In this document: positions 1-64,000 of the stretch, piece by piece | How positions within the stretch are numbered: the stretch's first letter is position 1 | Layout: every line of letters starts with the position of its first letter | Assembly: GCA_029932585.1 (NCBI GenBank) | Contig: JAOZPU010000001.1 | Location: 630-64,629 of the forward strand | DNA from: Spirochaetia bacterium | GTDB taxonomy: Bacteria; Spirochaetota; Spirochaetia; B11-G9 | Direction of reading: 5' to 3' | Length of the DNA: 64,000 bases | The notes under the pieces: model-generated | What the model saw: only the letters and a program-made list of their open reading frames with translations | Databases searched by the model: none | What the model was told of the DNA's origin: nothing | Translations under genes and position numbers: made by a program

Positions 1-423
1 ACCTGTTACACCCATTCTTATCTCATCAAAGTCAGGTAAAATAAAATTGGAAAGATCTTTTGGAGATACTACATCTGTAATAAATGCCCCATCTGCCTTT
101 CCCCATATTATCTGCTGCTTTCCAATTCGAATATCCATAGAATCGAAAAATATATCCATATACAGTTCTTTAACACCAGCATCAATATCATTTGTACCTG
201 TCTGGTTTAAATATACTTCTGCATTTATAGCACTTGTGTCTCCAAAATATTCTGCTTTAAAGTCAAATGTGTTTTTAACTTCCGAATAATCGAGTGTATT
301 TAAAAATACTCCAGTAGTATTTCTTGCATAACCTCCAAAATAGAGGTCCTGTGCTGCGGCTCCTGCAGCGGATACAACTAACAATGCTATTGTCAGATTA
401 AAAATAATTGTTCCTTTTCTCAT
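1..423 (-). CDS. Partial CDS with only the N-terminus in the window. Exported protein, last gene of the TetR-MMPL-LolA-like operon, possibly an outer-membrane beta-barrel (DUF1302-like?).
   Basis: I translated the minus strand from ATG at 421-423 and it stays open to position 1 (141 codons, no in-frame stop). It starts MRKGTIIFNLTIALLVVSAAGAAAQDLYFGG, a signal peptide with an AXA site. Its ATG overlaps the stop of the upstream LolA-like gene (TAATG). The ORF track misses it because it has no stop in the window. Further downstream the sequence reads ...IRIGKQQIIWGKADGAFITDVVSPKDL. Confidence 0.5.
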   Translation of the reverse strand, partial: MRKGTIIFNLTIALLVVSAAGAAAQDLYFGGYARNTTGVFLNTLDYSEVKNTFDFKAEYFGDTSAINAEVYLNQTGTNDIDAGVKELYMDIFFDSMDIRIGKQQIIWGKADGAFITDVVSPKDLSNFILPDFDEIRMGVTG

Positions 424-1202
424 TATCTAATACCTCTCTCCATCATTCTTTCTGTAAACTGGCTGTCTTTTATACCTTCACCAATTTTAATATCTTTTAA
501 CTGCATAAGAGTTGTATGATCTTTTTGTTCGTTATACATTTCCATCTCTGGAATTACCCAATAACCATTAATTTGTTTGTGTTCATTAATAGTAAGACTT
601 TTTAGAAAATCACCATCTTCGTCATAAAACTCTTTTTTCATTCCAAACCACTCACCTTTTACAACCCAGGAAATAGTTTTTGAGTAGAGATAGTCACTAT
701 CTTTAGAGACACTTTCTACAACATAACATTCTTCTCCGTTAACACTTTCTTCTCTTAAAATTGTATGAGTATCTGCAGATGGATGTCTCCCGCCTAAATC
801 ATCATAGGTAAAATCTGATCCCATAAAATAATCACTTTTACTGCTGCTGGATATTCTTTTTGTCTTTTTAAGAGCTGGAAGATAGATCCACATATCATCA
901 GACTGGCCGTCACCGTATGACCAGGACATAAAAGATGTATTTTTTACATCACTGGGTGCAACAAAAAACATTATTTTCTTTTCATCAGCCCCAAACTGTT
1001 TAATAAACTGCTTAATCTCTCTAACTCTTGTAGAGCCCCTTGAATTAGTAAGGGTCATTGTTAAAGTTGATTGAATATCCGGGCCTGTAGGTCTGTTGTA
1101 AACATTTTCCATTACCTGTGCCCCTGTAATTTGTGCCTGGGCAAATCCCAATACCATTGCCATAAGCATTAAACTAATAATAAGTACTTTTGCTTTTTTC
1201 AT
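423..1202 (-). CDS. LolA-like outer-membrane lipoprotein-sorting-like periplasmic protein, partner of the MMPL exporter.
   Basis: The ORF 423..1238 has a probable true start at MKKAKVLIISLMLMAMVLGFAQAQ (signal peptide). It is about 260 aa and lies directly 3' of the MMPL gene on the same strand, the usual arrangement for LolA-like partners of RND/MMPL exporters. The family call is inference from size and context. Confidence 0.5.
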   Translation of the reverse strand: MKKAKVLIISLMLMAMVLGFAQAQITGAQVMENVYNRPTGPDIQSTLTMTLTNSRGSTRVREIKQFIKQFGADEKKIMFFVAPSDVKNTSFMSWSYGDGQSDDMWIYLPALKKTKRISSSSKSDYFMGSDFTYDDLGGRHPSADTHTILREESVNGEECYVVESVSKDSDYLYSKTISWVVKGEWFGMKKEFYDEDGDFLKSLTINEHKQINGYWVIPEMEMYNEQKDHTTLMQLKDIKIGEGIKDSQFTERMMERGIR

Positions 1203-1242
1203 TATTTTTCTCCTTTTTTTCTTTGGTTGCATAGGCAAGCAG

Positions 1243-3540
1243 TCAACTTGTTGACGACCTGCCTTTCTTAAAATATATATTTGATAAATAAAGTAGTAAG
1301 AACATTATTGTAAGTGTTCCTACAAAACTTGAAAACATATTTAACGATACAAGGGCACCAAGCTGTCTGTTTGGTGGAAAAATTGAGAACAGAAGTACAA
1401 GAAAACCGGAAATAACTACCACTGCATTAAATAGGATAGCTCGTCCTGTATTGTACATTGTCATCTTTGCTGTTTTTTGTTTATCACCAGTTTCAGCTGC
1501 ATATTCCTTGTATCTATCAATAAAGTGAATTGCATAATCAATACCAATACCTACAGCAATACTCGATATAAGTGCTGTTGTAGGCCCCAGAGGTATGTTT
1601 AATAATCCCATTGTTCCAAAATTAACAAGAGTTGTAACAAGTATGGGCACTGAAGCAATTAGACCAATAATAAAGTTTTTAAACATAATTGTTATTAAAA
1701 TTATTACAATAAGTATAGAAAGAATAAGGCTTGAAATCTGTCCATCAAGAATAAGGCCTCCAAAAACATAGCCTCTATAACCTGTTCCTGCAAAATTAAT
1801 ATCAATACCAAGATCATTAAAGCGATCTCTAAAATCTTCTACAACTGCGATAGCACCTTTGATAGTCTTTGTATCATCAGATTTCATTTGGGCTGTTATA
1901 TTGATTGTTTGATATTCATAATCTACAACAGAGGTTAAGTTTTCAGGATCACCTGACATCTCATATAACAAAAGATACTGGGCAATCATCTCCTGGGAAT
2001 CAGGAATTGAATTAAATTCATCCTTATCCTCATTCATTACTTTATTCATACGTTTAATAAAATCAGCTAAAGAGAAAGAATCACCTACCATTTCAAGAGA
2101 TTCCAGTTCATTCTGTAAATCGTCGACCAACTTGAGGGTTGTAGAATCTTTAAACTTATCAACCTCATCGGCTTCAAGTACAATATTCAAACTGGATGTA
2201 CCTGCAAAATTATTATTTATAAACCTATCAGTAATAACAATAGCACTATCTTTTTGAAAATTAGCTAAAAAACTGGAATTAATCCAAACTTTTGACATTC
2301 CAAATAATGATACCCCTATAACAACAATAGATAAAATAATGGTTAAATATTTTCGTTTTATTATCCATGTGTCTAAGCCAAAAGAAACTTTATCTTTATC
2401 GGCAGCTTTCTTTCGTACAAATTGTTTTGGTTTTGGAAGTCCTATAATCATTAAACCAGCAGGTATTAACACCAATGCAAAAATCATAGCGGACATTACA
2501 CCAAATGCTGTAAATAAACCAAAATATTTTACAGGATACACCTCTGATGTTATCAATGAAGTAAACCCTACTGCAGTTGTTACAGCTGTCATAAGAACAG
2601 GTTTCCACATATGTTTTAGAGTATCTGCAATTGCTGTTCGTTTATCTGAATCAGGATTTTTCTGAAGGTAAAGCTCCAGATGACTAAATAGATGAATCCC
2701 ATATGCTACGCCAATGGCTATAAGCATAATAGGGATCATTGTTGAAACAGAATAAACTGGAATATTAAGCAGAGACATAAGTCCAAATGCCCAAATAGTT
2801 GAAAGAAGAACAACGAGTAAATTCAAGACTGTGGCCTTAATACTTCTTAATATTATAAGTAAAACTAAAATAATAACAATTATAACAAGAGGGGCCATCT
2901 TCTGCATGTCTTTGGGCATTAGTCGACCAAGAGTTCCTTCTATAATAGGACTTCCGGCAACATACAGAGTTTCAGGACCTTCATATTCATCAGCAAAATT
3001 AAGAATTTGATTGTAAAAGTCATCTGTAAATGTTGTATCGCTTATTTCAGCTCTTATTATTGTTACTTTCTCATTAAGTGAAACTATTCGTCCATAAACC
3101 ATATCATTGGCTCTGACATCATCTCTTAATTTTTCAAGTTTCGATTCACTTGTAGGAACTCTTTTATAAAAAGAGTTTACCTCCATTCCAAAATCACTTC
3201 CGACTATATTATCTGCTGTATAGAGGGAGGTAACATCATTTTTTTCTATACCTTCCATATTTTGGATCTCTTTGGTCAGATCCTTAACCTTTTGAAGGGT
3301 TCCTTCGTTATAAATACCTTCCGAATTTTCAATGGCAATAATAATACCGTCTTTAATTTCAAAAAGCTCTTCTGCCTGGTTACTATAAACAAAAGCTGGA
3401 TGTTTTTGGGGCATATATTTATCCAGATCTGTTTCCATTCTAATGTTTGATTTCATTGCAAATATAAATATACCTGTAATAACTACAATTATTAAAATTG
3501 CAATCCATGAATAATCCAGTATTTTTTTAATATTTTTCAA
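1243..3540 (-). CDS. MMPL/RND-superfamily exporter (12-TM, two periplasmic loops).
   Basis: 765 aa with a TTG start. It has an N-terminal TM helix, then a large soluble loop, then a TM cluster (LVIIVIILVLLIILRS...), then a second loop and a second TM cluster (LILSILIVIILITIMF...), which is the MMPL duplicated architecture. It is co-directional with the upstream TetR gene and the downstream LolA-like gene. Confidence 0.8.
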   Translation of the reverse strand: MKNIKKILDYSWIAILIIVVITGIFIFAMKSNIRMETDLDKYMPQKHPAFVYSNQAEELFEIKDGIIIAIENSEGIYNEGTLQKVKDLTKEIQNMEGIEKNDVTSLYTADNIVGSDFGMEVNSFYKRVPTSESKLEKLRDDVRANDMVYGRIVSLNEKVTIIRAEISDTTFTDDFYNQILNFADEYEGPETLYVAGSPIIEGTLGRLMPKDMQKMAPLVIIVIILVLLIILRSIKATVLNLLVVLLSTIWAFGLMSLLNIPVYSVSTMIPIMLIAIGVAYGIHLFSHLELYLQKNPDSDKRTAIADTLKHMWKPVLMTAVTTAVGFTSLITSEVYPVKYFGLFTAFGVMSAMIFALVLIPAGLMIIGLPKPKQFVRKKAADKDKVSFGLDTWIIKRKYLTIILSIVVIGVSLFGMSKVWINSSFLANFQKDSAIVITDRFINNNFAGTSSLNIVLEADEVDKFKDSTTLKLVDDLQNELESLEMVGDSFSLADFIKRMNKVMNEDKDEFNSIPDSQEMIAQYLLLYEMSGDPENLTSVVDYEYQTINITAQMKSDDTKTIKGAIAVVEDFRDRFNDLGIDINFAGTGYRGYVFGGLILDGQISSLILSILIVIILITIMFKNFIIGLIASVPILVTTLVNFGTMGLLNIPLGPTTALISSIAVGIGIDYAIHFIDRYKEYAAETGDKQKTAKMTMYNTGRAILFNAVVVISGFLVLLFSIFPPNRQLGALVSLNMFSSFVGTLTIMFLLLYLSNIYFKKGRSSTS

Positions 3541-3598
3541 TAGTTTATCTCCTTGTATTTGTTTGTTATCTATAACTAATCATGAAAGTACAAAATTA

Positions 3599-4183
3599 TT
3601 ATGATGCTATTAATACTCCCAGGGTTCTATTTAATTTATTACCAGATTCAATTAAGTCTATAGAAAACCCGGACAATCTCCATACTGTCACAATTTGTCT
3701 TAATGAACCCATTACAATTACACTTAAATCATCCTTTTCAATATCACTACGAATACTTCCATCTTGTTGGCCTTTATCAATAAGATTCATAAAAAATAGA
3801 ATTGTAGAATTCATTATATTTTTTACCAGATCTGATAGTTCTGTCTGATTTTGAAAAATATCTTCCGAAAAAATAACCGCTGAAAGAGCAGGATTATCTT
3901 TTAATCTTTTTATTATCATCTCTATATACTTTGTCAGATGTAGAAATGATTGTTCACCGTCTATGGGTAATGGTGTTTCAATCAGCCTATTCTGATGTTT
4001 AAAAGACTCCAAAACTGCAATTATTATTTTTTGTTTGCTTTCAAAATGACGATATATTGCTGGTTCAGAAATACCTAATTCATGAGATAGATTTTTCATA
4101 GTTAAATCCTGAAGGCCTCTCTCAGAAATTATATGTATTGAAATATCTATTATCTGCTTTTGTCTTTTACTTAGTTCCTGCAT
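3599..4183 (-). CDS. TetR/AcrR-family transcriptional regulator.
   Basis: 194 aa. It has the N-terminal HTH region LTMKNLSHELGISEPAIYRHFESK typical of TetR and sits 58 nt upstream of the MMPL gene on the same strand. Confidence 0.8.
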   Translation of the reverse strand: MQELSKRQKQIIDISIHIISERGLQDLTMKNLSHELGISEPAIYRHFESKQKIIIAVLESFKHQNRLIETPLPIDGEQSFLHLTKYIEMIIKRLKDNPALSAVIFSEDIFQNQTELSDLVKNIMNSTILFFMNLIDKGQQDGSIRSDIEKDDLSVIVMGSLRQIVTVWRLSGFSIDLIESGNKLNRTLGVLIAS

Positions 4184-4194
4184 TCAAACCCCAC

Positions 4195-4220
4195 CATGTT
4201 AGTTAATATACACTAACATG
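4195..4220. promoter_or_regulatory. Perfect inverted repeat CATGTTAGT-N8-ACTAACATG 12 nt upstream of the tetR start codon, a candidate TetR operator.
   Basis: Read directly from the sequence: 9-bp arms at 4195-4203 and 4212-4220. The position in the tetR leader fits an autoregulatory operator. Confidence 0.4.
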
Positions 4221-4337
4221 AATGAAGATACTTTTAATCTATGGTATAGTCAATACTTTTTAGAACTTAATTTAATTAACACTCATTTTAATGTTTTTCA
4301 TTGACAAAATTTAAATAATTGTTTAAAAATACCTCAT

Positions 4338-4409
4338 GCGAGAGTAGCTCAGCGGTAGAGCTCCACCTTGCCAAGGTGGATGTCGAGGGTTCAATTCCCT
4401 TCTCTCGCT
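4338..4409 (+). tRNA. tRNA-Gly (anticodon GCC).
   Basis: Sequence GCGAGAGTAGCTCAGCGGTAGAGCTCCACCTTGCCAAGGTGGATGTCGAGGGTTCAATTCCCTTCTCTCGCT. It has a 7-bp acceptor stem GCGAGAG/CTCTCGC, a D-arm GCTC/GAGC, an anticodon stem CCACC/GGTGG with loop TTGCCAA, and a T-arm GAGGG-TTCAATT-CCCTT. Confidence 0.9.
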
Positions 4410-4429
4410 CTTTTTAAATCTTTATAATA

Positions 4430-4771
4430 TTATTCTTTTAGTAAATTTTCTGGTAAATATTCTTTTCGTACAGGTGAAAAAACTTCAATTATAACAGAAT
4501 CTTCAGAGGCAGCGGCACTGTGAACGACATCTGAAGGTACAGACCAACTATCACCTGGTGTAACTTCATATGTTTCATCTCCAATTGTAAGAAGCATAGA
4601 GCCTGATATTAAATAACCTGTTTGTTCACATGGATGATGATGTTTTGGTAACGAAATACCCTGTTCAATTAAAAATTCAGACAATAAAGTCTTATTGCCA
4701 TAGGTAAGTGTTTTTAATTTAACACCAGGAATTAATTCTTTATACCCACTTGTATCTTTTTTATAAAACAT
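4430..4771 (-). CDS. Small cupin-fold protein.
   Basis: 113 aa with a His-rich metal motif (PKHHHPCEQTGYLISG) and a later VVHSA, consistent with a cupin 2 barrel. Confidence 0.55.
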   Translation of the reverse strand: MFYKKDTSGYKELIPGVKLKTLTYGNKTLLSEFLIEQGISLPKHHHPCEQTGYLISGSMLLTIGDETYEVTPGDSWSVPSDVVHSAAASEDSVIIEVFSPVRKEYLPENLLKE

Positions 4772-4833
4772 AAAAGTCTCCTTTGGTTGCTGAGATCGTT
4801 CCTATATTAATGATACTGCTATAAAGTATAAAA

Positions 4834-5859
4834 TCAAAATCCTTTTTCAATAATTCCTGCCCCTAAGACTGAATCTCCAATATAAAAAACTCCAATTTGC
4901 CCAGGTGTAACTGCCCTTCTCTCATTATCAAATAGAACCTGAATTGTATCCTCTTTAATTTCAGTAAGTGTGGCCGGAGATCCATTATCCCTGTACCTTA
5001 TTTTAGCATCTACTATTATAGGGAAATTTGGTTTTTCAACTGCAATCCAATTACACCTGGAAACAATCATCCCTTTATTTAAAAGATCATTATTGAATCC
5101 AAGAATGACTTCGTTATTTTCCGGTTTAATTCCTATTACATAGTATGGATCAGTAGAAGAACTTATTCCAAGCCCCCGCCTTTGACCAATTGTATAATTT
5201 TCAATACCTTTATGCTTTCCAAGTATCAAACCTTTATTATCCACAAAATTTCCAGAACCTTTTGAATCGACTATAAAATCTCTGTAATCACCGGAACACA
5301 AGTCCTGGCTCTCTCTCTTGTCTGTAGTAAAAAGGCCAGCTTTTTCAGCAATTTTTCGTACTTCCGGTTTAGTTTTACCACCTAAAGGGAAAATAATCCG
5401 ACTCAATTGATCCTGCTGAAGCATAGAAAGAAAATATGCCTGATCTTTACCTTCATGAACACCTTTTTTTAATAAATAACGTTTTGTTTTATTATCCTGT
5501 TCAATAATAGAATAATGTCCTGTAGCGAAATATTCAAAATCTAAACCAGAAGAGAGTGCTTTTTCTATAAACTGTCCAAATTTAACTCCCCTGTTACACA
5601 TAACACAGGGATTTGGTGTTTTACCCAATGCATATTCATCTTTAATATATGAAATAACCAAATTCTTATATTCGTTTTGCAGATCTATCTTATAAAAAGG
5701 GATATTAAGAAACTCACAAACTTTTTCAGCATCAATTGCAGATGATTCATTTCCAAAAAGATTCATCCATATTCCAATAACGGCATGTCCTTGTTCACGT
5801 AATATCCATGCAGCAACAGATGAATCAACCCCACCACTTATACCAACGGCTATTTTCAT
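4834..5859 (-). CDS. mnmA: tRNA-specific 2-thiouridylase MnmA.
   Basis: 341 aa with the N-terminal PP-loop MKIAVGISGGVDSSVAAWIL. It also has the conserved Cys residues and C-terminal domain typical of MnmA. Confidence 0.9.
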   Translation of the reverse strand: MKIAVGISGGVDSSVAAWILREQGHAVIGIWMNLFGNESSAIDAEKVCEFLNIPFYKIDLQNEYKNLVISYIKDEYALGKTPNPCVMCNRGVKFGQFIEKALSSGLDFEYFATGHYSIIEQDNKTKRYLLKKGVHEGKDQAYFLSMLQQDQLSRIIFPLGGKTKPEVRKIAEKAGLFTTDKRESQDLCSGDYRDFIVDSKGSGNFVDNKGLILGKHKGIENYTIGQRRGLGISSSTDPYYVIGIKPENNEVILGFNNDLLNKGMIVSRCNWIAVEKPNFPIIVDAKIRYRDNGSPATLTEIKEDTIQVLFDNERRAVTPGQIGVFYIGDSVLGAGIIEKGF

Positions 5860-5996
5860 TTACTACCCCTATTATCATCTGAGTAAAATAGTATACTATT
5901 AAATAATGAAAAATTTAGCAATCTATCTTAAATATACAGTAAAAAATTTATGTGTAATGAAATAAATACTACAGATGAGATTTTTTGATTTTGAAT

Positions 5997-6030
5997 AAAA
6001 AAAAGGTCGTTTTTAACAACGACCTTTTTA
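5997..6030. terminator. Rho-independent terminator (A-run, hairpin GGTCGTT/AACGACC, T-run), probably bidirectional.
   Basis: AAAAAAAAGGTCGTTTTTAACAACGACCTTTTTAT sits between the rubrerythrin stop and the mnmA start. Confidence 0.5.
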
Positions 6031-6047
6031 TAATATTCTATTACACC

Positions 6048-6593
6048 CTATTTAAAATATCTGTTAAGAAGTCCCTGAAAAGCTTTTCCATGTCGGGCTT
6101 CATCTTTACACATTTCATGAACTGTATCATGTACAGCATCATAATTAAGTTTCTTAGCCAGTGTAGCCAAATCTTTTTTACCCTGGGTTGCACCATATTC
6201 TGCAGCAACTCTAGCTTCAAGGTTAGCTTTTGTATCAGCTACAACAACTTCACCAAGCATCTCTGCAAATTTTGAAGCATGATCTGCTTCTTCAAATGCT
6301 ATTCGTTTATAAGCCTCTGCTACTTCAGGAAAACCTTCCCTATCTGCTTGACGACTCATAGCCAGATACATTCCAACTTCTGTACATTCACCTGTAAAAT
6401 TCTGTCTCAATCCTTCTACTACTTCAGGATCCAAGCCCTTTGCTACACCAATTTTATGTTCATCAGCCCAAACAAGTTCACCGGACTGTTCATTAAATTT
6501 TTCTGCTGGTGCACCACAAGTAGGACATTTTTCAGGAGGATTTTCACCCATGTAGATATAACCGCATACTGAACAAACCCATTTTTTTTCCAT
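6048..6593 (-). CDS. Reverse rubrerythrin (N-terminal rubredoxin-like Cys4 domain plus C-terminal diiron ferritin-like domain).
   Basis: The ORF extends to 6665, but the likely start is [14 protein letters not shown], preceded by AGGAGAT. It has CxxC...CxxC at the N-terminus (CSVCG...CPTCG) and ExxH motifs (EEADH, DEARH) in the C-terminal part. The domain order is the reverse of classical rubrerythrin. Confidence 0.8.
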
Positions 6594-6730
6594 AAGATTA
6601 TCTCCTAATTGATAATGATAATTATTTGTAGTATTATTATAATAACAGAAACTAGTAATTGTCAAGCAAATCTCAATTATAGCAGAGTTTTAATTACTGG
6701 ATTTATTTAATTTACATTTATAATTACAAA

Positions 6731-6761
6731 AATATTTATTATTATTAACTATTTGTAATTC
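6731..6761. promoter_or_regulatory. AT-rich inverted repeat AATTACAAA-N13-TTTGTAATT in the divergent rubrerythrin/xdh promoter region; candidate PerR/Fur-type box.
   Basis: Read from the sequence. It resembles the TTATAAT-type Per boxes that commonly control rubrerythrins. This is inference only. Confidence 0.25.
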
Positions 6762-6866
6762 TTCATAATTTTGCAATATTCATACAATAAATTGACGTAT
6801 TTATCAAAATATTGCTTTTATTATTTGCTTTTATGAAGTATACTGATTTAATCTTCTGGAGGTAAT

Positions 6867-9122
6867 ATGGATTCGAACAGCGTAGCATACAGGAATGATT
6901 CCTTTTCAAAAGTGACTGGACGCGCATATTATGTCGATGATTTTAGATTTTATAATGAAGCACGCTGCATTCCTGTTTATTCTGGATTTGTACATGCCAA
7001 ATTAATAAATATTAATTTTGAAGAGGCAGAAAAATACCCTGGTATAATAAAAGTGGTAACCTGGAAAGATGTTCCCGGGCAAATTAAATCAGGACAGATT
7101 TTTCAGGATTATTCGATTCTTGTTCAGGATAAAATTCGTTATGAGGGTGATGTAATAGCATTGGTTATTGCAGAAACAGAATCAGCAGCAATTGAAGCAT
7201 CTAAGCTTATTAAAATTGATGTTGAGGAACTACCTATAGTTTTGGATTCATTTGAAGCTATGCAGGATGGTGCTCCTTTAATAAATGAAGAATTTGCAAA
7301 AAACATTATTTGTCATCATAAAGTAAGAAAAGGTGATACAGATAAGGCCTTTGAGGAATGTGATTATATTATAGAAAAAGAATTTCACACTCCCCTGGTT
7401 GAACATGCTTATATTGAAACTGAAGGTTCAATCTGTATACCTAAACGAAACGGAGGCATAGAGGTTTACGGCAGCATGCAGCACCCCTTTAGTACCAGAA
7501 GATTTGTTTCTGCACACTTAGGAATACCTATTTCAGAAATTGAAGTTTTCTCACATCCCGTAGGTGGAAGTTTTGGTGGGAAAGATGATACTGCAGCTAT
7601 GATATGCGCAAGAACAGCATTGGCAGCAACAATTGTAAATAGACCAGTTCGTATGATCTATACCAGGGAATGGTCTATTAAAGAAAGTTATAAGAGAGTT
7701 CCTTATGATATTAAATATAAATACGGAATAAATAAAGATGGATATATAAAAGCTGTTAATTGCTATATATTGGCAAATTCCGGAGCAATTGCTTCAACAA
7801 CGCCTTGGCTGACATGGAGATCTACAGCCCAAAGTTGTGGACCATATATGGTTCCCAATGTAAATACAGATGTTTATGGGGTTGCAACAAATAATAGTTT
7901 TACAGGAGCTTTCAGAGGGTTTGGTGCTCCTCAAAGTAATTTTGCCATTGAACAAATGATGGATATATGTGCAGAAAAACTGCAAATTGATCCTATTAAA
8001 TTTAGAAAACAAAATGGTGTTGTTGATGGATCCACTACTATCACCGGTCAGGTTTTAAATACACATAAAGTCAGCCTTCATCAGGTAATTGATACTGTTG
8101 TTGAAGCTTCTGATTATTATAAAAAGATCGAACTTTCTGATCATGGAAAAGGTGATAAAGATAAATTCTACGGAATAGGTCTTGCTTCTTCATATAGAGG
8201 TTCAAGTATTGGTGCAGAGGGTATGGATTTTGCCAGCTGTACTGTAAATTGTCAGTTTGATGGATCTATAGTTCTTTCAACAGGAATATTTGAAAATGGT
8301 CAGGGTGCAGAAAGCGCTATGAACATTATGCTGGCAGATCTTTTAGGGGTTAAGATTGACAGAATATTTTATGTTACACCTTCTACTTCAAATATCCCTG
8401 ATAGTGGAACAACTGTAGCTTCCAGAGGAACTCTAATGGGTGGTGGAGCTATAAAAGATGCTGTTGAGAAATTAAAAGAAATTATGACTCAAAATTTATC
8501 AGATAAACTTCGCTGTCTACCCAGAGAGGTTGTATTTAAAGAGGATCATTTATGGGGCAGGGATGGCTACAAATTACCATGGGATGAAGCTGTTCGAATA
8601 TTACATTCCAGAAAAGTTTTTCCCTATGCTTTTGGTTATTTTCAGGCTCCTTCTGTTACATGGGATGAAGAAACAGGTCAGGGAGATGCATATTTTACAT
8701 ATGTATACAGTTGTCAGGCAGCTGAAGTTGAAGTAGATAGAAAAACAGGTAAAGTAAAAGTTCTTAAGGTTACTGCAGCCCATGATATAGGAAAAGCAAT
8801 TAATAAAGATATGGTTAAAGGTCAAATTTTTGGTGGAATTGTACAGGGAATGGGAATGGCTTTAACTGAAAACATTCAATGTGTGGATGGATTTATCCAA
8901 CAATTAAATCTGAATAAATACAAGATACCAAAATCTGGTGATATGCCGGATATGACAGCAATAATTATTGAAAATGCAGATCCAACCTCTCCTACCGGTG
9001 CAAAAGGGATCGGAGAACCAGCTCTGGAAATTACAGCACCAGCAATTGCCAATGCAATTTATAATGCTACAGGATATCGAGCTTATTCAATGCCGATAAA
9101 AGTACCAGTGGATATTTTTTAA
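6867..9122 (+). CDS. Xanthine dehydrogenase / aldehyde oxidase family molybdopterin-binding large subunit.
   Basis: 751 aa. It has the N-terminal Ald_Xan_dh_C-type region (VTGRAYYVDDF...) and a C-terminal GIGEP motif carrying the catalytic Glu. No FAD or 2Fe-2S subunit genes are nearby. Confidence 0.85.
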   Translation: MDSNSVAYRNDSFSKVTGRAYYVDDFRFYNEARCIPVYSGFVHAKLININFEEAEKYPGIIKVVTWKDVPGQIKSGQIFQDYSILVQDKIRYEGDVIALVIAETESAAIEASKLIKIDVEELPIVLDSFEAMQDGAPLINEEFAKNIICHHKVRKGDTDKAFEECDYIIEKEFHTPLVEHAYIETEGSICIPKRNGGIEVYGSMQHPFSTRRFVSAHLGIPISEIEVFSHPVGGSFGGKDDTAAMICARTALAATIVNRPVRMIYTREWSIKESYKRVPYDIKYKYGINKDGYIKAVNCYILANSGAIASTTPWLTWRSTAQSCGPYMVPNVNTDVYGVATNNSFTGAFRGFGAPQSNFAIEQMMDICAEKLQIDPIKFRKQNGVVDGSTTITGQVLNTHKVSLHQVIDTVVEASDYYKKIELSDHGKGDKDKFYGIGLASSYRGSSIGAEGMDFASCTVNCQFDGSIVLSTGIFENGQGAESAMNIMLADLLGVKIDRIFYVTPSTSNIPDSGTTVASRGTLMGGGAIKDAVEKLKEIMTQNLSDKLRCLPREVVFKEDHLWGRDGYKLPWDEAVRILHSRKVFPYAFGYFQAPSVTWDEETGQGDAYFTYVYSCQAAEVEVDRKTGKVKVLKVTAAHDIGKAINKDMVKGQIFGGIVQGMGMALTENIQCVDGFIQQLNLNKYKIPKSGDMPDMTAIIIENADPTSPTGAKGIGEPALEITAPAIANAIYNATGYRAYSMPIKVPVDIF

Positions 9123-11062
9123 TGATCTAAATTTGCAAGCCAGGCAGATACATCAGCATCACTTGGCATTCTCCAATCGCCTCTTGGTGAAAGTGCCAGT
9201 GTCCCAACTTTTGGGCCATCAGGAAGAGCTGACCTTTTGAACTGCTGTGAAAAAAATCGTTTGTAAAAAACTTTTAACCACTTCAAAATAGTTTCAGATT
9301 CATACCTGTTTTCAAAGGCTATTTTAGCAAGAAAAAATACTTTTTCAGGCTTATAAGCACAACGTACAGCATTAAAAAGAAAGAAATCATGGAGTGTATA
9401 GGGCCCAATTGTATCTTCAGTAATTTGTGATATTTCTCCATTGTCATCTGGTGGTAATAATTCAGGAGAAATGGGGGTATCAATTATATCATAAAGAATC
9501 TTTTTTATCCCTTCATTGGCAATTGTATTTGCATAATATTTAATTAGGAATTTAACTAAAGTTTTAGGAACACCGCTATTTACAGAATACATTGACATAT
9601 GGTCGCCATTATAAGTGCACCAACCAAGAGCAAGCTCTGACAAATCACCAGTTCCAATGACAAGTGCATTTAATTGATTTGCTTTATCCATTAGAATTTG
9701 AGTTCTTTCCCTGGCCTGAGTATTTTCGTAAGTGGTATCATGAATGGAGCTATTATGTCCAATATCCTTAAAATGGAGTAGAGAAGCTTCTCTTATATTT
9801 ATTTCATCTAAAGATAAATTCAATTCTCCTGCAAGTTGTACAACATTATTTTTAGTTCTTTCTGTTGTGCCAAAACCAGGCATAGTAATACAGTAAATAT
9901 CTTTAAAATCAAGTTCAAGCTGCTTATAAGCTTCCAATATTACTAACAAAGCTAAAGTGGAATCAAGTCCTCCTGAAAGGCCTATTACAGTTTTGAATAT
10001 TTTAGTGTTACTCATGCGAGTAGCCAAACCGGTACTTTGAATTTTTATAATTTCACTTGAACGATCATTCAGGTCATTTAAAGAGTGTGGTACAAAAGGA
10101 TGAGGATTAACTACTCTTGTCAATCTAGAATCTGATTCTTTTTCAGAATTATAAAATATTTTTCTGTATATCTGTAAATCTGATTTATTAATAACAGATT
10201 GACTGTAAGTTGTATTGTTTAGTCTTTCATGTTGAATATATTCCAGATCTATATCATTAAAAATAATATTGGAATCTCTTGTAAATCTTTCACTTTCAAC
10301 AAGTAATTTACCATTTTCAGCTATTATAGAATGACCTCCACAGACAGTATCTGTTGTGGATTCCCCTACTCCAGCTGAGCAATATACATATCCACCTATT
10401 ATAGCTGAAGACTGCTGCTTTACAAGATTTCTACGATAATCAACTTTCCCGAGAATATCTGTACTTGCGGATAAATTTAAAATAATGGAAGCTCCTGAAA
10501 GAGCAAGAGAGGAACTAGGTGGAATTACAGCCCAAAGGTCTTCACATATTTCAATACCAAAAGATTCAAGATTATTATTTCTACTAAAAAAAATTAAATC
10601 TGTTCCAAAAGGTATTTGTTCTTTTCCTATATAAACATCTTTAATATTAGTTTTAAGTCCTGAACTAAACCATCGTCCTTCATAATATTCATTATTATTA
10701 GGTATAAAAGATTTAGGAATAATTCCTAAAATATGTCCATGTGAAATTACTGCACCACAATTAAATAATTGACCAGTAACAGCAAAAGGAAAACCTATAA
10801 TATGTATGCCATAGAGATTGGAAGATTCTTCTGTTATTTTTGATATTGATTCAAGAGCTGCATCAAGAAGAGTCTTCTGTCTAAAAAGATCACCGCAATT
10901 ATAGGACGTTACAGATAATTCTGGATAAACAGATATGTCACATTTTTTATTTGAAGATTCTTTCATAAGTGAAATAATATTTTTGGTATTATCGTTAATA
11001 TTAACCGGTTTGGTTAACGGACGTACAGCTGCAACTCTTATATAACCAAATGTTTTTATCAT
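9119..11062 (-). CDS. nadE: Glutamine-dependent NAD+ synthetase (N-terminal CN-hydrolase domain plus NAD synthetase domain).
   Basis: The ORF extends to 11122, but the likely start is MIKTFGYIRVAAV, 1 nt from the guaA stop. The C-terminal half has the PP-loop GLSGGLDST. Confidence 0.9.
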   Translation of the reverse strand: MIKTFGYIRVAAVRPLTKPVNINDNTKNIISLMKESSNKKCDISVYPELSVTSYNCGDLFRQKTLLDAALESISKITEESSNLYGIHIIGFPFAVTGQLFNCGAVISHGHILGIIPKSFIPNNNEYYEGRWFSSGLKTNIKDVYIGKEQIPFGTDLIFFSRNNNLESFGIEICEDLWAVIPPSSSLALSGASIILNLSASTDILGKVDYRRNLVKQQSSAIIGGYVYCSAGVGESTTDTVCGGHSIIAENGKLLVESERFTRDSNIIFNDIDLEYIQHERLNNTTYSQSVINKSDLQIYRKIFYNSEKESDSRLTRVVNPHPFVPHSLNDLNDRSSEIIKIQSTGLATRMSNTKIFKTVIGLSGGLDSTLALLVILEAYKQLELDFKDIYCITMPGFGTTERTKNNVVQLAGELNLSLDEINIREASLLHFKDIGHNSSIHDTTYENTQARERTQILMDKANQLNALVIGTGDLSELALGWCTYNGDHMSMYSVNSGVPKTLVKFLIKYYANTIANEGIKKILYDIIDTPISPELLPPDDNGEISQITEDTIGPYTLHDFFLFNAVRCAYKPEKVFFLAKIAFENRYESETILKWLKVFYKRFFSQQFKRSALPDGPKVGTLALSPRGDWRMPSDADVSAWLANLDH

Positions 11063-11063
11063 A

Positions 11064-12611
11064 CTACTCCCATTCAATTGTAGCAGGTGGTTTACTCGAA
11101 ATATCATACACAACTCTACCAATTTCCGGAATTTTATTTGTTAAAAGAGAAGATATTTCTAAAAGATCAATTGATTCAAATGGAAATACATCGGCTGTCA
11201 TTCCGTCAACACTTTTTATAGCTCTTAAAGCAAGAACATAACCATATTCACGGGCATCACCTGTTACACCAACCGATTTTATTGGAAGAAGCACACAAAA
11301 AGCCTGCCATATTTTATGGTAGAGATTACGTTCTTTTAATTCATTTATATACAAAAAATCTGCGTCCTGAAGAATTCTTACTTTTTCTACTGTAATATCT
11401 CCAATAATTCTAACTGCAAGCCCTGGTCCAGGGAAAGGGTGTCTTTCTATTATTCTTTTATCTATTCCCAAACTTAATCCCAGTTTTCTTACTTCGTCTT
11501 TAAATAATTTATCCAGAGGTTCAATTATTAAACCATCATTTCGCTTTTTTTCAACTAAAGGAGACCGTACATTATGATGAGATTTTATTATTTTTGCATT
11601 TTCCCCAACACCTTTTCCTGATTCAATAAGATCAGTATAAAGTGTACCCTGAGCAAGAAAATAATTTTCTGAAATAGAAACAGGTAATTCCTTTTCTTGA
11701 ATCTTTATAAAAAGATCACCAATTATTTCTCTTTTTTGCTCTGGGTCTGATATTCCATTTAAAGAATGTAAAAATAACTCAGCTGCATCAACAATTTTAA
11801 TATTTTGAGCACCTAGGCTTTTTAAATATATCTCAATTTCAAGAGTTTCATTTTTTCTCATTAACCCGGTATCAATATACATAAGAAATATATTTTCTTT
11901 TGGTAGAGATTTCAAAAGGATTCCAGCTACAACAGAAGAATCTACTCCACCGGAAATTAAGAGAAGGACCTTATTATTTTTAATTTTTTCCTTTAATATC
12001 GTTGATATTTGATCACTGAATTGCTTCATAGTCCAATTTTTATCTATTTTACAAATTTTAAAAATAAAATTACTTAATATCTCTTTTCCATAATCACAAT
12101 GGCTAACTTCAGGATGAAATTGAAGACCATATAAATTTAATTTTTTATTATATCCCGCTGCCGGATGATTTGCAGATTCAGCTATCAGTTCAAAACCATC
12201 TCCTAAAATTTCCAAACTGTCTCCATGGCTCATCCATGATGTAAAACCGGAGGGTACTCCATTAAACAGGTCTGTATCTTGTAATATGGATACAGAAGCT
12301 TTTCCATATTCTTTTGTAATAGAAGAATTTACTTTGCCATTATTCATTACAGTCATTTGCTGAAAACCATAACAAATTCCTAATACTGGCAATCCTGTCA
12401 AATATATACCAGCATCAGGTTTTGGAGCCCCTTTTTCATAAACAGAAAAAGGAGATCCAGACATAATAATACCTTTTGTATCCAATAAAAAATCATCATT
12501 AATTATGCTATTACCTGGATAAATTTCACAAAATACCCCCAATTCCCTAATTCGCCTTGCAATTAACTGAGTTGTCTGGGAACCAAAATCTAAAATTATT
12601 ATTTTGTCCAA
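11064..12611 (-). CDS. guaA: GMP synthase (glutamine-hydrolysing).
   Basis: 515 aa with an N-terminal class-I GATase (GICYGFQ, catalytic Cys), the ATP-PPase motif SGGVDSSV and the C-terminal end ...IEWE. Confidence 0.95.
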   Translation of the reverse strand: MDKIIILDFGSQTTQLIARRIRELGVFCEIYPGNSIINDDFLLDTKGIIMSGSPFSVYEKGAPKPDAGIYLTGLPVLGICYGFQQMTVMNNGKVNSSITKEYGKASVSILQDTDLFNGVPSGFTSWMSHGDSLEILGDGFELIAESANHPAAGYNKKLNLYGLQFHPEVSHCDYGKEILSNFIFKICKIDKNWTMKQFSDQISTILKEKIKNNKVLLLISGGVDSSVVAGILLKSLPKENIFLMYIDTGLMRKNETLEIEIYLKSLGAQNIKIVDAAELFLHSLNGISDPEQKREIIGDLFIKIQEKELPVSISENYFLAQGTLYTDLIESGKGVGENAKIIKSHHNVRSPLVEKKRNDGLIIEPLDKLFKDEVRKLGLSLGIDKRIIERHPFPGPGLAVRIIGDITVEKVRILQDADFLYINELKERNLYHKIWQAFCVLLPIKSVGVTGDAREYGYVLALRAIKSVDGMTADVFPFESIDLLEISSLLTNKIPEIGRVVYDISSKPPATIEWE

Positions 12612-13825
12612 AGGCCTGTTCTCATCATTGTTTGTTCCCTTTTATACCCTACAGAAATAATTCCAATAGACGTATTTGTATAATCTTCAATAAATTTTAT
12701 ATATTCCCGGGCATTCAGAGGTAAATCATCATAATTTTTTACTTCTGAAATATTTTCTTTCCAACCTTTAAAGCTCTTCAAAATTGGTGTCGCTTTTGCA
12801 AGCATATCTCTGGAAGATGGGAAATTTATGATTTCTTTACCATCTACTTCATAAGCTACACATACTTTTATTTCATCAATTTCATCGTATACATCAATAT
12901 GAGTTAATACTAAATGATCTATAGAATTTGTTCTGCACGCATATTTTAAAGCTACAAGATCCAGGTATCCACATCTTCTTGGTCTCCCTGTAGTAACACC
13001 ATACTCTCTACCAAGATCACGGATATACTCTTCAAGTTCACCATCTCTCTCTTTTAAAAATTCACTGGGAAAAGGTCCGTTACCCACTCTTGTAGAATAG
13101 GCTTTAAAAACACCAAAAACCGTGTCAATTGAACCAGGACCAACACCTCCTCCGAGAGAGGCTCCTGCTGCAGCTGCATATCCAGAGGATACAAATGGAT
13201 ACGTTCCTATATCAAGATCAAGCAGAATCCCCTGAGCACCTTCAAAAAGAACTTTTTTGTTACTGTAATTATCCATAAAAGAAGCTAAATCGATCATCAT
13301 ACCTTTCATACGATCAATAAATGGAGACAAAAAATCCATCTCTTCTTTAGTTAGATATTTTAAAAAATTGGAATCTCCAAGATCACAAACTCTTATACCT
13401 TCTCTTTGAGCTTTTTGAGAATAAGTAACTCCTATACCTCGACCTGTTGTACCAATGGGAAATCTTCTCTCTTTTTCAAGATCAATATCAATTTGTTTAT
13501 AAGAAGGCATTACAATATGAGCTCTATCGGAAATAAAAACTCTACCCTCCCAGGATATACCCTGGTCTGTTATAGTCTTAAGTTCTTTAAATAATGAATC
13601 AGGATCAATTACCATTCCTGAACCTAAAACAACCTTTGTCTTTGGATATACAATTCCTGAAGGGATAAGATGCAATTTATATGTAATTCCATCTGTAACT
13701 ATTGTATGTCCTGCATTTGCACCACCGGAAAAACGAACAACAAGATCAGCTTCTTCTGATAGATAATCTACTATTTTCCCCTTACCTTCATCTCCCCATT
13801 GAGCGCCTATTACTACTGAATGCAT
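12599..13825 (-). CDS. purA: Adenylosuccinate synthetase.
   Basis: 408 aa starting MHSVVIGAQWGDEGKGKIVD (the GDEGKGK P-loop). Confidence 0.95.
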   Translation of the reverse strand: MHSVVIGAQWGDEGKGKIVDYLSEEADLVVRFSGGANAGHTIVTDGITYKLHLIPSGIVYPKTKVVLGSGMVIDPDSLFKELKTITDQGISWEGRVFISDRAHIVMPSYKQIDIDLEKERRFPIGTTGRGIGVTYSQKAQREGIRVCDLGDSNFLKYLTKEEMDFLSPFIDRMKGMMIDLASFMDNYSNKKVLFEGAQGILLDLDIGTYPFVSSGYAAAAGASLGGGVGPGSIDTVFGVFKAYSTRVGNGPFPSEFLKERDGELEEYIRDLGREYGVTTGRPRRCGYLDLVALKYACRTNSIDHLVLTHIDVYDEIDEIKVCVAYEVDGKEIINFPSSRDMLAKATPILKSFKGWKENISEVKNYDDLPLNAREYIKFIEDYTNTSIGIISVGYKREQTMMRTGLWTK

Positions 13826-13840
13826 CTTTAACTCCTTTGG

Positions 13841-15823
13841 TTGCTTCCAAATAATCTAAATCTATGTAATATTATAATTTCAGATTTGATCAATCTTGTC
13901 AAAGCTAGAAGTTTTCTTATTGAAGAAAAAAAGAAAAAAGGTTTAAATGTTCAAGTGATAAATAAAAAAATTAAATATAAATTTGAAAAAGCAATTAATT
14001 TTGGTAAATTAAGAAATTATGAAAAAGCAGCAGAGCTTTTTAATAGTATAATTAAAGAAACAGATGAGATTCCTGAAGCATATCTATATTTAGGCAGGAG
14101 TTATCATAGTTTAAATCGATTGAATGAGGCCGTCCCATTACTCAGGCATTACTTAACACTGGTTCCTAACTCTTCAATGGGTAATTTTTTTCTTGGAAGA
14201 TCTTTACTCTCCCTGGGTTTTGCTAAAAATTCAATTCCATATCTAAAAAAATCTGTAGAAGCTCACCCTGAATCTCTTCATGCAAATGGATTCCTTGGAG
14301 TTGCATATCTTAACGCAGGCCGTTCAGATGTGGCAATCAACTATTTGAGCACAGCCGCAGAATCCAGTACTGAGGGAACCGGGATATATAAAATATATTT
14401 AGGAACATTATTTTTAAGAGCTGTAAGTAATTTTAAAACCGGTAATATTGAATTAGCTTCTCAAATGTTTATTTTTTTAATTGATAATGATTTTAACAAT
14501 ATACTACCGTTTATCTATATGGGAATGATAGAAAGACAAAATCAAAATTACAAACAAGCCCTTTCATACTATGATCAGGCTCTAATATTTTCTCCTAATG
14601 ATAAATTACTCTTGTACAGAAGAGCTGTGCTCCTCTATAAAGTAGGTAATTCTCAAGGTGCAGTCGAAGAATTAAAAAAATTGGATATAGAACCTGAAAT
14701 AGATGAAAATATTTATCTGGCATATCAGTTTTTTAATACGAAAAAGTTTAATAAAGCATTGTACTATGGAAATATGGCGCTTCATAGTGATAATGAAAGT
14801 ATAGAATTACATCTGTTATTAGGTGAAGTAAATAGAGAATTAAATAAACTTGATCTTGCTGAAAATCATTATAGAAAAGCAATAAAACTTGATAGAACAA
14901 GACTTGAAGGAAGATATGGTTTATCACTACTTCTTTGGATGAAACATGATTATAAAGCAATGATAACTGAACTTAAAAAAATTAATGTTAGTGACCCTGA
15001 AAACAAAATAAGTTCTTATTATTCATCACTTTGTATGTGTAAACTTAATTATGAAACAGATACAACAATACCCTACATTCAGAATGAAATAAGAAATACT
15101 GAACCTGATTGTTATCTTTTTACAGCTTTGGGAGAAGAATATATTAAAGCTGATCTTAAACATCTTTCTGAAAAATGGTTTTTAAAGGCAATAACTGTAA
15201 ATAATGAGTTTAAAGACGCTCATATTAGTCTAATTAATTATTATAAAAGTATAGAAGATAATGAAAAACTTTTGGATTCCTACAAAAATTATTTAAATAT
15301 TTCTAATAATTTAGATATAAGTCTCGAATATATACATTTATTATATAAAAATAAATTTTATTTAGATACAATTAAGCAAATAAATAAAGTCTTACCCTCT
15401 ATCTCAACAAATATTAAACTTTTAAGATTACTTGGAAACTCTTATCGTTTTACAAAAAATTGGGATAATGCAATAATTAATTATCAACAAATATTGGCAA
15501 ATTCCCCCAATAATGAGGCTATATTACAATCTCTTGTTTATTGTCTGGATCATGCCGGAAGAAAGAAATCCGCTATTGAATTACTTGATAAAGCATTTGA
15601 TTATTTAAACTCTCCGTCACTAAATTTACAACTTATAAGAGGTGTTATGTATTACAAAAATAAACAATATGATAATGCTTTGAAAATTTTTAGAGAAACT
15701 TTGAATAAACGACCAAAGGATTGGCGAATTTATCACAATATAGGGATGATTTATAAAGCTAAGGGTATTGATGATTTTGCTGAACAGTTTTTTTCGAGAG
15801 CAAAAGAACACAAAAAAAAATAA
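13841..15823 (+). CDS. TPR-repeat protein; start codon uncertain.
   Basis: 660 aa with many 34-aa TPR-like repeats. The annotated ATG lies only 15 nt from the divergent purA start, so the real start may be internal, for example an in-frame GTG near 13955. Confidence 0.55.
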   Translation: MLPNNLNLCNIIISDLINLVKARSFLIEEKKKKGLNVQVINKKIKYKFEKAINFGKLRNYEKAAELFNSIIKETDEIPEAYLYLGRSYHSLNRLNEAVPLLRHYLTLVPNSSMGNFFLGRSLLSLGFAKNSIPYLKKSVEAHPESLHANGFLGVAYLNAGRSDVAINYLSTAAESSTEGTGIYKIYLGTLFLRAVSNFKTGNIELASQMFIFLIDNDFNNILPFIYMGMIERQNQNYKQALSYYDQALIFSPNDKLLLYRRAVLLYKVGNSQGAVEELKKLDIEPEIDENIYLAYQFFNTKKFNKALYYGNMALHSDNESIELHLLLGEVNRELNKLDLAENHYRKAIKLDRTRLEGRYGLSLLLWMKHDYKAMITELKKINVSDPENKISSYYSSLCMCKLNYETDTTIPYIQNEIRNTEPDCYLFTALGEEYIKADLKHLSEKWFLKAITVNNEFKDAHISLINYYKSIEDNEKLLDSYKNYLNISNNLDISLEYIHLLYKNKFYLDTIKQINKVLPSISTNIKLLRLLGNSYRFTKNWDNAIINYQQILANSPNNEAILQSLVYCLDHAGRKKSAIELLDKAFDYLNSPSLNLQLIRGVMYYKNKQYDNALKIFRETLNKRPKDWRIYHNIGMIYKAKGIDDFAEQFFSRAKEHKKK

Positions 15824-15880
15824 TTTTCTTGCTATTTTGTTATCTAATTAACTATAATTCACTAAGAGGAGATATAAAAA

Positions 15881-16426
15881 ATGGCAATAAAAGCATTAGA
15901 TCTTTTTCAGGCATTTAGAGATGGTAAACTACCAAAAAATGAAGGTTATATAGTTTCATCTTTTTTTAGTAATAGAAGTAAATATACAATATATGAAATT
16001 GTTGCTTACAGTGGTGTTAAAAGTATTTATGCAACAGCAGATGGAATAACTTTCCAAACAGATGGAAATAAATTGTATATTCTTGTAGAACCAGGATCAT
16101 TTTTTAAAAAATATGAAGAACCTTATCTAAGAGATAAGAATCATGTTATTCCACAGAGATTTGCTGAACTGGAAATATTTAATTCAAGCAATCAGACAAA
16201 AGTTATGGTGAGTAAAAATCCTTTGGTTACTTACTCTTCATTTACGGTTCTTAATCCCACTGGTGCTAATTTTTCTCTTGTTTTTTACAATCTTCCTGAT
16301 GTTCTTGATACATTGTCTACTTTCTTTATCGAATCTCTTAATAAAGAAGCAGGTGTACCAAAATTTGATGCAAGAAAAGCGACTGCAAAGATAATTGAAT
16401 CTGTCAAAAATTTTGGTCTTTGGTAG
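15881..16426 (+). CDS. Hypothetical protein (181 aa).
   Basis: The ORF is preceded by AGGAGA. I recognise no motifs. The downstream terminator supports it as a real transcription-unit end. Confidence 0.5.
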   Translation: MAIKALDLFQAFRDGKLPKNEGYIVSSFFSNRSKYTIYEIVAYSGVKSIYATADGITFQTDGNKLYILVEPGSFFKKYEEPYLRDKNHVIPQRFAELEIFNSSNQTKVMVSKNPLVTYSSFTVLNPTGANFSLVFYNLPDVLDTLSTFFIESLNKEAGVPKFDARKATAKIIESVKNFGLW

Positions 16427-16434
16427 GAATAATC

Positions 16435-16480
16435 CGTAGGGGCAAAAAAACTTTTACCCCTACGACGTAATTTTAATTAT
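16435..16480. terminator. Rho-independent terminator: perfect 8-bp stem CGTAGGGG/CCCCTACG followed by a T-rich tract.
   Basis: Read from the sequence; it sits between convergent genes. Confidence 0.6.
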
Positions 16481-19106
16481 TTTTTATTGTTTCCTGTGCT
16501 ACTGCCAGGAGAGCTATGGGAACAGAGAAGACACTGCATGATACATAGTCCAGTCCTGCATCCATACAAAATTTAATATTCTCTGGAACAGCTCCATGTT
16601 CACCACATAAACCCTTTGTAAGTCCTGGTCTTGTCATACTGCCTCTTCTAACGGCTGTTTTTACAAGCTCTTTAACGTGCTTATTAAGTTTAATAAAGGG
16701 ATTACCATCAATTATATCAAATAAGGTATAGTCAGGCATAAATGATGTGTAGTCATCTCTAGAAAGCCCAATGGTAGTCTGTGTGAGATCGTTAGTTCCG
16801 AATGAGAAAAAATCAGCATATTTAGCGATTTCTCCTGCCGCAAGTGCAGCTACAGGAAGTTCAATCATAGTACCAAATCGATAAGGTATAGCTGGAGCTT
16901 TAAGTTTCTTTCTAAGATCAAGTTCAATCTGTTTTAACCCTTTATAAGTCTGACCCTCAATTTTTTTACCATAAATAATAAGTTTTAATTCATCTTCATT
17001 CATGATTAAAGGAATCATAATTTCAGGTCGTACCTTAACACCTTCGCTTTTCAGCTTATAAATTGATTCAAAAATAGCTTCCATTTGCATTTCATATATT
17101 TCGGGATAGGAAACAGCAATTCTACAACCTCTATGTCCAAGCATAGGATTAAACTCTCTCAAATTATCCATATTCTCAGTTATTTCTTTTACAGTGACAT
17201 TTTTGGCATCTTTTTCATTTTTCATAAAATTTATAAAAAGCTGCATTTCATCTTTATTGTGAGGTAAGAACTCATGTAAGGGAGCATCAAGTAATCTTAT
17301 AGTAACTTCTTTTCCATCCATTGCTTTAAATATTTGATAAAAATCATCTTTTTGCATAGATTTAAGTTTTTTTAGAGCTTTGGTTCTTTCCTGAAATGTT
17401 TCAGAAATAATCATACGTCTAAAAACATTTATTCTTTTTGAATCGAAAAACATATGCTCGGTTCTGCATAAACCTATACCATCAGCTCCAAACTTAACAG
17501 CCAGATTAGCGTCATTTGCTTTATCAGCATTAACCCGAACATGAAAATTTCCTAAGCTGGATTTTATTATTTTAACAAATTCCAAAAGACCTGATTTTTC
17601 AGGATCTGGTTCTATTAGTTCTGCTTCACCAAAATAGATAGTAGGATCGCCATAATGAGGCACATTAAGTGTAATGATATCACCTTCTTTTACTATCTTT
17701 CCATTTATAGTTGCTTTATTACCTGTAACTTTTAAACTGTCTGAAACAAGAGATATTTTCCCATATTGTCTTGCAACTACAGAAGCATGAGCTGCATAAC
17801 CACCTTCTGCAGAAAGAACGCCTGTTGCTACTTCTATAGCCTTTACATCTTCTGCAAAAGTCGAATTCATACATAATATAAGCCTAGTGTCCAAACCCTT
17901 CTGCTGAGCAACCTTAAATGCATCAATAAGCTTATTTGTAGTAAAATAAACTCTTCCTATAGCAGCACCGGGAGCACCTGCTACCCCCCCTGAAACACTT
18001 TTAAAACCCTTAACTGAACTAGGTTTTATAATAGGATGGAGAATTTCGTTTAATTGTTCCGGTTTAACGGCATTAATAAGATATTCTTTCGTAATAACTT
18101 TTCGTTTGAAAAGATCCAGAAGAGTCTTTATATCAGATTGTGTTGATTTAGACATAAGAGGTCTTTGATCAATTAACCATACTCTTCCATCTTCTATGGT
18201 AAATCGTATGGATCTTATTTCTTTATAATGGTCTTCTACAGTCCTGGCTACTTTTACTAAATCTTTTAAAAAATTAGATCCAATTTTTTGTATATCTTTT
18301 CCCTTAGTTTCTATAGAATTAAACTTATTTTGTTCAAACCAGCCTGATAACTTATCATCTCCTGTAACAACATCCCTTGTAAAGAACTGTCCACTGGCAG
18401 AATCTTTGCCATAATTCCCATAAACCATAGGCTGAACTATTAAAGCCGCATCATCATCATCCAGTTCATCAAGAGACAACATAAAACTAATTCTTTTTAA
18501 TACAATTTCAAGCTGTTTGTATACATCAGAGTAAAAATCATCAGGAAGCAGTTTTTTATAATCAGCTATTATTTTTTTTATTTTCTCAGCTTTAATATTA
18601 CTATTAATATACTTAGTAATATCATAAATCTTTTTTGTCAGATTTTTAGAATCGCTATTTCTATTTTGCAGATCAGCAATTTTCTGTTCAATCTGAAGAT
18701 ACCCCTTAATCTGAAAAAGAATTTCATGATACCCAAAGTCTTCACCTACAAAATCTGTAAACCCACCTATTGTGTTATCAGTCAAACCAAAATTATGCAA
18801 TGCAGGATAATTAACAATGGCTAAATTGGGACTTATTACAATTTTGAGAAGTAATGGATTAGTAGTATCACCAAATACCTTTCCTGTTATTTTCTCACAT
18901 TTATTTATAAAAGATTTTATATTAGTGGAAATATTCTCACTTTCAAGATGAGCTGCAATCTTTGAATCCAAAATAAAACCAGGCAGTATGGGTAGATCCA
19001 GAGCTGCAAAGTCCATAGCTTCTTTCCCTCTTATTCCTAGTTTATCTAAAAGTTGTTGATTTTTTATATGACTGTTTCTGCTAAAAAAATGTATATTTTT
19101 TTTCAT
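16473..19106 (-). CDS. ppdK: Pyruvate, phosphate dikinase.
   Basis: 877 aa with N-terminal ATP-grasp, a central phospho-His domain and a C-terminal PEP-utilising TIM barrel with GGRTSHAA-like and CGE motifs (GLCGEHG). Confidence 0.95.
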   Translation of the reverse strand: MKKNIHFFSRNSHIKNQQLLDKLGIRGKEAMDFAALDLPILPGFILDSKIAAHLESENISTNIKSFINKCEKITGKVFGDTTNPLLLKIVISPNLAIVNYPALHNFGLTDNTIGGFTDFVGEDFGYHEILFQIKGYLQIEQKIADLQNRNSDSKNLTKKIYDITKYINSNIKAEKIKKIIADYKKLLPDDFYSDVYKQLEIVLKRISFMLSLDELDDDDAALIVQPMVYGNYGKDSASGQFFTRDVVTGDDKLSGWFEQNKFNSIETKGKDIQKIGSNFLKDLVKVARTVEDHYKEIRSIRFTIEDGRVWLIDQRPLMSKSTQSDIKTLLDLFKRKVITKEYLINAVKPEQLNEILHPIIKPSSVKGFKSVSGGVAGAPGAAIGRVYFTTNKLIDAFKVAQQKGLDTRLILCMNSTFAEDVKAIEVATGVLSAEGGYAAHASVVARQYGKISLVSDSLKVTGNKATINGKIVKEGDIITLNVPHYGDPTIYFGEAELIEPDPEKSGLLEFVKIIKSSLGNFHVRVNADKANDANLAVKFGADGIGLCRTEHMFFDSKRINVFRRMIISETFQERTKALKKLKSMQKDDFYQIFKAMDGKEVTIRLLDAPLHEFLPHNKDEMQLFINFMKNEKDAKNVTVKEITENMDNLREFNPMLGHRGCRIAVSYPEIYEMQMEAIFESIYKLKSEGVKVRPEIMIPLIMNEDELKLIIYGKKIEGQTYKGLKQIELDLRKKLKAPAIPYRFGTMIELPVAALAAGEIAKYADFFSFGTNDLTQTTIGLSRDDYTSFMPDYTLFDIIDGNPFIKLNKHVKELVKTAVRRGSMTRPGLTKGLCGEHGAVPENIKFCMDAGLDYVSCSVFSVPIALLAVAQETIKNN

Positions 19107-19120
19107 ATTATCCTCTATTG

Positions 19121-20122
19121 TCAGAAAAGATTGAGTATCTTATTAACTGGAAATTTCAGGAAGGATTCAAACATAATGCTTGCACCCTGCTTAAGATATC
19201 TCTGTAGTTTCGCTACATCTTTTATATTGTCTCCGGCTACTGCAAACAAAATAGTGCTTCCATGTTTTACTTTTCCCCATTTAAACAGTGAAGCAATTTC
19301 GTGTATCCGTTCACCATCATAATAAATATAAACATCTAATCCTGAATACTTTGTTTTATAACTTTCGATTATTTTCTTCCAGGCTTCAACATTCCCATTA
19401 TGAAAAAGTTCGTTAGAAACAACCACTGAATAATAAGGTGTAATTCTTTTTGGTTTTGTAAGAACCGGCTCCATTTTTTTTTGTACAGATTCATCCTGTG
19501 CAGCTTTAGTCGCTGTTTTTTTCCTGGATACATTTTTTTTAGGAGTGGAAACTATTTTTTTCTTTATTACCTTTTTTTCTAATAATTTAAATTTACCTTT
19601 GGACAATTCTGTAGGTGGATTTAATTTCTTTCCCTGAAGATACTTGAGTATTACTGAAATAGCTAAATTCGCTGATTTTATATTATTATCAGCTGAAAAA
19701 TTGCCTGCATAAATAGTAATAAGTTCATTTCGTTTAAAAGTGTGAATTGATTCAAAATGATTTTTATTTTTAGGGTTAATTAACATGGGACCTAAGTCAG
19801 GATGGTAATAAACCATAACAATATCAATTCCATTCCATTTTTTAGATGCATCAACAAGTATATCAAAGTTACTAATAGTAGTTGTCATATTGTGAGATTT
19901 ATATTGGTAATTTAATTTATCATATAAAATGGCATTTATTGAAGGAATAAGCTGATTTTGAGAAATTATTTTATCCTGTAACAGTTCATTAAGTGAATCT
20001 GCTACATTTTCATAATCCCCAAGAGTGCCAATAATATCCGATACAGTCTGAAAATGACCAAGTGCACTATTAAAACTTGATTTTGTTGAGAGATTTTCAA
20101 ACTCATATAAATGATTCGTCAT
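19121..20122 (-). CDS. Hypothetical two-domain protein with a Lys-rich linker.
   Basis: 333 aa. A central K-rich low-complexity segment is encoded by A-runs. The gene lies between ppdK and the CfpA-like gene, as the hypothetical TP0747 does in Treponema. Confidence 0.5.
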   Translation of the reverse strand: MTNHLYEFENLSTKSSFNSALGHFQTVSDIIGTLGDYENVADSLNELLQDKIISQNQLIPSINAILYDKLNYQYKSHNMTTTISNFDILVDASKKWNGIDIVMVYYHPDLGPMLINPKNKNHFESIHTFKRNELITIYAGNFSADNNIKSANLAISVILKYLQGKKLNPPTELSKGKFKLLEKKVIKKKIVSTPKKNVSRKKTATKAAQDESVQKKMEPVLTKPKRITPYYSVVVSNELFHNGNVEAWKKIIESYKTKYSGLDVYIYYDGERIHEIASLFKWGKVKHGSTILFAVAGDNIKDVAKLQRYLKQGASIMFESFLKFPVNKILNLF

Positions 20123-20137
20123 TTAAATACTCTCCTT

Positions 20138-20185
20138 AAAAAAAAGATCGCCCTGTGAAACAGGGCGATCAATAATATTTTTTGA
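20138..20185 (-). terminator. Rho-independent terminator: perfect 10-bp stem GATCGCCCTG/CAGGGCGATC with flanking A and T runs.
   Basis: Read from the sequence. It lies 3' of the 679-aa gene, between it and the 333-aa gene. Confidence 0.6.
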
Positions 20186-20187
20186 TT

Positions 20188-22227
20188 TTATAATGTTCTT
20201 AAGCCACCACTATTTTTTTTGGCTTTCTTTTTTGTTTTTCCTGTATCAACAACACCTTTTCTTTTTCGTGTTTTTGTAGCAGGGGCTTTATCTTTTTTAA
20301 TAGTAGTTGCAGGTTCATCTGCAGGAGTATTCAGCATATCAAGATACGACTGACCTTTATTTTTTTTAGATCCTTCTTCAATCTCGTCCAGTGCATTAGG
20401 ATCTCCAAAATGCTGATCAATGTCACTACGTACAGTTGATCTTCTTCTTGAGAAAGACGCAAATGCTGCATCCTGAAAACCTTTAGATACACCATTAAGG
20501 AACTCATTAAGTACGTTTGCCATACCATCCAATGTAGCTTTCTTTCTTTTAATAGAAGTAATGTCTACATCCAGAAGAATACCTGTCTGTATATGATAGG
20601 GATTTATCATATAATCAAACCTGTTAAATTCCTGTTCCAGGAACTCTAATCTTTCTTCCATAACACGTCGTTGCATTGGGTATTTATAACCATACATTGA
20701 CTGAAGTTTATCCTTCATAAGAACAAGTCGTTTCTTAACTTCATCTTTTTCAAAAAGATATGTTCTATTTCTTTCTTCAACTTCAGTTTCTGCAGCTTGC
20801 ATGAAAGAGATCTCGTTCCAAACTTTATCAACATCTTCATATACAGGATCATTTGATTTAAGTTTTATCTTTTTCTTAATTTTAGTTCTATAAACCTTTG
20901 CAAGATCTTCATAGTCAGCAACACGTTTAAAAAATTTGCTGTCAACGTATACCATATCAAGAACATCCCATAAATGCTGAACTTCAAGCTGAAATGCCGC
21001 AATTTGTACGTCATAAGCTTTCTGCTCTTCTACAAGCTGTGCATTATCATAATACTTCATTCTAATACTATATCGTTCATCAGGAAGTATATTTGGATCT
21101 GTATCTTCATATTCCCGTATAATCAATTCACGTCCATTTTTAAGGTTTTCAATATACTGATAACCCATTCTTGAAGTATCAAGTATAGATGTAATTGAAT
21201 TAATAGCTGTGTTATAACCCCGATTTCTAATATTCTCAAGATCAATAATCTTTTTAAGGTTTTCTCTAATATTAAGTTGATCAAACTCTTCAGGATCAAT
21301 TTCAGCTCGCAGCCCTTCAAGTCTGGTCATAAGTGTTTTTGCCATATATTTATAACGATTAGACTTTGCACTTTCAGCATCATCTGAAGTATGACTCTCT
21401 ACTTTTTTCATCTTCTCAAAGACAATTTCACTGTCTGCAAGTTCTTCGAGACCCTGATCAATACGATCATCTTTTAACTGATCAATTTCCTTGTCAATTA
21501 AGTCGATTATATTCTTTGCAATTAGATCTTTTATTAGATACTCAACTGTTACCTGATAATGGAATATAGGACTTATTAACTCAGAATCAAGTATATTTAC
21601 AGATAATTTTACTTCAGAAACAGTTTTTGGTTTCTTTAAATTATCTTTAAAAGCACATTTTACAACAGAATAAGCGTTTTCGCCCCTTATAAAAGCTCCA
21701 ACATCAGTTTTCTGACGTAATAATGAATTAGTAAGATTTTCGAGCTCATTAACACCTCTTTGTATATGCCCCTGGAGGTGTCCATACATGTTAACAATTG
21801 ATTTCTCAATTTCACCAGTATTAAACCTGTCCATTCCTCCAACTTCATCAAGAAGTGTAGCAATCTCTTTTGGTGTGTATCTTGTCAGAACTTTCATTTC
21901 CTCTCGGTCAACAAAATTTCTAACCTTCTTAATCATCTCATCTTCAGTGGTTACAATGTACCTATTGAACATGTTCTGATAGTTTTGGTTAAAGTAATTA
22001 TATACTTTTTCTTTTAAACCACCCATAACATCAAGTTCTTTCAAAACATCGTTTGGTAACTTGGTTGAAACGTGATTCATTACTTTGTCGACTTCTTCCT
22101 CTAGAAGATTGTCAACTTCTGCCTGCTGATCTCGACTCTCCTGGGCAAGGGAGTTTCGAGAACCCACCGCACTCCTCTTTTCCGGATGAAAGACCATCGG
22201 GCTTTTCGGTAGATCTATACTTCCCAT
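20188..22227 (-). CDS. Large charged coiled-coil-rich protein, possibly the cytoplasmic filament protein CfpA of Treponema-type spirochetes.
   Basis: 679 aa. Treponema pallidum CfpA is about 678 aa and its gene lies two genes from ppdK, as here, so the call rests on length and synteny. The first roughly 50 codons are GC-rich and codon-atypical, so the true start may be downstream ([11 protein letters not shown]...). Confidence 0.5.
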
Positions 22228-22293
22228 TACACTCTCCTTCGATTATGACTGTACTATAATAATATCAACATGTTGTTAAAAATGTAAAGCAAG

Positions 22294-22306
22294 TTTTTTT
22301 TTTTTT
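22294..22306. repeat. Homopolymeric T13 tract in the divergent promoter region between the CfpA-like and vWA genes.
   Basis: Counted directly from the sequence. Confidence 0.8.
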
Positions 22307-22366
22307 ACTTTTTTGCTTTAGCTGAAGAATCATACATGTTAGTATAGTCATTATAGAGGTAAAACC

Positions 22367-23482
22367 ATGAATAAAAAAGCTATTTTTATGTTTTTTTTAT
22401 GTTTTTTATTATTAAAGACCATTTTTACTTTATCAGCCGACCAAAGAGTTGGGAATATTGAAATTTATCTGGTTCTTGACAAATCTTCATCAATGATTGA
22501 AGAGATAGATTCTGTTAAGGAATATGTAACAGAATCTATTATTAATAAATTAGTTCTTGAGGGTGATTATTTTTTACTTGTTCCTTTCTATGGTAAGACT
22601 GATGAATCTTATAACGGATATATTAATTCAAAAATTGATATTACAAGGTTACAAAATAATATAAGTGAAATAGAAGCTGATGGCCTTTATACTGATATAG
22701 GCAATGCACTAAATTATCTTAGAAAAAATATTATTACTGAAAATGAATTGTCCAGAAAATATATGCTCTTAATAACTGATGGAAAACAGGAGGCACCTCC
22801 TGATTCGATCTTTTACAGTCCTGATGGTAGCTTTAATCATGAATTTTTAGCTAATACAAAAGAAATTCAGAAAAAAGGATGGAAAATTGTAGTAATGGGT
22901 ATTGGTACAAATACAGCAGCTAAAGAGATTGCAGAAGAGTTATCAGCTGGATATAAAAATGTATCAGAACTTTCCACAGCACAGGAAATTTCTGATACAC
23001 TGGATGATTTTTTAGGCAGATTTGATATAGTTTCTTTTAATAAAAATATCGAATTAGATAAAAATGGTATTGGCACTATAGATTTAGAAATTAAAGGTGA
23101 AGGTTTTTCTGAAATAAAGGATATTAAAATAAATGAAATACTAATGAATTATAATGATAATAAGAGTAACAACATTCTAAATACACCTTTTACATTTAAT
23201 ATTAACATTGATGAAACATTAAAAGTTTCGATCCCTGTGAATATAACTCCCCGGGATGATGAATATCCTGCTAATATTATTTTTGTTTTTGAAGGCGAAA
23301 ATGCTTTTTCTCCTTCTGTTATTAGTCTTAATATAAAAAATAATAAAGGAATTTCTTTTTATTATTATATAATTATAATTTTTGTGATATCTTTTATAAG
23401 TTATTTTGCTTACAGAATATGGCAGCGAAAAAGATTGGAGGACGATAACAATTCAAATGAATCAAAAAAAGGGGAAATTTGA
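22367..23482 (+). CDS. Exported von Willebrand factor A (vWA) domain protein with a C-terminal membrane anchor.
   Basis: 371 aa with a signal peptide and a complete MIDAS (DKSSS, a Thr in LYTDIGNAL, and ITDG). It has a C-terminal TM helix (YYYIIIIFVISFISYFAY) followed by a charged tail. Confidence 0.75.
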   Translation: MNKKAIFMFFLCFLLLKTIFTLSADQRVGNIEIYLVLDKSSSMIEEIDSVKEYVTESIINKLVLEGDYFLLVPFYGKTDESYNGYINSKIDITRLQNNISEIEADGLYTDIGNALNYLRKNIITENELSRKYMLLITDGKQEAPPDSIFYSPDGSFNHEFLANTKEIQKKGWKIVVMGIGTNTAAKEIAEELSAGYKNVSELSTAQEISDTLDDFLGRFDIVSFNKNIELDKNGIGTIDLEIKGEGFSEIKDIKINEILMNYNDNKSNNILNTPFTFNINIDETLKVSIPVNITPRDDEYPANIIFVFEGENAFSPSVISLNIKNNKGISFYYYIIIIFVISFISYFAYRIWQRKRLEDDNNSNESKKGEI

Positions 23483-24449
23483 GTATATTTCAAATTTTTT
23501 ATTAACAAATGATAATTTTATTTTAACTGCTCATGAAACACCCGATGGTGATGCTATCGGCAGTGAAAGTGCTATGTATTGTGCGTTAAAAGCTATTGGG
23601 AAAAATGTAATAGTAATAAATGCAGATTTAATGGCAGAAAAATATACCTTTTTAGATTACAATAATATTTTCAAGGTATTGGATGAAAGTAGTATTCTTC
23701 CTGAGGACATTGGAAAATATACATTAATTATCCTTGATACCAGTGATGTTGATAACATAGGTCAGGTAAAAGATATTATTCTTAGTAAAACTAAAAATCA
23801 CCTTATTATTGATCATCACGAATCAAAAGAAAATACAGAAGAAAATATACTTATAATAAGTGAAGCTTCTTCTACATGTGAAATTTTATACCAATTATTT
23901 GATTATTCCAACATAGAAATTAATTTCAATATAGCACAGGCTCTTTTTGTAGGTATTGTTTATGATACGGGATCATTTATCTACCCAAAAACAAGCGCTA
24001 AAACGTTTTCAATTGCGCATAAATTAGTAGAAAAAGGTGTTATACCAAATAATATATATGGTAGAATATATGAAAGTAATTCAGTCTCAGCTCTTCAACT
24101 TCAGTCAAAAGTTTCTGCCTCTTTAAAACTGTACTACAATCAACATGTTGCTGTTCAGATAATGCTCAAAGAAACTATAAAAGAATGTAATGCATTGTAC
24201 GAGGAAGCTGATGCAATAATAAATATACCTTTAAAAAGTAAAAGAATTAAAGTTTCAGTTTTTTTCAAAGAAAATACTGAAGGTATTCTTAGATGTTCCA
24301 TGCGGTCAAAAGGAAATATTGATGTTGCAGAAATTGCACAGTTTTTCAATGGGGGTGGCCATAAAACTGCAGCAGGTTTTAAAAGTAAATATCCCCTTGA
24401 TGAAATAATGGTAAAAGTGTTAAAAATGCTGGAAGTTTATTTTATCTAA
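23457..24449 (+). CDS. DHH/DHHA1 phosphoesterase (NrnA-like bifunctional oligoribonuclease / pAp phosphatase).
   Basis: It has the motifs HETPDGDAIGS, IDHH and GGGH. The likely start is MNQKKGKFEY, which overlaps the vWA 3' end by 26 nt. Confidence 0.8.
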   Translation: MNQKKGKFEYISNFLLTNDNFILTAHETPDGDAIGSESAMYCALKAIGKNVIVINADLMAEKYTFLDYNNIFKVLDESSILPEDIGKYTLIILDTSDVDNIGQVKDIILSKTKNHLIIDHHESKENTEENILIISEASSTCEILYQLFDYSNIEINFNIAQALFVGIVYDTGSFIYPKTSAKTFSIAHKLVEKGVIPNNIYGRIYESNSVSALQLQSKVSASLKLYYNQHVAVQIMLKETIKECNALYEEADAIINIPLKSKRIKVSVFFKENTEGILRCSMRSKGNIDVAEIAQFFNGGGHKTAAGFKSKYPLDEIMVKVLKMLEVYFI

Positions 24450-24487
24450 TTAAATACTTTAAAAAACTTCATCATCGGAGTAGTAAT

Positions 24488-26029
24488 TTGAGATACTCGC
24501 TAATTGTATTGTCACTTTTTATTGTATTTACATCCTGTAATAAGATTGAACAAACGGAAACTATTAATCCACAGGAAATAATCCCTGTATACAAGGGGAA
24601 TAACAGTTCAAATGATAAAGAATTATTAAATATAACAATAGATAAAGAGACAAAAGTTTCAAAGGTAACTTTAGATCCTGATGATTTCCTTATTGATTTA
24701 ATTGATACAAATCTTGATCTGGATAGTAATGATGAACAAATACTCATTGTAAAAAATAATATAAGTAATAATTCTCATGTAAGAGTTCTTGTTGCAGATT
24801 TTGATAACATTATAAACTCTTATTTTGTTTCCTGGGAAGGAATAACAGGTTCTGATAACATAAGATCACTTTCTGTTTCTCTAAAGGATATTACAGGAGA
24901 TCATAATCTTGAAATTGTATGTACCGGAACTGATCTTGATGGGAAAGAGACAATAAATATTTTTCGTCGAACTCCTTCACAGGATAGAATAGTTATTCAC
25001 TTTTCTGAAATTCTGAATTTGAGTGTCGATGGTAATATTGAAATAAAAGAGGAACAAAGGTCCCAGGCATATCAAACAGGAATTAGTAATGGTATAAGTT
25101 TTCCCATTACTGTCACTACTACAGATAAAACTTCTGAAAATATACTAGATATGATTAGAGAGACCTATTTTTGGAGAAATCAGGAAGATATATATAAATT
25201 AATTAGCGTAGATAAAATACCTGGAGATGATATTGAAAATAGTAAATTACGTGATCTCTATCGAGGCGATCGTAATTATTTTAAATCTTTCCTTAATGGA
25301 CCATGGATGTTGTCAAATTCAGAAAATAATTTATCTTATAATAATCCTATAGTATATTTTGATCCTGACAACAACCAGATTGTCTTTTCCAATCACGATT
25401 TTCAAGAAATATATTTGTGGGAAACTTCAAGTAAAACATTATCGAATACACTTCAAATAACATGTGAAAATGACCTTGTCCCATTTTTAGATGTTTCTTT
25501 ATCTGTTCGTATTCTTGATATTAATACCATAGGGTTAAAATTCAGGGATAATAGTATTCGTAATTCTAAATCTTCGGAAAATCAAATATGGACTGGAAAT
25601 TATTTCAAACTCAATACTGAAGTTCAAAAAGATTTAATTGGAGAATATAGATCAATTTCAAATAATTCAGATATTCCAGTTCTTTCCGGCTATTACAGGA
25701 GTGATACAGGAGATGAATTTTCTTTCAATTCGCCTAAATTTTCTTTAAAATCCGGAGATCAAACATATAATGGAGGCTTTTATCTATTTAACAATGGTTT
25801 AAAAATAGCTGAATTTAAGATGCTGGATGAAAACAATCTTGTTAAAGATATATTAACTTATAAATATGATTACTTTGAAGAAAAAAATGATACAGAAATA
25901 ATAAGAACTATTATTTTAATTCCTGGGGAACTAACCATAAAGGGCTTTATTCCATCAGGAGAGCAATTCATCAGATATATTCAAATAGAACAAATTGAAA
26001 GAAAAGAATCAGAAGAGCCGCTTTCCTAA
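24488..26029 (+). CDS. Hypothetical lipoprotein (513 aa).
   Basis: TTG start with GGAG at -8. The signal peptide carries the lipobox FTSC. No recognisable domains. Confidence 0.55.
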   Translation: MRYSLIVLSLFIVFTSCNKIEQTETINPQEIIPVYKGNNSSNDKELLNITIDKETKVSKVTLDPDDFLIDLIDTNLDLDSNDEQILIVKNNISNNSHVRVLVADFDNIINSYFVSWEGITGSDNIRSLSVSLKDITGDHNLEIVCTGTDLDGKETINIFRRTPSQDRIVIHFSEILNLSVDGNIEIKEEQRSQAYQTGISNGISFPITVTTTDKTSENILDMIRETYFWRNQEDIYKLISVDKIPGDDIENSKLRDLYRGDRNYFKSFLNGPWMLSNSENNLSYNNPIVYFDPDNNQIVFSNHDFQEIYLWETSSKTLSNTLQITCENDLVPFLDVSLSVRILDINTIGLKFRDNSIRNSKSSENQIWTGNYFKLNTEVQKDLIGEYRSISNNSDIPVLSGYYRSDTGDEFSFNSPKFSLKSGDQTYNGGFYLFNNGLKIAEFKMLDENNLVKDILTYKYDYFEEKNDTEIIRTIILIPGELTIKGFIPSGEQFIRYIQIEQIERKESEEPLS

Positions 26030-26089
26030 CTATAACTAATTACCCTGAAAAGGTATTCTGAGCGGCTCTAAAGGCAAAAAATTGCCAAA

Positions 26090-27118
26090 TTAGTAGATAG
26101 GGAATCCATCAAATCCTTTATTTTTTAATTTCAGTAATGTTTTTTCAATCTCTTCTGCTGAAGCTAAATACAAAATAACCTTATAATATTTAATATTATT
26201 AATTGTCTGTTCTTCTATTGTAGTAAAAAAACCGGAGTCTTGAAGATCTTTTGATAAATAATGAGCATTTTCCTGATCCCTAAATGATCCGGTTTGAATC
26301 ATAAAATTATGACTTAAATTAGTTTTTTTTATATCATCTTTTATAGTAGAAGTTATTTGAAAATCACTGTATTGTTTTAATAAACCAAATACAGTTAAAA
26401 TATCAGGTAACTCTTCAAACTTATTTGAAATTAAGCCGGCTTCCGGACTTGTTTTAAAATTTTCAATTATTTGCTTTTTAATTCTATTCATTTCTATTGA
26501 TTTAGAATTTGATTTAGCTATTAAATAAGATATGTATAAAGACTCAGGTGTAATTGAATATTCTAATATACTGTCAGAGTCATTTTTTGCGTTTAAAATA
26601 TTTAAAATAGTTTTTAAATTGTGAGCCTTCTCCAGAATATTTTGATCTAAACTAATGGAAGAAATTTCGTTTAACTGTGATTCAGCAAGATATAGATTAC
26701 CCTCCAGTATTAAAATTTCAGCAGATTTCAAAAGCATATGTGCATCAATCCCGTCAAGGAAGAGCAACGCTGATTTTTGATAGTATACCTGGGCATTGTG
26801 AAGATCTGAAGATAATTCATACATTTGTGCAATACTATTATACAAGATTTTTCTAGTATTTCTATCAGAAATGTTCTCAATATTATTTTCTAATATTTCA
26901 ATTATTGAATGGATATCACCATGAAGTTCTGAAACTTCCAAAAGTATCGATGAAAAATCTTCGGAATCATAATTATTTTTAAGCCAATTATTGTATAAGT
27001 TGATCGATTCTATATATTCACTATTACTGTAGGCTTCTCTGGCATTATCAATTTGCGAAAAAATTTGCGAACTTAATAGAAATAGAAGTACAACATATGT
27101 TATTTTTGTATTTAACAT
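26090..27118 (-). CDS. Exported SPOR-domain (peptidoglycan-binding) protein with an N-terminal TPR-like region.
   Basis: 342 aa with a signal peptide. The C-terminal ~80 aa (IQTGSFRDQENAHYLSKDLQ...YKVILY) matches the SPOR fold pattern. Confidence 0.6.
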   Translation of the reverse strand: MLNTKITYVVLLFLLSSQIFSQIDNAREAYSNSEYIESINLYNNWLKNNYDSEDFSSILLEVSELHGDIHSIIEILENNIENISDRNTRKILYNSIAQMYELSSDLHNAQVYYQKSALLFLDGIDAHMLLKSAEILILEGNLYLAESQLNEISSISLDQNILEKAHNLKTILNILNAKNDSDSILEYSITPESLYISYLIAKSNSKSIEMNRIKKQIIENFKTSPEAGLISNKFEELPDILTVFGLLKQYSDFQITSTIKDDIKKTNLSHNFMIQTGSFRDQENAHYLSKDLQDSGFFTTIEEQTINNIKYYKVILYLASAEEIEKTLLKLKNKGFDGFPIY

Positions 27119-28461
27119 TAAAAAACTTCACCTTTAAATGTATTACCATTAAGACTCATTAATTTTACATTCTTAAAAGTCCCAATATATTCTTTATTAC
27201 CAACAAAAACTACCATTTCATTTTTTTCAGTTCTTGCTAATAATTCCTTACTATTTTTTCTTGATACAGATTCAACTAATACCTGAACAGTTTGACCAAC
27301 TCTTTTTAATTTTTGATCTGTACTAATTCTCCTTTGGATATCTATTATTTCATTTAATCTTCGTAATTTTTCTTTATGTGCAATACTTTCCGGAAAAGTA
27401 AAAGCCTTTGTCCCCTCTCTTGGATTGTAATAATAGGTAAAAGCGTCGTTAAACTTAACTTCTTCCATTAATTCTTTTGTTAGTTCAAGATCTTCCAGTG
27501 TTTCTCCAGGAAACCCTATTAAAAGATCCGTTGTAATAGAAATATCTGGTATTTTTAGCTTCATTTTTTTGGAAAGTGTAATAAAATCAGATCTTGTATA
27601 TTTTCTATTCATTTTATGTAAAATGTTATCAGATCCATGCTGAACTGCAAGGTGAATATGACTGCACAATCTTTTATCGGAAGATATAAGATCTATTAAG
27701 TCTTCAGGAACATCCTTGGGATGAGAACTCATAAACCTTATCCATCCCAATTTATGTGTTTCTCTAAGAATTATTTTTAATAATTCAGAGAAATTAATAG
27801 TTTTATTTTCTGTTAAATCGTTATAAGTATAGGAATTTACATTTTGGCCAAGAAGTGTTACCTCTTTGACACCTTTTAATTCAAGCTTTTTTATTTCTTC
27901 AATAATTGACTCGGGAGATCGGGAAATTTCACGTCCACGAACATATGGAACTATACAATATGTACAAAAATTATTGCAGCCATGCATTATGGGAACCATC
28001 GCTTTAAAAGCATTTTCAGCAAGATGAATTTCCCGAAAGGTGTATTCACCAGCTGCGACAAGATTATCTGTCCAAATTTCATTATTATCCAGGTATTCAC
28101 TTAATTTTTCTTTTTCAAAATTTCCAATAACCATATCTACAGAGGGAGCTTTTTTTTGAATATCTCCTTTCAGACGTTCTGCCATACATCCGGTTATAGC
28201 AAGAGTGAAATCTTTAGATTCTTTTAGATGTTTATAGTATCCGATTCTTCCCCAAATTCTATTTTCTGCAGTCTGACGAACGGAACAGGTATTTAAGAGG
28301 ACAAAATCTGCATTTAATTCAGAATCTGCTTCTCTCCATCCTTTTTCTTTTAAATCTGCAATTATTGCATTTGACTCAGCTGTATTCATTTGACAACCAT
28401 AAGTCTCTATCCAGTAATACTTCAAATTTCTGTACCCTCTATTAGTGTCCTGATATACCAT
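27118..28461 (-). CDS. miaB: tRNA-i6A37 methylthiotransferase MiaB.
   Basis: It has the MTTase N-domain (YIETYGCQMN), the radical-SAM motif CNNFCTYCIVP and a C-terminal TRAM domain. It overlaps the LCP gene 3' end by 40 nt. An alternative TTG start at 28425 would give MKYYWIETYGC and a 4-nt TTGA overlap. Confidence 0.9.
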   Translation of the reverse strand: MVYQDTNRGYRNLKYYWIETYGCQMNTAESNAIIADLKEKGWREADSELNADFVLLNTCSVRQTAENRIWGRIGYYKHLKESKDFTLAITGCMAERLKGDIQKKAPSVDMVIGNFEKEKLSEYLDNNEIWTDNLVAAGEYTFREIHLAENAFKAMVPIMHGCNNFCTYCIVPYVRGREISRSPESIIEEIKKLELKGVKEVTLLGQNVNSYTYNDLTENKTINFSELLKIILRETHKLGWIRFMSSHPKDVPEDLIDLISSDKRLCSHIHLAVQHGSDNILHKMNRKYTRSDFITLSKKMKLKIPDISITTDLLIGFPGETLEDLELTKELMEEVKFNDAFTYYYNPREGTKAFTFPESIAHKEKLRRLNEIIDIQRRISTDQKLKRVGQTVQVLVESVSRKNSKELLARTEKNEMVVFVGNKEYIGTFKNVKLMSLNGNTFKGEVF

Positions 28462-30461
28462 TTAATAACATTCCAATCATCTTTACGGGGAAGTAATATC
28501 CAATATCCTCTATAAAAACCTTCTTCGTATTGTTTAGATTTATCTTTGAGTTTATAAATATTTGTATAAGTATTATAGAGCACATTAAATGTACTTAAAC
28601 CCTGTTTTCTATTAAGAGTAGCATCTTTATACTTTACAAAAAGACTTAACATTTCCATTGAAGAAAAATTTGTATCAAGATATTTTTTCAAAGTTGTAAA
28701 TAATTCAAGAATTGTACCTAGATCTGTAATATCCAATGCTCCCATTTTATCTTTAATACCCTGAAGAACTAATTGCTGTCTGGATGTTCGTCCAAAATCT
28801 GAACTTGTATGTCTTGATCTGGTAATCCTTAAAGATTCTATTCCATTAAGATGATGATTCCCTTTAGTATAGTAGAGTGTACTCCACTCTCCGTTATCAC
28901 GAACCATATATGTTGGGTCTATTAAATCCGCTTGAAGTGTAATATCAATTCCACCTAAAATATTTATGAGATCAATAAAAGCATACATATCTACAGCAAT
29001 ATAACCCTCTATACTTAAACCTGTTATATCTGAGAGAACTTCTATAAATTTATCACCACCATATGTTCTATAATAATCATTTATTTTGTTATCCTGGTAA
29101 TAAAGATCCCTGGGAATTGCAATCAGTGTTATATTTTTACTAATTCCATCTGCATGAACAAGTATTATTGTATCTGCATTATTTTCATGAGATCCGATTA
29201 CAACGAAGGTTGTACTACTTGAATTTGAATATTTATCAAGAATTACAGGTAAATTATCAGGAATATCTAAATTACTTTCTATTGTATTTGAAATATCCAC
29301 TGGATTTTCCAGATATTTAAGAGAAGATATCATAATATCTTCAGGATCCATTAAATATATGTCACCAATTATCTTTTGTATTGCAAATGAACCAAGGAGA
29401 GTATCTTTTCCTTCAAATATATCGTAATAGAAGTAATCATTATCTTCCCGGGGTAACATACCAATAGATAGATTGTTTTGATTTAGAAATGAAAGAAAGG
29501 AATCTTCAACTAAAATAGATTCAATTCTAAATTTAGCTGTATCAACTACTTTTATTTCTTTTGTTCTTTTATCTGACTTCAGTAAAAAATTATTTAAAGA
29601 AGTATAGAAATTTGAGAAAGTAGAATATTTATTATTATCAACCTCAAATACAAGATTTATGCTATCCAGATAAATATTTATAGAATAAGAATTATCTTTA
29701 TTATGAATAGAGTAAAATATTTTAGTAGTGGTAGATTTTAAATTTTCTATTTCAAGATTTTCTGATTTAAGAAATTTTAAAAATGTTTCGTTTTCAATTA
29801 GTTTTACAAATTGCTTTTTAAGTAAATTATATTTTGAATAATGTTCATTTAATACACTAATTGCAGAATTAAGGTACTTCAACAGTTCTGTACTGTCATT
29901 TTTAATATTTTTTAGAGAATAATTGTGTTTATCTCCTTTAAGATCTTCTATATATATATATGGATCCAAAGGATTTTCTGCTTTTATAGAAAAAAACAAA
30001 TTACTGTTTTTTAACAATTCGTAATTTGATGGACCGGTTTTTTTTATTGTTAAATTATTTTTAATAAAATAATTATTTAAACTACTTTTGTTAAGAATAA
30101 AATTAAGCTCGTTTTCCATTTCAATTTTACTTGAATAACCTTTAATATAGTCAACTGCATTATAAAATGGTAAATTTTCATTTTTTTCTTCTGAAATAAT
30201 TTCATCACTCGCTTTTTCTACAAATGTTAAATCTATTTCCGGAAGAGATAACATAACACGTACTTCATTTGCAGTGTCAGTTAATAATCGTATATTATTC
30301 TCTAGAACAAGTTCATTTTGCTTATAACTTTCAACTTTACTGGTTAAAAGTTCAATTTGATTATTATCCTTAACAGAAAAATATATAATTTGTGTAACAA
30401 AAATTATTATAAATGTAAAAATAATTATTACAATTGGGTTTATTTTATTAAGTATTTTCAT
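28422..30461 (-). CDS. LytR-CpsA-Psr (LCP) family protein with an N-terminal TM anchor and a large extra N-terminal domain.
   Basis: 679 aa. The C-terminal ~250 aa contain the LCP core (TIILVHADG...IAIPRDLYY...RHTSSDFGRTSRQQ). The N-terminus has a TM helix (IVIIIFTFIIIFVTQIIYF). Confidence 0.7.
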   Translation of the reverse strand: MKILNKINPIVIIIFTFIIIFVTQIIYFSVKDNNQIELLTSKVESYKQNELVLENNIRLLTDTANEVRVMLSLPEIDLTFVEKASDEIISEEKNENLPFYNAVDYIKGYSSKIEMENELNFILNKSSLNNYFIKNNLTIKKTGPSNYELLKNSNLFFSIKAENPLDPYIYIEDLKGDKHNYSLKNIKNDSTELLKYLNSAISVLNEHYSKYNLLKKQFVKLIENETFLKFLKSENLEIENLKSTTTKIFYSIHNKDNSYSINIYLDSINLVFEVDNNKYSTFSNFYTSLNNFLLKSDKRTKEIKVVDTAKFRIESILVEDSFLSFLNQNNLSIGMLPREDNDYFYYDIFEGKDTLLGSFAIQKIIGDIYLMDPEDIMISSLKYLENPVDISNTIESNLDIPDNLPVILDKYSNSSSTTFVVIGSHENNADTIILVHADGISKNITLIAIPRDLYYQDNKINDYYRTYGGDKFIEVLSDITGLSIEGYIAVDMYAFIDLINILGGIDITLQADLIDPTYMVRDNGEWSTLYYTKGNHHLNGIESLRITRSRHTSSDFGRTSRQQLVLQGIKDKMGALDITDLGTILELFTTLKKYLDTNFSSMEMLSLFVKYKDATLNRKQGLSTFNVLYNTYTNIYKLKDKSKQYEEGFYRGYWILLPRKDDWNVIKWYIRTLIEGTEI

Positions 30462-30586
30462 TTAGAAGAGGATAACCTTTATACTGTATTTTTATCAAGA
30501 GAAAGAAGGAAGCAGTTTTTTTTAATAATAAAAGAGTCAACAAGGTTTAAAATAAACCCTGATTGACTCTTTTAAAAAAAATAAAA

Positions 30587-31462
30587 TTAACGATTTCGAG
30601 CAGATTCTACTGTATTATACATAAGCATTGTTATTGTCATGGGACCAACACCACCTGGTACTGGTGTTATTTTTGATGCTTTTTCAAAAGCTGTATTGAA
30701 CTCAACATCTCCAACCAGTCTATAACCTCTTTTTTTACTGCTGTCTTCCACCCTGTTAACACCAACATCAATTACAACTGCTCCATCTTTTATCATATCT
30801 GCAGTAATAAATTCTGCTTTACCAATAGCTGCTATTAATATATCCGCTTTCTTTGTAATTTCTGCCATATTTTTAGTACGGGAATGACAAACTGTAACAG
30901 TTGCATTTCCACCTTCAGATTTATCAAGAAGTAAATTAGCAACTGGCTTACCTACTATATTAGATCTTCCGACAACAACAACATTGGCACCTTCTACTTG
31001 CACTTTAGAGTGTAAAAGAAGCTTAATAATACCATGAGGTGTACATGGAAGGAATGTATCCTTACCCATTAACATTTTACCTATACTTTCAGGATGAAAA
31101 CCATCAACATCTTTTGATGGTGATATACTCATTATTACCTTATCTGTATCAATATGTTTTGGAAGAGGAAGCTGTACCAGAATACCATCAATTTTAGGGT
31201 TATTATTCATCTCTTCAACAAGAGCAAGTAAATCTTTTTCTGATGTATCTTCAGGTAATTTTATATTTTCTGAATATAACCCCAGATCGTCACAAGCTCT
31301 TTCCTTTGCAGTTACATAGGATTTACTAGCAGGATCAGCTCCTACTAAAATTACACCCAACCCTGGGGTAATACCGTCTTTTTTAAGTTTTTCCACATCT
31401 TTTTTCAAATCTTCTCTAATTTGACTTGCAATTAATTTTCCATCAATAATTTCAGCTGCCAT
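30587..31462 (-). CDS. folD: Bifunctional methylenetetrahydrofolate dehydrogenase/cyclohydrolase FolD.
   Basis: 291 aa with a typical FolD N-terminus (IIDGK.IA..I) and the conserved motifs GRS.IVGKP and PGGVGP. Confidence 0.95.
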
Positions 31463-31716
31463 TATTTTCTCCTGTATAGAATAACTAAAATGTTATTATA
31501 ATATTTTTATTATTTAATCATTCTTTCTCTATATATAATTGTGTAATTATAGAATATTCATATAAAAAAGAAAAGTGGATAAATCGTTCAAATAATATTC
31601 AAACACCATTTTAATTTATCTATAAGTCAAATTTGATTGTAAATTTCTTAATTAGCGTTGATAAATTGATATTAGGGTGATAAAATACATTTCTATAAAG
31701 CTTACGAGGTAAATTC

Positions 31717-32319
31717 TTGAATAAAAAATATTTCTTTATTATTTTATTGATATTACTTGTTTCCTTAGCTTCTTTTGCACAGGAAACTGAGGAAAACTTC
31801 CTTGAACCTTACAGTAGAGGAAGTCAGACATTTTCTATCAATTTGGGTCTATTAGTTCCTCTTTTTATTATCTTCCCTAATCAGGATACTGTTTTTGTAT
31901 CTTTCCAGAACCAATTATCCTTAGGAGGTACGGGATCTCTTGAATGGGCTACTTACCTTGATAACAGATGGTCTATTGGAGTTGGTCTTGCAGGTACTTT
32001 TGCTGGAACACCCCAGGAAAATACTCATTCGCTTATTCCTATTACCGCAAACTTAACTTACAATTTTCTTTTTAACTCATTTGAGGTACCACTTATAATG
32101 GGTGCAGGTTTTGCTGTAAATCAGGTTGATACTCAGGTTTATTTCGGACTGATTGCAAAAATAGGTGCTGGTTTTTTCTGGAATATGAATGCAGAATGGG
32201 CTTTTGGACTTAGAACACAATACTGGCTTGTACCGGAAATCTATTTTGGAGAGCAGGCTGATAAAACTGCCTATGGTAATTTTTTAGACATAGGGCTTTC
32301 TGCAAAATTTCACTTTTAA
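31717..32319 (+). CDS. Putative small outer-membrane beta-barrel protein.
   Basis: 200 aa. TTG start with GAGGT at -6. It has a signal peptide, alternating hydrophobic/aromatic strand pattern and a C-terminal ...KFHF ending in Phe (OMP signature). Confidence 0.5.
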   Translation: MNKKYFFIILLILLVSLASFAQETEENFLEPYSRGSQTFSINLGLLVPLFIIFPNQDTVFVSFQNQLSLGGTGSLEWATYLDNRWSIGVGLAGTFAGTPQENTHSLIPITANLTYNFLFNSFEVPLIMGAGFAVNQVDTQVYFGLIAKIGAGFFWNMNAEWAFGLRTQYWLVPEIYFGEQADKTAYGNFLDIGLSAKFHF

Positions 32320-32330
32320 CAGGATAAATT

Positions 32331-33338
32331 ATGAAAAAATACATTATATTAATGCTAGTTGCTATAACACTAATTTTGGGATCCTGTAATTCGGATGGAA
32401 ATGGAATTTTCTTTCAGATAAGCCAGGAAGTAAAACAAATAACATCGGAAATATCTGAACTTCCTGTTCATCAGGTTGTAGAAGTTGATTCCACTGTATA
32501 TGCCCGGACAGGAAGTAAAGTATGGGTTAAGAGTGCTTCTAAATGGACTGATGTTAGTAAAGGTAATCATATTTATAATATTGTTGAATATAATAGTTCT
32601 TTGTATGGAAATATTAATAATGATGATGTCAATCTTAATGGTGGAAAGATAATGTCATATGATGGTTCTAGTTGGTCATTAGTTACAGATTATGCTACAG
32701 ATATTACTTTATTTGAAGCTGATGATAATTATATTTTGCTTGAAGGAACAACTGATATTCTATCTTCTACAAGTGATCTTTCTAGTTTTGTCTCCAGTAC
32801 GTTAAGTGGAATGAATATTCTTGATGGTGCATATAATGGAACAATAGGTATTCTTATTTCAAAAAATAAAATTTATGAAAGTGCTTTTGGTGTCGCAATG
32901 ACAGAGCAAACACTTATTGGGGATGCAACAGGAGAGCTTAGAGGTATTACTATAGATACAACAAATAATTTCTTTTATATAATTAACAGTTCTGGAGATC
33001 TCTATAAATCTGATGTGAATGGACAAAATTGGGTATCAGTAAATAGTATTTCTGAACATATATCATATAATGGAGCACTTGGAAATGATATAATTGATCT
33101 AACAGAATATTTAATAATTGGAACAGATAATGGTTACTATGAAATGGAGATAGGAACTACAACAATTTCAAAACCCTCAGCAACAACCAGTGTTCTGGAC
33201 TTTGATACTTCATATCCGGAACTGGCAACAGAGCTTGTCTTCGAAGTGTATCCTTCATCTACAGCCAATGAATTTTACCTTGCAACAAGTAAAGGGTTAT
33301 GGAAAAGAAATACTGACGGTACATTTACAAAGCAATAA
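32331..33338 (+). CDS. Hypothetical lipoprotein (335 aa).
   Basis: Lipobox LGSC. It lies 11 nt downstream of the OMP gene and is rich in Ser, Thr, Asn and Gly. Confidence 0.55.
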   Translation: MKKYIILMLVAITLILGSCNSDGNGIFFQISQEVKQITSEISELPVHQVVEVDSTVYARTGSKVWVKSASKWTDVSKGNHIYNIVEYNSSLYGNINNDDVNLNGGKIMSYDGSSWSLVTDYATDITLFEADDNYILLEGTTDILSSTSDLSSFVSSTLSGMNILDGAYNGTIGILISKNKIYESAFGVAMTEQTLIGDATGELRGITIDTTNNFFYIINSSGDLYKSDVNGQNWVSVNSISEHISYNGALGNDIIDLTEYLIIGTDNGYYEMEIGTTTISKPSATTSVLDFDTSYPELATELVFEVYPSSTANEFYLATSKGLWKRNTDGTFTKQ

Positions 33339-33351
33339 TAGTTTCAGAATG

Positions 33352-33388
33352 TAAAAAAAGGGCAGACTTAAAGTTTGCCCTTTTTTAT
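33352..33388. terminator. Bidirectional rho-independent terminator (AAGGGCA/TGCCCTT stem with an A-run upstream and a T-run downstream).
   Basis: Read from the sequence; it sits between the convergent lipoprotein and giant surface-protein genes. Confidence 0.55.
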
Positions 33389-33402
33389 TCACATTATTTT
33401 TA

Positions 33403-36400
33403 TTACTTGGAATAATTCCCATCCGGAATATCAAGAAACCCTCTAAAATTATTAAGTTCCCATGTTGTTTTAACAAATGCCCCATTATGGTTAAGAACAG
33501 ACTTCCAACCCATAATATTATTGCCATTTATCGTTACACTATCCTTACCACCATTAATAGTAATTGCAGCCTGATCTGTAGAAGATATCCAACTTAAGTT
33601 TTTAGATGTTATACTATTTTCAGTAAACTCTATGTTTAAAGGATTAGCAAAGTTGAAAGCTGTAAAAACAGTAGTACCACCTTCTAAATCAATTTTATTG
33701 TTTGAAAATATTGAAACACTCGTATTTAAATCAACTCCTCTAACAATATCACTGGATTTAATTGATATATCATTTTTATACAGATTAATTATAGTGTTAC
33801 TTCCTTTTGTAAAATATGAGAATTCATTTGTTTTATCTAAAACAACAGAAGAATTTAGTAATTCCATACTAGAATTATCTGCAAGAATAAACGATATTCC
33901 TGAATCACCCATTAAATATATTTTTAAACTGTCAAGATAAACAATTGAATCTTTAATATCAAAACAAGATAATATTCTGCTGGAACTAACAGAATTTATA
34001 TTGGATTTTTCCATATTTAATTTACTATTAGTAAGTAAAAAGATATTTGTATTTATTGTACCTAATCCTGTATCCATATTTGTATTAATAATTGAAATAT
34101 CACTGTTATTCGAATTAAAAATCTCAATTTTTTGAGCAATTGAAGGAATAATATAAGAATCTTCTATAATTAATTTAGTTTTGTCTAAAGAAAAAATATT
34201 TAAAGATTTTGAAAGCCCATTCCCTGTTATTGTAGTACCTAATAAATTTATAGTACTATTCTTAGAATCAAATAGTTTTCCATTATCAATTGATCCAAAT
34301 ACTAATTTACTATCATTCAAAGTTAGATCTGAATTAATTACTTTGACAAATTCGGAAGCTTTAATATTTTCCTGAAGAAGATCCATATTATTTAACTGAA
34401 CCTGACCTCCATTCATATAAATAATTGGTGCATCAAGACTTAAATTTGAAAGTGAAATTTTGCTTAAATTTACATTTCCAGATTTTACTTCAATTAAAGG
34501 TTTATTTGCCGGAAATCTTTTTGATACTGCAATAGCGGTCTCTCCCCTTCCCTGATTCCAATTATTTAATGTAAATCCACCTGCTAATGTTATATCATCC
34601 TTTATAATTATTGAATTATCAATTAAAAATTCACCCTCAGTTAAATAAATAATTCTGCGTTTTGTTAAATCAGAATATTCCAGTGCTCTTTTTATTGTTT
34701 TGAAAGGTTTTAATCTGGATCCGCTATTACTATCATGTCCTTGAACTGAAACATAAATATTTGCTTTGTCAATAATAAACTTTACCTGATTAACAGAACT
34801 TCTATTGCCAGCAGAGTCTTCCGAGTACATATCAATTTTTAAAGTTTCAAACATTCCTTCTTCAGTACTAATTTTTACATCTTCAGAGTATTTTTTAAAG
34901 TTTTGAGAATAAGAACCATCTATATCAGAACTAATTTTGTAGTAAACAGAATCTTCACATTTAAAATTCACCAGCATATTCTTTTGATAATAACCATTAT
35001 TCTCAACCCCGAGTACTATGGGTATAACCGGATTAGTTTTATCTATGGTAAATTTATAATTTGTATCATTTTTTTCCAGTTCAGAAACATCTTCATTAAA
35101 TTCCTTAACATTTAAAGAAACTTGCAATGTTTCACCTTTTGCAGAATCAAAAACAATTGGATCTGATAATTCAGGAGAAAAAACAGTTACATTTTTGGGT
35201 TCATTGTTATCGATTGCAACTTCATAACGTACAGTACGGGATTGATTAACTTTCCAGACTACTCTTCCATTATTATATATTTTATTGTTGGATATACCTG
35301 TTATAATATTACCTGAGGAGGTCATTCTATTAAGTCGTGTAACTGCAACAGAGCTTTTATTACCCAGTGTATCTATTGAATAATAAAATAGATCTAAATT
35401 ATCATTATTCCTTAGATCTATATCCACAGGAGACAAATATTCATTAAAATCACCATCCCCCTGTTTTAAAAATATTTTCCTTCCAGTTATAGTGGGAAAT
35501 GAAATAGTACTTAAAGTGGAATTTATTTTTCCGACTTCTATTACAGGAACCTGATTTGATATTTTATCGAAAACAACTTTATGTAAACAGGAATTGATTG
35601 ATAAATTACCTGCTTTATCAATAGTTCTGGCACTAATATACACAGCTTTACTATTTCCAGCCTTCAATTCAATAGGAAAATTATATACAGAAGAATTTTT
35701 ATTTGGAATGTTCGGGTATGTGCCATCATTTGAAATCTCATAAACAATATCATCCATGTCATCTGCTAATAATCGTATAAAAATATTATTATCAGTAGAA
35801 TATTCTTCTTTAATAATTGGAGATTCAGGATATTTTTTATCTATTGTAAAACTAATTAAATTTCTGCTAATACTTGTATTCCCAGCCGGATCAATTGAAA
35901 TGGCTGCAAGCTGATAACTCTTTTCTGTATTTTCAGATTGTATCAAAGTATAATTTGAACTAAGTAAGATACCATTCATTTTAAAATTTTCGATATTTAA
36001 ATCTTTTTCTGTTATTTGTTCTTTAAGTAAGATCCAGGTAGTTTCATCATTTTCATTCACACTTATAATTACATCATCATTATATATTTGTCCATCAACG
36101 ATTGATGAGATTACAGGTGCCCGTGGAGCTATACGATCAATTTGAAAATTTATTTGTACAGGATCAGTTCTTATTCCATTTTCTTTATAAGCAGCTATCA
36201 TTTTTACAGAATAGAAACGCGATTCGTTAACCGGACAATCAAAATAAATAAAATCATTAACAATATTCTCATTACTCAGTATTGGATCTGAAGGAGGTGT
36301 TGTTCCTGTACTTATTGTATAGTAAACTTTAATGTCATCTGAATAATGGAACCTCATACTTCTAGGCTGATTGTAAATTCCTTTATTCTCAATTCCACTA

Positions 36401-38298
36401 TATTCAGGAAATATAGGAACTCTATTATCTATTTGTATATCATTAAATATTTCATTTTTACTTTTATTTCCCACAGCATCCTGACTGTAGCTTATAATTG
36501 AATAATTATTTAAACCCGAACTATCAATATCTATTGTAAATGGCTTTTCATAAAGTTGAAAATCATCATTATTTCCTTTACCATCACTTACCAGTTTATA
36601 ATATAAAGTATCTGTTCCTCTAATAACTATTTCTCCATTTATATAACTTATTTCAGGACTATCCGGAGGAATTGTATCAGATTTTAACAAATCAATTAAA
36701 ACTGACTCAGAAATATTTCCAGCACGATCTATTAGTGCAATATTGATAATTGCATTTTGATCCATACCGTGAGGAATATTTAAAGTCATATTAGCTTTAC
36801 CAGTAAAAGATTCAGAATTGGGAGAGGGAGGAAGAGATCCATCATAAGTAATATTATATATTATTCGATTTTCTAAAACATTATCTATTCTAAACAGAGT
36901 TTGTCTCAAGCCTTCAGAGAGTTTTGTTACAATAGGTTTTTCCGGTTTTTTAATATCAAATGTAATTAGTTTTGATGTTACAAGACTAGTTGATTTATCA
37001 TTAAAATAGGAAATTGCTTTTATAATCATTGATCCGGAAGAAAGACCATTTGGCAGATCCATTTTAAATGGTTTATTATAATAATTTGAATATCGATCTG
37101 GTGTTGAGCCATCAATTGTATAATATATTTCTGATCCAGGAGCACTAAGTAATCTTACTTCTGTGGTAGTTACCAGGGGAGATTCAGAGCCTATTGAGAT
37201 AATTGGAGAAGCTGGTATTTTTTTATCCAAAACATACACATAGCGATATTCGCCTGATTCTGAATTATCGGAAACTCTGATTATTCTATATTTAACAACT
37301 CCTGGTACGGGCATTACACTTAAATAGTCAGGAAGAAAAGGATCTAAATTACTAACTTCAACATCATCTATATTATAATGTAGTTCCTTTGAATTAAATT
37401 TAAGATTTAATTCTTCTGAATAAACACCGCTATCATTATTGATTACTATATTTTTATTATCAATTATAGAAAAATCAATTTCTTTTCTAAGAATTTCTTT
37501 AGATTCAAAAGGAAGTGCTGCAATTTTTAATGTAAAATCACCTATAGATTTTAATAGAACAGGATCAATATATGACGTTCCTCTAATTGCAGGATCTGTA
37601 TTATTTAAAGTATATCTTATCCACTTATATCCAGTTGTATCCATATATAATAACTGACTATTTAAAAACTTACCTGCTACCGGACTTATAAGATCTATTG
37701 TCTGTAAGCTTTTTTGTAAAGGGAGAATAGTGAATCTATTAATAACAACACTACTCTTATTCCCTGCGGAATCTTCTGAATAGCTTTTAATAAAATCTGT
37801 ATTTAAACCTTTTTCTTGTGTAATTAAAATTTGTTCACCATTCCACAACCTGTATTCGGATTTGTTTTGAGATTGAATTGTATAATAAATTGAATCATTA
37901 CTATCTTTAAATTTAAAACTTAGTTCACTACTATATATTCCATCATTTATAGTGAGCTTAGGCTCCAGAGGAATATTTTTATCAACTATATAATTGTATG
38001 TAATTGTCTCAAGTATCTCAGATTCGTCTATGGCCATGACTACAAGAGTAAATTTTCTTGATTCACCAGACATAGCTGTAAGACTTAATGGGTATAAAAA
38101 TTTTACTGGTGTTTTATCAAGGCTTTCTTCAAAATAATAGAAAATATCTGATTCAAGAGAATTATTAAAGGAAACTTCTACATTGTTATTATAAATTCCA
38201 GATTCTAATGATGGAATAATAATACCGCTTAAACTAAATATGTTAAAAAGTGAAAAGTTACTTATTATAAACAGTATTATCAGAAACTTGTATTTCAT
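33403..38298 (-). CDS. Giant exported surface protein with about 13 degenerate chitobiase/hexosaminidase-C-like (CHB_HEX_C) repeat modules and a C-terminal right-handed parallel beta-helix domain.
   Basis: 1631 aa with a signal peptide. There are recurring modules of about 90-100 aa with the signature [IVL]YY[TK]I..G..P.....Y..PF.I, for example IYYTIDGSTPDRYSNYYNKPFKM, LYYKLVSDGKGNNDDFQLYEKPFTI, VYYTISTGTTPPSDP and VYYKISSDIDGSYSQNFKKY. The C-terminal ~500 aa begin with ...VQGHDSNSGSRLKPFKTIKRALEYS, typical of pectate-lyase-fold proteins. Confidence 0.75.
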   Translation of the reverse strand: MKYKFLIILFIISNFSLFNIFSLSGIIIPSLESGIYNNNVEVSFNNSLESDIFYYFEESLDKTPVKFLYPLSLTAMSGESRKFTLVVMAIDESEILETITYNYIVDKNIPLEPKLTINDGIYSSELSFKFKDSNDSIYYTIQSQNKSEYRLWNGEQILITQEKGLNTDFIKSYSEDSAGNKSSVVINRFTILPLQKSLQTIDLISPVAGKFLNSQLLYMDTTGYKWIRYTLNNTDPAIRGTSYIDPVLLKSIGDFTLKIAALPFESKEILRKEIDFSIIDNKNIVINNDSGVYSEELNLKFNSKELHYNIDDVEVSNLDPFLPDYLSVMPVPGVVKYRIIRVSDNSESGEYRYVYVLDKKIPASPIISIGSESPLVTTTEVRLLSAPGSEIYYTIDGSTPDRYSNYYNKPFKMDLPNGLSSGSMIIKAISYFNDKSTSLVTSKLITFDIKKPEKPIVTKLSEGLRQTLFRIDNVLENRIIYNITYDGSLPPSPNSESFTGKANMTLNIPHGMDQNAIINIALIDRAGNISESVLIDLLKSDTIPPDSPEISYINGEIVIRGTDTLYYKLVSDGKGNNDDFQLYEKPFTIDIDSSGLNNYSIISYSQDAVGNKSKNEIFNDIQIDNRVPIFPEYSGIENKGIYNQPRSMRFHYSDDIKVYYTISTGTTPPSDPILSNENIVNDFIYFDCPVNESRFYSVKMIAAYKENGIRTDPVQINFQIDRIAPRAPVISSIVDGQIYNDDVIISVNENDETTWILLKEQITEKDLNIENFKMNGILLSSNYTLIQSENTEKSYQLAAISIDPAGNTSISRNLISFTIDKKYPESPIIKEEYSTDNNIFIRLLADDMDDIVYEISNDGTYPNIPNKNSSVYNFPIELKAGNSKAVYISARTIDKAGNLSINSCLHKVVFDKISNQVPVIEVGKINSTLSTISFPTITGRKIFLKQGDGDFNEYLSPVDIDLRNNDNLDLFYYSIDTLGNKSSVAVTRLNRMTSSGNIITGISNNKIYNNGRVVWKVNQSRTVRYEVAIDNNEPKNVTVFSPELSDPIVFDSAKGETLQVSLNVKEFNEDVSELEKNDTNYKFTIDKTNPVIPIVLGVENNGYYQKNMLVNFKCEDSVYYKISSDIDGSYSQNFKKYSEDVKISTEEGMFETLKIDMYSEDSAGNRSSVNQVKFIIDKANIYVSVQGHDSNSGSRLKPFKTIKRALEYSDLTKRRIIYLTEGEFLIDNSIIIKDDITLAGGFTLNNWNQGRGETAIAVSKRFPANKPLIEVKSGNVNLSKISLSNLSLDAPIIYMNGGQVQLNNMDLLQENIKASEFVKVINSDLTLNDSKLVFGSIDNGKLFDSKNSTINLLGTTITGNGLSKSLNIFSLDKTKLIIEDSYIIPSIAQKIEIFNSNNSDISIINTNMDTGLGTINTNIFLLTNSKLNMEKSNINSVSSSRILSCFDIKDSIVYLDSLKIYLMGDSGISFILADNSSMELLNSSVVLDKTNEFSYFTKGSNTIINLYKNDISIKSSDIVRGVDLNTSVSIFSNNKIDLEGGTTVFTAFNFANPLNIEFTENSITSKNLSWISSTDQAAITINGGKDSVTINGNNIMGWKSVLNHNGAFVKTTWELNNFRGFLDIPDGNYSK

Positions 38299-38903
38299 AA
38301 CATCTGTTTTTTTATGATATCAACTAATTCCGGGCTATCTTTGTAATATTCTTTTAATTCATTTTCAGTAAGTCCCACAAGTTCATGGCTCATATAATGT
38401 ATCCATACATCATCTTCCGGTTTTTCAATAATATGAGTCCTGCATGAATAATCAGGAACCAGAGGTAATTTGTCTTTTTTATATTTTATATCTTTAAAAT
38501 CATGAACTGCAATTTTTAAATCATGTCTTGGGATACCATGGTTTATTATTACTTCTCCTAAATGATTTATTGTTCTTCCTGAATCATAAATATCATCAAC
38601 TAACAGAACCTTGTCTCCGTTTCTAAGATATTCAGGATTATAAGTCCATCCATCTATCATTACTGCAGATTGTTCTTTAATATTTGTATATGATCTTGCT
38701 ACAACAGCTGCATAAAAAACAGGACGATCATTACCCTTAACTATTTTAAAATATTCACTAAATACATTTCCAAGATATGCTCCTCCCCGTAACAAAACAT
38801 AGATTACATCAGGAACAAACCCATCTGTATGTATTTGGTTTGCTAATTTAAGAGCATTATTTCTAACATTATTGTAAGTAATAAAATCTTTTTTCATCAT
38901 CAT
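38295..38903 (-). CDS. Small type-I phosphoribosyltransferase-domain protein.
   Basis: 202 aa with the PRPP-binding motif VLLVDDIYDSGRT. Its stop overlaps the start of the giant surface-protein gene by 4 nt (ATGA). Confidence 0.65.
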   Translation of the reverse strand: MMMKKDFITYNNVRNNALKLANQIHTDGFVPDVIYVLLRGGAYLGNVFSEYFKIVKGNDRPVFYAAVVARSYTNIKEQSAVMIDGWTYNPEYLRNGDKVLLVDDIYDSGRTINHLGEVIINHGIPRHDLKIAVHDFKDIKYKKDKLPLVPDYSCRTHIIEKPEDDVWIHYMSHELVGLTENELKEYYKDSPELVDIIKKQML

Positions 38904-38953
38904 CCTTTCCTTTATAATATTATCGGTTTAATAAAATCGATAACTCCACTCTT

Positions 38954-39730
38954 TTAATCTAAAGTTGTCAGTATTTCTGTATGATCTTCAAAAACCGCAA
39001 CAGTATGCTCCCAATGTGCAGATAATTTTTTATCCATTGTTAAAACAGTCCATTCATCATCAAGAACCCTTACATCATCTACACCTAAGTTTATCATGGG
39101 TTCAATTGCTAAAACCATCCCTTTTTTTATTCTAGGATTAGCACCTGAACTAACATAGTTCGGGACCTGAGGTGATTCATGAGGACTAAAGCCTACTCCA
39201 TGACCGCAAAAATCTCTTACAACACCATAATTATATTTTTTAGCATGGTTGTATACAGCTCTTGAAATATCATGAATACGATTACCTTTAGTTGCCTGTT
39301 CAATTCCTAAATAAAGAGACTCTTTTGTAACTCTTATTAAATCTTCTGCTTCTTTAGTAATTTTACCAACAGGGAGAGTAACAGCTGCATCACTGAAAAA
39401 ACCTTTATAGTTAATACCAAGGTCGAGACTAATAATATCACCCTCTTTAAGTTTCCTTTTTGAAGGAATGCCATGAATAACAACTTCATTTAATGAAGTG
39501 CATAAAGTTGCAGGATAATCCATGTATCCTAAAAAAGCAGGGATACCACCTCTTTTCTTTATGTAATTACGAGCAAATTTATCTAATTCAAATGTTGTAA
39601 TTCCTACATCAATTAGTTTTGAAAGTTCAATATGTGTTTCTGCAAGAAATTTACATGATTCTCTAATTCCATCAATTTCATTTACAGATTTTAATTTTAT
39701 CATAAGGGCTCCAAATATTTTAGTTATCAA
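38954..39730 (-). CDS. map: Methionine aminopeptidase type I.
   Basis: 258 aa with the pita-bread-fold metal ligands (D..D...H...E...E pattern) and FCGHGVG. Confidence 0.9.
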   Translation of the reverse strand: MITKIFGALMIKLKSVNEIDGIRESCKFLAETHIELSKLIDVGITTFELDKFARNYIKKRGGIPAFLGYMDYPATLCTSLNEVVIHGIPSKRKLKEGDIISLDLGINYKGFFSDAAVTLPVGKITKEAEDLIRVTKESLYLGIEQATKGNRIHDISRAVYNHAKKYNYGVVRDFCGHGVGFSPHESPQVPNYVSSGANPRIKKGMVLAIEPMINLGVDDVRVLDDEWTVLTMDKKLSAHWEHTVAVFEDHTEILTTLD

Positions 39731-39742
39731 AATAAATTATCA

Positions 39743-41332
39743 CTAATTTCTACTTGATTCAAGTTTTTTTAACAAAAGATTAGCTTTTAGATTGTGAGGG
39801 TCCATATCTAAAGCAATATTTATCTCTCTATAAGCAGAATTATAGTTTTTCATATTATACATTAACTCTGCTAAAGTTGTTCGTATTATTGATTTTGTTT
39901 CAAGATACATGGTATTATCTAACAAATTTTCTGCATTTTGATAATATTGAATAGCATTCTGGTACTGGTTAGTATATTCAAACAAAACACCCATATTATA
40001 CAGATATTCCCATTTACCTTCTAATACATATGCAGATTGGAGTAAATCTATAGATTTATTATAGTCTTCCTGACTGCAAGCAACTATGGCTTTAAAAAAC
40101 AAGACCCAACTATAATTATTTTTCTCTATTTGAAGGAAATTATCTAAATTATTAAATTTACCATTTTCAAACATCTTCCATGACAGATATTTGGCTGCAT
40201 TCATATCTTCCGGATTTAAATTTACAAAATTTCTTACATTATTAATAAAATTTTCAGGATTTTCTGTTCCTTTTAACTCTTTAAGAATAATTTCAATTTC
40301 TTTATCATTAGTATTATTTAATAAATAATTCTCTAATAAAGAAATTGAACTCTCCACTCTATTGTTTTCTTCAAGGTATTTTGCAATAATAAATAATAAG
40401 TTTTTGTCATTCTTAAATAATGTAATACTTGAATTTATTACGGAAATTACATCCGGAACATCAATATAATAACTTAAAAGTATTAAATTTATATATGGAT
40501 TAACAGAGTAATTTGGATAAAGATTTAAAAATTGTAAATTTAATTCCAAAGCATGTCTATAGAGATTTTGTTTTAAACTTGTATCAATTCGAAAAAGATT
40601 TAATTCTTCTATTGAAAAATTAAAATCATATTTTAACAACAATTTATCAACTTCTTTATATTTGCTATTATAGTATTTTGTAAATAGTAATAATCTTTTA
40701 AAATCAGTATTACTGTTATTAAGTGAACTCAAAATATAATCTGCTTTTTCATAATCACCTTGTTCTAAATAAATTAAACCAGCATCGATTAGAAAATATT
40801 CATTTAATGTAATTTCAAACAGTTTCTCAAATAATGTTGTACTTTTTTCTTTTAAAACTTTATAAAAAATATTATCATCAGAAATAATGATATCTGAACC
40901 AATAGCTGCCTGTAATTGGAAATTATCAGATATAATATTATTTTTATCTTTCAAAAGAATATTATTTGCTTTTTCAGGATTATTTGATAATAGTAAAGAT
41001 TGAATATAAATTGCAAATATTTGCTCATCTTTTGAATATTTCAAATAAGCTTTTTCTGATAAACTAGATAAATAATTCCAATTTCCAGTACTATATATTC
41101 TTTTTAACAAACGTTTATAATCACTGGAACTATTTACAAGATCTTCACCAGATACTAAGAAGTCTACTATTTCTAATGATGAATATTTATTCCAATTAGA
41201 ATCGATATTTTCAACAAACAGATCAAAATTTTTATCTTTAATTTCTTTAGATTTCAAAACTAAAATAGAAAAAAATAATAGTACTATAATTGCAGTTACA
41301 GATATTATAACTATTTTAGTTTTAAGGTTCAT
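39743..41332 (-). CDS. TPR-repeat protein with an N-terminal TM anchor.
   Basis: 529 aa with an N-terminal hydrophobic helix and multiple TPR-like Y/N-rich repeats. Confidence 0.55.
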   Translation of the reverse strand: MNLKTKIVIISVTAIIVLLFFSILVLKSKEIKDKNFDLFVENIDSNWNKYSSLEIVDFLVSGEDLVNSSSDYKRLLKRIYSTGNWNYLSSLSEKAYLKYSKDEQIFAIYIQSLLLSNNPEKANNILLKDKNNIISDNFQLQAAIGSDIIISDDNIFYKVLKEKSTTLFEKLFEITLNEYFLIDAGLIYLEQGDYEKADYILSSLNNSNTDFKRLLLFTKYYNSKYKEVDKLLLKYDFNFSIEELNLFRIDTSLKQNLYRHALELNLQFLNLYPNYSVNPYINLILLSYYIDVPDVISVINSSITLFKNDKNLLFIIAKYLEENNRVESSISLLENYLLNNTNDKEIEIILKELKGTENPENFINNVRNFVNLNPEDMNAAKYLSWKMFENGKFNNLDNFLQIEKNNYSWVLFFKAIVACSQEDYNKSIDLLQSAYVLEGKWEYLYNMGVLFEYTNQYQNAIQYYQNAENLLDNTMYLETKSIIRTTLAELMYNMKNYNSAYREINIALDMDPHNLKANLLLKKLESSRN

Positions 41333-41748
41333 ACCTCTTTTGATTTTTTGATTCCATCTAATATACCATTGATAAAACGATAGGCCTCATCACTTCCGTA
41401 ATCTTTTGCAATATCAATTGCTTCGTTTATTGTTACTGTTGATGGTATCTCTTTTTGATAAAGAAGTGAGTAAACACTTAATCTTAAAATAGCTAATTCA
41501 ACTTTAACAATTCTATCAAAATCCCAATTTTTAAGTTGTTTTTTTATGGAGCTATCAATATTTTGTAAATTTTCTATCGTTCCTACTACTAATAATTTTG
41601 CAAAATTAATTGTTTCATTATCAAAATTTTCGAGTTTTGTCTCATCCATCCAATTAAACTTAATTAATTCTTCAGTACTGTTATTATTAAAATCTTTACT
41701 AAACAACGTCTGGAATGCCAGAATACGCCCTTTCCTTCTTGAACTCAT
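41329..41748 (-). CDS. nusB: Transcription antitermination factor NusB.
   Basis: 139 aa with the typical NusB N-terminus (RRKGR.LAFQ.LF) and ...RFINGILD. It overlaps the downstream TPR gene by 4 nt. Confidence 0.8.
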   Translation of the reverse strand: MSSRRKGRILAFQTLFSKDFNNNSTEELIKFNWMDETKLENFDNETINFAKLLVVGTIENLQNIDSSIKKQLKNWDFDRIVKVELAILRLSVYSLLYQKEIPSTVTINEAIDIAKDYGSDEAYRFINGILDGIKKSKEV

Positions 41749-41758
41749 ATTATTCCTG

Positions 41759-42799
41759 TTAAAAATATATTATTTCTGCTTGTTCCCTTAAATCAGAATT
41801 TATTTCCTGTAATGCAAGTGATAAGACTTTTTGCTGATTTTCCTGAAGTATTCCATCTTTTATATAATCTTTTACTAACAAAGGATTATCCGGAGTTATC
41901 TGATCATCAAGAGTTAGAAGTTTAGGCTCTATTTTTTCGGTAATTTTTACAACATGATATCCTGAATTTGATTCCAAAACTTCAGATATAGCATTTAAAT
42001 CTAATTTAAATAACTTATTAAAAAAATCGTCACCAAGTTGTAGTTTTAGATTTCTATTATCTCTGCCAATATATCCGATATCTCCTCCTCTATACTTAAT
42101 ACTTTCTTCTTCAGAATAGGTTAGGACTGCATCATCAAAACTAATAGATCCGTTTTTTAATTCTAAATAAGCTTTTTCCAATTTTTTCTTTGCAAGATCA
42201 CTTTCTTCAACATTCTTGTTTAACACAGGAATAAAGATCATACTAACACGAACATATTCAGGATTAAAAAAATATTGCAGATTCTCATTATATTTATTTT
42301 CTATTTCATTTTTTCCAGGAACTTTAATGTTTTCAAATAAAGATTTCTTGTTTTGAGTAATATAGGTTTGTTGAAGCAGCTGCTCTTTAATTCCAGATAA
42401 ATACAACTCCCAGGTAGAAGCTGTTTGTCTAATTATCAATTGTTTAAATTGTTCATCTGAAATTTTTTGACCTAATTGTCCTTCGGCACTTTTCTTTTGA
42501 GCCTGAATTACTCTATTTATATCAATATCTGAGATACTTAATCCTGATTTTTCAGCAGCTTGCGCAATTAGTATAGAAGATATAATAGATTCTAACATAT
42601 CCGTTCTGGAAATATTTTGGATTGGCATACCACTATTAAGTAATTGCTTGTTATACTGTTCAATTTTTTGATCTATGTCAAAGGATGATACAAGTTCAGG
42701 TCTAATAAGATTTACGGAAGCTAAAGGCTTACTTAATATATCTGCATATACAACTGTACTGATTAATAGAGATAACAATAACATTATTATTTTTTTCAT
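41759..42799 (-). CDS. SurA-like periplasmic chaperone / PpiC-type peptidyl-prolyl isomerase.
   Basis: 346 aa with a signal peptide and a SurA-N-like region. The C-terminal parvulin domain reads GGDIGYIGRDN...SGYHVVKI. Confidence 0.7.
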   Translation of the reverse strand: MKKIIMLLLSLLISTVVYADILSKPLASVNLIRPELVSSFDIDQKIEQYNKQLLNSGMPIQNISRTDMLESIISSILIAQAAEKSGLSISDIDINRVIQAQKKSAEGQLGQKISDEQFKQLIIRQTASTWELYLSGIKEQLLQQTYITQNKKSLFENIKVPGKNEIENKYNENLQYFFNPEYVRVSMIFIPVLNKNVEESDLAKKKLEKAYLELKNGSISFDDAVLTYSEEESIKYRGGDIGYIGRDNRNLKLQLGDDFFNKLFKLDLNAISEVLESNSGYHVVKITEKIEPKLLTLDDQITPDNPLLVKDYIKDGILQENQQKVLSLALQEINSDLREQAEIIYF

Positions 42800-42825
42800 A
42801 TAATACTCCAGAGATACCTAATAAA

Positions 42826-43239
42826 TCAGGATATATGCAATCGTTTACCAATACTAACCGCTTCATCCCTATTTGAAATAATATCAGATTTTTTTAAATA
42901 AAGACCCTCGTGTTCCATAGAATACATAAGTTTACTCAAGTTTTTTTGTGGTCTTAAAGTAGTTTTTGAAGTAAACGCATACGAACGTTTACCTTTTAAC
43001 AAGCCCGAATTACTAAGAAAAACTGAAGTTTTGGAAGGAATTGTACCCCCCAAAAAATTTATTCCATCCACACCTACAACAATATAATTATATACTGTTA
43101 ACTTCGAGTTTTGATCCAGGTTGCCATTTATAATGTCAACCTGGTGTCCCTGCATTTGGATTCCCTCAGATAGTGATTTAGAAATATTTTCAAGTTTATT
43201 ATTTTTTTTACCCGAAAAGAAAACTATTCCTACTCTCAT
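42826..43239 (-). CDS. Hypothetical protein (137 aa), possibly with a flavodoxin-like fold.
   Basis: It starts MRVGIVFFSGKKN, like alpha/beta folds. No firm motif. Confidence 0.4.
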   Translation of the reverse strand: MRVGIVFFSGKKNNKLENISKSLSEGIQMQGHQVDIINGNLDQNSKLTVYNYIVVGVDGINFLGGTIPSKTSVFLSNSGLLKGKRSYAFTSKTTLRPQKNLSKLMYSMEHEGLYLKKSDIISNRDEAVSIGKRLHIS

Positions 43240-43255
43240 AAAAACCTCTGGTGGA

Positions 43256-43594
43256 TTATTGTGCTGAGCTGGATTCTTCAGAACTAACCGTAGAATTCCA
43301 CCATTCAGAAGTATTATCTACAACTTCTTCCCGGGCTACTCCCAAAACATCACCTGATGTTATGGTTCTATTAACCCAGGCATTCCCTAAAGAACTTAAA
43401 ATGAATATTGCTCCAATAATTGATGTAGCTTTTGTTAAAATATTACCAGATCTTGAACCAAAAGCAGCACCACTGCCCCCTCCGAAGATTCCACCCAGTC
43501 CATCACCCTGATCATCCTGCATCATAACAATTATGATAAGCAAAATTGCACTGATAACGAATATTACTAAAAGTAATGTTCCTAAAATTGCCAT
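43256..43594 (-). CDS. secG: Preprotein translocase subunit SecG, with a C-terminal extension.
   Basis: Two TM helices flank the conserved Gly-rich loop (GGIFGGGSGAAFGSRSGN). 112 aa, with a tail of about 35 aa that is not typical for SecG. Confidence 0.8.
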   Translation of the reverse strand: MAILGTLLLVIFVISAILLIIIVMMQDDQGDGLGGIFGGGSGAAFGSRSGNILTKATSIIGAIFILSSLGNAWVNRTITSGDVLGVAREEVVDNTSEWWNSTVSSEESSSAQ

Positions 43595-43617
43595 TAATTT
43601 TTCTCCACTGACTATAT

Positions 43618-44367
43618 CTATTTATTATATTCCATTATTGGAATAAAAGTTTCTGCTTTAAGTGCAGCTCCACCAACTAATGCTCCATCAATATTAGCTT
43701 TACCCATTAATTCTTTTACATTTGAAGGCTTAACAGAACCTCCATATTGAATAATTAATTGATCAGCTGTCTCTTTACTATATAATTCTTCGATTTCTTT
43801 TCTTATTACACTATGTATATCATCTGCATCTTCAGGACTAGCTGTTTTACCTGTGCCAATAGCCCAAACAGGTTCATATGCTATAGTTATTGATTCCATT
43901 TGTTTTTCGGATATATCTTTTAATCCTTTTAAAACCTGGTCTCTAACAATTTTTTCAGCAGCACCAGCTTCTCTCTCTTCTAAAGTTTCTCCAACACAAA
44001 AAATAACTTCCAGACTATGCTTTAAAGCTAAATGTATTTTTGTATTAACTATTTCGTTAGTTTCACCATAGATTGATCGCCTTTCTGAATGTCCTAATAT
44101 AACAGCCTGGACGCCCAAATCTTTTAGCATAAGTGGAGATATTTCTCCAGTATGAGCTCCAGACTCTGCAGTTGACATATTCTGAGCACCTAAAATAAGC
44201 TCAGTCCCTTTAACTGCATTTGAAACAGTTTCTAACAAAGTAAAAGGAGGTGCTACAAGTACTTTATTTTTAAAACTACCATTTTCCAAAAGTTCTTTGA
44301 CAAGTGAAAGAGCTTCAGATCTTGTATAATTCATTTTCCAGTTTCCGGCCATATATGATCTACGCAT
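43618..44367 (-). CDS. tpiA: Triosephosphate isomerase.
   Basis: 249 aa with the catalytic motifs (AYEPVWAIGTG, GGS.K). Confidence 0.95.
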   Translation of the reverse strand: MRRSYMAGNWKMNYTRSEALSLVKELLENGSFKNKVLVAPPFTLLETVSNAVKGTELILGAQNMSTAESGAHTGEISPLMLKDLGVQAVILGHSERRSIYGETNEIVNTKIHLALKHSLEVIFCVGETLEEREAGAAEKIVRDQVLKGLKDISEKQMESITIAYEPVWAIGTGKTASPEDADDIHSVIRKEIEELYSKETADQLIIQYGGSVKPSNVKELMGKANIDGALVGGAALKAETFIPIMEYNK

Positions 44368-44420
44368 TTAATTCTCCTTTGATTGAAAAAACAAGCAACA
44401 ACAAAGTTACTAACTATATA

Positions 44421-45599
44421 CTATTTTAAAGCAGCTATACCAGGTAGAATTTTACCTTCCAGATATTCAAGTGAGGCTCCACCACCTGTAGAAACATGAT
44501 CAATTCTATCAGCAAAACCAAACTTATTGACTGCAGCAACAGAATCGCCTCCACCTACAACAGTTGTACCTTTACAGGCAGCAACTAATTCAGCTACTTC
44601 TAAAGTCCCCTTTGCAAAATTGGGGAACTCAAATACACCCAGAGGACCATTCCAAACAAGTGATTTAGCACTTGTGATTACTTTTGTATAAGATTTTAAA
44701 GTATTAACACCAACATCCATACCAATCAAACCTTCTGGTATATTCTCATTATCAACAACAATAGCTTCTGCATTCTCAGAAAATTCCAATGCTGCTAAGT
44801 GATCAACAGGTAAAAGTAAGTTTACACCTTTTTCTTCTGCACTTTTCATTAAACTTTTTGCTGTATCAATGAAATCTTCTTCAATTAAAGAATTTCCAAT
44901 ATTAAAACCTTTAGCTTTTAAAAATGTATACGCCATTCCACCACCAATTATTAAAGTGGTGCAATTTTTCAATAATGATTCAAGAACACTAATTTTTGAA
45001 GAAACTTTCGCACCACCTATAATAGCAACAAAGGGTTTTTCTGGATTTGTTACAAGAGGTTCAAAAAAGTTTACTTCTTTCTCTATAAGAAACCCACCTG
45101 CAGATGGTAGAAAATGAGAAACACCTTCTGTTGACGCATGCGCCCTATGTGCAGTACCAAAAGCATCATTTATATATATATCACCATTTAAAGACAATTT
45201 TTTGGCAAAGTCAGTATCATTTGCTGTTTCTTCTTTATGAAATCTTAAATTTTCTAAAAGAAGAACTTCACCGGCTTTAAGTGATTTAATTTGAGAATCA
45301 ACACCTGGGCCAATGCAATCATCTGCCATTATAACATCTCGTTTAAGAAGTTCTGACAATCTGTCTTTAACATGAGTAAGGGAATATTCTTTATCCACCT
45401 TACCCTTAGGTCTCCCAAGATGGCTCATCACAACAAGTGATGCACCATCCTGTTCAAGTATATAATTTAAAGTTTTCAACGCTGCTTTTATACGTGTATC
45501 ATCTGTTATAACCCCATCTTTAAGGGGAACGTTAAAATCTACACGAACAAGAGATCTTTTATTTTTCAGATCAAGATCTTTGACAGTTCTAATTTTCAT
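44421..45599 (-). CDS. pgk: Phosphoglycerate kinase.
   Basis: 392 aa with the N-terminal RVDFNVP motif and hinge and C-terminal motifs. Confidence 0.95.
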
Positions 45600-45609
45600 A
45601 GTTAAATAC

Positions 45610-46614
45610 CTATTTTGAAATTTTAACTGCTAAATCCACAACTCTATTGGAATATCCCCATTCATTATCATACCATGATAAAACTTTAAAGAAACCTTTT
45701 CCTATTTTCATTGTAGATAATGAATCAAAAATTGATGAATGAGGATTTTGTACTATATCAATAGACACAATTGGATCCTCTGTATATTCCAAATAGCCCT
45801 TCATAGGTCCGTCAGCTGCTGCTTTTACTGCCGCATTGAGTTCTTCTACGCTTGGATCTTTTTCAAGTCTTACTGTAAGGTCAACTAATGAACCAGTAGG
45901 AGTAGGTACTCTCAAAGCCATTCCATTCAGTTTACCATTAAGTTCAGGTATAACAAGACCAACTGCTGCTGCTGCACCTGTTGTTGTTGGTATAATAGAA
46001 ACTGCACCAGCACGAGCTCTACGAAGATCGCTATGTGGTGAATCATGCAAACTTTGGTCACTTGTATAAGCATGTACAGTAGTCATAAGTCCTTCTACAA
46101 TTCCAAAGTTATCCTGAAGTACCTTTGCAATAGGAGCAAGACAATTTGTAGTACATGAAGCATTGGATACTGCTACATCAGCTGCATTATAAGAATCATC
46201 ATTAACACCAAGAACAATAGTTCTATCTACCTGGTCTTTTGCAGGAACTGATAAAATTACTTTTTTTGCACCTGCAGTAATATGATCTTTATATCCACCC
46301 TTAGGGCCGGTTGCAGTTCTGAAAATACCAGTAGATTCAACAGCTACATCAACTCCAAGTTCTTTCCATGGTAATTTTTTTGGATCTCGTTCTGCAAAAA
46401 CCTTGATTTCCTTTCCACCAACTATGATAGAGTTCTCTCGTACTTCTACAGTATGTTTTAGAACTCCATAATTTGAATCATATTTTAAAAGGTGTGCCAG
46501 AGTCTTTGGATCTGTAATGTCATTTATTGCAACAATATCTATACCATCTCTTTCGAAAGCCACCTTAAAAACACTTCTACCAATTCTGCCAAAACCATTA
46601 ATCGCTATTTTCAT
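45610..46614 (-). CDS. gap: Glyceraldehyde-3-phosphate dehydrogenase.
   Basis: The ORF extends to 46629, but the likely start is [13 protein letters not shown]. It has the catalytic SCTTNCL motif. Confidence 0.95.
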
Positions 46615-46681
46615 ATTTCCTCCATGCACTATTAAACATTTAAATGTAATATATGCTGAAATTCAGCTAAATGTCAACAAA

Positions 46682-48661
46682 TTAAGGGATGCTGATTATT
46701 GAATTGTATATATCTATGGGTACTGACTGTACTATTTCAGAAATATCCGGATTAGAACTTTCCATAGATTCAGTTTTTTTAATAAGTGAATCCCCTGGAT
46801 TTATAAGATCAAAAAAACTATATTTAGTAAGAATCCCTTCAGAGACAAGATCATCCGTTTTAGTTATTTCTACTTCACCGAGAAGCAAAGCAGGGTCAAA
46901 ATTTAAACCAATTTTTTCTTTTTTCAAACTAAGATCTTCTGATCTTATTATATAAAAAATATCACCAACAGTTGTTCCTTGGATATTACCTGTATTTAAT
47001 AAAATTTTATCAAATTTTCTTTCTAAAATATTACCTTTTACAGGAAGGCTTTCACTAATAATACGAGAAATTTTTTGAATAGATGTAATAATTTTTTGAT
47101 TACCTGTTTTAAATACTGGTATTGTTAAAAGAACAGAGCCTGTTATTGAGTGATAAATTTTTACGGAAACAGAAAAAGATCGTTTTGTATCAAGAAAATC
47201 AAATATTAAAAAATAGTCACTACCGGATTCTCTTGAAATTTTGTAAGCATTATTAAAATTAGTGGGATCAGGATTAAAAGTTGCTTCAATATTTTCATAA
47301 CCATGCAATGAATGTAAAAAATAGCTCCCTAAATGAACTCCTTCATTATATGTATTTAAAGGAACACTGGTTTTGCTGATAAATAATTGTAAATTAAACC
47401 TGGGTACATTCTGAATAAATTGATCTATTCCCCAATTGCCCGAAACTGTATCAAGGACAATGCTATTATAAATTTCTACTTTGTCTACCAAATTTATATC
47501 ATTTGGCCTCTCCAGAGATATTTTTTCAAGCAATGATAGATATTTATTAAAAAATCCATTTGCTTTTACTAATTCTGCATATAAGAGTTGACCATCAATT
47601 GAATGAGGATCAAGTTGTAATCCTCTTCGAAACTCACTTCTTGCCTGAACAGAATAATTTTTATTTATTAAATCTATACCATTTTTGAAATGTAGCATTG
47701 CATATTTCTTCCGAACAGGATCATCTATAGGTTTGAATTTAATTAAAGTATTTTCGAGAGCTATAAGAGAAAGTTCATTTTGAGATCCATAACTTAAAGA
47801 AGTAGCATAGCAAAATATAGATTTATCTATTTTACCTAATTTTGAATACACCTCACCCAAAAGATACCATATTTCTGGATCATCTCTATTAGTTTCAAGA
47901 AAAGTTTCAATGAGTTCAATAGCAGTTTCATAATTTTCAAGGGTAATATGTATCAGGCTCAAAAGATAGATGGTATCTTTATTATTAAAATCTAAATTAT
48001 AAGATCGCTTTGCATAAAGTAAAGATGCATAAAAATTATCTGACTCAAAATAATGTTTACCGGCAATATAATTTACATAAGAATTTTCAGGATAAAGGGC
48101 TAAAATTTGATCTACATAGTTACTGGAAATATCGGTTTTATTAATACTGTCAAATAGAATAATTGATGATATAAGAGCTTTACGATTATCGGGAGATTTT
48201 AGTAAAGCATTTTTATAAAGTTCTATTGCATTTAAAATGTGCCCCTGTGCTACTTCAAGTTCAGCCATACCCAAAATTGCTTCAATATTATTTTTTTGCA
48301 AATCCAATATTTTATTAAAAATCAAACCTGCTTTTAAAAATTCACCTTTACCTGTTAGAATCCTACCCGAAAGTATTCTAGCCTCAATTGAATTTTTATT
48401 TAGAAAAACTGCATTATTTATATGAATATAAGCTTCATCATATTCACCAATAAGAAAGTATGCCCGTGATAGTCCAAGGTGCGTATCAAAAAAAGAATTA
48501 TTTATCTCAATTATATCTTTAAAATATGCAATTGCTTTATATATATCATTCTCTTGTAAAGCAAGCTCAGCGTTCTTCTGCATTTCTATAATTGATAATG
48601 ATTCTGCACTTACAAAAAATGCTATAAAAAATATAATAATAAGAGATATATTTTTTTTCAC
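46682..48661 (-). CDS. Exported TPR-repeat protein.
   Basis: 659 aa with a signal peptide and TPR repeats in the N-terminal half. It overlaps corC by 4 nt. Confidence 0.55.
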   Translation of the reverse strand: MKKNISLIIIFFIAFFVSAESLSIIEMQKNAELALQENDIYKAIAYFKDIIEINNSFFDTHLGLSRAYFLIGEYDEAYIHINNAVFLNKNSIEARILSGRILTGKGEFLKAGLIFNKILDLQKNNIEAILGMAELEVAQGHILNAIELYKNALLKSPDNRKALISSIILFDSINKTDISSNYVDQILALYPENSYVNYIAGKHYFESDNFYASLLYAKRSYNLDFNNKDTIYLLSLIHITLENYETAIELIETFLETNRDDPEIWYLLGEVYSKLGKIDKSIFCYATSLSYGSQNELSLIALENTLIKFKPIDDPVRKKYAMLHFKNGIDLINKNYSVQARSEFRRGLQLDPHSIDGQLLYAELVKANGFFNKYLSLLEKISLERPNDINLVDKVEIYNSIVLDTVSGNWGIDQFIQNVPRFNLQLFISKTSVPLNTYNEGVHLGSYFLHSLHGYENIEATFNPDPTNFNNAYKISRESGSDYFLIFDFLDTKRSFSVSVKIYHSITGSVLLTIPVFKTGNQKIITSIQKISRIISESLPVKGNILERKFDKILLNTGNIQGTTVGDIFYIIRSEDLSLKKEKIGLNFDPALLLGEVEITKTDDLVSEGILTKYSFFDLINPGDSLIKKTESMESSNPDISEIVQSVPIDIYNSIISIP

Positions 48662-49434
48662 TTATCTACCTTTTTAACAATTTTCACTGTTTTAATTTTG
48701 TGTCCATCCATATCCTGAATAATAAAATCTATTGTATTAAAAGATATTTTCTCATATTTTATAGGTATTTTACCAAAGAGATCAAAAACAAATCCACCAA
48801 GAGTATCAAAATCTTCTTCGGGGATATCCAAATCCAGCTCTTCATTTAAATCCTCAATGTCAACTCTCCCATCACATAAATATGAGTGGTCATCAATTTT
48901 AAGAATATCTTCATCTTCATTGTCAAATTCATCCTGAATATCACCTACAATCTCTTCAATTATATCTTCAAGACAAACAATACCTGATACACCCCCATAT
49001 TCATCAACAGAAATAGCAATATGGACATGACGCCGTTTAAACTCTCTTAAGAGTGTATCCAAACGTTTACTTTCAGGTACAAAATAAGGTTTTCGTAAGA
49101 TTTGCTCAATATCAATAGCCTGTCGGTCATTTATATATTTTAAAAGGTCTTTTACATATAACATACCTATTACATTATCAATGGTATCTTCATAAACAGG
49201 AAACCTTGAATGTCCACAATCAATGATTATTTCAAACATTTCAAAAGGTTCTATATCTTTAGAAAGAAAAACAACATCTATACGGGGAACCATAGTTTCC
49301 TTTACAGTTGTATCAGATAATTCAACTATACCTTTAATCATATCCCTTGTGTCATAATCTAATTTATCAAGATTTTTATTATCTTTATCTAAAGGTTTTC
49401 CAAACATTTTATTAATGAAATTCTTCTGACTCAA
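48658..49434 (-). CDS. CBS-pair plus CorC/HlyC transporter-associated domain protein.
   Basis: 258 aa with two CBS domains followed by a CorC_HlyC C-terminal domain. It lacks a membrane DUF21 domain. Confidence 0.75.
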   Translation of the reverse strand: MSQKNFINKMFGKPLDKDNKNLDKLDYDTRDMIKGIVELSDTTVKETMVPRIDVVFLSKDIEPFEMFEIIIDCGHSRFPVYEDTIDNVIGMLYVKDLLKYINDRQAIDIEQILRKPYFVPESKRLDTLLREFKRRHVHIAISVDEYGGVSGIVCLEDIIEEIVGDIQDEFDNEDEDILKIDDHSYLCDGRVDIEDLNEELDLDIPEEDFDTLGGFVFDLFGKIPIKYEKISFNTIDFIIQDMDGHKIKTVKIVKKVDK

Positions 49435-49874
49435 ACTAATACTACTCCTGAAAGATCTTTTACAATATTTTCCTGTAATTGAAGCATCTTCTCCTCTTTT
49501 GAGTTGGTCATATGATCCATTCCTTTTAAGTGCAGAATACCATGAATGACGACTCTTTTCAATTCTTCATTAAAAGAGACATTAAAAGCATTTGAATGCT
49601 CTTTAACAGTTTCTAAAGAAACAACTATGTCCCCGGCATAAATAATATCATCTACAGGGACTAAGTCCTGGGTAAACGACAAAACATCAGTTGCCTCGTT
49701 AATTGATCTGAATTTTTTATTTAAATTTTTTATATATTTATTATTACAAAATAGTAAAGATATCTCCCAATTATTTATTTTTAGCTTTTGTAAAACGGTA
49801 TCACAAAATACAACTATATCATCACTTGTTAACATCTCACCAGAATTAATTATATTAATTTCTACAGTATTCAT
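49431..49874 (-). CDS. ybeY: Endoribonuclease YbeY (rRNA maturation).
   Basis: 147 aa with the HGILHLKGMDH zinc motif (H..LH.....H). Confidence 0.9.
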   Translation of the reverse strand: MNTVEINIINSGEMLTSDDIVVFCDTVLQKLKINNWEISLLFCNNKYIKNLNKKFRSINEATDVLSFTQDLVPVDDIIYAGDIVVSLETVKEHSNAFNVSFNEELKRVVIHGILHLKGMDHMTNSKEEKMLQLQENIVKDLSGVVLV

Positions 49875-52078
49875 ACAGCTTTTCTTTTAATTTTAGGATA
49901 TTCAATCCGAGTATGAAAATAACCCGAGAGAATGTTTACAAAACTCTTTTTTATTACTAACATATCGTTCATTGTAAGAGAAGTATTTGACATTTGACCT
50001 CGCTCTATTTTCTCCATAATCAATTTCCATATAAATTTTTCCAATTTTGATATTGTTGGTTTTTTCAATACTCTGGATGCTGCTTCTACTGTATCTGCCA
50101 ACATTACAACTGCCGCTTCTTTTGATTCCGGGGGTATTCCTGTATAAGAATAATCACCAGGCTCTATATTTTTCTTATTACCTTCTTTATTTATGGCTTC
50201 TATATAAAAATACCCAATCAAGCCACTTCCATGATGCTGGGAAATAATCTCAATAACTTCAAAAGGAAGTCCCATCTCTTTAGCTTTCTCCACACCAACT
50301 TTAACATGTGATTTAATTACAGCAACTGAAAGACTGGGATTAAGCATGTCATGTTTATTAGCTTCTGTTTGATTTTCAATAAAATATTCAGGTTGATCAA
50401 GTTTTCCTATGTCATGATAATAAGCACCAACTCTGGCTAACAATGGATTTGCACCAATATCCCTACAAGCAGCATCAGCCAGATTTGCAACAGCCATAGA
50501 ATGGCCATAGGTTCCAGGAGCCATACTTACCATTTTTCTAAATAATGGTGCATTCATATCAGAAAGTTCCATTAATCTGAAAACTGTTGGTATATTTAGA
50601 AAATGTTCAAAAACAGGAATAAGTGTTAGATTTAAAATACTGGAAATAAATGCATTCATAGCTGCATATAAAATGACCATCAAAAGCCAATTGATATCAA
50701 AAATTTTAGGGAATCCAAATAGAAGCACAATAATATTTATAATTGCAAGGAAAACTGCGGGTCTTACAAGATCTATTCTTTTTACAACCCCTTTCATTAA
50801 AAATGCTGCAGAAGTACCTGTAACAAATGAAAAAATAAAACCAGAAATAGTTGCACCAGGAAATAATAATTGTGAAACTGATAAAATTATTACACTTAAA
50901 ATACTTTCTTCAAAACCAATCAATATAACAATCATCATACTAAACAGTGCTGTAGGTAGAAAAAGAGACACACTATAGTTCACTGTAAAATTAAACTGAA
51001 TAATTATTGAAGTATAAATTATAAAAACAAAATAAAAAGCGAGTAATAAATATATATATTGATATTTACGTTTTTTGCCATGGAATAAGGGTTTAAACAT
51101 AAGAATTGCAAAAGTATATAATAATATAAGAAACAAAAAACCTGCTGATATTTGAATAAAATTTATACTTTTATCTTTTTTATTCATGGTTAGAGCTTTT
51201 ACCATATCTTTTGGGGTAACAACAAAACCCTGTTTTATAATATAATCTCCTGGTTTTATTTGCTCCATTACCGGTTCTATCTCTTTTCGTATTTCATCAT
51301 ACCTAAGTTGAGTCTGTACTTCATTAAAAAAAACGTTTTCCTTAACAAAAACACTAACAATAAGCTTTACTGCAGATTTTTCGCTATCAGACATTTTTGT
51401 TAGTAATAATCTGGAATCTATCCAGTTACCCAAGGTCTGTAATGTTACTAAATTATCTGAATCAACAATAGTAAAATTCCTGCGTCCACGTTCCCAGTGC
51501 CATAATTGTATCTTAGATAAATCCTTATAAATTAGCTTATCTGTCTTCTCAATAACACCTTTTAGTAGAACTTCTTCAATTAAGTCAGAGGCTTTTGGGA
51601 TTACGATATAGGGATCAACATCATCTAAAAGAAAGTTTATTTCTTCATTACTGTACAAATTACTATATTGTGATTTAATTTCAGATTTTAAATTTAAATC
51701 TGCAGTATCAGTGTAAAGTAGATATTGTTGTGTAAAAAGAGTAAAATTACTTATTATAGTTTTTGTTTTTTCATTCTCCATTTCAAATATGGGAAAAACT
51801 GAAGAAAGTTCGTCATCAATTTTCATTTGACTGGCTTCAGTATCAATATAACTATAGTTATGATCAGCTATAAGATCTCCTGGTGCAACTTTTCCCTCTT
51901 CAAAGCCGGATAATCTAAATGGAGTTAAAAATATACTATAATGACCTGATGCCATTATTATTAAAAATGTTAGAATAAACGATATAGTAAGAACAATAAC
52001 GGCCTGTTTGTCCTGTTTTGATAAGTTTTGCTTAAATATCATCCTATTTAGTCTCTTTCCCCTCATTTTCGTATGCAT
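49871..52078 (-). CDS. 7TM receptor with an extracellular domain and an intracellular HD/HDIG hydrolase domain (7TMR-HD, YqfF-like).
   Basis: 735 aa with an N-terminal TM helix, a large extracytoplasmic domain, seven TM helices and a C-terminal HD domain (YYHDIGK). The probable true start is MIFKQNLSK (about 52042), just past the phoH stop. Confidence 0.8.
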   Translation of the reverse strand: MHTKMRGKRLNRMIFKQNLSKQDKQAVIVLTISFILTFLIIMASGHYSIFLTPFRLSGFEEGKVAPGDLIADHNYSYIDTEASQMKIDDELSSVFPIFEMENEKTKTIISNFTLFTQQYLLYTDTADLNLKSEIKSQYSNLYSNEEINFLLDDVDPYIVIPKASDLIEEVLLKGVIEKTDKLIYKDLSKIQLWHWERGRRNFTIVDSDNLVTLQTLGNWIDSRLLLTKMSDSEKSAVKLIVSVFVKENVFFNEVQTQLRYDEIRKEIEPVMEQIKPGDYIIKQGFVVTPKDMVKALTMNKKDKSINFIQISAGFLFLILLYTFAILMFKPLFHGKKRKYQYIYLLLAFYFVFIIYTSIIIQFNFTVNYSVSLFLPTALFSMMIVILIGFEESILSVIILSVSQLLFPGATISGFIFSFVTGTSAAFLMKGVVKRIDLVRPAVFLAIINIIVLLFGFPKIFDINWLLMVILYAAMNAFISSILNLTLIPVFEHFLNIPTVFRLMELSDMNAPLFRKMVSMAPGTYGHSMAVANLADAACRDIGANPLLARVGAYYHDIGKLDQPEYFIENQTEANKHDMLNPSLSVAVIKSHVKVGVEKAKEMGLPFEVIEIISQHHGSGLIGYFYIEAINKEGNKKNIEPGDYSYTGIPPESKEAAVVMLADTVEAASRVLKKPTISKLEKFIWKLIMEKIERGQMSNTSLTMNDMLVIKKSFVNILSGYFHTRIEYPKIKRKAV

Positions 52079-53006
52079 TCACAATAGCTTTTACCAGTGA
52101 GCTTCTTACAATATCCTCTGCATCGAAAAATGAAAAGTGAATATCACCTATATCCTTCAAAATTTCCAAACTATGTACTAATCCGGATTTTTTTCTTGAT
52201 GGTAAATCAATTTGAGTTATATCTCCTGTAATTATCGCCTTTGACCCTTCTCCAAGGCGGGTAAGGAACATTTTCATTTGCTCTTTAGTTGTATTTTGAG
52301 CTTCATCCAAAAGAATATAACTATCCTTAAGACTTCTTCCTCTCATATAAGCAAGAGGAGCTATTTCAATAACTCGATTTTCCTCTAATTTTTTAATAAC
52401 ATTAAATGGTATCAAAGAATCAATTGCGTCATACAAAGGTCTGAGATATGGGCTAATTTTCTGATTCAGATCTCCTGGAAGAAATCCCAGACTTTCACCA
52501 GCTTCAACAACTGGTCTTGTTAGAATTAATTTCCGTTTTTTCTTTTCAAGAATTTCTTTTAATGCATGTGCAATTGCCAGATATGTTTTCCCTGTCCCAG
52601 CCGGGCCTACAGCAAATATTATATTTTTATTAAACATCCCTTGTATATAATTAGCCTGGTTATGATTACGTGGAAAAACTTTTGGACTCTTTGGTAGTGA
52701 AATATGTAAATCTTTTAAATTATTTGTATCTAAATCAACTTTTTTACTTATCGATTTGTATAAGGTAGTAACAAGATTGGGGTCTGGAATATGCCCTATT
52801 TTTAAATGATCTATCAATTTTTCTATTAATTTATCAAAAATCTTTTGGACTTCACTATTTGGAGAATTAAGTATTATTTCATTACCTCTTGTAAATACTT
52901 CAACTCCAAAATTATTCTGTATTTCCGTTAGATTAATATCATTGGGACCACACATTTCTCTTAATAAATCCTGACTTTCAATAACAATAATATATTTGTT
53001 GCTCAA
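52044..53006 (-). CDS. phoH: PhoH-like ATPase.
   Basis: 320 aa with the Walker A motif GPAGTGKTYLA and a conserved PhoH C-terminus. Confidence 0.9.
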   Translation of the reverse strand: MSNKYIIVIESQDLLREMCGPNDINLTEIQNNFGVEVFTRGNEIILNSPNSEVQKIFDKLIEKLIDHLKIGHIPDPNLVTTLYKSISKKVDLDTNNLKDLHISLPKSPKVFPRNHNQANYIQGMFNKNIIFAVGPAGTGKTYLAIAHALKEILEKKKRKLILTRPVVEAGESLGFLPGDLNQKISPYLRPLYDAIDSLIPFNVIKKLEENRVIEIAPLAYMRGRSLKDSYILLDEAQNTTKEQMKMFLTRLGEGSKAIITGDITQIDLPSRKKSGLVHSLEILKDIGDIHFSFFDAEDIVRSSLVKAIVNAYENEGKETK

Positions 53007-53061
53007 AATTACCCCTTATTATATGATTCTAGCTATCATTTAAATAAAACGTCAAGTCTTT

Positions 53062-56000
53062 TCAATTTAAAAATAATTCATTCTCAGAATAGTTTATATT
53101 TTTTTTAATCTCTGGAACTGGTTTCCATGTTACAAATATACTGAAATTTGATTTCCACTGATACTCAGTAAAATCATTAACAGTTACCAGTATAGGTTCT
53201 CCTGAATATTCCAAACTAAGATCCCAATCACTTAAATGGTGGATAGCTGTTATTCCTATATATTCTAAATTAAAATTTGAAGCAAGCCTGTCTTCATTGT
53301 TAAAGAAATTGAATGATTTTAATAAATCTGAAAAAATATTTATATCAGGTAGTCCTATTTCAGAAGAATTACCAGGGACATACCTGTATGTTGCTCGATT
53401 AACAGATTTTGATTTAAAAGATAACTCCAGAAATTCTGCAATATACAGTGAAAAATTTAGATCAAACGTAAATGATGTATCAGTATATTTTTGAAGATTC
53501 ATAGCCCATGTAGAATCTATATTCAATGATAATTGTACACGATTTTTCCAAAATGGATCAGGATTGTATTTATAATTAATAGCTGCAGATGCTTTAGAGG
53601 GTTGAAATTTACTTTCAGATTCAGGCAGCCAGCCATTGGGAAGCAAAAAATAAGAACCTTTTATATCCTCTAACAAATAATTTAATGTTAAAAACCAGAG
53701 CTGTATATCTGTAGAGGACTTAGTAAAAGATGTACTATTTAAATTTATATCAAAATTTTCTCGTAAAATAACATTTGAGTCAAATTTATCAATAAACAAT
53801 TCACTCCTTGAAAAGCTATTCTCCATATTGTTAAAATCCAATGATAAAGTTTGTTTATAATAGTCTTTATCGAAAAAATTATATTGGATATAACCTATAT
53901 AGGGCTTAACTAACCAATGGTTTTCAGATTGATCCTCTAGTAAATGAAATTCAGTTTTTAATCCTCCGATAATATTCCATAGATAAAAAATTCCTTCAGG
54001 ATAAAGTTCAATATTTTGAGGAGGTAATATTATATCTAATTTAATAGTTTGATAATTTATTGAATCATAAATTTTCAAAGCCAAACTTGATTTGTGATTT
54101 GTAATACTGTCAGTGTTCCATAAAAAATAGTTATTCTGGAAACTATCAAAATCTGAATCCCAAAATCTGTTATAAAGAGTTGTATTTAAGGTGTATGAAA
54201 CAATAGATTCTTCCAATAAGTTATTATTTATAAAAGGTTTACTTGATAGTACAATATTATCTGTTAATTTATAATTACTAGCATTTTTATCCTGCAAAAT
54301 ATAGGAATTCCAAACATCAACTTCTACTGTAGAATTGAAGTGTTCTTTATAATTCGTAGAAAATATTGATTTATTACTTAGATTCAACAAAGATTCATAA
54401 ATATTTAATGAATAGTCTAAAGAAGATGTAGTTTGTGCTGAAAAAATTGAATAATCAGATTTATAGTTAATATCCAGGGAGGTCTCCGGTATATCGGTAC
54501 TAAAAATAGAATTAACAGAAATTGATGGAACTATAGAATATTTTAATGTATGTGTAAATTGTTTAGGTTCATTCTGTATCTCTAAAATGATATTTCCCAG
54601 GAGTTCAGGAGAGTCAATTATGCCTTCATTTTCAGTTTTTTTAGAAACAACAGATTTATCTACCAAAGGATCAATAAGATAAGAAAACAATTCTTTATCA
54701 ATATCTAAACTTGAATCAGGTATTTGAATATCTTTACTTTGAAAAATAGTACCAGCTATTTTTCCGGACATATCCGGAAGTATCAGGCTTGAAGGATAAT
54801 AAAAAGATAATTGATCATCAAAAACATAATTATTATCTAAAAGAAGCTGATTTTCAGGATGTTCAATTACTGAGCTTAGCCAGTTAAGTTTTATATTTAT
54901 TTTATCCAGAGAAAGGTTCTCGATAAATGGTGATAATAGTTGTGTAGAGGGATTTAGAGTTCCTGTCAGGTTCCAACTTAATGATGTCTTCTCATTTTCT
55001 TTATCAGTTTTAATGACATCTTCTGTATTAATTAATTCAGTCCATTTCACACCTTCTTCACGATTTAAAAAATGTGATCTAAATTTTGAATCAGAATATA
55101 TTGGTAAATCCATAGATAATTTACCCCAATCTGTTTCAAGATCTATTCCCAGATCAAAAGCAAAACGAAAGGGTAAAAGTAAACCAAAAAAATTGGATGT
55201 TTCATAATCGGAGACATAGGAGCCATTTGCGTCCACCCTAAGGGGCGTATATATATCAAACTCATTATCCATGTATAGATATCTGCTTATTGCTAATCCT
55301 GTAAATATATCAATATTTTTAAAAAAATTATCATATTTTAAAGTACCATCCAATCCTAAAAAAAAACCTTTCCTGGTATAATAATCTGCAAGCAGTTTAA
55401 GATTTGATCCATTATTATATGGCCATCTGTTTTTATCCAAATCCAAGTCTGTTTCTCTAAGAAAAAATCCTTCTCTATATTTAATTTTTAATTCAGAATC
55501 ATCATTTTTACTTTTTAGAAATGAAAAGTTATCTTCCTCAGATTCATCTTTTACACCTATAAGATAAGTACTGGTATTTATGAAATATCCTTCAACCTCT
55601 TTATAACCAAATGCAGGATTAAATATTAATTCATCTCCTGGAAGAAAAAAGAAAGGAATATACATAACAGGTATCCTTCCAACATATAAAGCAGCATTTT
55701 TGATTGCCCATTCTCCAGGTCCTAATATCCATATTTTTTCTGCATCTAATCTATAATAAGGATCTTTATTTTTACTTGATGTAATACTACCATTATTTAA
55801 TTCAACACGATCACCACTTCCACGATAAATATTTTCTCCGGAAAAAAAGAATTTCACATCTTCTGTCTTTTTCGATTCTTTATTCATAATATCACGATTA
55901 GTTTCACTTACACCCTGGAAAAAGATACCTTCCCAGTTTTCAATTTCAAAAACTAAACTTTCACCATAAAAATACTCAACTTTGTCAGCTCGATTTATTT

Positions 56001-56454
56001 CATATATTATATTTCCGGAAGCACTAATTGTTTTTTCAGATTGATTAAAAACAATTTTATCTGCATTTATTTTATGAGAAGTTTTATTATCAAAATCTAT
56101 CATTTCCAGAGCAACTTCACCCTCAAGTATTATATAGTTCTGATCTATTGAAATATTTTTTATATAATTAAGCTCTTTAGCTGAATCAATTATTATTGAG
56201 CGCCCTTCAGATAAATCTTTTGTTTTTATATCTTCTTCAAGATTATAGTGTGAATAAAGCATAGCTCGTAGATCATCAATACTACCTGTAGATTCGAGCC
56301 CCAGATCATCTGCCCAAAGAATAAGATCATAATAATTAGTTGTTTTGATATCTAAAACAAGAGTGTCATCTATAAGATTGTTTTCCTGACAGAATATATT
56401 ATAAGGTATATATATACTAAAAAAAAATAGAATTAAAACAGCTTGTTTTAACAT
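53062..56454 (-). CDS. Large LptD/OstA-like outer-membrane LPS-assembly protein (tentative).
   Basis: 1130 aa with a signal peptide and an N-terminal OstA/LptA-like jellyroll segment (IILEGEVALEMIDFD...KINADKIVFNQSEKTISASGNIIYEI). A long aromatic-rich C-terminal region looks like a beta-barrel. Its start overlaps the uvrA stop by 7 nt. A uvrA-lptD neighbourhood occurs in Treponema. Confidence 0.55.
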   Translation of the reverse strand: MLKQAVLILFFFSIYIPYNIFCQENNLIDDTLVLDIKTTNYYDLILWADDLGLESTGSIDDLRAMLYSHYNLEEDIKTKDLSEGRSIIIDSAKELNYIKNISIDQNYIILEGEVALEMIDFDNKTSHKINADKIVFNQSEKTISASGNIIYEINRADKVEYFYGESLVFEIENWEGIFFQGVSETNRDIMNKESKKTEDVKFFFSGENIYRGSGDRVELNNGSITSSKNKDPYYRLDAEKIWILGPGEWAIKNAALYVGRIPVMYIPFFFLPGDELIFNPAFGYKEVEGYFINTSTYLIGVKDESEEDNFSFLKSKNDDSELKIKYREGFFLRETDLDLDKNRWPYNNGSNLKLLADYYTRKGFFLGLDGTLKYDNFFKNIDIFTGLAISRYLYMDNEFDIYTPLRVDANGSYVSDYETSNFFGLLLPFRFAFDLGIDLETDWGKLSMDLPIYSDSKFRSHFLNREEGVKWTELINTEDVIKTDKENEKTSLSWNLTGTLNPSTQLLSPFIENLSLDKINIKLNWLSSVIEHPENQLLLDNNYVFDDQLSFYYPSSLILPDMSGKIAGTIFQSKDIQIPDSSLDIDKELFSYLIDPLVDKSVVSKKTENEGIIDSPELLGNIILEIQNEPKQFTHTLKYSIVPSISVNSIFSTDIPETSLDINYKSDYSIFSAQTTSSLDYSLNIYESLLNLSNKSIFSTNYKEHFNSTVEVDVWNSYILQDKNASNYKLTDNIVLSSKPFINNNLLEESIVSYTLNTTLYNRFWDSDFDSFQNNYFLWNTDSITNHKSSLALKIYDSINYQTIKLDIILPPQNIELYPEGIFYLWNIIGGLKTEFHLLEDQSENHWLVKPYIGYIQYNFFDKDYYKQTLSLDFNNMENSFSRSELFIDKFDSNVILRENFDINLNSTSFTKSSTDIQLWFLTLNYLLEDIKGSYFLLPNGWLPESESKFQPSKASAAINYKYNPDPFWKNRVQLSLNIDSTWAMNLQKYTDTSFTFDLNFSLYIAEFLELSFKSKSVNRATYRYVPGNSSEIGLPDINIFSDLLKSFNFFNNEDRLASNFNLEYIGITAIHHLSDWDLSLEYSGEPILVTVNDFTEYQWKSNFSIFVTWKPVPEIKKNINYSENELFLN

Positions 56455-59267
56455 TTATCTTTTTTTAAATAGAAGCCTGTATATGAATGAGGATTTTCAG
56501 CTACTTCCTCGGGTGTTCCGATAGCAATAACTTCACCACCATTTGCCCCACCTTCAGGACCAAGGTCGATAATATGATCTGACTGCCATATAACATCAAG
56601 ATTATGTTCTATTAGAGCAATAGTATTTCCTTTATCTACCAAAGCATGGAGTACTTCCAATAGTTTTTTTACATCTATAAAGTGGAGTCCGGTAGTAGGC
56701 TCATCAAGAATGTAAAAGGTTTTGCCTGTACTTCTTTTCGATAACTCCAGACTAAGTTTAACCCTTTGGGCTTCACCTCCGGAGAGAGTTAAAGCAGATT
56801 GTCCAAGTTTCAAATAATCAAGACCTACAGAGTTTAATGTAACAAGTTTATTTTTTATTTTGGGTATTTTTTCAAAAAAAACAGCAGCTTCTTCAATTGT
56901 CATTTCCAGAATATCATGAATATTTTTACCTTTATAACGAATATCAAGAGTATCTGTATTAAATCTTTTCCCCTTACATACATCACATGTTATATATACA
57001 TCCGGTAAAAAATGCATTTCAATTTTTTTTGTTCCAGCACCCTGACAATTTTCACATCGGCCGCCTTTAACATTAAAAGAAAATCGACCGGCTTTATACC
57101 CTCGGGCTTTTGATTCAGGTAATGATGCATAGAGATCCCTTATAGGGGTAAACAAACCTACATATGTTGCAGGATTTGATCTGGGAGTCCTTCCAATAGC
57201 ACTTTGATCTATATTTATAATTTTATCGATAAACTCAATACCCTTAATTGAGTCATAAGCCCCTACTTTGTGCTTTGACCTGTTTAAATTATTCGCTATA
57301 AGGGGAAATAGAATATCAGACAACAATGTCGATTTTCCAGAACCGGAAACTCCTGTAATTGCAATAAGTTTATTTAAAGGGAACTCAACTGAAATATTTT
57401 TTAAATTATGCTCACGAGCACCAGTAATTAGTATTCTTTCCCCATTACCTTTTCTGCGTTCCTTTCTTTCAGGAATAACTATCTTACCACTTAAATACAT
57501 TCCTGTAATACTTTTTTTGTTGTTTAATATCTCTTTAAGTGTCCCCTGACCAATAACATGACCACCATGGACACCTGCTCCAGGCCCAAGATCCACAATA
57601 TAATCTGCTGCACGCAAAGTCATTTCATCATGTTCAACAACAATTAAAGTATTTCCAATATCTCTTAAATGTTTCAAAGTCTCAATTAATCTCTGATTAT
57701 CTCTTTGATGGAGTCCAATAGTAGGTTCATCCAGTATGTATAGAACACCCATTAAAGATGATCCAATTTGTGTAGCCAGTCTAATTCGCTGAGCTTCCCC
57801 ACCTGATAATGTAGAAGCTTTTCTATGTAGTGTTAGATAATTCAAACCTACACTTTTTAGGAAATTCAGGCGTTCAACAATTTCTTTCATAATTTGCGCG
57901 GAAATAAATTTATCAGTATCATTAAGTTTCAATGAAGTAAAAAAGGATATGGACTCTTCAATATCAAGTTCAGAAACCTCATTAATGTTGAAATTCCCTA
58001 CTGTAACTGATAAGCTTTCTTTACTTAGCCTTTTACCATTACATAATTCGCACTCTTTTTGGGACATATACCTTTCAAGCCAATCTTTTACACCATCAGA
58101 ACTTGTTTCAAGATATCTTCGTTTTAAATCGTTAAGAACTCCTATATATTTTGAAGAGTACTCATACCTTCCGGATTTAGCTTTATTTACATATGTAACA
58201 TCTATAGTTTCATCTGTTCCATGTAGAATCATCCCAATTATATCATCCGACAATTCTTCAAGAGGTGTATCCAGACTAAAACCAAGATGATTAGCAAGAG
58301 ATTCAAACCAACTTCTGTGCCATGCTGCCTTAGGGTTAATTGTTGCAATTCCACCTTTATTAAAAGATAGGCTTCTATCAGGAATAACAAGATCAGGATC
58401 AAATTCCAAAGTATTACCTAACCCGGAACATTTTGGACAAGCTCCATAAGGGTTATTGAAGGAAAATAAACGGGGCTGAAGTTCGGGCATACTAAACCCG
58501 CATTCATAACAGGCATTTTTTCTGGAAAAAAAGGTTTCTTTATTTTCATTATCTTTAAACTCTACTACTATTAAAGATCCATCTGTTACTTCCAAAGCAG
58601 TTTCAACAGATTCGGATATTCTTTTTCGATTATCCTTTTTAACTTTCACCCTTGAAATAACTATTTCAATATCATGTTTGTTATTTTTTTTGAGTTTTAT
58701 ATCTTCATCTAAATTATAAATATTTCCATCCACTCTAATTCGCGCAAACCCAGACTTTGCAGCGTCTGAAAACACTTGTTGATGTTCACCTTTTTTACCA
58801 CGTATAACCGGAGCCAAAATCATTATACGACTACCTTCCGGAAAAGCCATAATAGTATCCAGAATTTGATCAATGGATTGTTCCTGTATGGGTTTTCCAC
58901 ATTCAGGGCAATGGGCTTTACCAATTCGTGCCCACAATAACCTGAAATAGTCATATATTTCTGTAACTGTACCCACTGTAGAACGTGGATTTCTGTGGGT
59001 TGTTTTTTGTTCAATTGAAATTGCTGGAGAAAGGCCCTCTATATAATCAACATCAGGTTTCTCCAGTCTACCAAGGAACTGCCTTGCATAGGCAGATAAG
59101 GACTCAACATAACGTCTTTGGCCTTCTGCAAAAATGGTATCAAAGGCAAGAGAAGATTTACCGGAGCCACTTATACCTGAAATAACTATTAGCTTGTCCC
59201 TGGGGAGTTCAATACTAATATTTTTAAGATTGTGCTCCCTGGCACCTTTTATAATAATTTTATCCAT
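56448..59267 (-). CDS. uvrA: Excinuclease ABC subunit A.
   Basis: 939 aa with two ABC ATPase modules (GISGSGKSSLA and GVSGSGKSTL) and zinc-finger Cys clusters. Confidence 0.95.
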   Translation of the reverse strand: MDKIIIKGAREHNLKNISIELPRDKLIVISGISGSGKSSLAFDTIFAEGQRRYVESLSAYARQFLGRLEKPDVDYIEGLSPAISIEQKTTHRNPRSTVGTVTEIYDYFRLLWARIGKAHCPECGKPIQEQSIDQILDTIMAFPEGSRIMILAPVIRGKKGEHQQVFSDAAKSGFARIRVDGNIYNLDEDIKLKKNNKHDIEIVISRVKVKKDNRKRISESVETALEVTDGSLIVVEFKDNENKETFFSRKNACYECGFSMPELQPRLFSFNNPYGACPKCSGLGNTLEFDPDLVIPDRSLSFNKGGIATINPKAAWHRSWFESLANHLGFSLDTPLEELSDDIIGMILHGTDETIDVTYVNKAKSGRYEYSSKYIGVLNDLKRRYLETSSDGVKDWLERYMSQKECELCNGKRLSKESLSVTVGNFNINEVSELDIEESISFFTSLKLNDTDKFISAQIMKEIVERLNFLKSVGLNYLTLHRKASTLSGGEAQRIRLATQIGSSLMGVLYILDEPTIGLHQRDNQRLIETLKHLRDIGNTLIVVEHDEMTLRAADYIVDLGPGAGVHGGHVIGQGTLKEILNNKKSITGMYLSGKIVIPERKERRKGNGERILITGAREHNLKNISVEFPLNKLIAITGVSGSGKSTLLSDILFPLIANNLNRSKHKVGAYDSIKGIEFIDKIINIDQSAIGRTPRSNPATYVGLFTPIRDLYASLPESKARGYKAGRFSFNVKGGRCENCQGAGTKKIEMHFLPDVYITCDVCKGKRFNTDTLDIRYKGKNIHDILEMTIEEAAVFFEKIPKIKNKLVTLNSVGLDYLKLGQSALTLSGGEAQRVKLSLELSKRSTGKTFYILDEPTTGLHFIDVKKLLEVLHALVDKGNTIALIEHNLDVIWQSDHIIDLGPEGGANGGEVIAIGTPEEVAENPHSYTGFYLKKDKC

Positions 59268-59345
59268 ATAGTCAGAAAGGTACGATATTTTGATTTTTTC
59301 CGCAAGTTTATTTAAATTATTCCTTATAGATAATATATTTTTAGT

Positions 59346-60233
59346 TTATCCGGGGTTTGAAAGAAATCCCCACTTACCAGATTCAGGACGAATATATATT
59401 TTTTCAAGAATATATGATCCACTATCTTCTTTTCCTGAATTTTTTAAAGATTTACCAAGATAATAGAAATATTCATAAAAAGAATTTCTTATAAAAAACT
59501 TGTTTAAATTATAATCCTGTTTAACGAGATCAAATATATTTTCTAGAGATTTATCAGTGCTTTCATCTATTAGAAAAACAAAATAAGGATCTATAATTTT
59601 AATCTGTTCTACTGAGGTAGTAATAATTGATCCTGTAGCCTGCATTAAATACTCTATAGCAAGATCCCATTCATTAGTTTCATAATAATATTTTCCAAGT
59701 AAACTATAGGCTTTTAAAGAGATCTTTCCATTAGGTCTATATAACTCTATAAACTTATCATATCCTCTTTTCTTTAATACATCTAACATAACAGTTTTCA
59801 AATTTGATGTAGCAATTCCTTCTTTGGAAATATCAATAATTTTTTTTAAATATAAAGTATAATTATTGTAGTTTCCTTGCTTATAATAAATATTTGCCAA
59901 TTTATATAAAATTCGATACTGATCTTCTAAAATAACTAATTGCTTTTTATGCTCCAGAGCAAGCTCCAGATGTTTAATTGCTAAATCATATTCATTTTCT
60001 TTATCTAATATAAGTCCAATCCACATTTCAGATTCAGGGTTTCCTGGATATGACTCCAGAATTTTTCGAAAACTGAAAATAGCTTCACCACTTTCCCCAG
60101 ATTCTACCTTTTGTATTGCATCATCTATTTTTAACCAAAGAGGTTTTTCGTCTGATAATTCACTTGTTTGAGCTAAAAGATTAAAACTTATAACAATATA
60201 TAAGATTGATAGAATAAAATAACTAATTTTCAA
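59346..60233 (-). CDS. Exported TPR-repeat protein.
   Basis: 295 aa with a signal peptide and TPR repeats. It overlaps the ispG 3' end by 4 nt. Confidence 0.55.
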   Translation of the reverse strand: MKISYFILSILYIVISFNLLAQTSELSDEKPLWLKIDDAIQKVESGESGEAIFSFRKILESYPGNPESEMWIGLILDKENEYDLAIKHLELALEHKKQLVILEDQYRILYKLANIYYKQGNYNNYTLYLKKIIDISKEGIATSNLKTVMLDVLKKRGYDKFIELYRPNGKISLKAYSLLGKYYYETNEWDLAIEYLMQATGSIITTSVEQIKIIDPYFVFLIDESTDKSLENIFDLVKQDYNLNKFFIRNSFYEYFYYLGKSLKNSGKEDSGSYILEKIYIRPESGKWGFLSNPG

Positions 60234-61267
60234 ATTTTCTCCAGCTCCTTTGTAAACATTGCAGCAGCCTGTGAAGAATCACCTTTCCCAACTATTTCAC
60301 CCTTTTTGAAAATTACGATATTGTCTCCTGAACCTGTAATTCCAAGATCAGCATGCCTGGCTTCTCCAGGACCATTTACAATACACCCCATAACTGCAAT
60401 TGAAACATTTTTTTTAATTTTTTGCAAATCCGCTTCTATAGACAAAAGAAATTCGTGAGTATTAAATGAAGCCCTACCACACCGCGGGCAGGAAACTATA
60501 TTTACACCCTGGGATTCTTTCCCCGATGACTTCAATATTTCTCTTGCTGCAAATACTTCATTTTGCATTGTGTCAGATAAGGAAACTCGAATAGTATCAC
60601 CAATTCCAGCTATAATTAGTTTATTTAAAGCAATTGAACTTTTTACAATTCCAGGGATTAGGGGACCTGCTTCAGTGACGCCCAAATGAAGAGGATAAGA
60701 ATATTTTTTTGAAAATATCTGATTGGCCATAACTGTACTATCTATATCGGATGATTTTAATGAAAAAACTACATCTTTAAAATTCAATTTTTCAAAAATA
60801 TTTAATTCCATCTCGGCAGCTTCAACCATAGCCTCTGGAAGATCAGTACGATTTCTTAGAGAAGAGGGTAAAGAACCACCATTAACACCTACCCTAATAG
60901 GAGTAGCCATATCTATTGCTGCTCTTATAACTTCTTCAACCTTCCAAGATGAACCAATATTTCCCGGGTTGATTCTTATTTTATGGACCCCCCCTTCAAT
61001 ACATTTTAAAGCAATTTTATAATCGAAATGGATATCGGCTACTAAAGGAATTAAACTTTTTTTTGAAATATCAGAAAGAATTACAGCATCATCCATATCG
61101 GGAACTGCAAAACGTACAATATCCGCTCCAATTTCATTTAACTCTTTAAGTTCAAGTAGAATTGGTTGAATATCTTTTGTTAATGGTGACTTCCACATTG
61201 TTTGAATAGCGATAGGAAAACCGCTACCTATTATCTGGTTGCCTATTTTAATAGATTTTGTTTTCAT
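60230..61267 (-). CDS. ispG: 4-hydroxy-3-methylbut-2-enyl diphosphate synthase (GcpE/IspG, MEP pathway).
   Basis: 345 aa with Cys ligands (CPRCGR, GCIVNGPGE). Confidence 0.9.
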   Translation of the reverse strand: MKTKSIKIGNQIIGSGFPIAIQTMWKSPLTKDIQPILLELKELNEIGADIVRFAVPDMDDAVILSDISKKSLIPLVADIHFDYKIALKCIEGGVHKIRINPGNIGSSWKVEEVIRAAIDMATPIRVGVNGGSLPSSLRNRTDLPEAMVEAAEMELNIFEKLNFKDVVFSLKSSDIDSTVMANQIFSKKYSYPLHLGVTEAGPLIPGIVKSSIALNKLIIAGIGDTIRVSLSDTMQNEVFAAREILKSSGKESQGVNIVSCPRCGRASFNTHEFLLSIEADLQKIKKNVSIAVMGCIVNGPGEARHADLGITGSGDNIVIFKKGEIVGKGDSSQAAAMFTKELEKI

Positions 61268-61325
61268 TTAAATTATATAATGAAGACGCAAAAAATATTC
61301 ACGCCTTCATTATAACAATACGCCC

Positions 61326-61751
61326 TTAAGCCATTGCTCCCATTAAAAATACCATAACAAACAGAGCTACAGTTTCAACAAGACCAAGTACCATTATATA
61401 GTTACCGAAACCTTTACCTGTTTCAGCAAGTGCATCAGAAGCAGCAGCTCCTGCCTTTCCCTGCATGTAAGCAGAAGCACCCATAGCAGCACCACCAAAT
61501 ATACCAGCACCAAGTACAAGCCAATCGGGTGAAGTTGAAGCCAAAAGTGTGTTCATTAGTATGTACCCGTAAATAGTCTGAGTCAGGGGAGCTCCAACAA
61601 ACGTAATTAGTGTAAAGGGAGCAGGTCTATTCTGTGCATAACACTTTTTCCATGCACCAATAGCTGACATACCAGCAGCACCTGCACCTAAAGCAGATCC
61701 AAAAGCCGCAAGAGCAATTGCTGCTCCAATTCCAAATAATCCAAAACTCAT
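61326..61751 (-). CDS. V-type ATPase proteolipid subunit K.
   Basis: 141 aa. It has two TM hairpins and is Gly/Ala-rich, with a conserved carboxylate in LVETVALF. Confidence 0.8.
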   Translation of the reverse strand: MSFGLFGIGAAIALAAFGSALGAGAAGMSAIGAWKKCYAQNRPAPFTLITFVGAPLTQTIYGYILMNTLLASTSPDWLVLGAGIFGGAAMGASAYMQGKAGAAASDALAETGKGFGNYIMVLGLVETVALFVMVFLMGAMA

Positions 61752-61774
61752 AACGTATCTCCTTGTTAATGTAA

Positions 61775-63601
61775 TTACTTATCTTTTTTATTTTTAAAGG
61801 GAATATAATTTTCCCCTGTCCATTCCATACCCAAATGTCCGGAAAACTCCAGAACATTCAATCTTACCCCATGTACTACAACTGATAACGCAGCCATTGC
61901 TAAATTCAATGCATGGCCAAAACCTAATATTAAAATGCTTCCTATAATACCGACAACACCTGTACCCATTCCTGCAGCCATTGAGTTAAAACTACTTGCA
62001 ACCGCAACAGTAGCTAAACCTACAGCAAAAAGGCGGATGTAAGATATTACATCAGAAAAAGCAGAAATTGAATCAAGAAAAGTAGGCATTAAACCAGCGA
62101 CACCTTTTAATAATCCCTTAAAAAAGTTACCTTCCTGTTCACTAAAAACAATAACAGCTATTAAACCTGCTAAAATCATATAAACTGCAACACTTGGCAT
62201 AGGAAAATCTTCTGCACTTAATACAAAGTTTAGTACAAGAAAATATAAACCAAGAACCATCGAGAGCCAACCCAATTGAGAAAAAGCCTTTATAACAGGT
62301 TTCTTTTTTAACATGGAAATAAAATTCCATATATGGGCAATACTAAGATGCACCGTTCCAATTATAAAAGTTAAATGTTTAATATACCGGGCATTAGGTT
62401 CAACACTAAAAGAAGCAATTTTATCAATTATAAGCATATTTAAAAAAGGAATTTTTGATATACCCACTGATCCAAACCATGTGCCGGTTATTGCACCCCA
62501 GATGATGGTAAGAACACTCATCTCTGCTAACAGAAAAACTGCATCAGGAACTGATCCTGTCTTCTTCTTTATTTTAGAGCCAACATAAATTGATATACCA
62601 AGAAAGATAGCTCCGTAACCACCATCCCCAATAATCATAGCAAAAAATATGCTAAAAAATATTAAAAAGAAAAAACTAATATCTTTTTCTCTGTATCCTG
62701 GAATTGTTCCAAGAAAATCAAAAACAGGCTGTATAATTCTAACAACCTTTGAATTTTTAATAAGTGTAGGGACATGATCATTTTCTTCAGGTTCCTGAAG
62801 CATAACGGCCCAGGAATTCCTGGCTGCTTCCTCCTTTATAAGATCACCCTTACCAGCAGGAATAAAACCTTGAAGATAAGTTAATGATCCGTCAACGGAA
62901 AGACCTGAATAAATATTTTCAAATTCAATCTCATCATCATAAGATGCAATTAATTTCTCTAAAGAAGGCTTTGCATCTGCTAAAATTAAAAGTTCATTAC
63001 TAATTTTATCTTTTGTTATTTTCTTTGTTGATAATAAAGTATTCAGCTCATCGAGTCCAACACTGGGAAGTTGCACCTCTTCAAACTGTTCCAGTTCATC
63101 AAATGAATCACTTATTACAGCATAATAACCTACTGATTTTACAGTTGCTATTTCAAACTTTGTAATATCTTCAGGAAGTTTCTTTATATCAGCTTTCTTA
63201 AATTCAAATAATTTAATATTAACACCATTCTCATTTAATAGAGTAATATCTGCAGGATTAAAATCTCCCCATATTGTTATTCTTTCAATTTCTTTCTGCG
63301 TATTTACAATACCATCATTAATATTTTTTAAATCTTCATTTAAACTGGTAATTCTTTTACTAATTTCCAGAGTTTCTTCTCTTCCATAAGAGACAGCTTT
63401 GGTTCCGTTCTTTTTAATATCTGGAAGATCAGACAGACTTTTTGAAACCAAATCACGTTGATTTTGCAGGTTAGATAACTTTTCTCCTGATCCTTTTATA
63501 TCTTCCAAATGAATAACACCCAAATCTTTTAGTTTAATAAGAGCATCATTTTTTTCCGAATTAAGGAGCAGTAAAAAGATTTTTTTCATTGGTACAATCA
63601 T
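61775..63601 (-). CDS. V-type ATPase subunit I (a-subunit homologue).
   Basis: 608 aa with an N-terminal soluble coiled-coil domain and a C-terminal multi-TM domain with a conserved Arg region. Confidence 0.8.
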   Translation of the reverse strand: MIVPMKKIFLLLLNSEKNDALIKLKDLGVIHLEDIKGSGEKLSNLQNQRDLVSKSLSDLPDIKKNGTKAVSYGREETLEISKRITSLNEDLKNINDGIVNTQKEIERITIWGDFNPADITLLNENGVNIKLFEFKKADIKKLPEDITKFEIATVKSVGYYAVISDSFDELEQFEEVQLPSVGLDELNTLLSTKKITKDKISNELLILADAKPSLEKLIASYDDEIEFENIYSGLSVDGSLTYLQGFIPAGKGDLIKEEAARNSWAVMLQEPEENDHVPTLIKNSKVVRIIQPVFDFLGTIPGYREKDISFFFLIFFSIFFAMIIGDGGYGAIFLGISIYVGSKIKKKTGSVPDAVFLLAEMSVLTIIWGAITGTWFGSVGISKIPFLNMLIIDKIASFSVEPNARYIKHLTFIIGTVHLSIAHIWNFISMLKKKPVIKAFSQLGWLSMVLGLYFLVLNFVLSAEDFPMPSVAVYMILAGLIAVIVFSEQEGNFFKGLLKGVAGLMPTFLDSISAFSDVISYIRLFAVGLATVAVASSFNSMAAGMGTGVVGIIGSILILGFGHALNLAMAALSVVVHGVRLNVLEFSGHLGMEWTGENYIPFKNKKDK

Positions 63602-63603
63602 TT

Positions 63604-64000
63604 TTACGACACCTTCACAATTTTATTCTTAGCCATCTTTCCACGGACAACTGCTGCTGTCTGCTGATCACCAAGGTAAATTTGTATTTTTCTGATATTT
63701 TCTTTTGTATCAGGTATTTTCACCTTCTCAAAAAGATTAACCCTTTGAGTTGTTACTCGTAATTCATTACCAAGTAGTTCTATTTGTTCTTTTAAAACCT
63801 CTATTTCAGCATCAAAAGCAGCCATATCCTTTATTGCACTAAGACCCTTATCAACCCAAAGAGGTAAATTAAAGAGATCGTACATGACAGTTTTAAAGGT
63901 TAATTCTCTGAAAACAGGAATATCAACACCAGCAATATTCCCAATATCTTTATCTATTGTTTTAATTTTTATAAGAGCTGATAAATCCAGTTTCTCACCA
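63604..64000 (-). CDS. V-type ATPase subunit D; C-terminal part only, the gene runs off the right edge.
   Basis: The C-terminal motif TTQRVNLFEKVKIP matches the subunit-D signature (RRVNALE..IP). I translated upstream of the annotated Met and the frame stays open to position 64000. Confidence 0.65.
   Translation of the reverse strand, partial: GEKLDLSALIKIKTIDKDIGNIAGVDIPVFRELTFKTVMYDLFNLPLWVDKGLSAIKDMAAFDAEIEVLKEQIELLGNELRVTTQRVNLFEKVKIPDTKENIRKIQIYLGDQQTAAVVRGKMAKNKIVKVS

Follow-up and report, generated by a model that had tools for sequence, protein, structure and literature searches.

We report here that a 64,000-nt stretch of DNA (from here: the window) most probably comes from an uncultured marine bacterium of low GC content within the Spirochaetaceae and carries its chromosomal cfpA locus, where a 679-aa gene encodes CfpA, the cytoplasmic filament subunit of treponemes and their relatives (probability about 0.9). 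Loci of this kind are already known and this one is routine among them; a CfpA orthologue in a marine spirochete is ordinary. We observed the family memberships of the genes, a gene order conserved among related loci, a hairpin 3′ of cfpA and changed residues in a neighbouring PPDK-like protein; filament formation, the transcription units and any functional coupling of cfpA with its neighbours are inferred.

In Treponema, the polymer formed by CfpA is a ribbon of filaments that lies just beneath the cytoplasmic membrane and runs along the entire cell in parallel to the periplasmic flagella, and T. denticola cells that had lost cfpA became filamentous, had condensed chromosomes and were no longer virulent (PMC3398590, PMC13398306, PMC2776988). 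The protein is said to be predicted to be rich in coiled coil (PMC2776988) and has been placed among the bacterial intermediate-filament-like coiled-coil proteins (PMC6599971). The tables for T. pallidum list two reverse-strand genes here, TP0746 as a 901-aa PPDK and TP0748 as the 678-aa CfpA (PMC3373638). TP0750 is a vWA protein, and tp0750 is co-transcribed with tp0751 (pallilysin) as a bicistronic operon (PMC7521688).

Results

Gene set and gene order

An earlier note on this DNA had singled out four genes as a Treponema-type neighbourhood. All four (877, 333, 679 and 371 aa) are contained in the list of open reading frames of the window, at the coordinates and on the strands given in Table 1. 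They belong to a block of ten genes, which encode, in this order, a TPR-repeat protein, a 181-aa protein, the PPDK-like protein, the TP0747-family protein and CfpA and, beyond the divergent cfpA upstream region, the vWA, DHH, pallilysin-like, SPOR-domain and MiaB-like proteins. The family calls for the last two are the precomputed Pfam assignments of L082, a contig near-identical to the window. The order was kept in 80 examined Spirochaetia loci with a GC content of 32-66%, wherever the contig reaches, so the arrangement is not due to chance. CfpA is the most conserved protein within the block (70-91% identity); the 181-aa gene (44-87%) is a neighbour of the PPDK-like gene in most of these loci, and a vWA gene is found at the same position in nearly all of them (22-50%). 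Since DNA with 99.6-99.8% identity to the window was found in four independent assemblies, an assembly artefact can be discounted.

Table 1. Coordinates of genes and signals at the cfpA locus of the window.
Feature	Position	Strand	Basis and remarks
TPR-repeat protein	13841..15823	+	block edge; many TPR families match; position conserved
Conserved hypothetical protein, 181 aa	15881..16426	+	member of Spirochaetia synteny block
14-bp hairpin	16434..16465	.	between convergent PPDK-like and 181-aa genes; possible bidirectional terminator
Non-canonical PPDK-like protein, 877 aa	16473..19106	-	swivel His H440 and PEP/pyruvate motifs intact; ATP-grasp site remodelled
TP0747-family protein, 333 aa	19121..20122	-	Pfam PF27497 TP_0747_N
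Intrinsic-terminator-like hairpin	20138..20170	-	between cfpA and TP0747-like gene; 11-bp perfect stem, 7 G-C pairs, then U8
cfpA, cytoplasmic filament protein, 679 aa	20188..22227	-	NCBIfam NF040882
Candidate sigma-70-type cfpA promoter	22259..22288	-	TTTACA, 18-nt spacer, TATTAT, extended TG; consensus match only
Membrane-anchored vWA protein, 371 aa	22367..23482	+	PF00092 VWA 1.5e-10; divergent from cfpA; TP0750 position
DHH/DHHA1 phosphoesterase, NrnA-like	23457..24449	+	PF01368 and PF02272
Pallilysin (TP0751)-related lipoprotein, 513 aa	24488..26029	+	NF033751 372.8 (cut-off 150); PF18663 3.5e-16
SPOR-domain protein	26090-27118	-	other block edge; weak precomputed Pfam SPOR in L082; position conserved
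MiaB-like radical-SAM methylthiotransferase	27118-28461	-	UPF0004/Radical_SAM/TRAM in L082; position conserved; block edge

The CfpA protein

The identification of the 679-aa gene as cfpA, proposed earlier, is borne out by the NCBIfam equivalog model NF040882 ("cytoplasmic filament protein CfpA"), which is matched over its full length of 605 positions by residues 5-608 with 1169.6 bits (cut-off 500). Treponema CfpA (TP0748 and that of T. denticola), compared via this HMM and published tables, belongs to the same family (678 versus 679 aa; PMC3373638). Among 2827 homologues retrieved, the named CfpAs of Marispirochaeta aestuarii and Sediminispirochaeta smaragdinae are 78% and 76% identical to that of the window, and those of Spirochaetaceae MAGs 88-91%. 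The mean column identity in a 44-sequence alignment is 78%, and many positions occupied by Gly, Pro, Asn, His or Trp are invariant. The protein consists of an acidic conserved core (residues 1-608, pI 5.35) and a variable Lys/Arg-rich tail (609-679, pI 9.9), hence the Lys-rich tail noticed previously is real. A solved structure related to CfpA was not detectable by sequence; the AF2 model, of low confidence (mean pLDDT 48.6), is all-helical with helices of up to 56 residues.

The host lineage

The genomes nearest to the window are labelled Spirochaetaceae or Spirochaetales and the cultured Marispirochaeta has the whole block, in agreement with the spirochete placement suggested before. In the loci of Marispirochaeta and Sediminispirochaeta the ten-gene order (identical in the Marispirochaeta loci L005, L009 and L010) and the non-canonical PPDK signature (see below) are those of the window, whereas local GC is 45-54% versus 31% and the flanking proteins are just 33-67% identical.

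The GC content is 0.308 for the window and 0.315 for the four-gene region, which had been regarded as unusual for a filament-bearing spirochete. It is not, because the ten-gene order extends over loci of 32-66% GC; a local GC of 32-34% is common among CfpA-bearing Spirochaetia loci (L001, L002, L022, L028, L029, L048, L060). Likewise, CfpA cannot be called strictly spirochete-specific, as homologues named as such by NCBI occur in SAR324, Deltaproteobacteria and Lambdaproteobacteria MAGs, and CfpA alone is therefore no proof of a spirochete. That the contig itself stems from another cfpA-bearing phylum, of the SAR324 or Deltaproteobacteria type, is nevertheless highly improbable, given that their CfpAs are about 44-64% identical to that of the window, against 76-78% for cultured Spirochaetaceae and 88-91% for Spirochaetaceae MAGs, and that the three Marispirochaeta loci have all ten genes of the block, with the pallilysin-family lipoprotein among them, which the divergent loci do not.

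Expression signals

A ribosome-binding site, GAAGGAGAG, was read from the sequence 6 nt ahead of the cfpA ATG at 22227. Promoter-like matches such as the one in Table 1 were no commoner in the region than in shuffled sequences (57 versus 55.6). On the 3′ side of cfpA, the RNA of positions 20123-20187(-) folds with -20.1 kcal/mol (z = -5.1), a stability reached by 0 of 200 shuffles, and the ribosome-binding site of the TP0747-like gene directly follows the hairpin. The corresponding spacer (median 69 nt) folds with <= -16 kcal/mol in 79/79 related loci, about two thirds of which have a T5+ run there. The gap from the TP0747-like to the PPDK-like gene is 14 nt in the window (median 18 nt across related loci). 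For the hairpin at the other end of the PPDK-like gene the minus-strand tail is not T-rich, which makes its assignment as a terminator weak.

Judging from these signals, cfpA appears to be a separate and strongly expressed unit that has a sigma-70-like promoter, a strong ribosome-binding site and a stable hairpin plus U-run directly 3′. The TP0747-family and PPDK-like genes would probably be expressed at a lower level, via read-through or an internal promoter. The vWA, DHH and pallilysin-like genes are read in the direction away from cfpA.

Flanking genes of the block

The 371-aa neighbour is a vWA protein, as had been proposed: in addition to its Pfam match it has DxSxS at residue 38 and, further along, T and D residues as in a MIDAS-type site, as well as an N-terminal hydrophobic segment (3-25) and a C-terminal membrane span (about 326-353). 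For the DHH gene a likely ATG start yields 330 aa and a 26-nt overlap with the end of the vWA gene, and the near-identical contigs L081-L083 are annotated with a gene of this length. The DHH motif lies at residue 136 of the TTG-started reading frame; the NF053633 NrnA score is 114.8, below the cut-off of 350. The pallilysin-like protein possesses an N-terminal lipobox-like LFIVFTSC, and a HEXXH motif was not found in its 513 aa. The TPR-repeat gene is called as 645 aa in near-identical contigs, and the 181-aa protein matched no Pfam or NCBIfam family.

The PPDK-like protein

The 877-aa protein matches Pfam PEP-utilizers_C (2.1e-65), PEP-utilizers and, weakly, PPDK_N. It aligns over its full length with the canonical PPDK of C. 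symbiosum (PDB 1DIK/1KBL; E 1e-143), with which it shares the three-domain layout, the swivel His and the motifs RTEH, LDxPLHEF, GTMIE, FGTNDLTQ and CGEHG. In contrast, the SMPGMMD loop is missing and eight residues are changed (K22R, R92V, M103Y, D104P, R135F, D321S, E323R, Q335D). With 655.8 bits it falls below the TIGR01828 cut-off of 843.45; together with the absent ATP-grasp residues this speaks against the ordinary ppdK of the earlier note. The ancestral signature KRMDRDEQRH, intact or with a single residue changed, was present in 18 of 19 canonical PPDK representatives and missing in the 20 higher-scoring non-canonical ones and in P0299. Within 62 cfpA-linked Spirochaetia orthologues the ATP-grasp residues are replaced by nearly the same residues as in the window protein, H455 and the motifs RTEH, NDLTQ and CGEH are retained, and the catalytic His is invariant in all 62 and the window. 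Judged by its residues, the protein is a non-canonical PPDK-like protein that has kept the catalytic His and PEP/pyruvate site and lost the near-invariant ATP-grasp residues.

The TP0747-family protein and its linkage to cfpA

The gene between cfpA and the PPDK-like gene belongs to a family named after T. pallidum TP0747, as its position had suggested. In its basic product (pI 9.5), an N domain (about 10-180) is joined by a disordered Lys-rich linker (184-223) to a C domain (about 226-333) that is very conserved and carries the motif NELFHNGNVEAW; this motif includes His241, lies just ahead of helix 1 and is invariant in a 53-sequence alignment. In the predicted model, residues 231-314 follow the secondary-structure order and spacing of the phosphocarrier HPr (beta-alpha-beta-beta-alpha-beta-alpha), so this small domain resembles HPr in its predicted fold. 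At the sequence level, Pfam PTS-HPr matched 0 of 53 family members and hhalign against HPr gave a probability of <1%.

Unlike canonical PPDK genes, the window-type gene is always located after a TP0747-family gene. Among more distant members of the non-canonical clade, with 35-50% identity to the window protein, this was seen in 9/9, and the TP0747-family gene in turn follows cfpA in 8/8 divergent contigs with enough flank, whereas a canonical PPDK control locus had neither neighbour. The trio persists in SAR324-type loci whose other flanking genes all differ. It is kept even in L088, L098 and L099, where PEP-site motifs of the PPDK-like protein are lost, and in L097, where its catalytic His is gone. 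His241 is kept in 7/7 loci with an intact PPDK-like gene and lost in 2/4 with a degenerate one.

Discussion

The core of the earlier interpretation, a CfpA and TP0747 neighbourhood of spirochete kinship, holds; the oddity of the GC content, the restriction of CfpA to spirochetes and the ordinary ppdK do not. As in T. pallidum, a TP0747-family gene and a PPDK-like gene follow cfpA on the same strand, and vWA and pallilysin-family genes lie nearby, both on the far side of cfpA. The host, by contrast, is an uncultured, presumably free-living marine-sediment lineage of about 31% GC. TP0750 and TP0751 are polypeptides of roughly 23 kDa (PMC7521688), much smaller than their relatives in the window, which are not bicistronic because the DHH gene intervenes, and the TP0751 relative differs further in its lack of HEXXH. 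With such a host, adhesion to host tissue appears unlikely as the ancestral function of TP0750/TP0751-type genes.

By analogy with Treponema, the CfpA of the window would form a cell-length ribbon of filaments beneath the membrane. Typical coiled-coil heptad rods show low sequence conservation; the extraordinary conservation of CfpA appears to set it apart from such proteins. The grouping of CfpA with crescentin, FilP and Scc (PMC6599971) is matched by its all-helical, low-confidence model, but it differs from them in this conservation.

Regarding the neighbours, they may simply be conserved bystanders, the PPDK-like protein being the PPDK that works in glycolysis, an enzyme whose nucleotide site is atypical, and the TP0747-like protein serving an unrelated function. 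This is a possible, if somewhat doubtful, explanation: close relatives are named "pyruvate, phosphate dikinase" by PGAP and IMG, as is TP0746 in the T. pallidum tables (PMC3373638), the hairpin suggests a separate transcription unit for cfpA, and housekeeping genes often keep their long-range order within a class. However, it leaves unexplained the trio in SAR324-type loci, the TP0747-family neighbour in all nine clade members looked up and the wholesale replacement of near-invariant PPDK residues.

Alternatively, both proteins could be structural partners of the filament, with PPDK-like catalysis secondary or dispensable. They might correspond to the unidentified bridging and anchoring components of tomograms to which the title of Izard et al. 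2004 refers. The strict linkage to cfpA across Spirochaetia and SAR324-type loci, its persistence beside degenerate PPDK-like genes and the pairing of a basic, Lys-linkered TP0747-like protein with an acidic CfpA core are consistent with this. We nonetheless consider it unlikely, as the invariant catalytic His and, in the window protein, the intact PEP/pyruvate motifs argue for an active half-reaction.

A third, still more speculative and rather improbable hypothesis is an EI/HPr-like phosphorelay tied to the filament. The trio would then be one module in which the PPDK-like protein acts as PTS Enzyme I: PEP would phosphorylate the swivel His, and the HPr-fold domain (candidate His241), rather than AMP + PPi, would receive the phosphoryl group from the remodelled ATP-grasp domain, linking glycolytic flux to the filament. 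The gene for a PEP-utilising swivel-His enzyme beside a predicted HPr-like domain in which a conserved His precedes helix 1, the replaced ATP-grasp residues, the strict linkage and the partial co-loss of His241 point in this direction. Yet the co-loss is 2 of 4 (Fisher about 0.11; loci phylogenetically non-independent), and L098 and L099 keep His241 despite lost PEP-site motifs. His241 is offset by 2-3 residues from the HPr His15 equivalent, and the Arg17 equivalent is missing. In architecture the enzyme is a PPDK and does not have the helical HPr-binding subdomain of EIN. The HPr-like fold, one domain of a two-domain protein undetectable as HPr by sequence, comes from a predicted model and not a solved structure, and the model-to-HPr alignment is given without naming the matched domain of the TP0747-like protein.

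For the chromosomal cfpA locus of a marine spirochete, the less ordinary aspect is the constant company that cfpA keeps: a "PPDK" in which the ATP-site residues are missing and a small protein predicted to have an HPr-like fold.

CfpA and its low-GC host

The four genes named in the earlier note were recovered with identical coordinates in the list of open reading frames (ORFs), and its reading of the 679-aa product as the cytoplasmic filament protein CfpA was confirmed in a search against NCBIfam profiles. The equivalog model NF040882 ("cytoplasmic filament protein CfpA") matched this protein with 1169.6 bits, far above the cut-off of 500, and residues 5-608 corresponded to model positions 1-604 of 605. 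Searching 5.8 billion proteins returned 2827 relatives; named CfpA relatives were those of Marispirochaeta aestuarii (78% identical) and Sediminispirochaeta smaragdinae (76%), and the Pfam family PF27473 (CfpA_C) is precomputed on all close homologues. The exact protein is already present in public databases. Several homologues in NCBI nr and UniRef carry the name "cytochrome C oxidase subunit II", which looks like a propagated misannotation.

A putative coiled-coil nature of CfpA is repeated in the literature (PMC2776988; PMC6599971). In an alignment of 44 sequences mean column identity was 78%, with numerous invariant Gly, Pro, Asn, His and Trp residues, a conservation so high that we infer it to be unlike that of ordinary heptad rods. 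The AlphaFold (AF2) monomer model, computed with 44 homologues, was all-helical and of low confidence (mean pLDDT 48.6), and a PDB sequence search yielded no solved structure at E ≤ 1. The core of the protein is acidic (pI 5.35) and the variable tail, residues 609-679, is rich in Lys and Arg with a pI of 9.9; the remark that the protein is Lys-tailed is therefore correct. In Treponema pallidum, cytoplasmic filaments are located just beneath the cytoplasmic membrane and extend over the whole cell length, parallel to the periplasmic flagella (PMC13398306), and a T. denticola cfpA mutant displayed filamentation, chromosome condensation, less attachment and loss of virulence (PMC3398590). We assume that the CfpA of the window plays the treponemal filament role, in which case it would assemble into filaments under the inner membrane. 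The CfpA finding itself adds little, the family being described and possessing its own NCBI naming model.

The assignment of the host to Spirochaetota was upheld by a locus scan that took one genome per species and found 539 loci: the labels of the nearest ones are Spirochaetaceae or Spirochaetales, and Marispirochaeta has the full gene block as well. The closest loci belong to Spirochaetaceae or "Spirochaetes" metagenome-assembled genomes (MAGs) from cold-seep, deep-sea and Guaymas samples (L001, 91%; L002, 88%; L003, 84%; L004, 81%), followed in the identity ranking by Marispirochaeta, a member of the Spirochaetaceae. The window DNA is 99.6-99.8% identical to contigs of four independent assemblies. 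Its GC content is 0.308, and 0.315 in the region of the finding. Such a low value had been regarded as unusual for a CfpA bearer, which did not hold: the nearest relatives L001 and L002 have a local GC of 33% and L022, L028, L029, L048 and L060 one of 32-34%, all with cfpA, and metagenomes commonly contain low-GC spirochetes with CfpA. Brachyspira or Borrelia, suggested as a source by the low GC, were rejected because the closest matches by genome are to Spirochaetaceae MAGs and to Marispirochaeta.

The window represents housekeeping chromosome, with purA, guaA, NAD synthase, folD, map, tpiA, pgk, gap, phoH, uvrA and ispG, and the Rfam search of it returned one tRNA-Gly and no further match. 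A mobile element or horizontal island was rejected in view of the housekeeping genes, including gap-pgk-tpi, and the flat GC. Two very large ORFs lie elsewhere in the window (Table), the shorter without Pfam match and the longer with matches only to Fn3_assoc and CHB_HEX_C_1 near residue 400.

Table. Positions of the features discussed, in the window or in related loci
Feature	Sequence	Position	Strand	Product
181-aa gene	window	15881-16426	+	181 aa
PPDK-like gene	window	16473-19106	-	877 aa
TP0747-like gene	window	19121-20122	-	333 aa
Spacer between cfpA and next gene	window	20123-20187	-	
cfpA	window	20188-22227	-	679 aa
vWA gene	window	22367-23482	+	371 aa
Pallilysin-like gene	window	24488-26029	+	
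vWA to pallilysin-family segment	window	22367-26029	+	
Very large ORF	window	33403-38298	-	1631 aa
Very large ORF	window	53062-56454	-	1130 aa
PPDK-like gene, motifs lost	L088	6001-8649		
PPDK-like gene, motifs lost	L097	551-3172		
PPDK-like gene, motifs lost	L098	6001-8604		
PPDK-like gene, motifs lost	L099	6001-8595		
TP0747 N domain ORF	L098	4880-5413		
TP0747 C domain ORF	L098	5562-5891		
Gene directly upstream of cfpA	L085	200-2938		912-985 aa
Gene directly upstream of cfpA	L093	162-3029		912-985 aa
Gene directly upstream of cfpA	L095	88-3045		912-985 aa

A conserved gene order around cfpA

Ten window proteins were compared by tblastn with 80 Spirochaetia loci. The order TPR, 181-aa, PPDK-like, 333-aa, CfpA / vWA, DHH, pallilysin-like, SPOR and MiaB-like was kept in these 80 loci wherever the contig reached, at local GC contents of 32-66%. 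The 333-aa protein belongs to the Pfam family PF27497 (TP_0747_N), precomputed for P0121, a protein 100% identical to it, and for every homologue listed. The 181-aa gene has no family match; it adjoins the PPDK-like gene across the Spirochaetia block with 44-87% identity and is missing from SAR324-type cassettes.

The resemblance to the T. pallidum order TP0746-TP0750, proposed in the earlier note, was indirectly borne out because the gene next to cfpA is a PF27497 member, the reverse strand of T. pallidum carries both TP0746 (PPDK, 901 aa) and TP0748 (CfpA, 678 aa) (PMC3373638), and the vWA protein TP0750 shares a transcript with tp0751, pallilysin (PMC7521688), matching the vWA and pallilysin-family genes of the window. 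There are differences from T. pallidum, however. In the window a DHH/DHHA1 phosphoesterase gene intervenes between the vWA and pallilysin-like genes, and both proteins are far larger than their ~23-kDa treponemal counterparts. The vWA protein has a VWA HMM match and a DxSxS motif at residue 38; with its hydrophobic N-terminus and predicted C-terminal membrane span, "exported" is a reasonable description. The pallilysin-like protein scored 372.8 against NF033751 (cut-off 150) and contains a lipobox-like FTSC; the HEXXH motif, also searched for, is absent from it. Genes of the vWA and pallilysin families, which in T. pallidum are regarded as factors of host interaction, are conserved next to cfpA in an apparently free-living marine spirochete.

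Upstream of cfpA we noted TTTACA, an 18-nt spacer and TATTAT with an extended TG, followed by the ribosome-binding site GAAGGAGAG; in a promoter scan of the region, promoter-like matches were no commoner than in shuffled sequences. The spacer between cfpA and the next gene contains an 11-bp G+C-rich hairpin followed by U8 (-20.1 kcal/mol, z = -5.1). The equivalent spacer folds stably in 79/79 related loci, where a U-run usually follows the hairpin, and the gap between the TP0747-like and PPDK-like genes is short (median 18 nt). Expression of cfpA would probably be high, with transcription terminated or attenuated ahead of the tightly coupled TP0747-like/PPDK-like pair, and the hairpin, conserved throughout the class, may determine by termination or attenuation how much CfpA is made relative to its partners.

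A remodelled PPDK paralogue

The name ppdK given to the 877-aa gene stood in part: the product is PPDK-like, but it is not a canonical PPDK. It aligns over the full length to C. symbiosum PPDK (E 1e-143), H440 corresponds to the swivel residue His455 of that enzyme, and the motifs RTEH, LDAPLHEF (LDxPLHEF), GTMIELP (GTMIE), FGTNDLTQ and CGEHG are kept, including those of the PEP/pyruvate domain. Yet it scored only 655.8 against TIGR01828 (EC 2.7.9.1), under the cut-off of 843.45, Pfam PPDK_N covers only residues 266-325, and the ATP-grasp site is replaced. The replacements in C. symbiosum numbering are K22R, R92V, M103Y, D104P, R135F, D321S, E323R and Q335D, while R337 is kept; these replacements hardly vary among 62 cfpA-linked orthologues, some of them from Treponema-labelled MAGs.

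Catalytic roles of the ATP-grasp residues R92, M103-D104, R135, D321, E323, Q335 and R337 were reportedly described by Ye and colleagues in 2001. The contact of Lys22 with the gamma-phosphate is cited in PMC4844700, and our literature search on PPDK ATP-grasp residues returned nothing beyond this statement. A search of 1.84 billion cluster representatives with the PPDK-like protein yielded a graded series of matches. Of the 19 examined representatives that keep K22 and R92, 18 have both the SMPGMMD loop and either KRMDRDEQRH or a variant differing at one residue, the exception being protein P0321; conservation in canonical PPDKs is thus shown directly. The canonical signature is lacking in 20 higher-scoring representatives and in protein P0299.

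The cassette beyond Spirochaetia

Gene neighbourhoods were inspected on the contigs of ten divergent non-canonical PPDK-like representatives, 35-50% identical to the window protein. In eight of them (L085, L087, L089, L091, L093, L095, L098 and L099) a CfpA_C gene is followed by a TP_0747_N gene and then by the PPDK-like gene, the order also found in the 80 Spirochaetia loci as far as contigs permit; a second CfpA_C gene directly follows the PPDK-like gene in four of these eight. In locus L088 the TP_0747_N gene precedes the PPDK-like gene, and cfpA is absent within 6 kb, and the contig of L097 is too short to judge the cassette neighbours. The other flanking genes differ across all divergent cassette loci, and the canonical PPDK control, L096, has neither a TP0747-family nor a cfpA neighbour.

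NCBI names relatives of the divergent CfpA proteins in MAGs labelled SAR324, Deltaproteobacteria and Lambdaproteobacteria. Neither the family nor the gene trio that comes with it is therefore limited to Spirochaetota, and CfpA cannot be called spirochete-specific. Such annotated homologues were seen for L087, L089, L098 and L099 and for the proteins P0432, P0449, P0452, P0470 and others, often as paired paralogues flanking the TP0747/PPDK-like pair. In three lineages a 912-985-aa protein without Pfam match is encoded directly upstream of cfpA and may be a further cassette member there.

The PPDK-like genes of L088, L097, L098 and L099 lack RTEH, NDLTQ and CGEH, and in L097 the catalytic His is replaced by Tyr. 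The motif-losing gene still adjoins a TP0747-family gene, and its product looks like a pseudo-enzyme.

A predicted HPr-like domain in the TP0747-like protein

No mention of TP0747 was found in our literature search, and searching PDB sequences with the TP0747-like protein gave nothing at E ≤ 1. In its AlphaFold model (pLDDT 76.8) a disordered linker rich in Lys connects two domains, both modelled with confidence. Residues 231-314 are predicted to form an open-faced beta-sandwich, beta-alpha-beta-beta-alpha-beta-alpha, and in the model the order and spacing of elements match HPr closely. The conserved His241 lies in the motif NELFHNGNVEAW, invariant over the 53-sequence family alignment A2, just before helix 1, that is, 2-3 residues ahead of the predicted helix 244-258. 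His241 is a candidate N-cap residue of this modelled helix and a candidate phosphorelay acceptor.

At the sequence level, 0/53 family members matched Pfam PTS-HPr (PF00381) at E ≤ 10. An hhalign comparison of the C domain and N subdomains with seven HPr/NPr/Crh sequences, of which the E. coli one was verified, was not significant (probability 0.4%, E 0.15), and an internal duplication of N subdomain and C domain was unsupported. In L098 the N and C domains are encoded in two separate ORFs, consistent with independent modules or a frameshift.

His241 is kept in 9/11 divergent loci, comprising 7/7 with intact catalytic motifs in the PPDK-like gene and, among the four with decayed motifs, L098 and L099; it is lost in L088 and L097. 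This pattern of co-loss (2/4 versus 0/7) is not significant and is suggestive only; the loci are non-independent.

Functional interpretation

The most far-reaching reading, at a probability of roughly one in four, is that the cfpA, TP0747-family and PPDK-like genes constitute one ancient functional cassette common to Spirochaetia and SAR324-type bacteria, in which the PPDK-like protein is a dedicated paralogue acting in an Enzyme I (EI)/HPr-like relay or as a pseudo-enzyme. A dedicated functional link of the PPDK-like and TP0747-like proteins with cfpA is plausible. The ATP-grasp site of the paralogue would have been converted to another use, and together with the HPr-fold domain of the TP0747-like protein it would drive a phosphorelay of the Enzyme I/HPr type from PEP; where the catalytic motifs have decayed, it would persist as a filament-bound pseudo-enzyme. 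A structural, pseudo-enzyme role for the cassette partners is a serious rival, since the cassette persists in several lineages that have lost the catalytic motifs. A true EI/HPr-like phosphorelay is a minority hypothesis.

At its core the earlier finding holds, and it is an ordinary one: a known family in a context that is likewise known and deeply conserved. More notable are the two constant companions of cfpA, the remodelled PPDK paralogue and the protein with a predicted HPr fold, and it is this context that could matter. The strict linkage of cfpA with a PPDK paralogue that has lost the canonical nucleotide site and with a predicted HPr-like domain protein, and the persistence of the trio outside spirochetes, lead to a specific hypothesis that could be tested in T. 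denticola, which is genetically tractable. If it is true and extends to T. pallidum TP0746, the assumed PEP-to-pyruvate enzyme of that organism would not be a standard PPDK. This would bear on those T. pallidum metabolic reconstructions that treat TP0746 as a normal PPDK.

Follow-up and report, generated by a model that had tools for sequence, protein, structure and literature searches.

The codon-atypical 5' end of the filament gene cfpA in an AT-rich spirochaete genome and the conservation of its silent sites

CfpA and codon usage at gene starts

Cytoplasmic filament protein A (CfpA) is the single protein of an intermediate-filament-like ribbon, the loss of which leads to cell-division and chromosome defects in T. 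denticola (PMC3398590). The cfpA gene studied here lies on a 64,000-nucleotide stretch of DNA (hereafter the window) from an uncultured, low-GC (~31%), marine-type spirochaete lineage, for which only metagenome-assembled genomes are available. Its product shows no difference at the protein level from the CfpA of treponemes and other spirochaetes (NF040882; T. pallidum TP0748), with which it shares the same N-terminus, length and strong conservation; the window protein is thus a predicted ribbon-forming filament protein.

At gene starts, A/T-ending codons are usually favoured, which reduces structure. Eyre-Walker and Bulmer reportedly described, in 1993, a lower synonymous rate at enterobacterial gene starts, while Tuller in 2010 and Goodman in 2013 are said to have dealt with the 5' ramp and position-dependent codon usage. 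Position-dependent 5' codon usage, together with ramp and structure avoidance (PMC4069614), and the conservation of codon rarity rather than codon identity (PMC5438181) are published concepts. The start of cfpA recalls these systems by its ~45–50 atypical codons, which are kept whatever the genomic GC, and by a reduced synonymous rate. It differs from them in that the shift here favours codons ending in G or C, contrary to the A/T enrichment commonly ascribed to structure avoidance, in that the constraint reaches ~150 nt, beyond the ~30–40 nt of the initiation region, and in that the effect is gene-specific, the other ORFs of the window being without it. By its codon pattern, the cfpA 5' end can thus be likened to a conserved rare-codon cluster or a 5' ramp, slow decoding being only a candidate property.

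Structured 5' leaders and cis-regulatory RNAs (Rfam families, RNA thermometers, CsrA-bound leaders) offer a second comparison. As in these, the segment adjoins the ribosome-binding site and features conserved nucleotides and a GGA-containing Shine-Dalgarno region, but it lies within the coding sequence and shows neither a covariance-model match nor conserved structure, covariation or an excess of silent-site motifs.

The cfpA gene, its N-terminal peptide and its start codon

The gene product matches the NCBIfam NF040882 cfpA equivalog at 1169.6 bits (cutoff 500), in an end-to-end alignment (residues 5–608 against profile positions 1–604 of 605) that includes the GC-rich N-terminal part, and it is 70–95% identical to proteins named CfpA by their sources. 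Residues 1–50, rich in Pro, Ala, Gly, Arg and Ser, are near-invariant among 79 full-length species-level orthologues, and the 11 consecutive residues S19–Q29 are invariant in the 47 proteins compared. Moreover, a 14-residue N-terminal family motif is present even in distant CfpA-like proteins of 616–660 aa. This motif is a hallmark of the CfpA family and is flagged here as a region that defines the filament protein while being functionally unexplored. The peptide seems to precede predicted long helices, a weak description given that the AF2 model of full-length CfpA is of low confidence (pLDDT 46); neither a PDB sequence search nor the local copy of Pfam yielded a relative or a CfpA model match, respectively. 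We infer that the N-terminal segment may have a role in filament assembly.

Almost certainly, the ATG at 22227 is the true coding start of cfpA (Table 1). It is preceded, 6 nt upstream, by a strong Shine-Dalgarno sequence, AAGGAGAG; AAGGAG is conserved in essentially all orthologue leaders, the orthologous ATGs sitting behind AAGGAG(AG). Further upstream, the arrangement seen in the predicted promoter, i.e., an A-tract followed by CTTTACA and (T)GATAAT, is also found in front of most of the 79 orthologues.

A previous, sequence-only reading of the window had raised the possibilities that the ORF is open here only through GC richness, the real start being the MNHV near 22080, or that the N-terminus is a recently acquired extension. 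In this scenario, the protein would begin at M50 and the GC-rich stretch would be a leader, a non-coding RNA or a recent acquisition, which fits its high GC and atypical codons, as well as the presence of an antisense ORF (22053–22259) that is also open through the segment. Yet, the first 50 residues are conserved in all orthologues, the family motif extends to the distant homologues, the family profile covers the peptide from residue 5 onwards and the Shine-Dalgarno sequence is located at the upstream ATG. Because the start methionine and the near-invariant peptide are common to 79/79 orthologues, and because the Shine-Dalgarno sequence is strong, translation from M50, an ORF open by chance and a recent extension are all excluded. 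Protein-level conservation of the N-terminal residues in orthologues is one of the two observations that the sequence-only reading had itself named as jointly refuting its proposals. As for the antisense frame, it is open in only 14/78 orthologues, and no alternative frame is conserved: those with zero stops are found in only 1, 3, 14, 7 and 14 of 78 orthologues, so that an overlapping or antisense gene was rejected too. A mis-annotated start or a non-coding insert is therefore scarcely credible. For annotation purposes, the upstream ATG is correct, and no RNA gene is to be called at this site.

Table 1. Features of the cfpA locus, in coordinates of the window
Feature	Position	Strand	Basis
cfpA, cytoplasmic filament protein A, 679 aa	20188..22227	(-)	NCBIfam NF040882 equivalog match and identity to named CfpA
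First 50 codons, suppressed synonymous change in the window's clade	22078..22227	(-)	synonymous differences and invariant silent columns
GC-rich core, codons 7–37, 55.9% GC	22117..22209	(-)	observed vs. amino-acid-expected GC
Codons 2–6 (GGA AGT ATA GAT CTA), most strongly conserved silent sites family-wide	22210..22224	(-)	column z-scores
ATG start codon of cfpA	22225..22227	(-)	homologous ATG in 79/79 full-length orthologues
Shine-Dalgarno sequence	22232..22239	(-)	read directly from the sequence
Predicted cfpA promoter (promoter-like match)	22259..22306	(-)	consensus scan, 10/12 matches with TG
TG-extended -10 (TATTAT) of the predicted promoter	22259-22264	(-)	
-35 (TTTACA) of the predicted promoter	22283-22288	(-)	
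A13 tract of the promoter	22294-22306	(-)	

Codon composition and silent-site conservation

The mean GC of the 64-kb window is 30.8% (sd 5.4% over 150-nt windows), and the 150-nt window of highest GC in the entire stretch begins at 22087. GC amounts to 48.3% over positions 22080–22230 and to 54.5% over 22110–22210, so that the 55–57% put forward by the sequence-only reading holds for a core of ~95–100 nt but is too high for the full 150 nt. The Pro/Ser/Arg/Ala-rich peptide that it quoted is the correct minus-strand translation of codons 7–37, and its claim of a departure from the local codon bias is borne out. Over these codons, GC is 0.559, against 0.435 predicted from the amino acids and the codon usage of the window (z = 4.9), and 17 of 31 codons end in G or C, against 7 expected (z = 4.6). 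The rare codons of the core (CCG three times, CGA twice, GCG, GTG, GTC, AGC, TCC, GCC and AGG) have frequencies of 0.04–0.14 within their synonymous families. Among 15,719 windows of 45 codons taken from 31 long ORFs, the ten most extreme for GC3 excess are all at the cfpA 5' end. Similarly, GC3 is 0.44 in the 5' block vs. 0.23 in the rest of the gene, and the difference between the first 45 codons and the rest (+0.21) makes cfpA an outlier among 36 ORFs (mean +0.03, sd 0.07); a shift that small on average led us to reject a general 5' effect in the genome as a sufficient cause.

At face value, such an island might arise from amino-acid composition alone, with a conserved Pro/Ala/Gly/Arg/Ser-rich peptide in an AT-rich genome and a codon excess that is mere noise. 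Composition does raise the expected GC to about 0.40–0.45, and it fully explains the two other GC-rich spots of the window (61326–61751 and 13027–13270). At cfpA, however, where 0.56 is observed, it accounts for only about half of the GC excess, the remainder being due to rare G/C-ending codons. This residual (z about 4–5) is extreme among the windows surveyed, common to the relatives and conserved in them, which makes composition alone a very improbable explanation.

The atypical 5' codons are common to the window's clade, where they evolve far more slowly than the remainder of cfpA. For codons 1–45, synonymous codon differences range from 0.07 to 0.33, vs. 0.33–0.53 gene-wide, and amount to about 0.12 when the window is set against its nearest relatives, while the 31-codon windows with the lowest synonymous change in cfpA all begin at codons 1–23. 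Across nine sequences, 55% of the silent columns are invariant in the 5' segment, vs. 11% in the rest. When the window is compared to one of its relatives (L001), 5/43 codons differ synonymously in the 5' segment vs. 189/491 in the rest, and the 5' reduction has a Fisher p of 0.001–0.06 in 9/10 clade pairs. Pairwise identity stays at 0.97–1.0 up to about +145 and then falls, so that the slowly evolving block spans about -100 to +145, i.e., from the promoter onwards. These results agree with the suspicion, already voiced in the sequence-only reading, that something acts at the nucleotide level.

Since the all-pairs synonymous comparison is saturated across the family, clade-restricted and independent-pair analyses were used instead. 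In three independent pairs, synonymous differences in the 5' segment are 1/43 vs. 0.33 (L005–L010), 2/42 vs. 0.45 (L038–L046) and 0/41 vs. 0.20 (L026–L033). Even with respect to the GC-rich Marispirochaeta, the 5' codons of the window are closer (0.38) than the rest of the gene (0.67; p = 0.009). The constraint is nonetheless uneven: the window's clade and lineages resembling Marispirochaeta and Sediminispirochaeta show it strongly, but it is absent or reversed in some high-GC Treponema-like pairs (L040–L044: 0.59 vs. 0.27). Amino-acid conservation was rejected as its cause, residues 136–180 and 541–600 being more conserved while their silent sites differ by ~0.5. Altogether, the silent sites of the cfpA 5' end are very probably under purifying selection.

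Recombination could mimic selection if the ultra-conserved promoter and 5' end anchored interspecies homologous exchange, with GC-biased conversion raising GC3. In line with this, divergence is low at every position of one contiguous block, intergenic part included, and several independent low-GC lineages have a raised GC3. Nevertheless, many separate species pairs show the pattern, so that the same 250 nt would have had to be transferred again and again, and 5' GC3 is below, not above, that of the rest in GC-rich genomes; as to the intergenic part, it contains the conserved promoter, for which selection is already a sufficient explanation. We thus consider recombination as improbable.

At the level of the family, which is of phylum-level breadth, the codon-atypical 5' end recurs in genomes ranging from 31% to 64% GC. 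The first 44 codons are atypical relative to the rest of the same gene (z < -2) in 80% of the 79 orthologues (mean z -3.3), while control windows have a mean z of +0.46 by the same measure; for the cfpA of the window, z is -6.0 against the rest of the gene and -5.1 against the other ORFs. When flanking-gene usage is taken as the reference, none of the 13 windows is more atypical than the 5' segment in 42/76 loci, but the family-wide signal is weaker (mean z -1.4) and could in part stem from a relaxation, at gene starts, of expression-linked bias. Among orthologues, 5' GC3 is buffered, following 0.15 + 0.54 x GC3 of the rest. As in rare-codon clusters, the codons are atypical for both gene and genome, and homologues keep the atypicality at the same position, whichever codons they use. 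Only codons 2–6 depart from this picture: they hold the top three of 492 columns for silent-site z, computed against each genome's own usage (GGA 9.8, ATA 14.9, GAT 5.4, CTA 18.6), whereas beyond them silent sites differ between clades and no sequence motif is shared.

RNA structure, motifs and the possible basis of the selection

The embedded non-coding RNA or structured leader envisaged by the sequence-only reading found no support. Rfam 15 (including SRP RNA), searched on both strands of 22050–22260, gave no match even at E <= 10 (permissive scan of 21800–22500), and single-sequence folding of both strands revealed no excess stability over dinucleotide shuffles (z -1.05, -0.04 and -0.39). 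Across 78 orthologues, RNAalifold returned essentially no consensus structure (-0.43 kcal/mol, 3 pairs), no covariation was found, and the centroid structure of the window has 70.3% of its cells paired, vs. 69.9% in shuffles. With ribosum scoring (M-type, N-type and all 137 sequences), RNAalifold did produce scattered codon-periodic pairs, but these were dismissed as an artefact involving mostly invariant first and second codon positions. The short hairpins reported earlier can indeed be drawn, yet they lack statistical and evolutionary support, the GGAGU/ACUCC helix losing three of its five pairs in about half of the 78 orthologues.

These searches bear on the idea that a discrete cis-acting element within the first 150 nt of the mRNA or DNA, such as a regulator site, an sRNA target or a clade-specific RNA structure, freezes the silent sites. 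Several observations are in line with it: the strongly conserved silent sites form one stretch with the promoter and leader, the window sequence is somewhat more stable when folded than its synonymous permutations (z -2.4; family mean z -0.32), an SD-like AGGAGAGU recurs at codons 29–31, and the codon-2 GGA is strongly preferred family-wide. This GGA is however the only one to be individually preferred, and counts at silent sites equal those of synonymous permutations (z about 0), whether for GGA and AGGA (CsrA idea; 3.92 observed vs. 3.99 expected and 2.04 vs. 1.89, respectively) or for GATC (Dam idea). Considering also the null results on Rfam, stability and covariation, and a shared motif that is limited to codons 2–6, such an element appears unlikely. 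More specifically, a discrete folded RNA motif would be the less likely option because the family as a whole conserves the atypicality of the codons and not any common sequence or structure.

The reading that we favour, with a probability of roughly 0.7 for the statement as a whole, is that the island is where the cfpA coding sequence genuinely begins, with silent sites under purifying selection that is probably linked to translation or mRNA function. Two layers are superimposed. In the first, the near-invariant peptide fixes GC-rich first and second codon positions, raising the expected GC from ~0.31 to ~0.43. In the second, G/C-ending synonymous codons, rare in the genome of the window, are the same as in higher-GC relatives, very probably held by selection over a block that extends from the promoter to about codon 50. 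When the genome drifted to ~31% GC, it was followed by the rest of cfpA but not by the 5' block.

What is selected would probably be a feature acting at the level of translation or of the mRNA, in a gene that is strongly expressed, even if, taken by itself, such a mechanism is a tentative proposal. Candidates include the control of early elongation, through a ramp or a conserved rare-codon cluster, and a 5' mRNA state affecting ribosome loading or decay. Given that the 5' bias of the window is towards G/C-ending codons in an AT-rich genome, and that folding exceeds that of synonymous permutations, structure avoidance alone does not fit this lineage. A bolder and rather doubtful version is that a dedicated regulatory function resides in the ~150 nt at the start of the cfpA mRNA and overlaps the invariant peptide, with peptide and silent sites both constrained. 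Such a function might be a programmed pause in early elongation, coupling N-terminal synthesis to filament assembly, or a binding platform for a post-transcriptional regulator; if it exists, the 5' block would withstand the GC drift of the genome in many spirochaete lineages.

Under the favoured reading, cfpA would be a clean natural example of silent-site selection, with a ~150-nt block kept at 50–56% GC while the genome fell to 31%. Its recurrence across the family makes the gene well suited to discriminating between models of 5' codon bias based on a ramp, on mRNA accessibility or on regulator binding.

Elsewhere in the window, the sole Rfam match at the gathering threshold is a tRNA (4338–4409), and ARAGORN likewise reports only a tRNA-Gly, at 4338.

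Start codon and N-terminal peptide of cfpA

The gene that carries the GC-rich island at its 5′ end is cfpA (see table), whose product is identified as the cytoplasmic filament protein CfpA by the NCBIfam equivalog NF040882 (1169.6 bits for a cutoff of 500; profile positions 1–604 aligned with residues 5–608), the CfpA model being absent from the local Pfam copy used for the domain search. Database relatives share 73–95% identity with the window protein, several of them being named CfpA by their sources, and the genomes nearest to the window are uncultured Spirochaetota metagenome-assembled genomes.

Features of the cfpA region and GC-rich comparators (window coordinates)
Feature	Position	Strand	Description
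cfpA ORF	20188–22227	minus	679 aa; island at 5′ end
cfpA start ATG	22227	minus	preceded by AAGGAGAG, 6-nt spacer
Codons 2–6	22210–22224	minus	GGA AGT ATA GAT CTA (family AGY at codon 3); sole stretch sequence-conserved family-wide
Promoter-like region	22259–22306	minus	A13 tract, −35 TTTACA, 18-nt spacer, TG-extended −10 TATTAT
Antisense ORF	22053–22259	plus	68 aa, TTG start, crosses island
Divergent neighbour	22367–23482	plus	371-aa ORF
Comparator 1	61326–61751	minus	second GC-rich spot; 141-aa Gly/Ala-rich membrane ORF
Comparator 2	13027–13270	minus	third GC-rich spot; Gly/Ala-rich segment inside ORF 12599–13825

Orthologues were gathered as 80 species-level loci from GTDB representative genomes, and in 79/79 full-length ones the homologous ATG is the start. 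The N-terminus that they share opens with MG(S/A)IDLPKSP(M/N)V(F/Y)HPEK(R/P), while F13, H14, P15, K17, S19–Q29 (eleven consecutive residues) and R32–Q35 are invariant in a 47-protein alignment. An exhaustive HMMER search of the first 52 CfpA residues against 1.84 billion representatives placed the peptide at the N-terminus of nearly every matching protein, only two matches, both weak, being internal (in long, unrelated proteins), and distant CfpA-like proteins of 616–660 aa retain HPE..SA(V/L)GSRNSL. The sequence-only reading had considered a start at the downstream Met50 (near 22080) behind a GC-rich leader, an ORF left open by chance through GC-rich sequence, or a recently acquired N-terminal extension; all three are excluded because orthologues and distant homologues conserve this near-invariant N-terminus at the protein level. 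The distant CfpA-like proteins P0132, P0139, P0147 and P0149–P0152 (616–841 aa, ~50–67% identity over the N-terminus) retain the same motif, followed by EEVDKILNH..KLPPEVL. Sequence comparison suggests a wider family, of which the N-terminal motif would be the hallmark.

The AlphaFold2 model computed from the 47-sequence alignment is poor (mean pLDDT of 46), with residues 1–25 non-helical and the first long helix starting at residue 26, and sequence search returned no solved structure of a CfpA relative, so that the description of the peptide as an unstructured segment preceding long helices is tentative; the peptide may play a role in filament assembly. In the window's clade (nine sequences, i.e., the window and the orthologue loci L001–L004 and L081–L084, with 81–95% protein identity), codons 18–21 (22165–22176) contain an SD-like AGGAG followed 4 nt on by an in-frame GTG (Val21), and AGGAGAGT, an 8-mer of the true SD, is repeated at codons 29–31. 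GTG occupies codon 21 in 23/79 orthologues, and neither internal SD-like feature is conserved family-wide.

Codon usage of the island

GC content amounts to 48.3% over 22080–22230, 54.5% over 22110–22210 and 55.9% over codons 7–37 (22117–22209), which encode exactly the peptide quoted in the sequence-only reading, for a window mean of 30.8% (sd of 5.4% in 150-nt windows); the highest-GC 150-nt window in all 64 kb starts at 22087. When codons are drawn from the usage of 31 long window ORFs or of the remaining cfpA codons, the GC predicted from the peptide alone is 0.43–0.45 in codons 7–37 vs. 0.559 observed (z = 4.8–5.0), and 17/31 codons end in G or C vs. 7.0–7.5 expected (z = 4.6–4.7). The codons used include CCG, GCG, GTG, GTC, AGC, TCC, GCC, CGA and AGG, all of them rare among their synonyms (family frequencies of 0.08, 0.04, 0.06, 0.06, 0.05, 0.10, 0.11, 0.11 and 0.14, respectively), CCG occurring three times in the island and never in the remainder of cfpA. 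Among 15,719 windows of 45 codons from the 31 long ORFs, the top ten for GC3 excess all lie at the cfpA 5′ end, and the difference in GC3 between the first 45 codons and the rest (mean of +0.03, sd of 0.07 over 36 ORFs) is largest in cfpA (+0.21).

The two other GC-rich spots are fully explained by amino-acid composition, with a GC of 0.437 vs. 0.434 expected in comparator 1 (z of 0.3) and 0.42 vs. 0.40 in comparator 2 (z of 1.4), unlike the island, whose excess goes beyond its peptide (z = 4.6–5.0); the claim of a GC-rich and codon-atypical island is thereby confirmed. Read by eye, the product of comparator 1, whose ORF adjoins a 608-aa membrane ORF and which has no Rfam match, resembles a V-type ATPase proteolipid subunit, and the ORF around comparator 2 looks purA-like (adenylosuccinate-synthetase-like).

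Conservation at silent sites

In the window's clade, synonymous codon differences range from 0.07 to 0.33 in codons 1–45 (~0.12 when the window is compared with its closest relatives) vs. 0.33–0.53 gene-wide, and the lowest 31-codon windows of the whole gene all start at codons 1–23. Where a degenerate amino acid is invariant, the codon is identical in all nine sequences at 55% of columns in codons 1–45 (n = 42) vs. 11% elsewhere (n = 437). Pairwise identity profiles display one uninterrupted conserved block that begins at the promoter (about −100) and ends near +145. CCG, GCG, GTG, GGT, TCT, CGA, AAC, TCC, CTT, GCC and CAG also occur in relatives with a cfpA GC3 of 0.35–0.43, and the window and Marispirochaeta (GC3 of 0.7) differ at 0.38 of 5′ codons vs. 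0.67 of the rest (p = 0.009). The G/C-ending codons of the island, being shared and conserved, are not noise. Nor does strong conservation of the protein account for the silent-site conservation, because residues 136–180 and 541–600, which are more conserved than the N-terminus, diverge normally at silent sites (~0.5). The simplest account of these sequences is purifying selection at silent positions within the first ~50 codons; these positions would have preserved a GC-richer, older state as the genome of the lineage otherwise drifted to 31% GC. The pattern also agrees with the slower synonymous change at the beginnings of enterobacterial genes that Eyre-Walker and Bulmer reportedly described in 1993.

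Across the family, the all-pairs synonymous comparison is saturated, and 37 phylogenetically independent pairs give a synonymous difference of 0.29 at the 5′ end vs. 0.36, with a very uneven effect: it is dramatic in many orthologue pairs, among them L005–L010 (1/43 vs. 0.33 for the rest), L038–L046 (2/42 vs. 0.45), L026–L033 (0/41 vs. 0.20) and L013–L016 (6/42 vs. 0.42), but some Treponema-like pairs of high GC lack it or show the reverse. GC3 of codons 1–45 is buffered (0.15 + 0.54 × GC3 of the rest), lying above the rest in low-GC genomes and below it in mid- and high-GC genomes. Recombination with GC-biased conversion, a minor rival, would need repeated transfers of an identical block and should elevate GC3 in GC-rich genomes, contrary to what is observed.

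In 80% of the 79 orthologues, the first 44 codons are significantly atypical for the gene that they belong to (mean z of −3.3; +0.46 for control windows). Relative to flanking-gene usage, the 5′ window is the most atypical of 13 in 42/76 loci (~6 expected by chance), with a mean z of just −1.4. The atypical codons differ by clade (G-ending in the window's clade, A-ending in Sediminispirochaeta-like genomes), and what is conserved family-wide is a property, codon atypicality, not a sequence. Codons 2–6 stand apart, their silent sites being the most strongly conserved of the whole gene family-wide, even at a genome GC3 >0.9 (z of 9.8 for GGA, 14.9 for ATA and 18.6 for CTA, the top three of 492 columns), in keeping with the familiar constraint on codons immediately downstream of a start codon. 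The palindrome TAGATCTA (22210–22217) falls within them; GATC is not enriched overall.

RNA structure, promoter and possible function

The embedded non-coding RNA or structured leader also proposed for the island is unsupported. Rfam returned no match on either strand of 21800–22500 (E ≤ 10) and one tRNA only in the whole window at the gathering threshold, while folding z-scores against dinucleotide shuffles are −1.05 (−35 to +168), −0.04 (+1 to +138) and −0.39 (opposite strand). For the 78 orthologues, RNAalifold (−20 to +180) yields 3 pairs at −0.43 kcal/mol, and the window centroid structure imposed on their alignment pairs 70.3% of cells vs. 69.9% in shuffles, without covariation excess; in the GGAGU/ACUCC hairpin seen by eye, 3/5 pairs are unpaired in 33–41 of the 78 sequences. 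A helix suggested between nt 61 and 103 by a ribosum-scored alifold run was rejected because most of its pairs fall on first and second codon positions that do not vary, almost every third position is mismatched, and its lone covarying pair follows GC content. The tests on the island thus gave no evidence of a family-wide folded RNA motif. The alternative sense and antisense frames have zero stops in 1, 3, 14, 7 and 14 of the 78 orthologues, and because none is kept open, the 68-aa antisense ORF, whose frame is stop-free in only 14/78, is incidental, probably open only on account of GC richness. The island itself is real and statistically strong; the leader with a downstream start, the non-coding RNA and the recent extension are refuted or unsupported.

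Upstream of cfpA, a layout of A-tract, CTTTACA and (T)GATAAT recurs in most of 79 orthologues, over genomic GC contents of 31%–64%, and the promoter looks very strong. For T. pallidum, a published table of highly expressed genes lists cfpA transcripts, at a rank that the same study notes to be lower than in earlier work (PMC8525777). The island is coding sequence under silent-site selection, within a block that extends from the promoter to codon 50. As to the function of this block, we infer a translation- or mRNA-level role, which would be early-elongation control or an effect on the state of the 5′ mRNA, and which is favoured because the promoter looks strong and is conserved and because cfpA is listed in that T. 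pallidum table. Published work on conserved rare-codon clusters describes the maintenance of “rarity rather than codon identity” (PMC5438181), and in cfpA, likewise, atypicality is kept while codon identity varies. The pattern also matches descriptions of 5′ codon usage that depends on position, for which a ramp or structure avoidance is discussed (PMC4069614). However, cfpA departs from structure avoidance, its bias being G/C-ward in an AT-rich genome, i.e., in the opposite direction; the window 5′ sequence folds more stably than synonymous permutations (z of −2.4) or usage-based recodings (z of −1.7), the family average being less structured than recodings (+0.87). The constraint, which reaches ~150 nt and is gene-specific, also fits the simplest versions of the mechanism poorly. 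A binding site for a regulator within the 5′ segment is possible, but silent sites show no enrichment of GGA, AGGA or GATC. cfpA is a clear further example of a known phenomenon, a pronounced and conserved 5′ segment with atypical codons and selection on its silent sites.

The divergent neighbour of cfpA, the 5′ end of which (identity of 0.57–0.83 between the window and the relative L002) is without cfpA-like conservation, encodes a protein whose N-terminus is signal-like and which has a hydrophobic segment at the C-terminal end; judged by eye, this protein resembles those with a von Willebrand A domain.

Follow-up and report, generated by a model that had tools for sequence, protein, structure and literature searches.

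The window analyzed here, a stretch of 64,000 nucleotides from a Spirochaetia bacterium, contains a gene for a type I phosphoribosyltransferase (PRTase) whose stop codon overlaps the start codon of a much larger gene, with a long string of co-directional genes lying upstream of the pair (Table 1). An initial annotation of this DNA had described both the large reading frame and the overlap; the frame is real, being present in the open reading frame list and in the translation, and the ATGA can be read directly from the sequence. The predicted product of the large gene consists of a signal peptide, a stalk of Ig-like modules, and a C-terminal β-helix.

Table 1. Features of the PRTase and large-protein locus, in coordinates of the window
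Feature	Position	Strand	Basis
Gene for stalk-and-β-helix protein, 1631 aa (stop codon 33403..33405)	33403..38298	minus	ORF list and translation
Right-handed parallel β-helix domain, aa 1177-1631, ~13 coils	33406..34770	minus	
β-helix N-terminal cap with DUF1565 signature	34558..34770	minus	≥80% conservation, 64 family members
Stalk, 13 tandem Ig-like modules	34771..38220	minus	linker motifs, module alignment, HMMs
Module 3, aa 195-278, divergent Ig-like	37465..37716	minus	highest conservation within the stalk
Sec-type signal peptide, aa 1 to ~24	38227..38298	minus	read from translation
ATGA overlap, PRTase stop/large-gene start	38295..38298	minus	read from sequence
Type I PRTase gene, 202-aa ORF from first ATG	38295..38903	minus	PF00156
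PRPP-binding loop VLLVDDIYDSGRT of PRTase	38571..38609	minus	read from sequence
Co-directional string: gap, pgk, tpi, secG, 137-aa ORF, SurA/PpiC-like gene, nusB, TPR protein, map	38954..46629	minus	Pfam annotation, synteny
Best sigma-70-like promoter match (11/12 positions), just upstream of gap	46648..46677	minus	promoter scan

The large protein begins with the features of a Sec-exported protein: a positively charged n-region (MKYK), a hydrophobic h-region (FLIILFIISNFSLFNIF), and small residues at −3 and −1 (SLS, with predicted cleavage before the G that follows), and nearly all homologues have similar N-termini. There is no cysteine within residues 1 to 45, and the signal is therefore not of the lipoprotein type. 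In a diderm spirochaete, a signal peptide of this kind predicts passage across the inner membrane only. The initial annotation had called the product a surface protein, which goes further than the Sec-type signal warrants, as we found no lipobox cysteine, β-barrel translocator, Autotransporter Pfam match, TPS domain, sorting signal, or other recognized anchor in the protein; nor is it organized as a type V autotransporter, since it ends in the β-helix and a short C-terminal tail. As neither an anchor nor a secretion route was recognized, its location and its orientation as a head on a stalk are conjectural.

The stalk modules were delimited by linker-based segmentation together with leave-one-out HMMs, which replace the regular expression of the initial annotation. 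They start at residues 27, 106, 195, 279, 358, 448, 541, 624, 721, 820, 909, 994, and 1086, and the last ends at residue 1176. The proposal of about 13 CHB_HEX_C-like repeats holds, in that there are 13 Ig-like modules and three related models all score above their cutoffs: Fn3_assoc (PF13287; 61.4 bits, cutoff 23), CHB_HEX_C_1 (PF13290, the scan suggested at the time; 47.5 bits, cutoff 22), and an OmpL47-type domain (NCBIfam NF047446; 50.5 bits, cutoff 40, with its best stretch at residues 1117 to 1176). Only three stretches are detected directly by each Pfam model, the other modules being assigned by alignment between modules; most of the aligned modules are backed by the leave-one-out HMM test, which is significant for 11 of the 13, whereas structure prediction is the basis for modules 3 and 4. 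The repeat signature originally given has no matches when applied literally, but its core, when loosened, has nine, and the copy at residue 391 (IYYTIDGSTPDRYSNYYNKPFKM) is close. Residues S205, P206, G209, N213, Q215, W226, Y229, P236, G240, Y243, and P246 of module 3 are invariant. Pairwise identity between modules averages just 19%, and at the DNA level the large gene has no tandem repeat as long as a module, from which we conclude that the module duplications are old, as had been proposed; a recent repeat expansion was rejected for the same reasons. Linker residues are invariant in 25 homologues with 24 to 60% identity, and thus the number of modules is fixed, with long-class members of the family ranging from 1588 to 1794 residues.

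The C-terminal domain is a right-handed parallel β-helix of the pectate-lyase-like superfamily, as shown by structural similarity of its AlphaFold2 model (pLDDT, 91.8) to solved members. When residues 1172 to 1631 are scanned alone, they match DUF1565 (PF07602) with 25.1 bits (cutoff 20.3) over profile positions 1 to 223 of 257, as do 12 of 17 homologues; a full-length Pfam scan of the large protein returns no DUF1565 or β-helix match. The β-helix of the initial annotation is thereby confirmed, although of the two HMMs put forward for checking it only DUF1565 gives support: Beta_helix (PF13229) has no match to the large protein at E ≤ 1 and matches two of the 17 homologues. Conservation across the family is confined to the N-terminal cap, whose signature (D1177, Y1182, G1187-x-D-x-N-x-G1193, P1198-F-K-T-I, A1205, G1222, GG1240-1241, and W1247) is invariant in closer sets of homologues.

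Is the β-helix an enzyme? In known lyase, hydrolase, and epimerase β-helices, the catalytic residues are conserved among members of one family. In the large protein, a search for carbohydrate-active catalytic residues found none conserved in the helix body: whether 25 close family members or a wider set of 64 are compared, no position holds a conserved D, E, K, R, or H. The domain differs from the DUF1565/pectate-lyase-like superfamily (GH110, PL6, AlgG/AlgE, and phage tailspike depolymerases) in lacking conserved catalytic acid/base and Ca-binding residues. Structurally, it is closest to a passenger domain that is not an enzyme, and sequence identity to all enzyme matches is 6 to 16%. It is therefore rather improbable that the large protein is a secreted polysaccharide lyase, glycoside hydrolase, or epimerase with a catalytic helix and with Ig-like modules as spacers or carbohydrate-binding units, even though eight of 17 members have weak Pfam matches to Pect-lyase_RHGA_epim, and a GH114-like segment in one homologue (P0023) hints at a polysaccharide context. 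The suggestion of a glycan-degrading role accordingly finds no support, and the β-helix is probably non-enzymatic; we note that a lineage-specific enzyme activity may be compatible with the lack of family-wide catalytic residues.

Comparison with characterized proteins places the large protein among known kinds without matching any one of them closely. The β-helix is only 10 to 12% identical to the Bordetella passengers Vag8 and pertactin (PDB 7akv_G and 2iou_H), and unlike these, the large protein has no C-terminal barrel translocator, carries its helix C-terminally behind 13 Ig-like modules, and has a DUF1565-type cap at the N-terminal end of the helix. With CHB_HEX_C_1/Fn3_assoc/OmpL47-type proteins it shares the stalk modules, which score above all three cutoffs, but it lacks a GH20 or other catalytic domain, and it has a fixed number of positionally orthologous modules. 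Among fibrillar adhesins, Streptococcus pneumoniae PfbA is LPXTG-anchored in a monoderm, whereas the large protein has no recognizable anchor and a diderm host. The large protein does nonetheless combine a stalk with a candidate head, and in this it resembles Vag8, pertactin, PfbA, Hap, and EtpA, raising the question as to whether the large protein is a surface-exposed fibrillar adhesin, or a host- or particle-binding protein on the outer membrane, with the β-helix as its adhesive tip. Its rapid sequence evolution is consistent with this, as exposed proteins typically evolve rapidly, and the stalk includes the OmpL47-type domain, named for a surface-exposed Leptospira protein. However, the protein has none of the outer-membrane anchors, translocation domains, or sorting signals noted above; its module number is constant across the family, whereas in adhesins it is often variable; and the gene lies within an operon of housekeeping and envelope-biogenesis genes in free-living sediment lineages. 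We regard the adhesin, which is in line with the surface-protein reading of the initial annotation, as a minority reading, unlikely but the strongest of the alternatives. It overlaps with the explanation that we favor, from which it differs mainly in location.

That explanation, which we hold to be probable, is that the large protein is an exported, non-catalytic envelope protein encoded by the last gene of an ancient operon, and that its pairing with the PRTase reflects inherited architecture and co-expression. The organism is an uncultured spirochaete of marine type, in which a cleavable Sec signal would carry the protein across the inner membrane, and the 13 positionally fixed modules would form a long stalk of fixed length bearing a smooth β-helix of about 13 coils at its C-terminal end. 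Like the passenger of an adhesin, the helix would most likely be a head that binds or has a structural function; we do not propose a lyase or hydrolase role.

The PRTase itself matches PF00156 with 40.9 bits (cutoff 26.3) and has the PRPP loop of a type I enzyme, with D101, D102, D105, G107, and T109 invariant in the family alignment, so the description of a PRTase-domain gene stands; its length probably does not. The more than 3000 homologues are about 200 residues long and start with MKK or MxK, and the true start is therefore probably the third ATG, at position 38897, giving a likely product of 200 rather than 202 residues. The PRPP loop aligns with its counterpart in Sulfolobus GpT-2 and human-type HGPRT, and the type I fold is shared with 6-oxopurine PRTases (Sulfolobus GpT-2, 4z1o; HGPRT, TIGR01203; Gpt, PRK09177). 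The profile match to these enzymes spans the N-terminal 110 to 120 residues; in contrast, the last 60 residues (WIHYMSHELVGLT...YY) are conserved and specific to spirochaetes, and the protein scores far below the hypoxanthine(-guanine) PRTase equivalog cutoffs (TIGR01203, 29.6 versus 150 bits; NF006605, 26.2 versus 181 bits), with a best PDB match of E = 7e-5. The sequence suggests a cytoplasmic type I enzyme, probably of the purine type.

The tight junction between the two genes is a general feature of the locus. Of the 69 spirochaete genomes that could be evaluated, 57 have a β-helix gene no more than 100 nt downstream of the PRTase gene, the usual spacing being −4 to +7 nt, and in four further genomes this gene is split or farther away (61 of 69 in total), while the other eight keep the PRTase without a β-helix gene at the locus; these frequencies are biased towards relatives, because the 80 species-level loci sampled are the best PRTase matches of 589. 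One of the eight (L052) has htrA and the PRTase gene followed 38 nt later by a convergent gene. The adjacency asked about in the initial annotation is thus conserved and, as both domain types also have HMM support, neither of the outcomes that it named as refuting applies; the same-strand arrangement, with an overlap or a gap of a few nucleotides across divergent genomes, is that of a translationally coupled pair. There is no Shine-Dalgarno-like sequence upstream of the start of the large gene, and 23 of 36 PRTase-large gene junctions likewise lack such a motif. Ribosomes terminating on the PRTase gene would then probably start the large gene by termination-reinitiation at the ATGA. We note that the tight overlap is preserved over deep divergence, which counts against the explanation that we favor.

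The large gene would be the last member of a co-directional string in which housekeeping genes stand beside genes for envelope biogenesis. The order gap-pgk-tpi-secG-surA-nusB-TPR-map-(htrA)-PRTase, a string of at least ten genes with the large gene at its end, is conserved across spirochaete genomes, including loci in which the large protein is only 24 to 29% identical and most of the 80 species-level loci; htrA is absent from the 64-kb window. The PRTase gene is as tightly linked upstream to map or htrA, with a 4-nt overlap at one junction (L084) and 5 nt at another (L083). The promoter match just upstream of gap may possibly mark the start of a long transcript; the scan reported 95 promoter-like sites versus 95.5 expected from shuffled sequence and is uninformative in AT-rich DNA, as is the terminator scan, which found no terminator-like site between map, the PRTase gene, and the large gene.

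The pairing of a PRTase with a large exported protein had been described as unusual, and the conserved junction raises the question of whether the two form a functional pair, with the PRTase supplying a phosphoribosyl envelope precursor, or with translation of the envelope protein gated by PRPP or purines. Several observations are in keeping with this. First, the adjacency is found in most evaluable genomes, mostly with the two genes overlapping or at most 7 nt apart and in many cases with no Shine-Dalgarno-like motif. Second, the junction is retained at three loci (L024, L032, and L080) despite broken upstream synteny, which exceeds what simple inertia would require. Third, the PRTase is unusually conserved and is the equivalog of no named PRTase. 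Nonetheless, the PRTase persists intact without the β-helix gene at the locus in eight genomes, is joined just as closely to its upstream neighbors, and is cytoplasmic whereas the large protein is exported, and no gene for a glycosyltransferase or carrier lipid lies with the pair. The two also evolve at very different rates: median identities to distant genomes are 67% for the PRTase (a value biased towards relatives by the choice of loci as best PRTase matches), 68% for GAPDH, 26% for the stalk, and 23% for the β-helix, such that the large protein is among the fastest-evolving products of the string and the PRTase is about as slow as GAPDH. A functional pair is thus very improbable; conserved co-expression of the two genes is supported, and a functional partnership is not. 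On the explanation that we favor, the PRTase would be a separate enzyme with its own strongly constrained function, sharing no biochemical pathway with the large protein; mean column identity in the PRTase family alignment is 76%. We give equally little credence to the more elaborate idea that the stop-start coupling is functional phylum-wide, with the 13 modules forming a periplasmic or outer-sheath spacer of fixed length that is metered by PRPP or purine status, or with the PRTase having a second envelope role. In a milder version, the fixed-length stalk may act as a molecular ruler for envelope spacing.

Full-length homologues of the large protein (about 26) are found in Spirochaetales metagenome-assembled genomes (MAGs), and a profile search yields 145 family representatives at E < 1e-30. 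The sampled genomes are mostly MAGs labeled Spirochaetales, Treponematales, Rectinemataceae, Sediminispirochaeta, and Marispirochaeta, and the gene pair is carried by those of the last two genera (L040, L053, and L063). Word-indexed homologue searches and a cluster look-up returned no named or characterized family member and no record from a cultured organism, and we found nothing relevant in the literature on the domain combination, PF13290, Treponema hpt, or the candidate Treponema pallidum locus tags TP0839 and TP0840. Homologues are publicly annotated as 'chitobiase/beta-hexosaminidase C-terminal domain-containing protein', an automatic name that implies an enzyme and that the conservation pattern does not support. 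Our reading is that the large protein belongs to a known kind but is itself uncharacterized, and that its gene has been passed down within a translationally coupled operon. If correct, it represents an envelope protein family of fixed architecture that closes a conserved gene string in most sampled genomes, a candidate structural or binding component for spirochaete cell-envelope biology, and, from the gene arrangement, a clear case in which translational coupling of unrelated proteins is deeply conserved; the practical consequence is modest, and known principles are unchanged. The window contains no second copy of the large gene, and horizontal acquisition was rejected, as its GC content (0.28 to 0.29) is like that of neighboring genes and synteny at the locus extends across the phylum. 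The family falls into two size classes in the sampled genomes, of about 1000 and about 1600 to 1800 residues, and an N-terminal cysteine does occur in some homologues of the short class.

The PRTase gene and the large gene downstream of it are joined, as the initial annotation had read, by an ATGA overlap in which ...ATG TTA TGA ends the first gene and ATG AAA TAC begins the second. The regional GC content (0.28 to 0.31) is the same as that of the adjoining DNA. A 202-aa PRTase ORF is present as described, but its product is probably shorter, because the homologues are all ~200 aa and begin at the equivalent of its third methionine; this places the probable true start at 38897, which is preceded by the Shine-Dalgarno-like AGGAAAGG. 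To ask how widely the adjacency is conserved, a PRTase profile was scanned against one genome per species, giving 589 confirmed loci; the 80 best were retrieved, and 69 of them, with 2.5 kb or more of sequence past the PRTase gene, could be evaluated. A beta-helix gene lies within 100 nt downstream of the PRTase in 57 of the 69 genomes, is split or farther away in 4, and is missing in 8. The adjacency is therefore conserved, contrary to the refuting outcome initially named. The junctions are mostly at -4, -1, or +1 to +7 nt, and because 23 of the 36 inspected, including that in the window, have no SD-like motif, they would fit with termination-reinitiation. From map through the PRTase gene to the large gene, no terminator-like site was found. 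Just upstream of gap is the best promoter-like site of the region (11/12 positions), although this is weak evidence, as such matches occur at chance level in this AT-rich DNA.

Features of the large gene, the PRTase gene, and their surroundings
Feature	Position	Strand	Basis or remark
VWA-domain ORF, DHH/DHHA1 ORF, and pallilysin beta-barrel-domain ORF, mutually adjoining	22367..26029	+	
Two ORFs (200 aa and 335 aa), convergent with the large gene on its downstream side	31717..33338	+	
Large gene, 1631 aa	33403..38298	-	ORF call and translation
Module 3 of the stalk (aa 195-278)	37465..37716	-	Most conserved part of the stalk; 11 invariant residues
ATGA overlap, PRTase stop and large-gene start	38295..38298	-	Sequence
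PRTase gene, 202-aa ORF	38295..38903	-	ORF call and translation
PRTase from its probable start	38298..38897	-	
map	38954..39730		

The adjacency is ancient and translationally tight; its best explanation is operon structure, inherited at the tail of a string of housekeeping and envelope genes. The order PRTase to beta-helix gene is kept after loss of upstream synteny in a few loci (L024, L032, and L080), and for this reason we retain a small probability that the PRTase and the large protein are functional partners. However, in the loci that hold the pair, the entire upstream string common to them, gap-pgk-tpi-secG-(137-aa ORF)-surA-like-nusB-TPR-map-(htrA)-PRTase, is conserved too, and the PRTase gene is as close to the upstream htrA as to the large gene (5 nt in locus L083, and a 4-nt overlap in L084). 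The 8 genomes without a beta-helix gene at the locus nonetheless hold an intact PRTase; in one of them (L052), a convergent downstream gene is 38 nt past it. In comparisons with distant genomes, the PRTase has a median identity of 67% (somewhat inflated, as loci were picked by PRTase similarity), GAPDH 68%, PGK 64%, and Map 58%, against 26% and 23%, respectively, for the stalk and helix of the large protein. Moreover, the PRTase is cytoplasmic whereas the large protein is exported, and there are no glycan-synthesis genes beside the pair. These observations favor inherited operon structure over a functional partnership. We note that in most related genomes htrA (trypsin-PDZ) is between map and the PRTase gene; it is absent from this position (gap 38904..38953) in the window and its closest relatives (L003-L009 and L082), and from the 64-kb window as a whole. 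One of these relatives, L008 (JANTGS010000189.1), a 3-kb contig with a Flavobacteriaceae MAG label, carries a TPR-map-PRTase string of spirochaete type, in which the PRTase shares 73% identity with that of the window, and the label is probably a binning error.

The PRTase matches PF00156 above cut-off and has an intact PRPP loop (VLLVDDIYDSGRT); it is a type I enzyme, probably purine-type. It is conserved like GAPDH across spirochaetes, yet scores far below the cut-offs of the HGPRT, XPRT, and APRT equivalog models and fits no named equivalog, with the nearest solved structure being Sulfolobus GpT-2 (E 7e-5). The family has >3000 members of ~200 aa, with a mean column identity of 76% and a C-terminal segment (WIHYMSHELVGLT...YY) that is conserved and specific to spirochaetes.

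The large protein is an uncharacterised exported protein of a known type, with an Ig-like stalk and a beta-helix head. Its translated N-terminus (MKYK-FLIILFIISNFSLFNIF-SLS/G) is a cysteine-free Sec-type signal peptide, with equivalents in nearly all homologues; this indicates export, and the surface location previously proposed is not established. Neither the window protein nor the long class of homologues has a lipobox-type cysteine in its signal peptide. In the short class, the signal peptides of L028, L033, L037, L039, and L060 end in cysteine (e.g., AVVLC, AAALC, TAFC, and LAPC), and these few members may be lipoproteins.

Residues 27-1176 form 13 modules of 79-99 aa separated by D-x(1-4)-P-x(2-3)-P linkers and sharing, in order, G-x-Y, IYY-x-I, Y-x-x-P, S-x-D-x-AGN-x-S, and F-x-ID. 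This agrees with the ~13 CHB_HEX_C-like repeats initially noted, even though the literal repeat expression offered for them has no matches, and only the copy at aa 391 comes close. In leave-one-out HMM tests, 11 of 13 modules score above all 500 shuffles, and the protein exceeds the cut-offs for Pfam Fn3_assoc (61.4 bits), CHB_HEX_C_1 (PF13290; 47.5 bits), and the NCBIfam OmpL47-type domain (50.5 bits). Pairwise module identity is 7-46% (mean, 19%) and at the DNA level the large gene lacks tandem repeats the size of a module, so the duplications are old rather than recent, as had been surmised. Because the linker residues are invariant in 25 homologues that are just 24-60% identical overall, the modules are positionally orthologous and fixed in number. 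Module 3, which the HMM does not recognise as a repeat, has the invariant pattern SP..G..xN.Q ... W.RY ... P...G..Y..P and occupies the third position in all long-class proteins matched; this constancy, together with its invariant residues, suggests a specialised site, perhaps for anchoring or interaction.

The C-terminal parallel beta-helix is borne out by an AlphaFold2 model of aa 1172-1631 (17-sequence alignment; pLDDT, 91.8; pTM, 0.90), a regular helix of ~13 coils with three strands per coil. DUF1565, missed in the full-length Pfam scan, passes the gathering cut-off when the C-terminal 460 aa are scanned alone (25.1 bits; cut-off, 20.3), as in 12 of 17 homologues, and domain-by-domain scanning is advisable for repeat-rich, compositionally biased proteins. 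Beta_helix (PF13229), also anticipated, is unmatched even in the domain-only scan. Among 64 family members, the only helix-domain residues at least 80% conserved (D1177, Y1182, G1187, G1193, P1198, A1205, G1222, G1240, G1241, and W1247) are all in the N-terminal cap, and in a closer set the helix body adds only G, S, T, F, Y, N, W, and L as invariant or near-invariant residues. Foldseek against PDB gave weak matches only. The family alignments have no conserved acidic/basic cluster as in beta-helix lyases, hydrolases, and epimerases, and the best match is Vag8-type, which favors a putative non-catalytic binding or structural head over the glycan-degrading role suggested earlier. The sole hint of a carbohydrate-active module is in the 1682-aa homologue P0023, where a C-terminal GH114-like segment (PF03537; ...LAYMNIGAVENWRYYW...) comes after, or takes the place of, the distal part of the beta-helix region, so that a polysaccharide context is possible.

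A word-indexed search gave ~26 full-length relatives, all from Spirochaetales-type MAGs; where a name is given, it is 'chitobiase/beta-hexosaminidase C-terminal domain-containing' or 'FN3 associated'. Homologue searches and cluster look-up gave no characterised member and none from a named culture, and literature searches on the family found nothing. A C-terminal-domain profile matches 145 representatives at E<1e-30, mostly of 1600-1800 aa with the domain C-terminal, and beyond these, thousands of generic beta-helix proteins. The short class (~990-1045 aa) has the same helix with fewer stalk modules, and its hosts include MAGs labelled Treponematales, Treponemataceae, and Rectinemataceae. The convergent 200-aa and 335-aa ORFs are unmatched in a Pfam scan, but precomputed matches assign homologues of the former to PF27340 (TP_0126 family), and in the long-class clade the two are conserved together on the downstream side of the large gene. 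The VWA/pallilysin neighbourhood is reminiscent of the Treponema pallidum TP0750/TP0751 pair and supports a spirochaete origin of the window.
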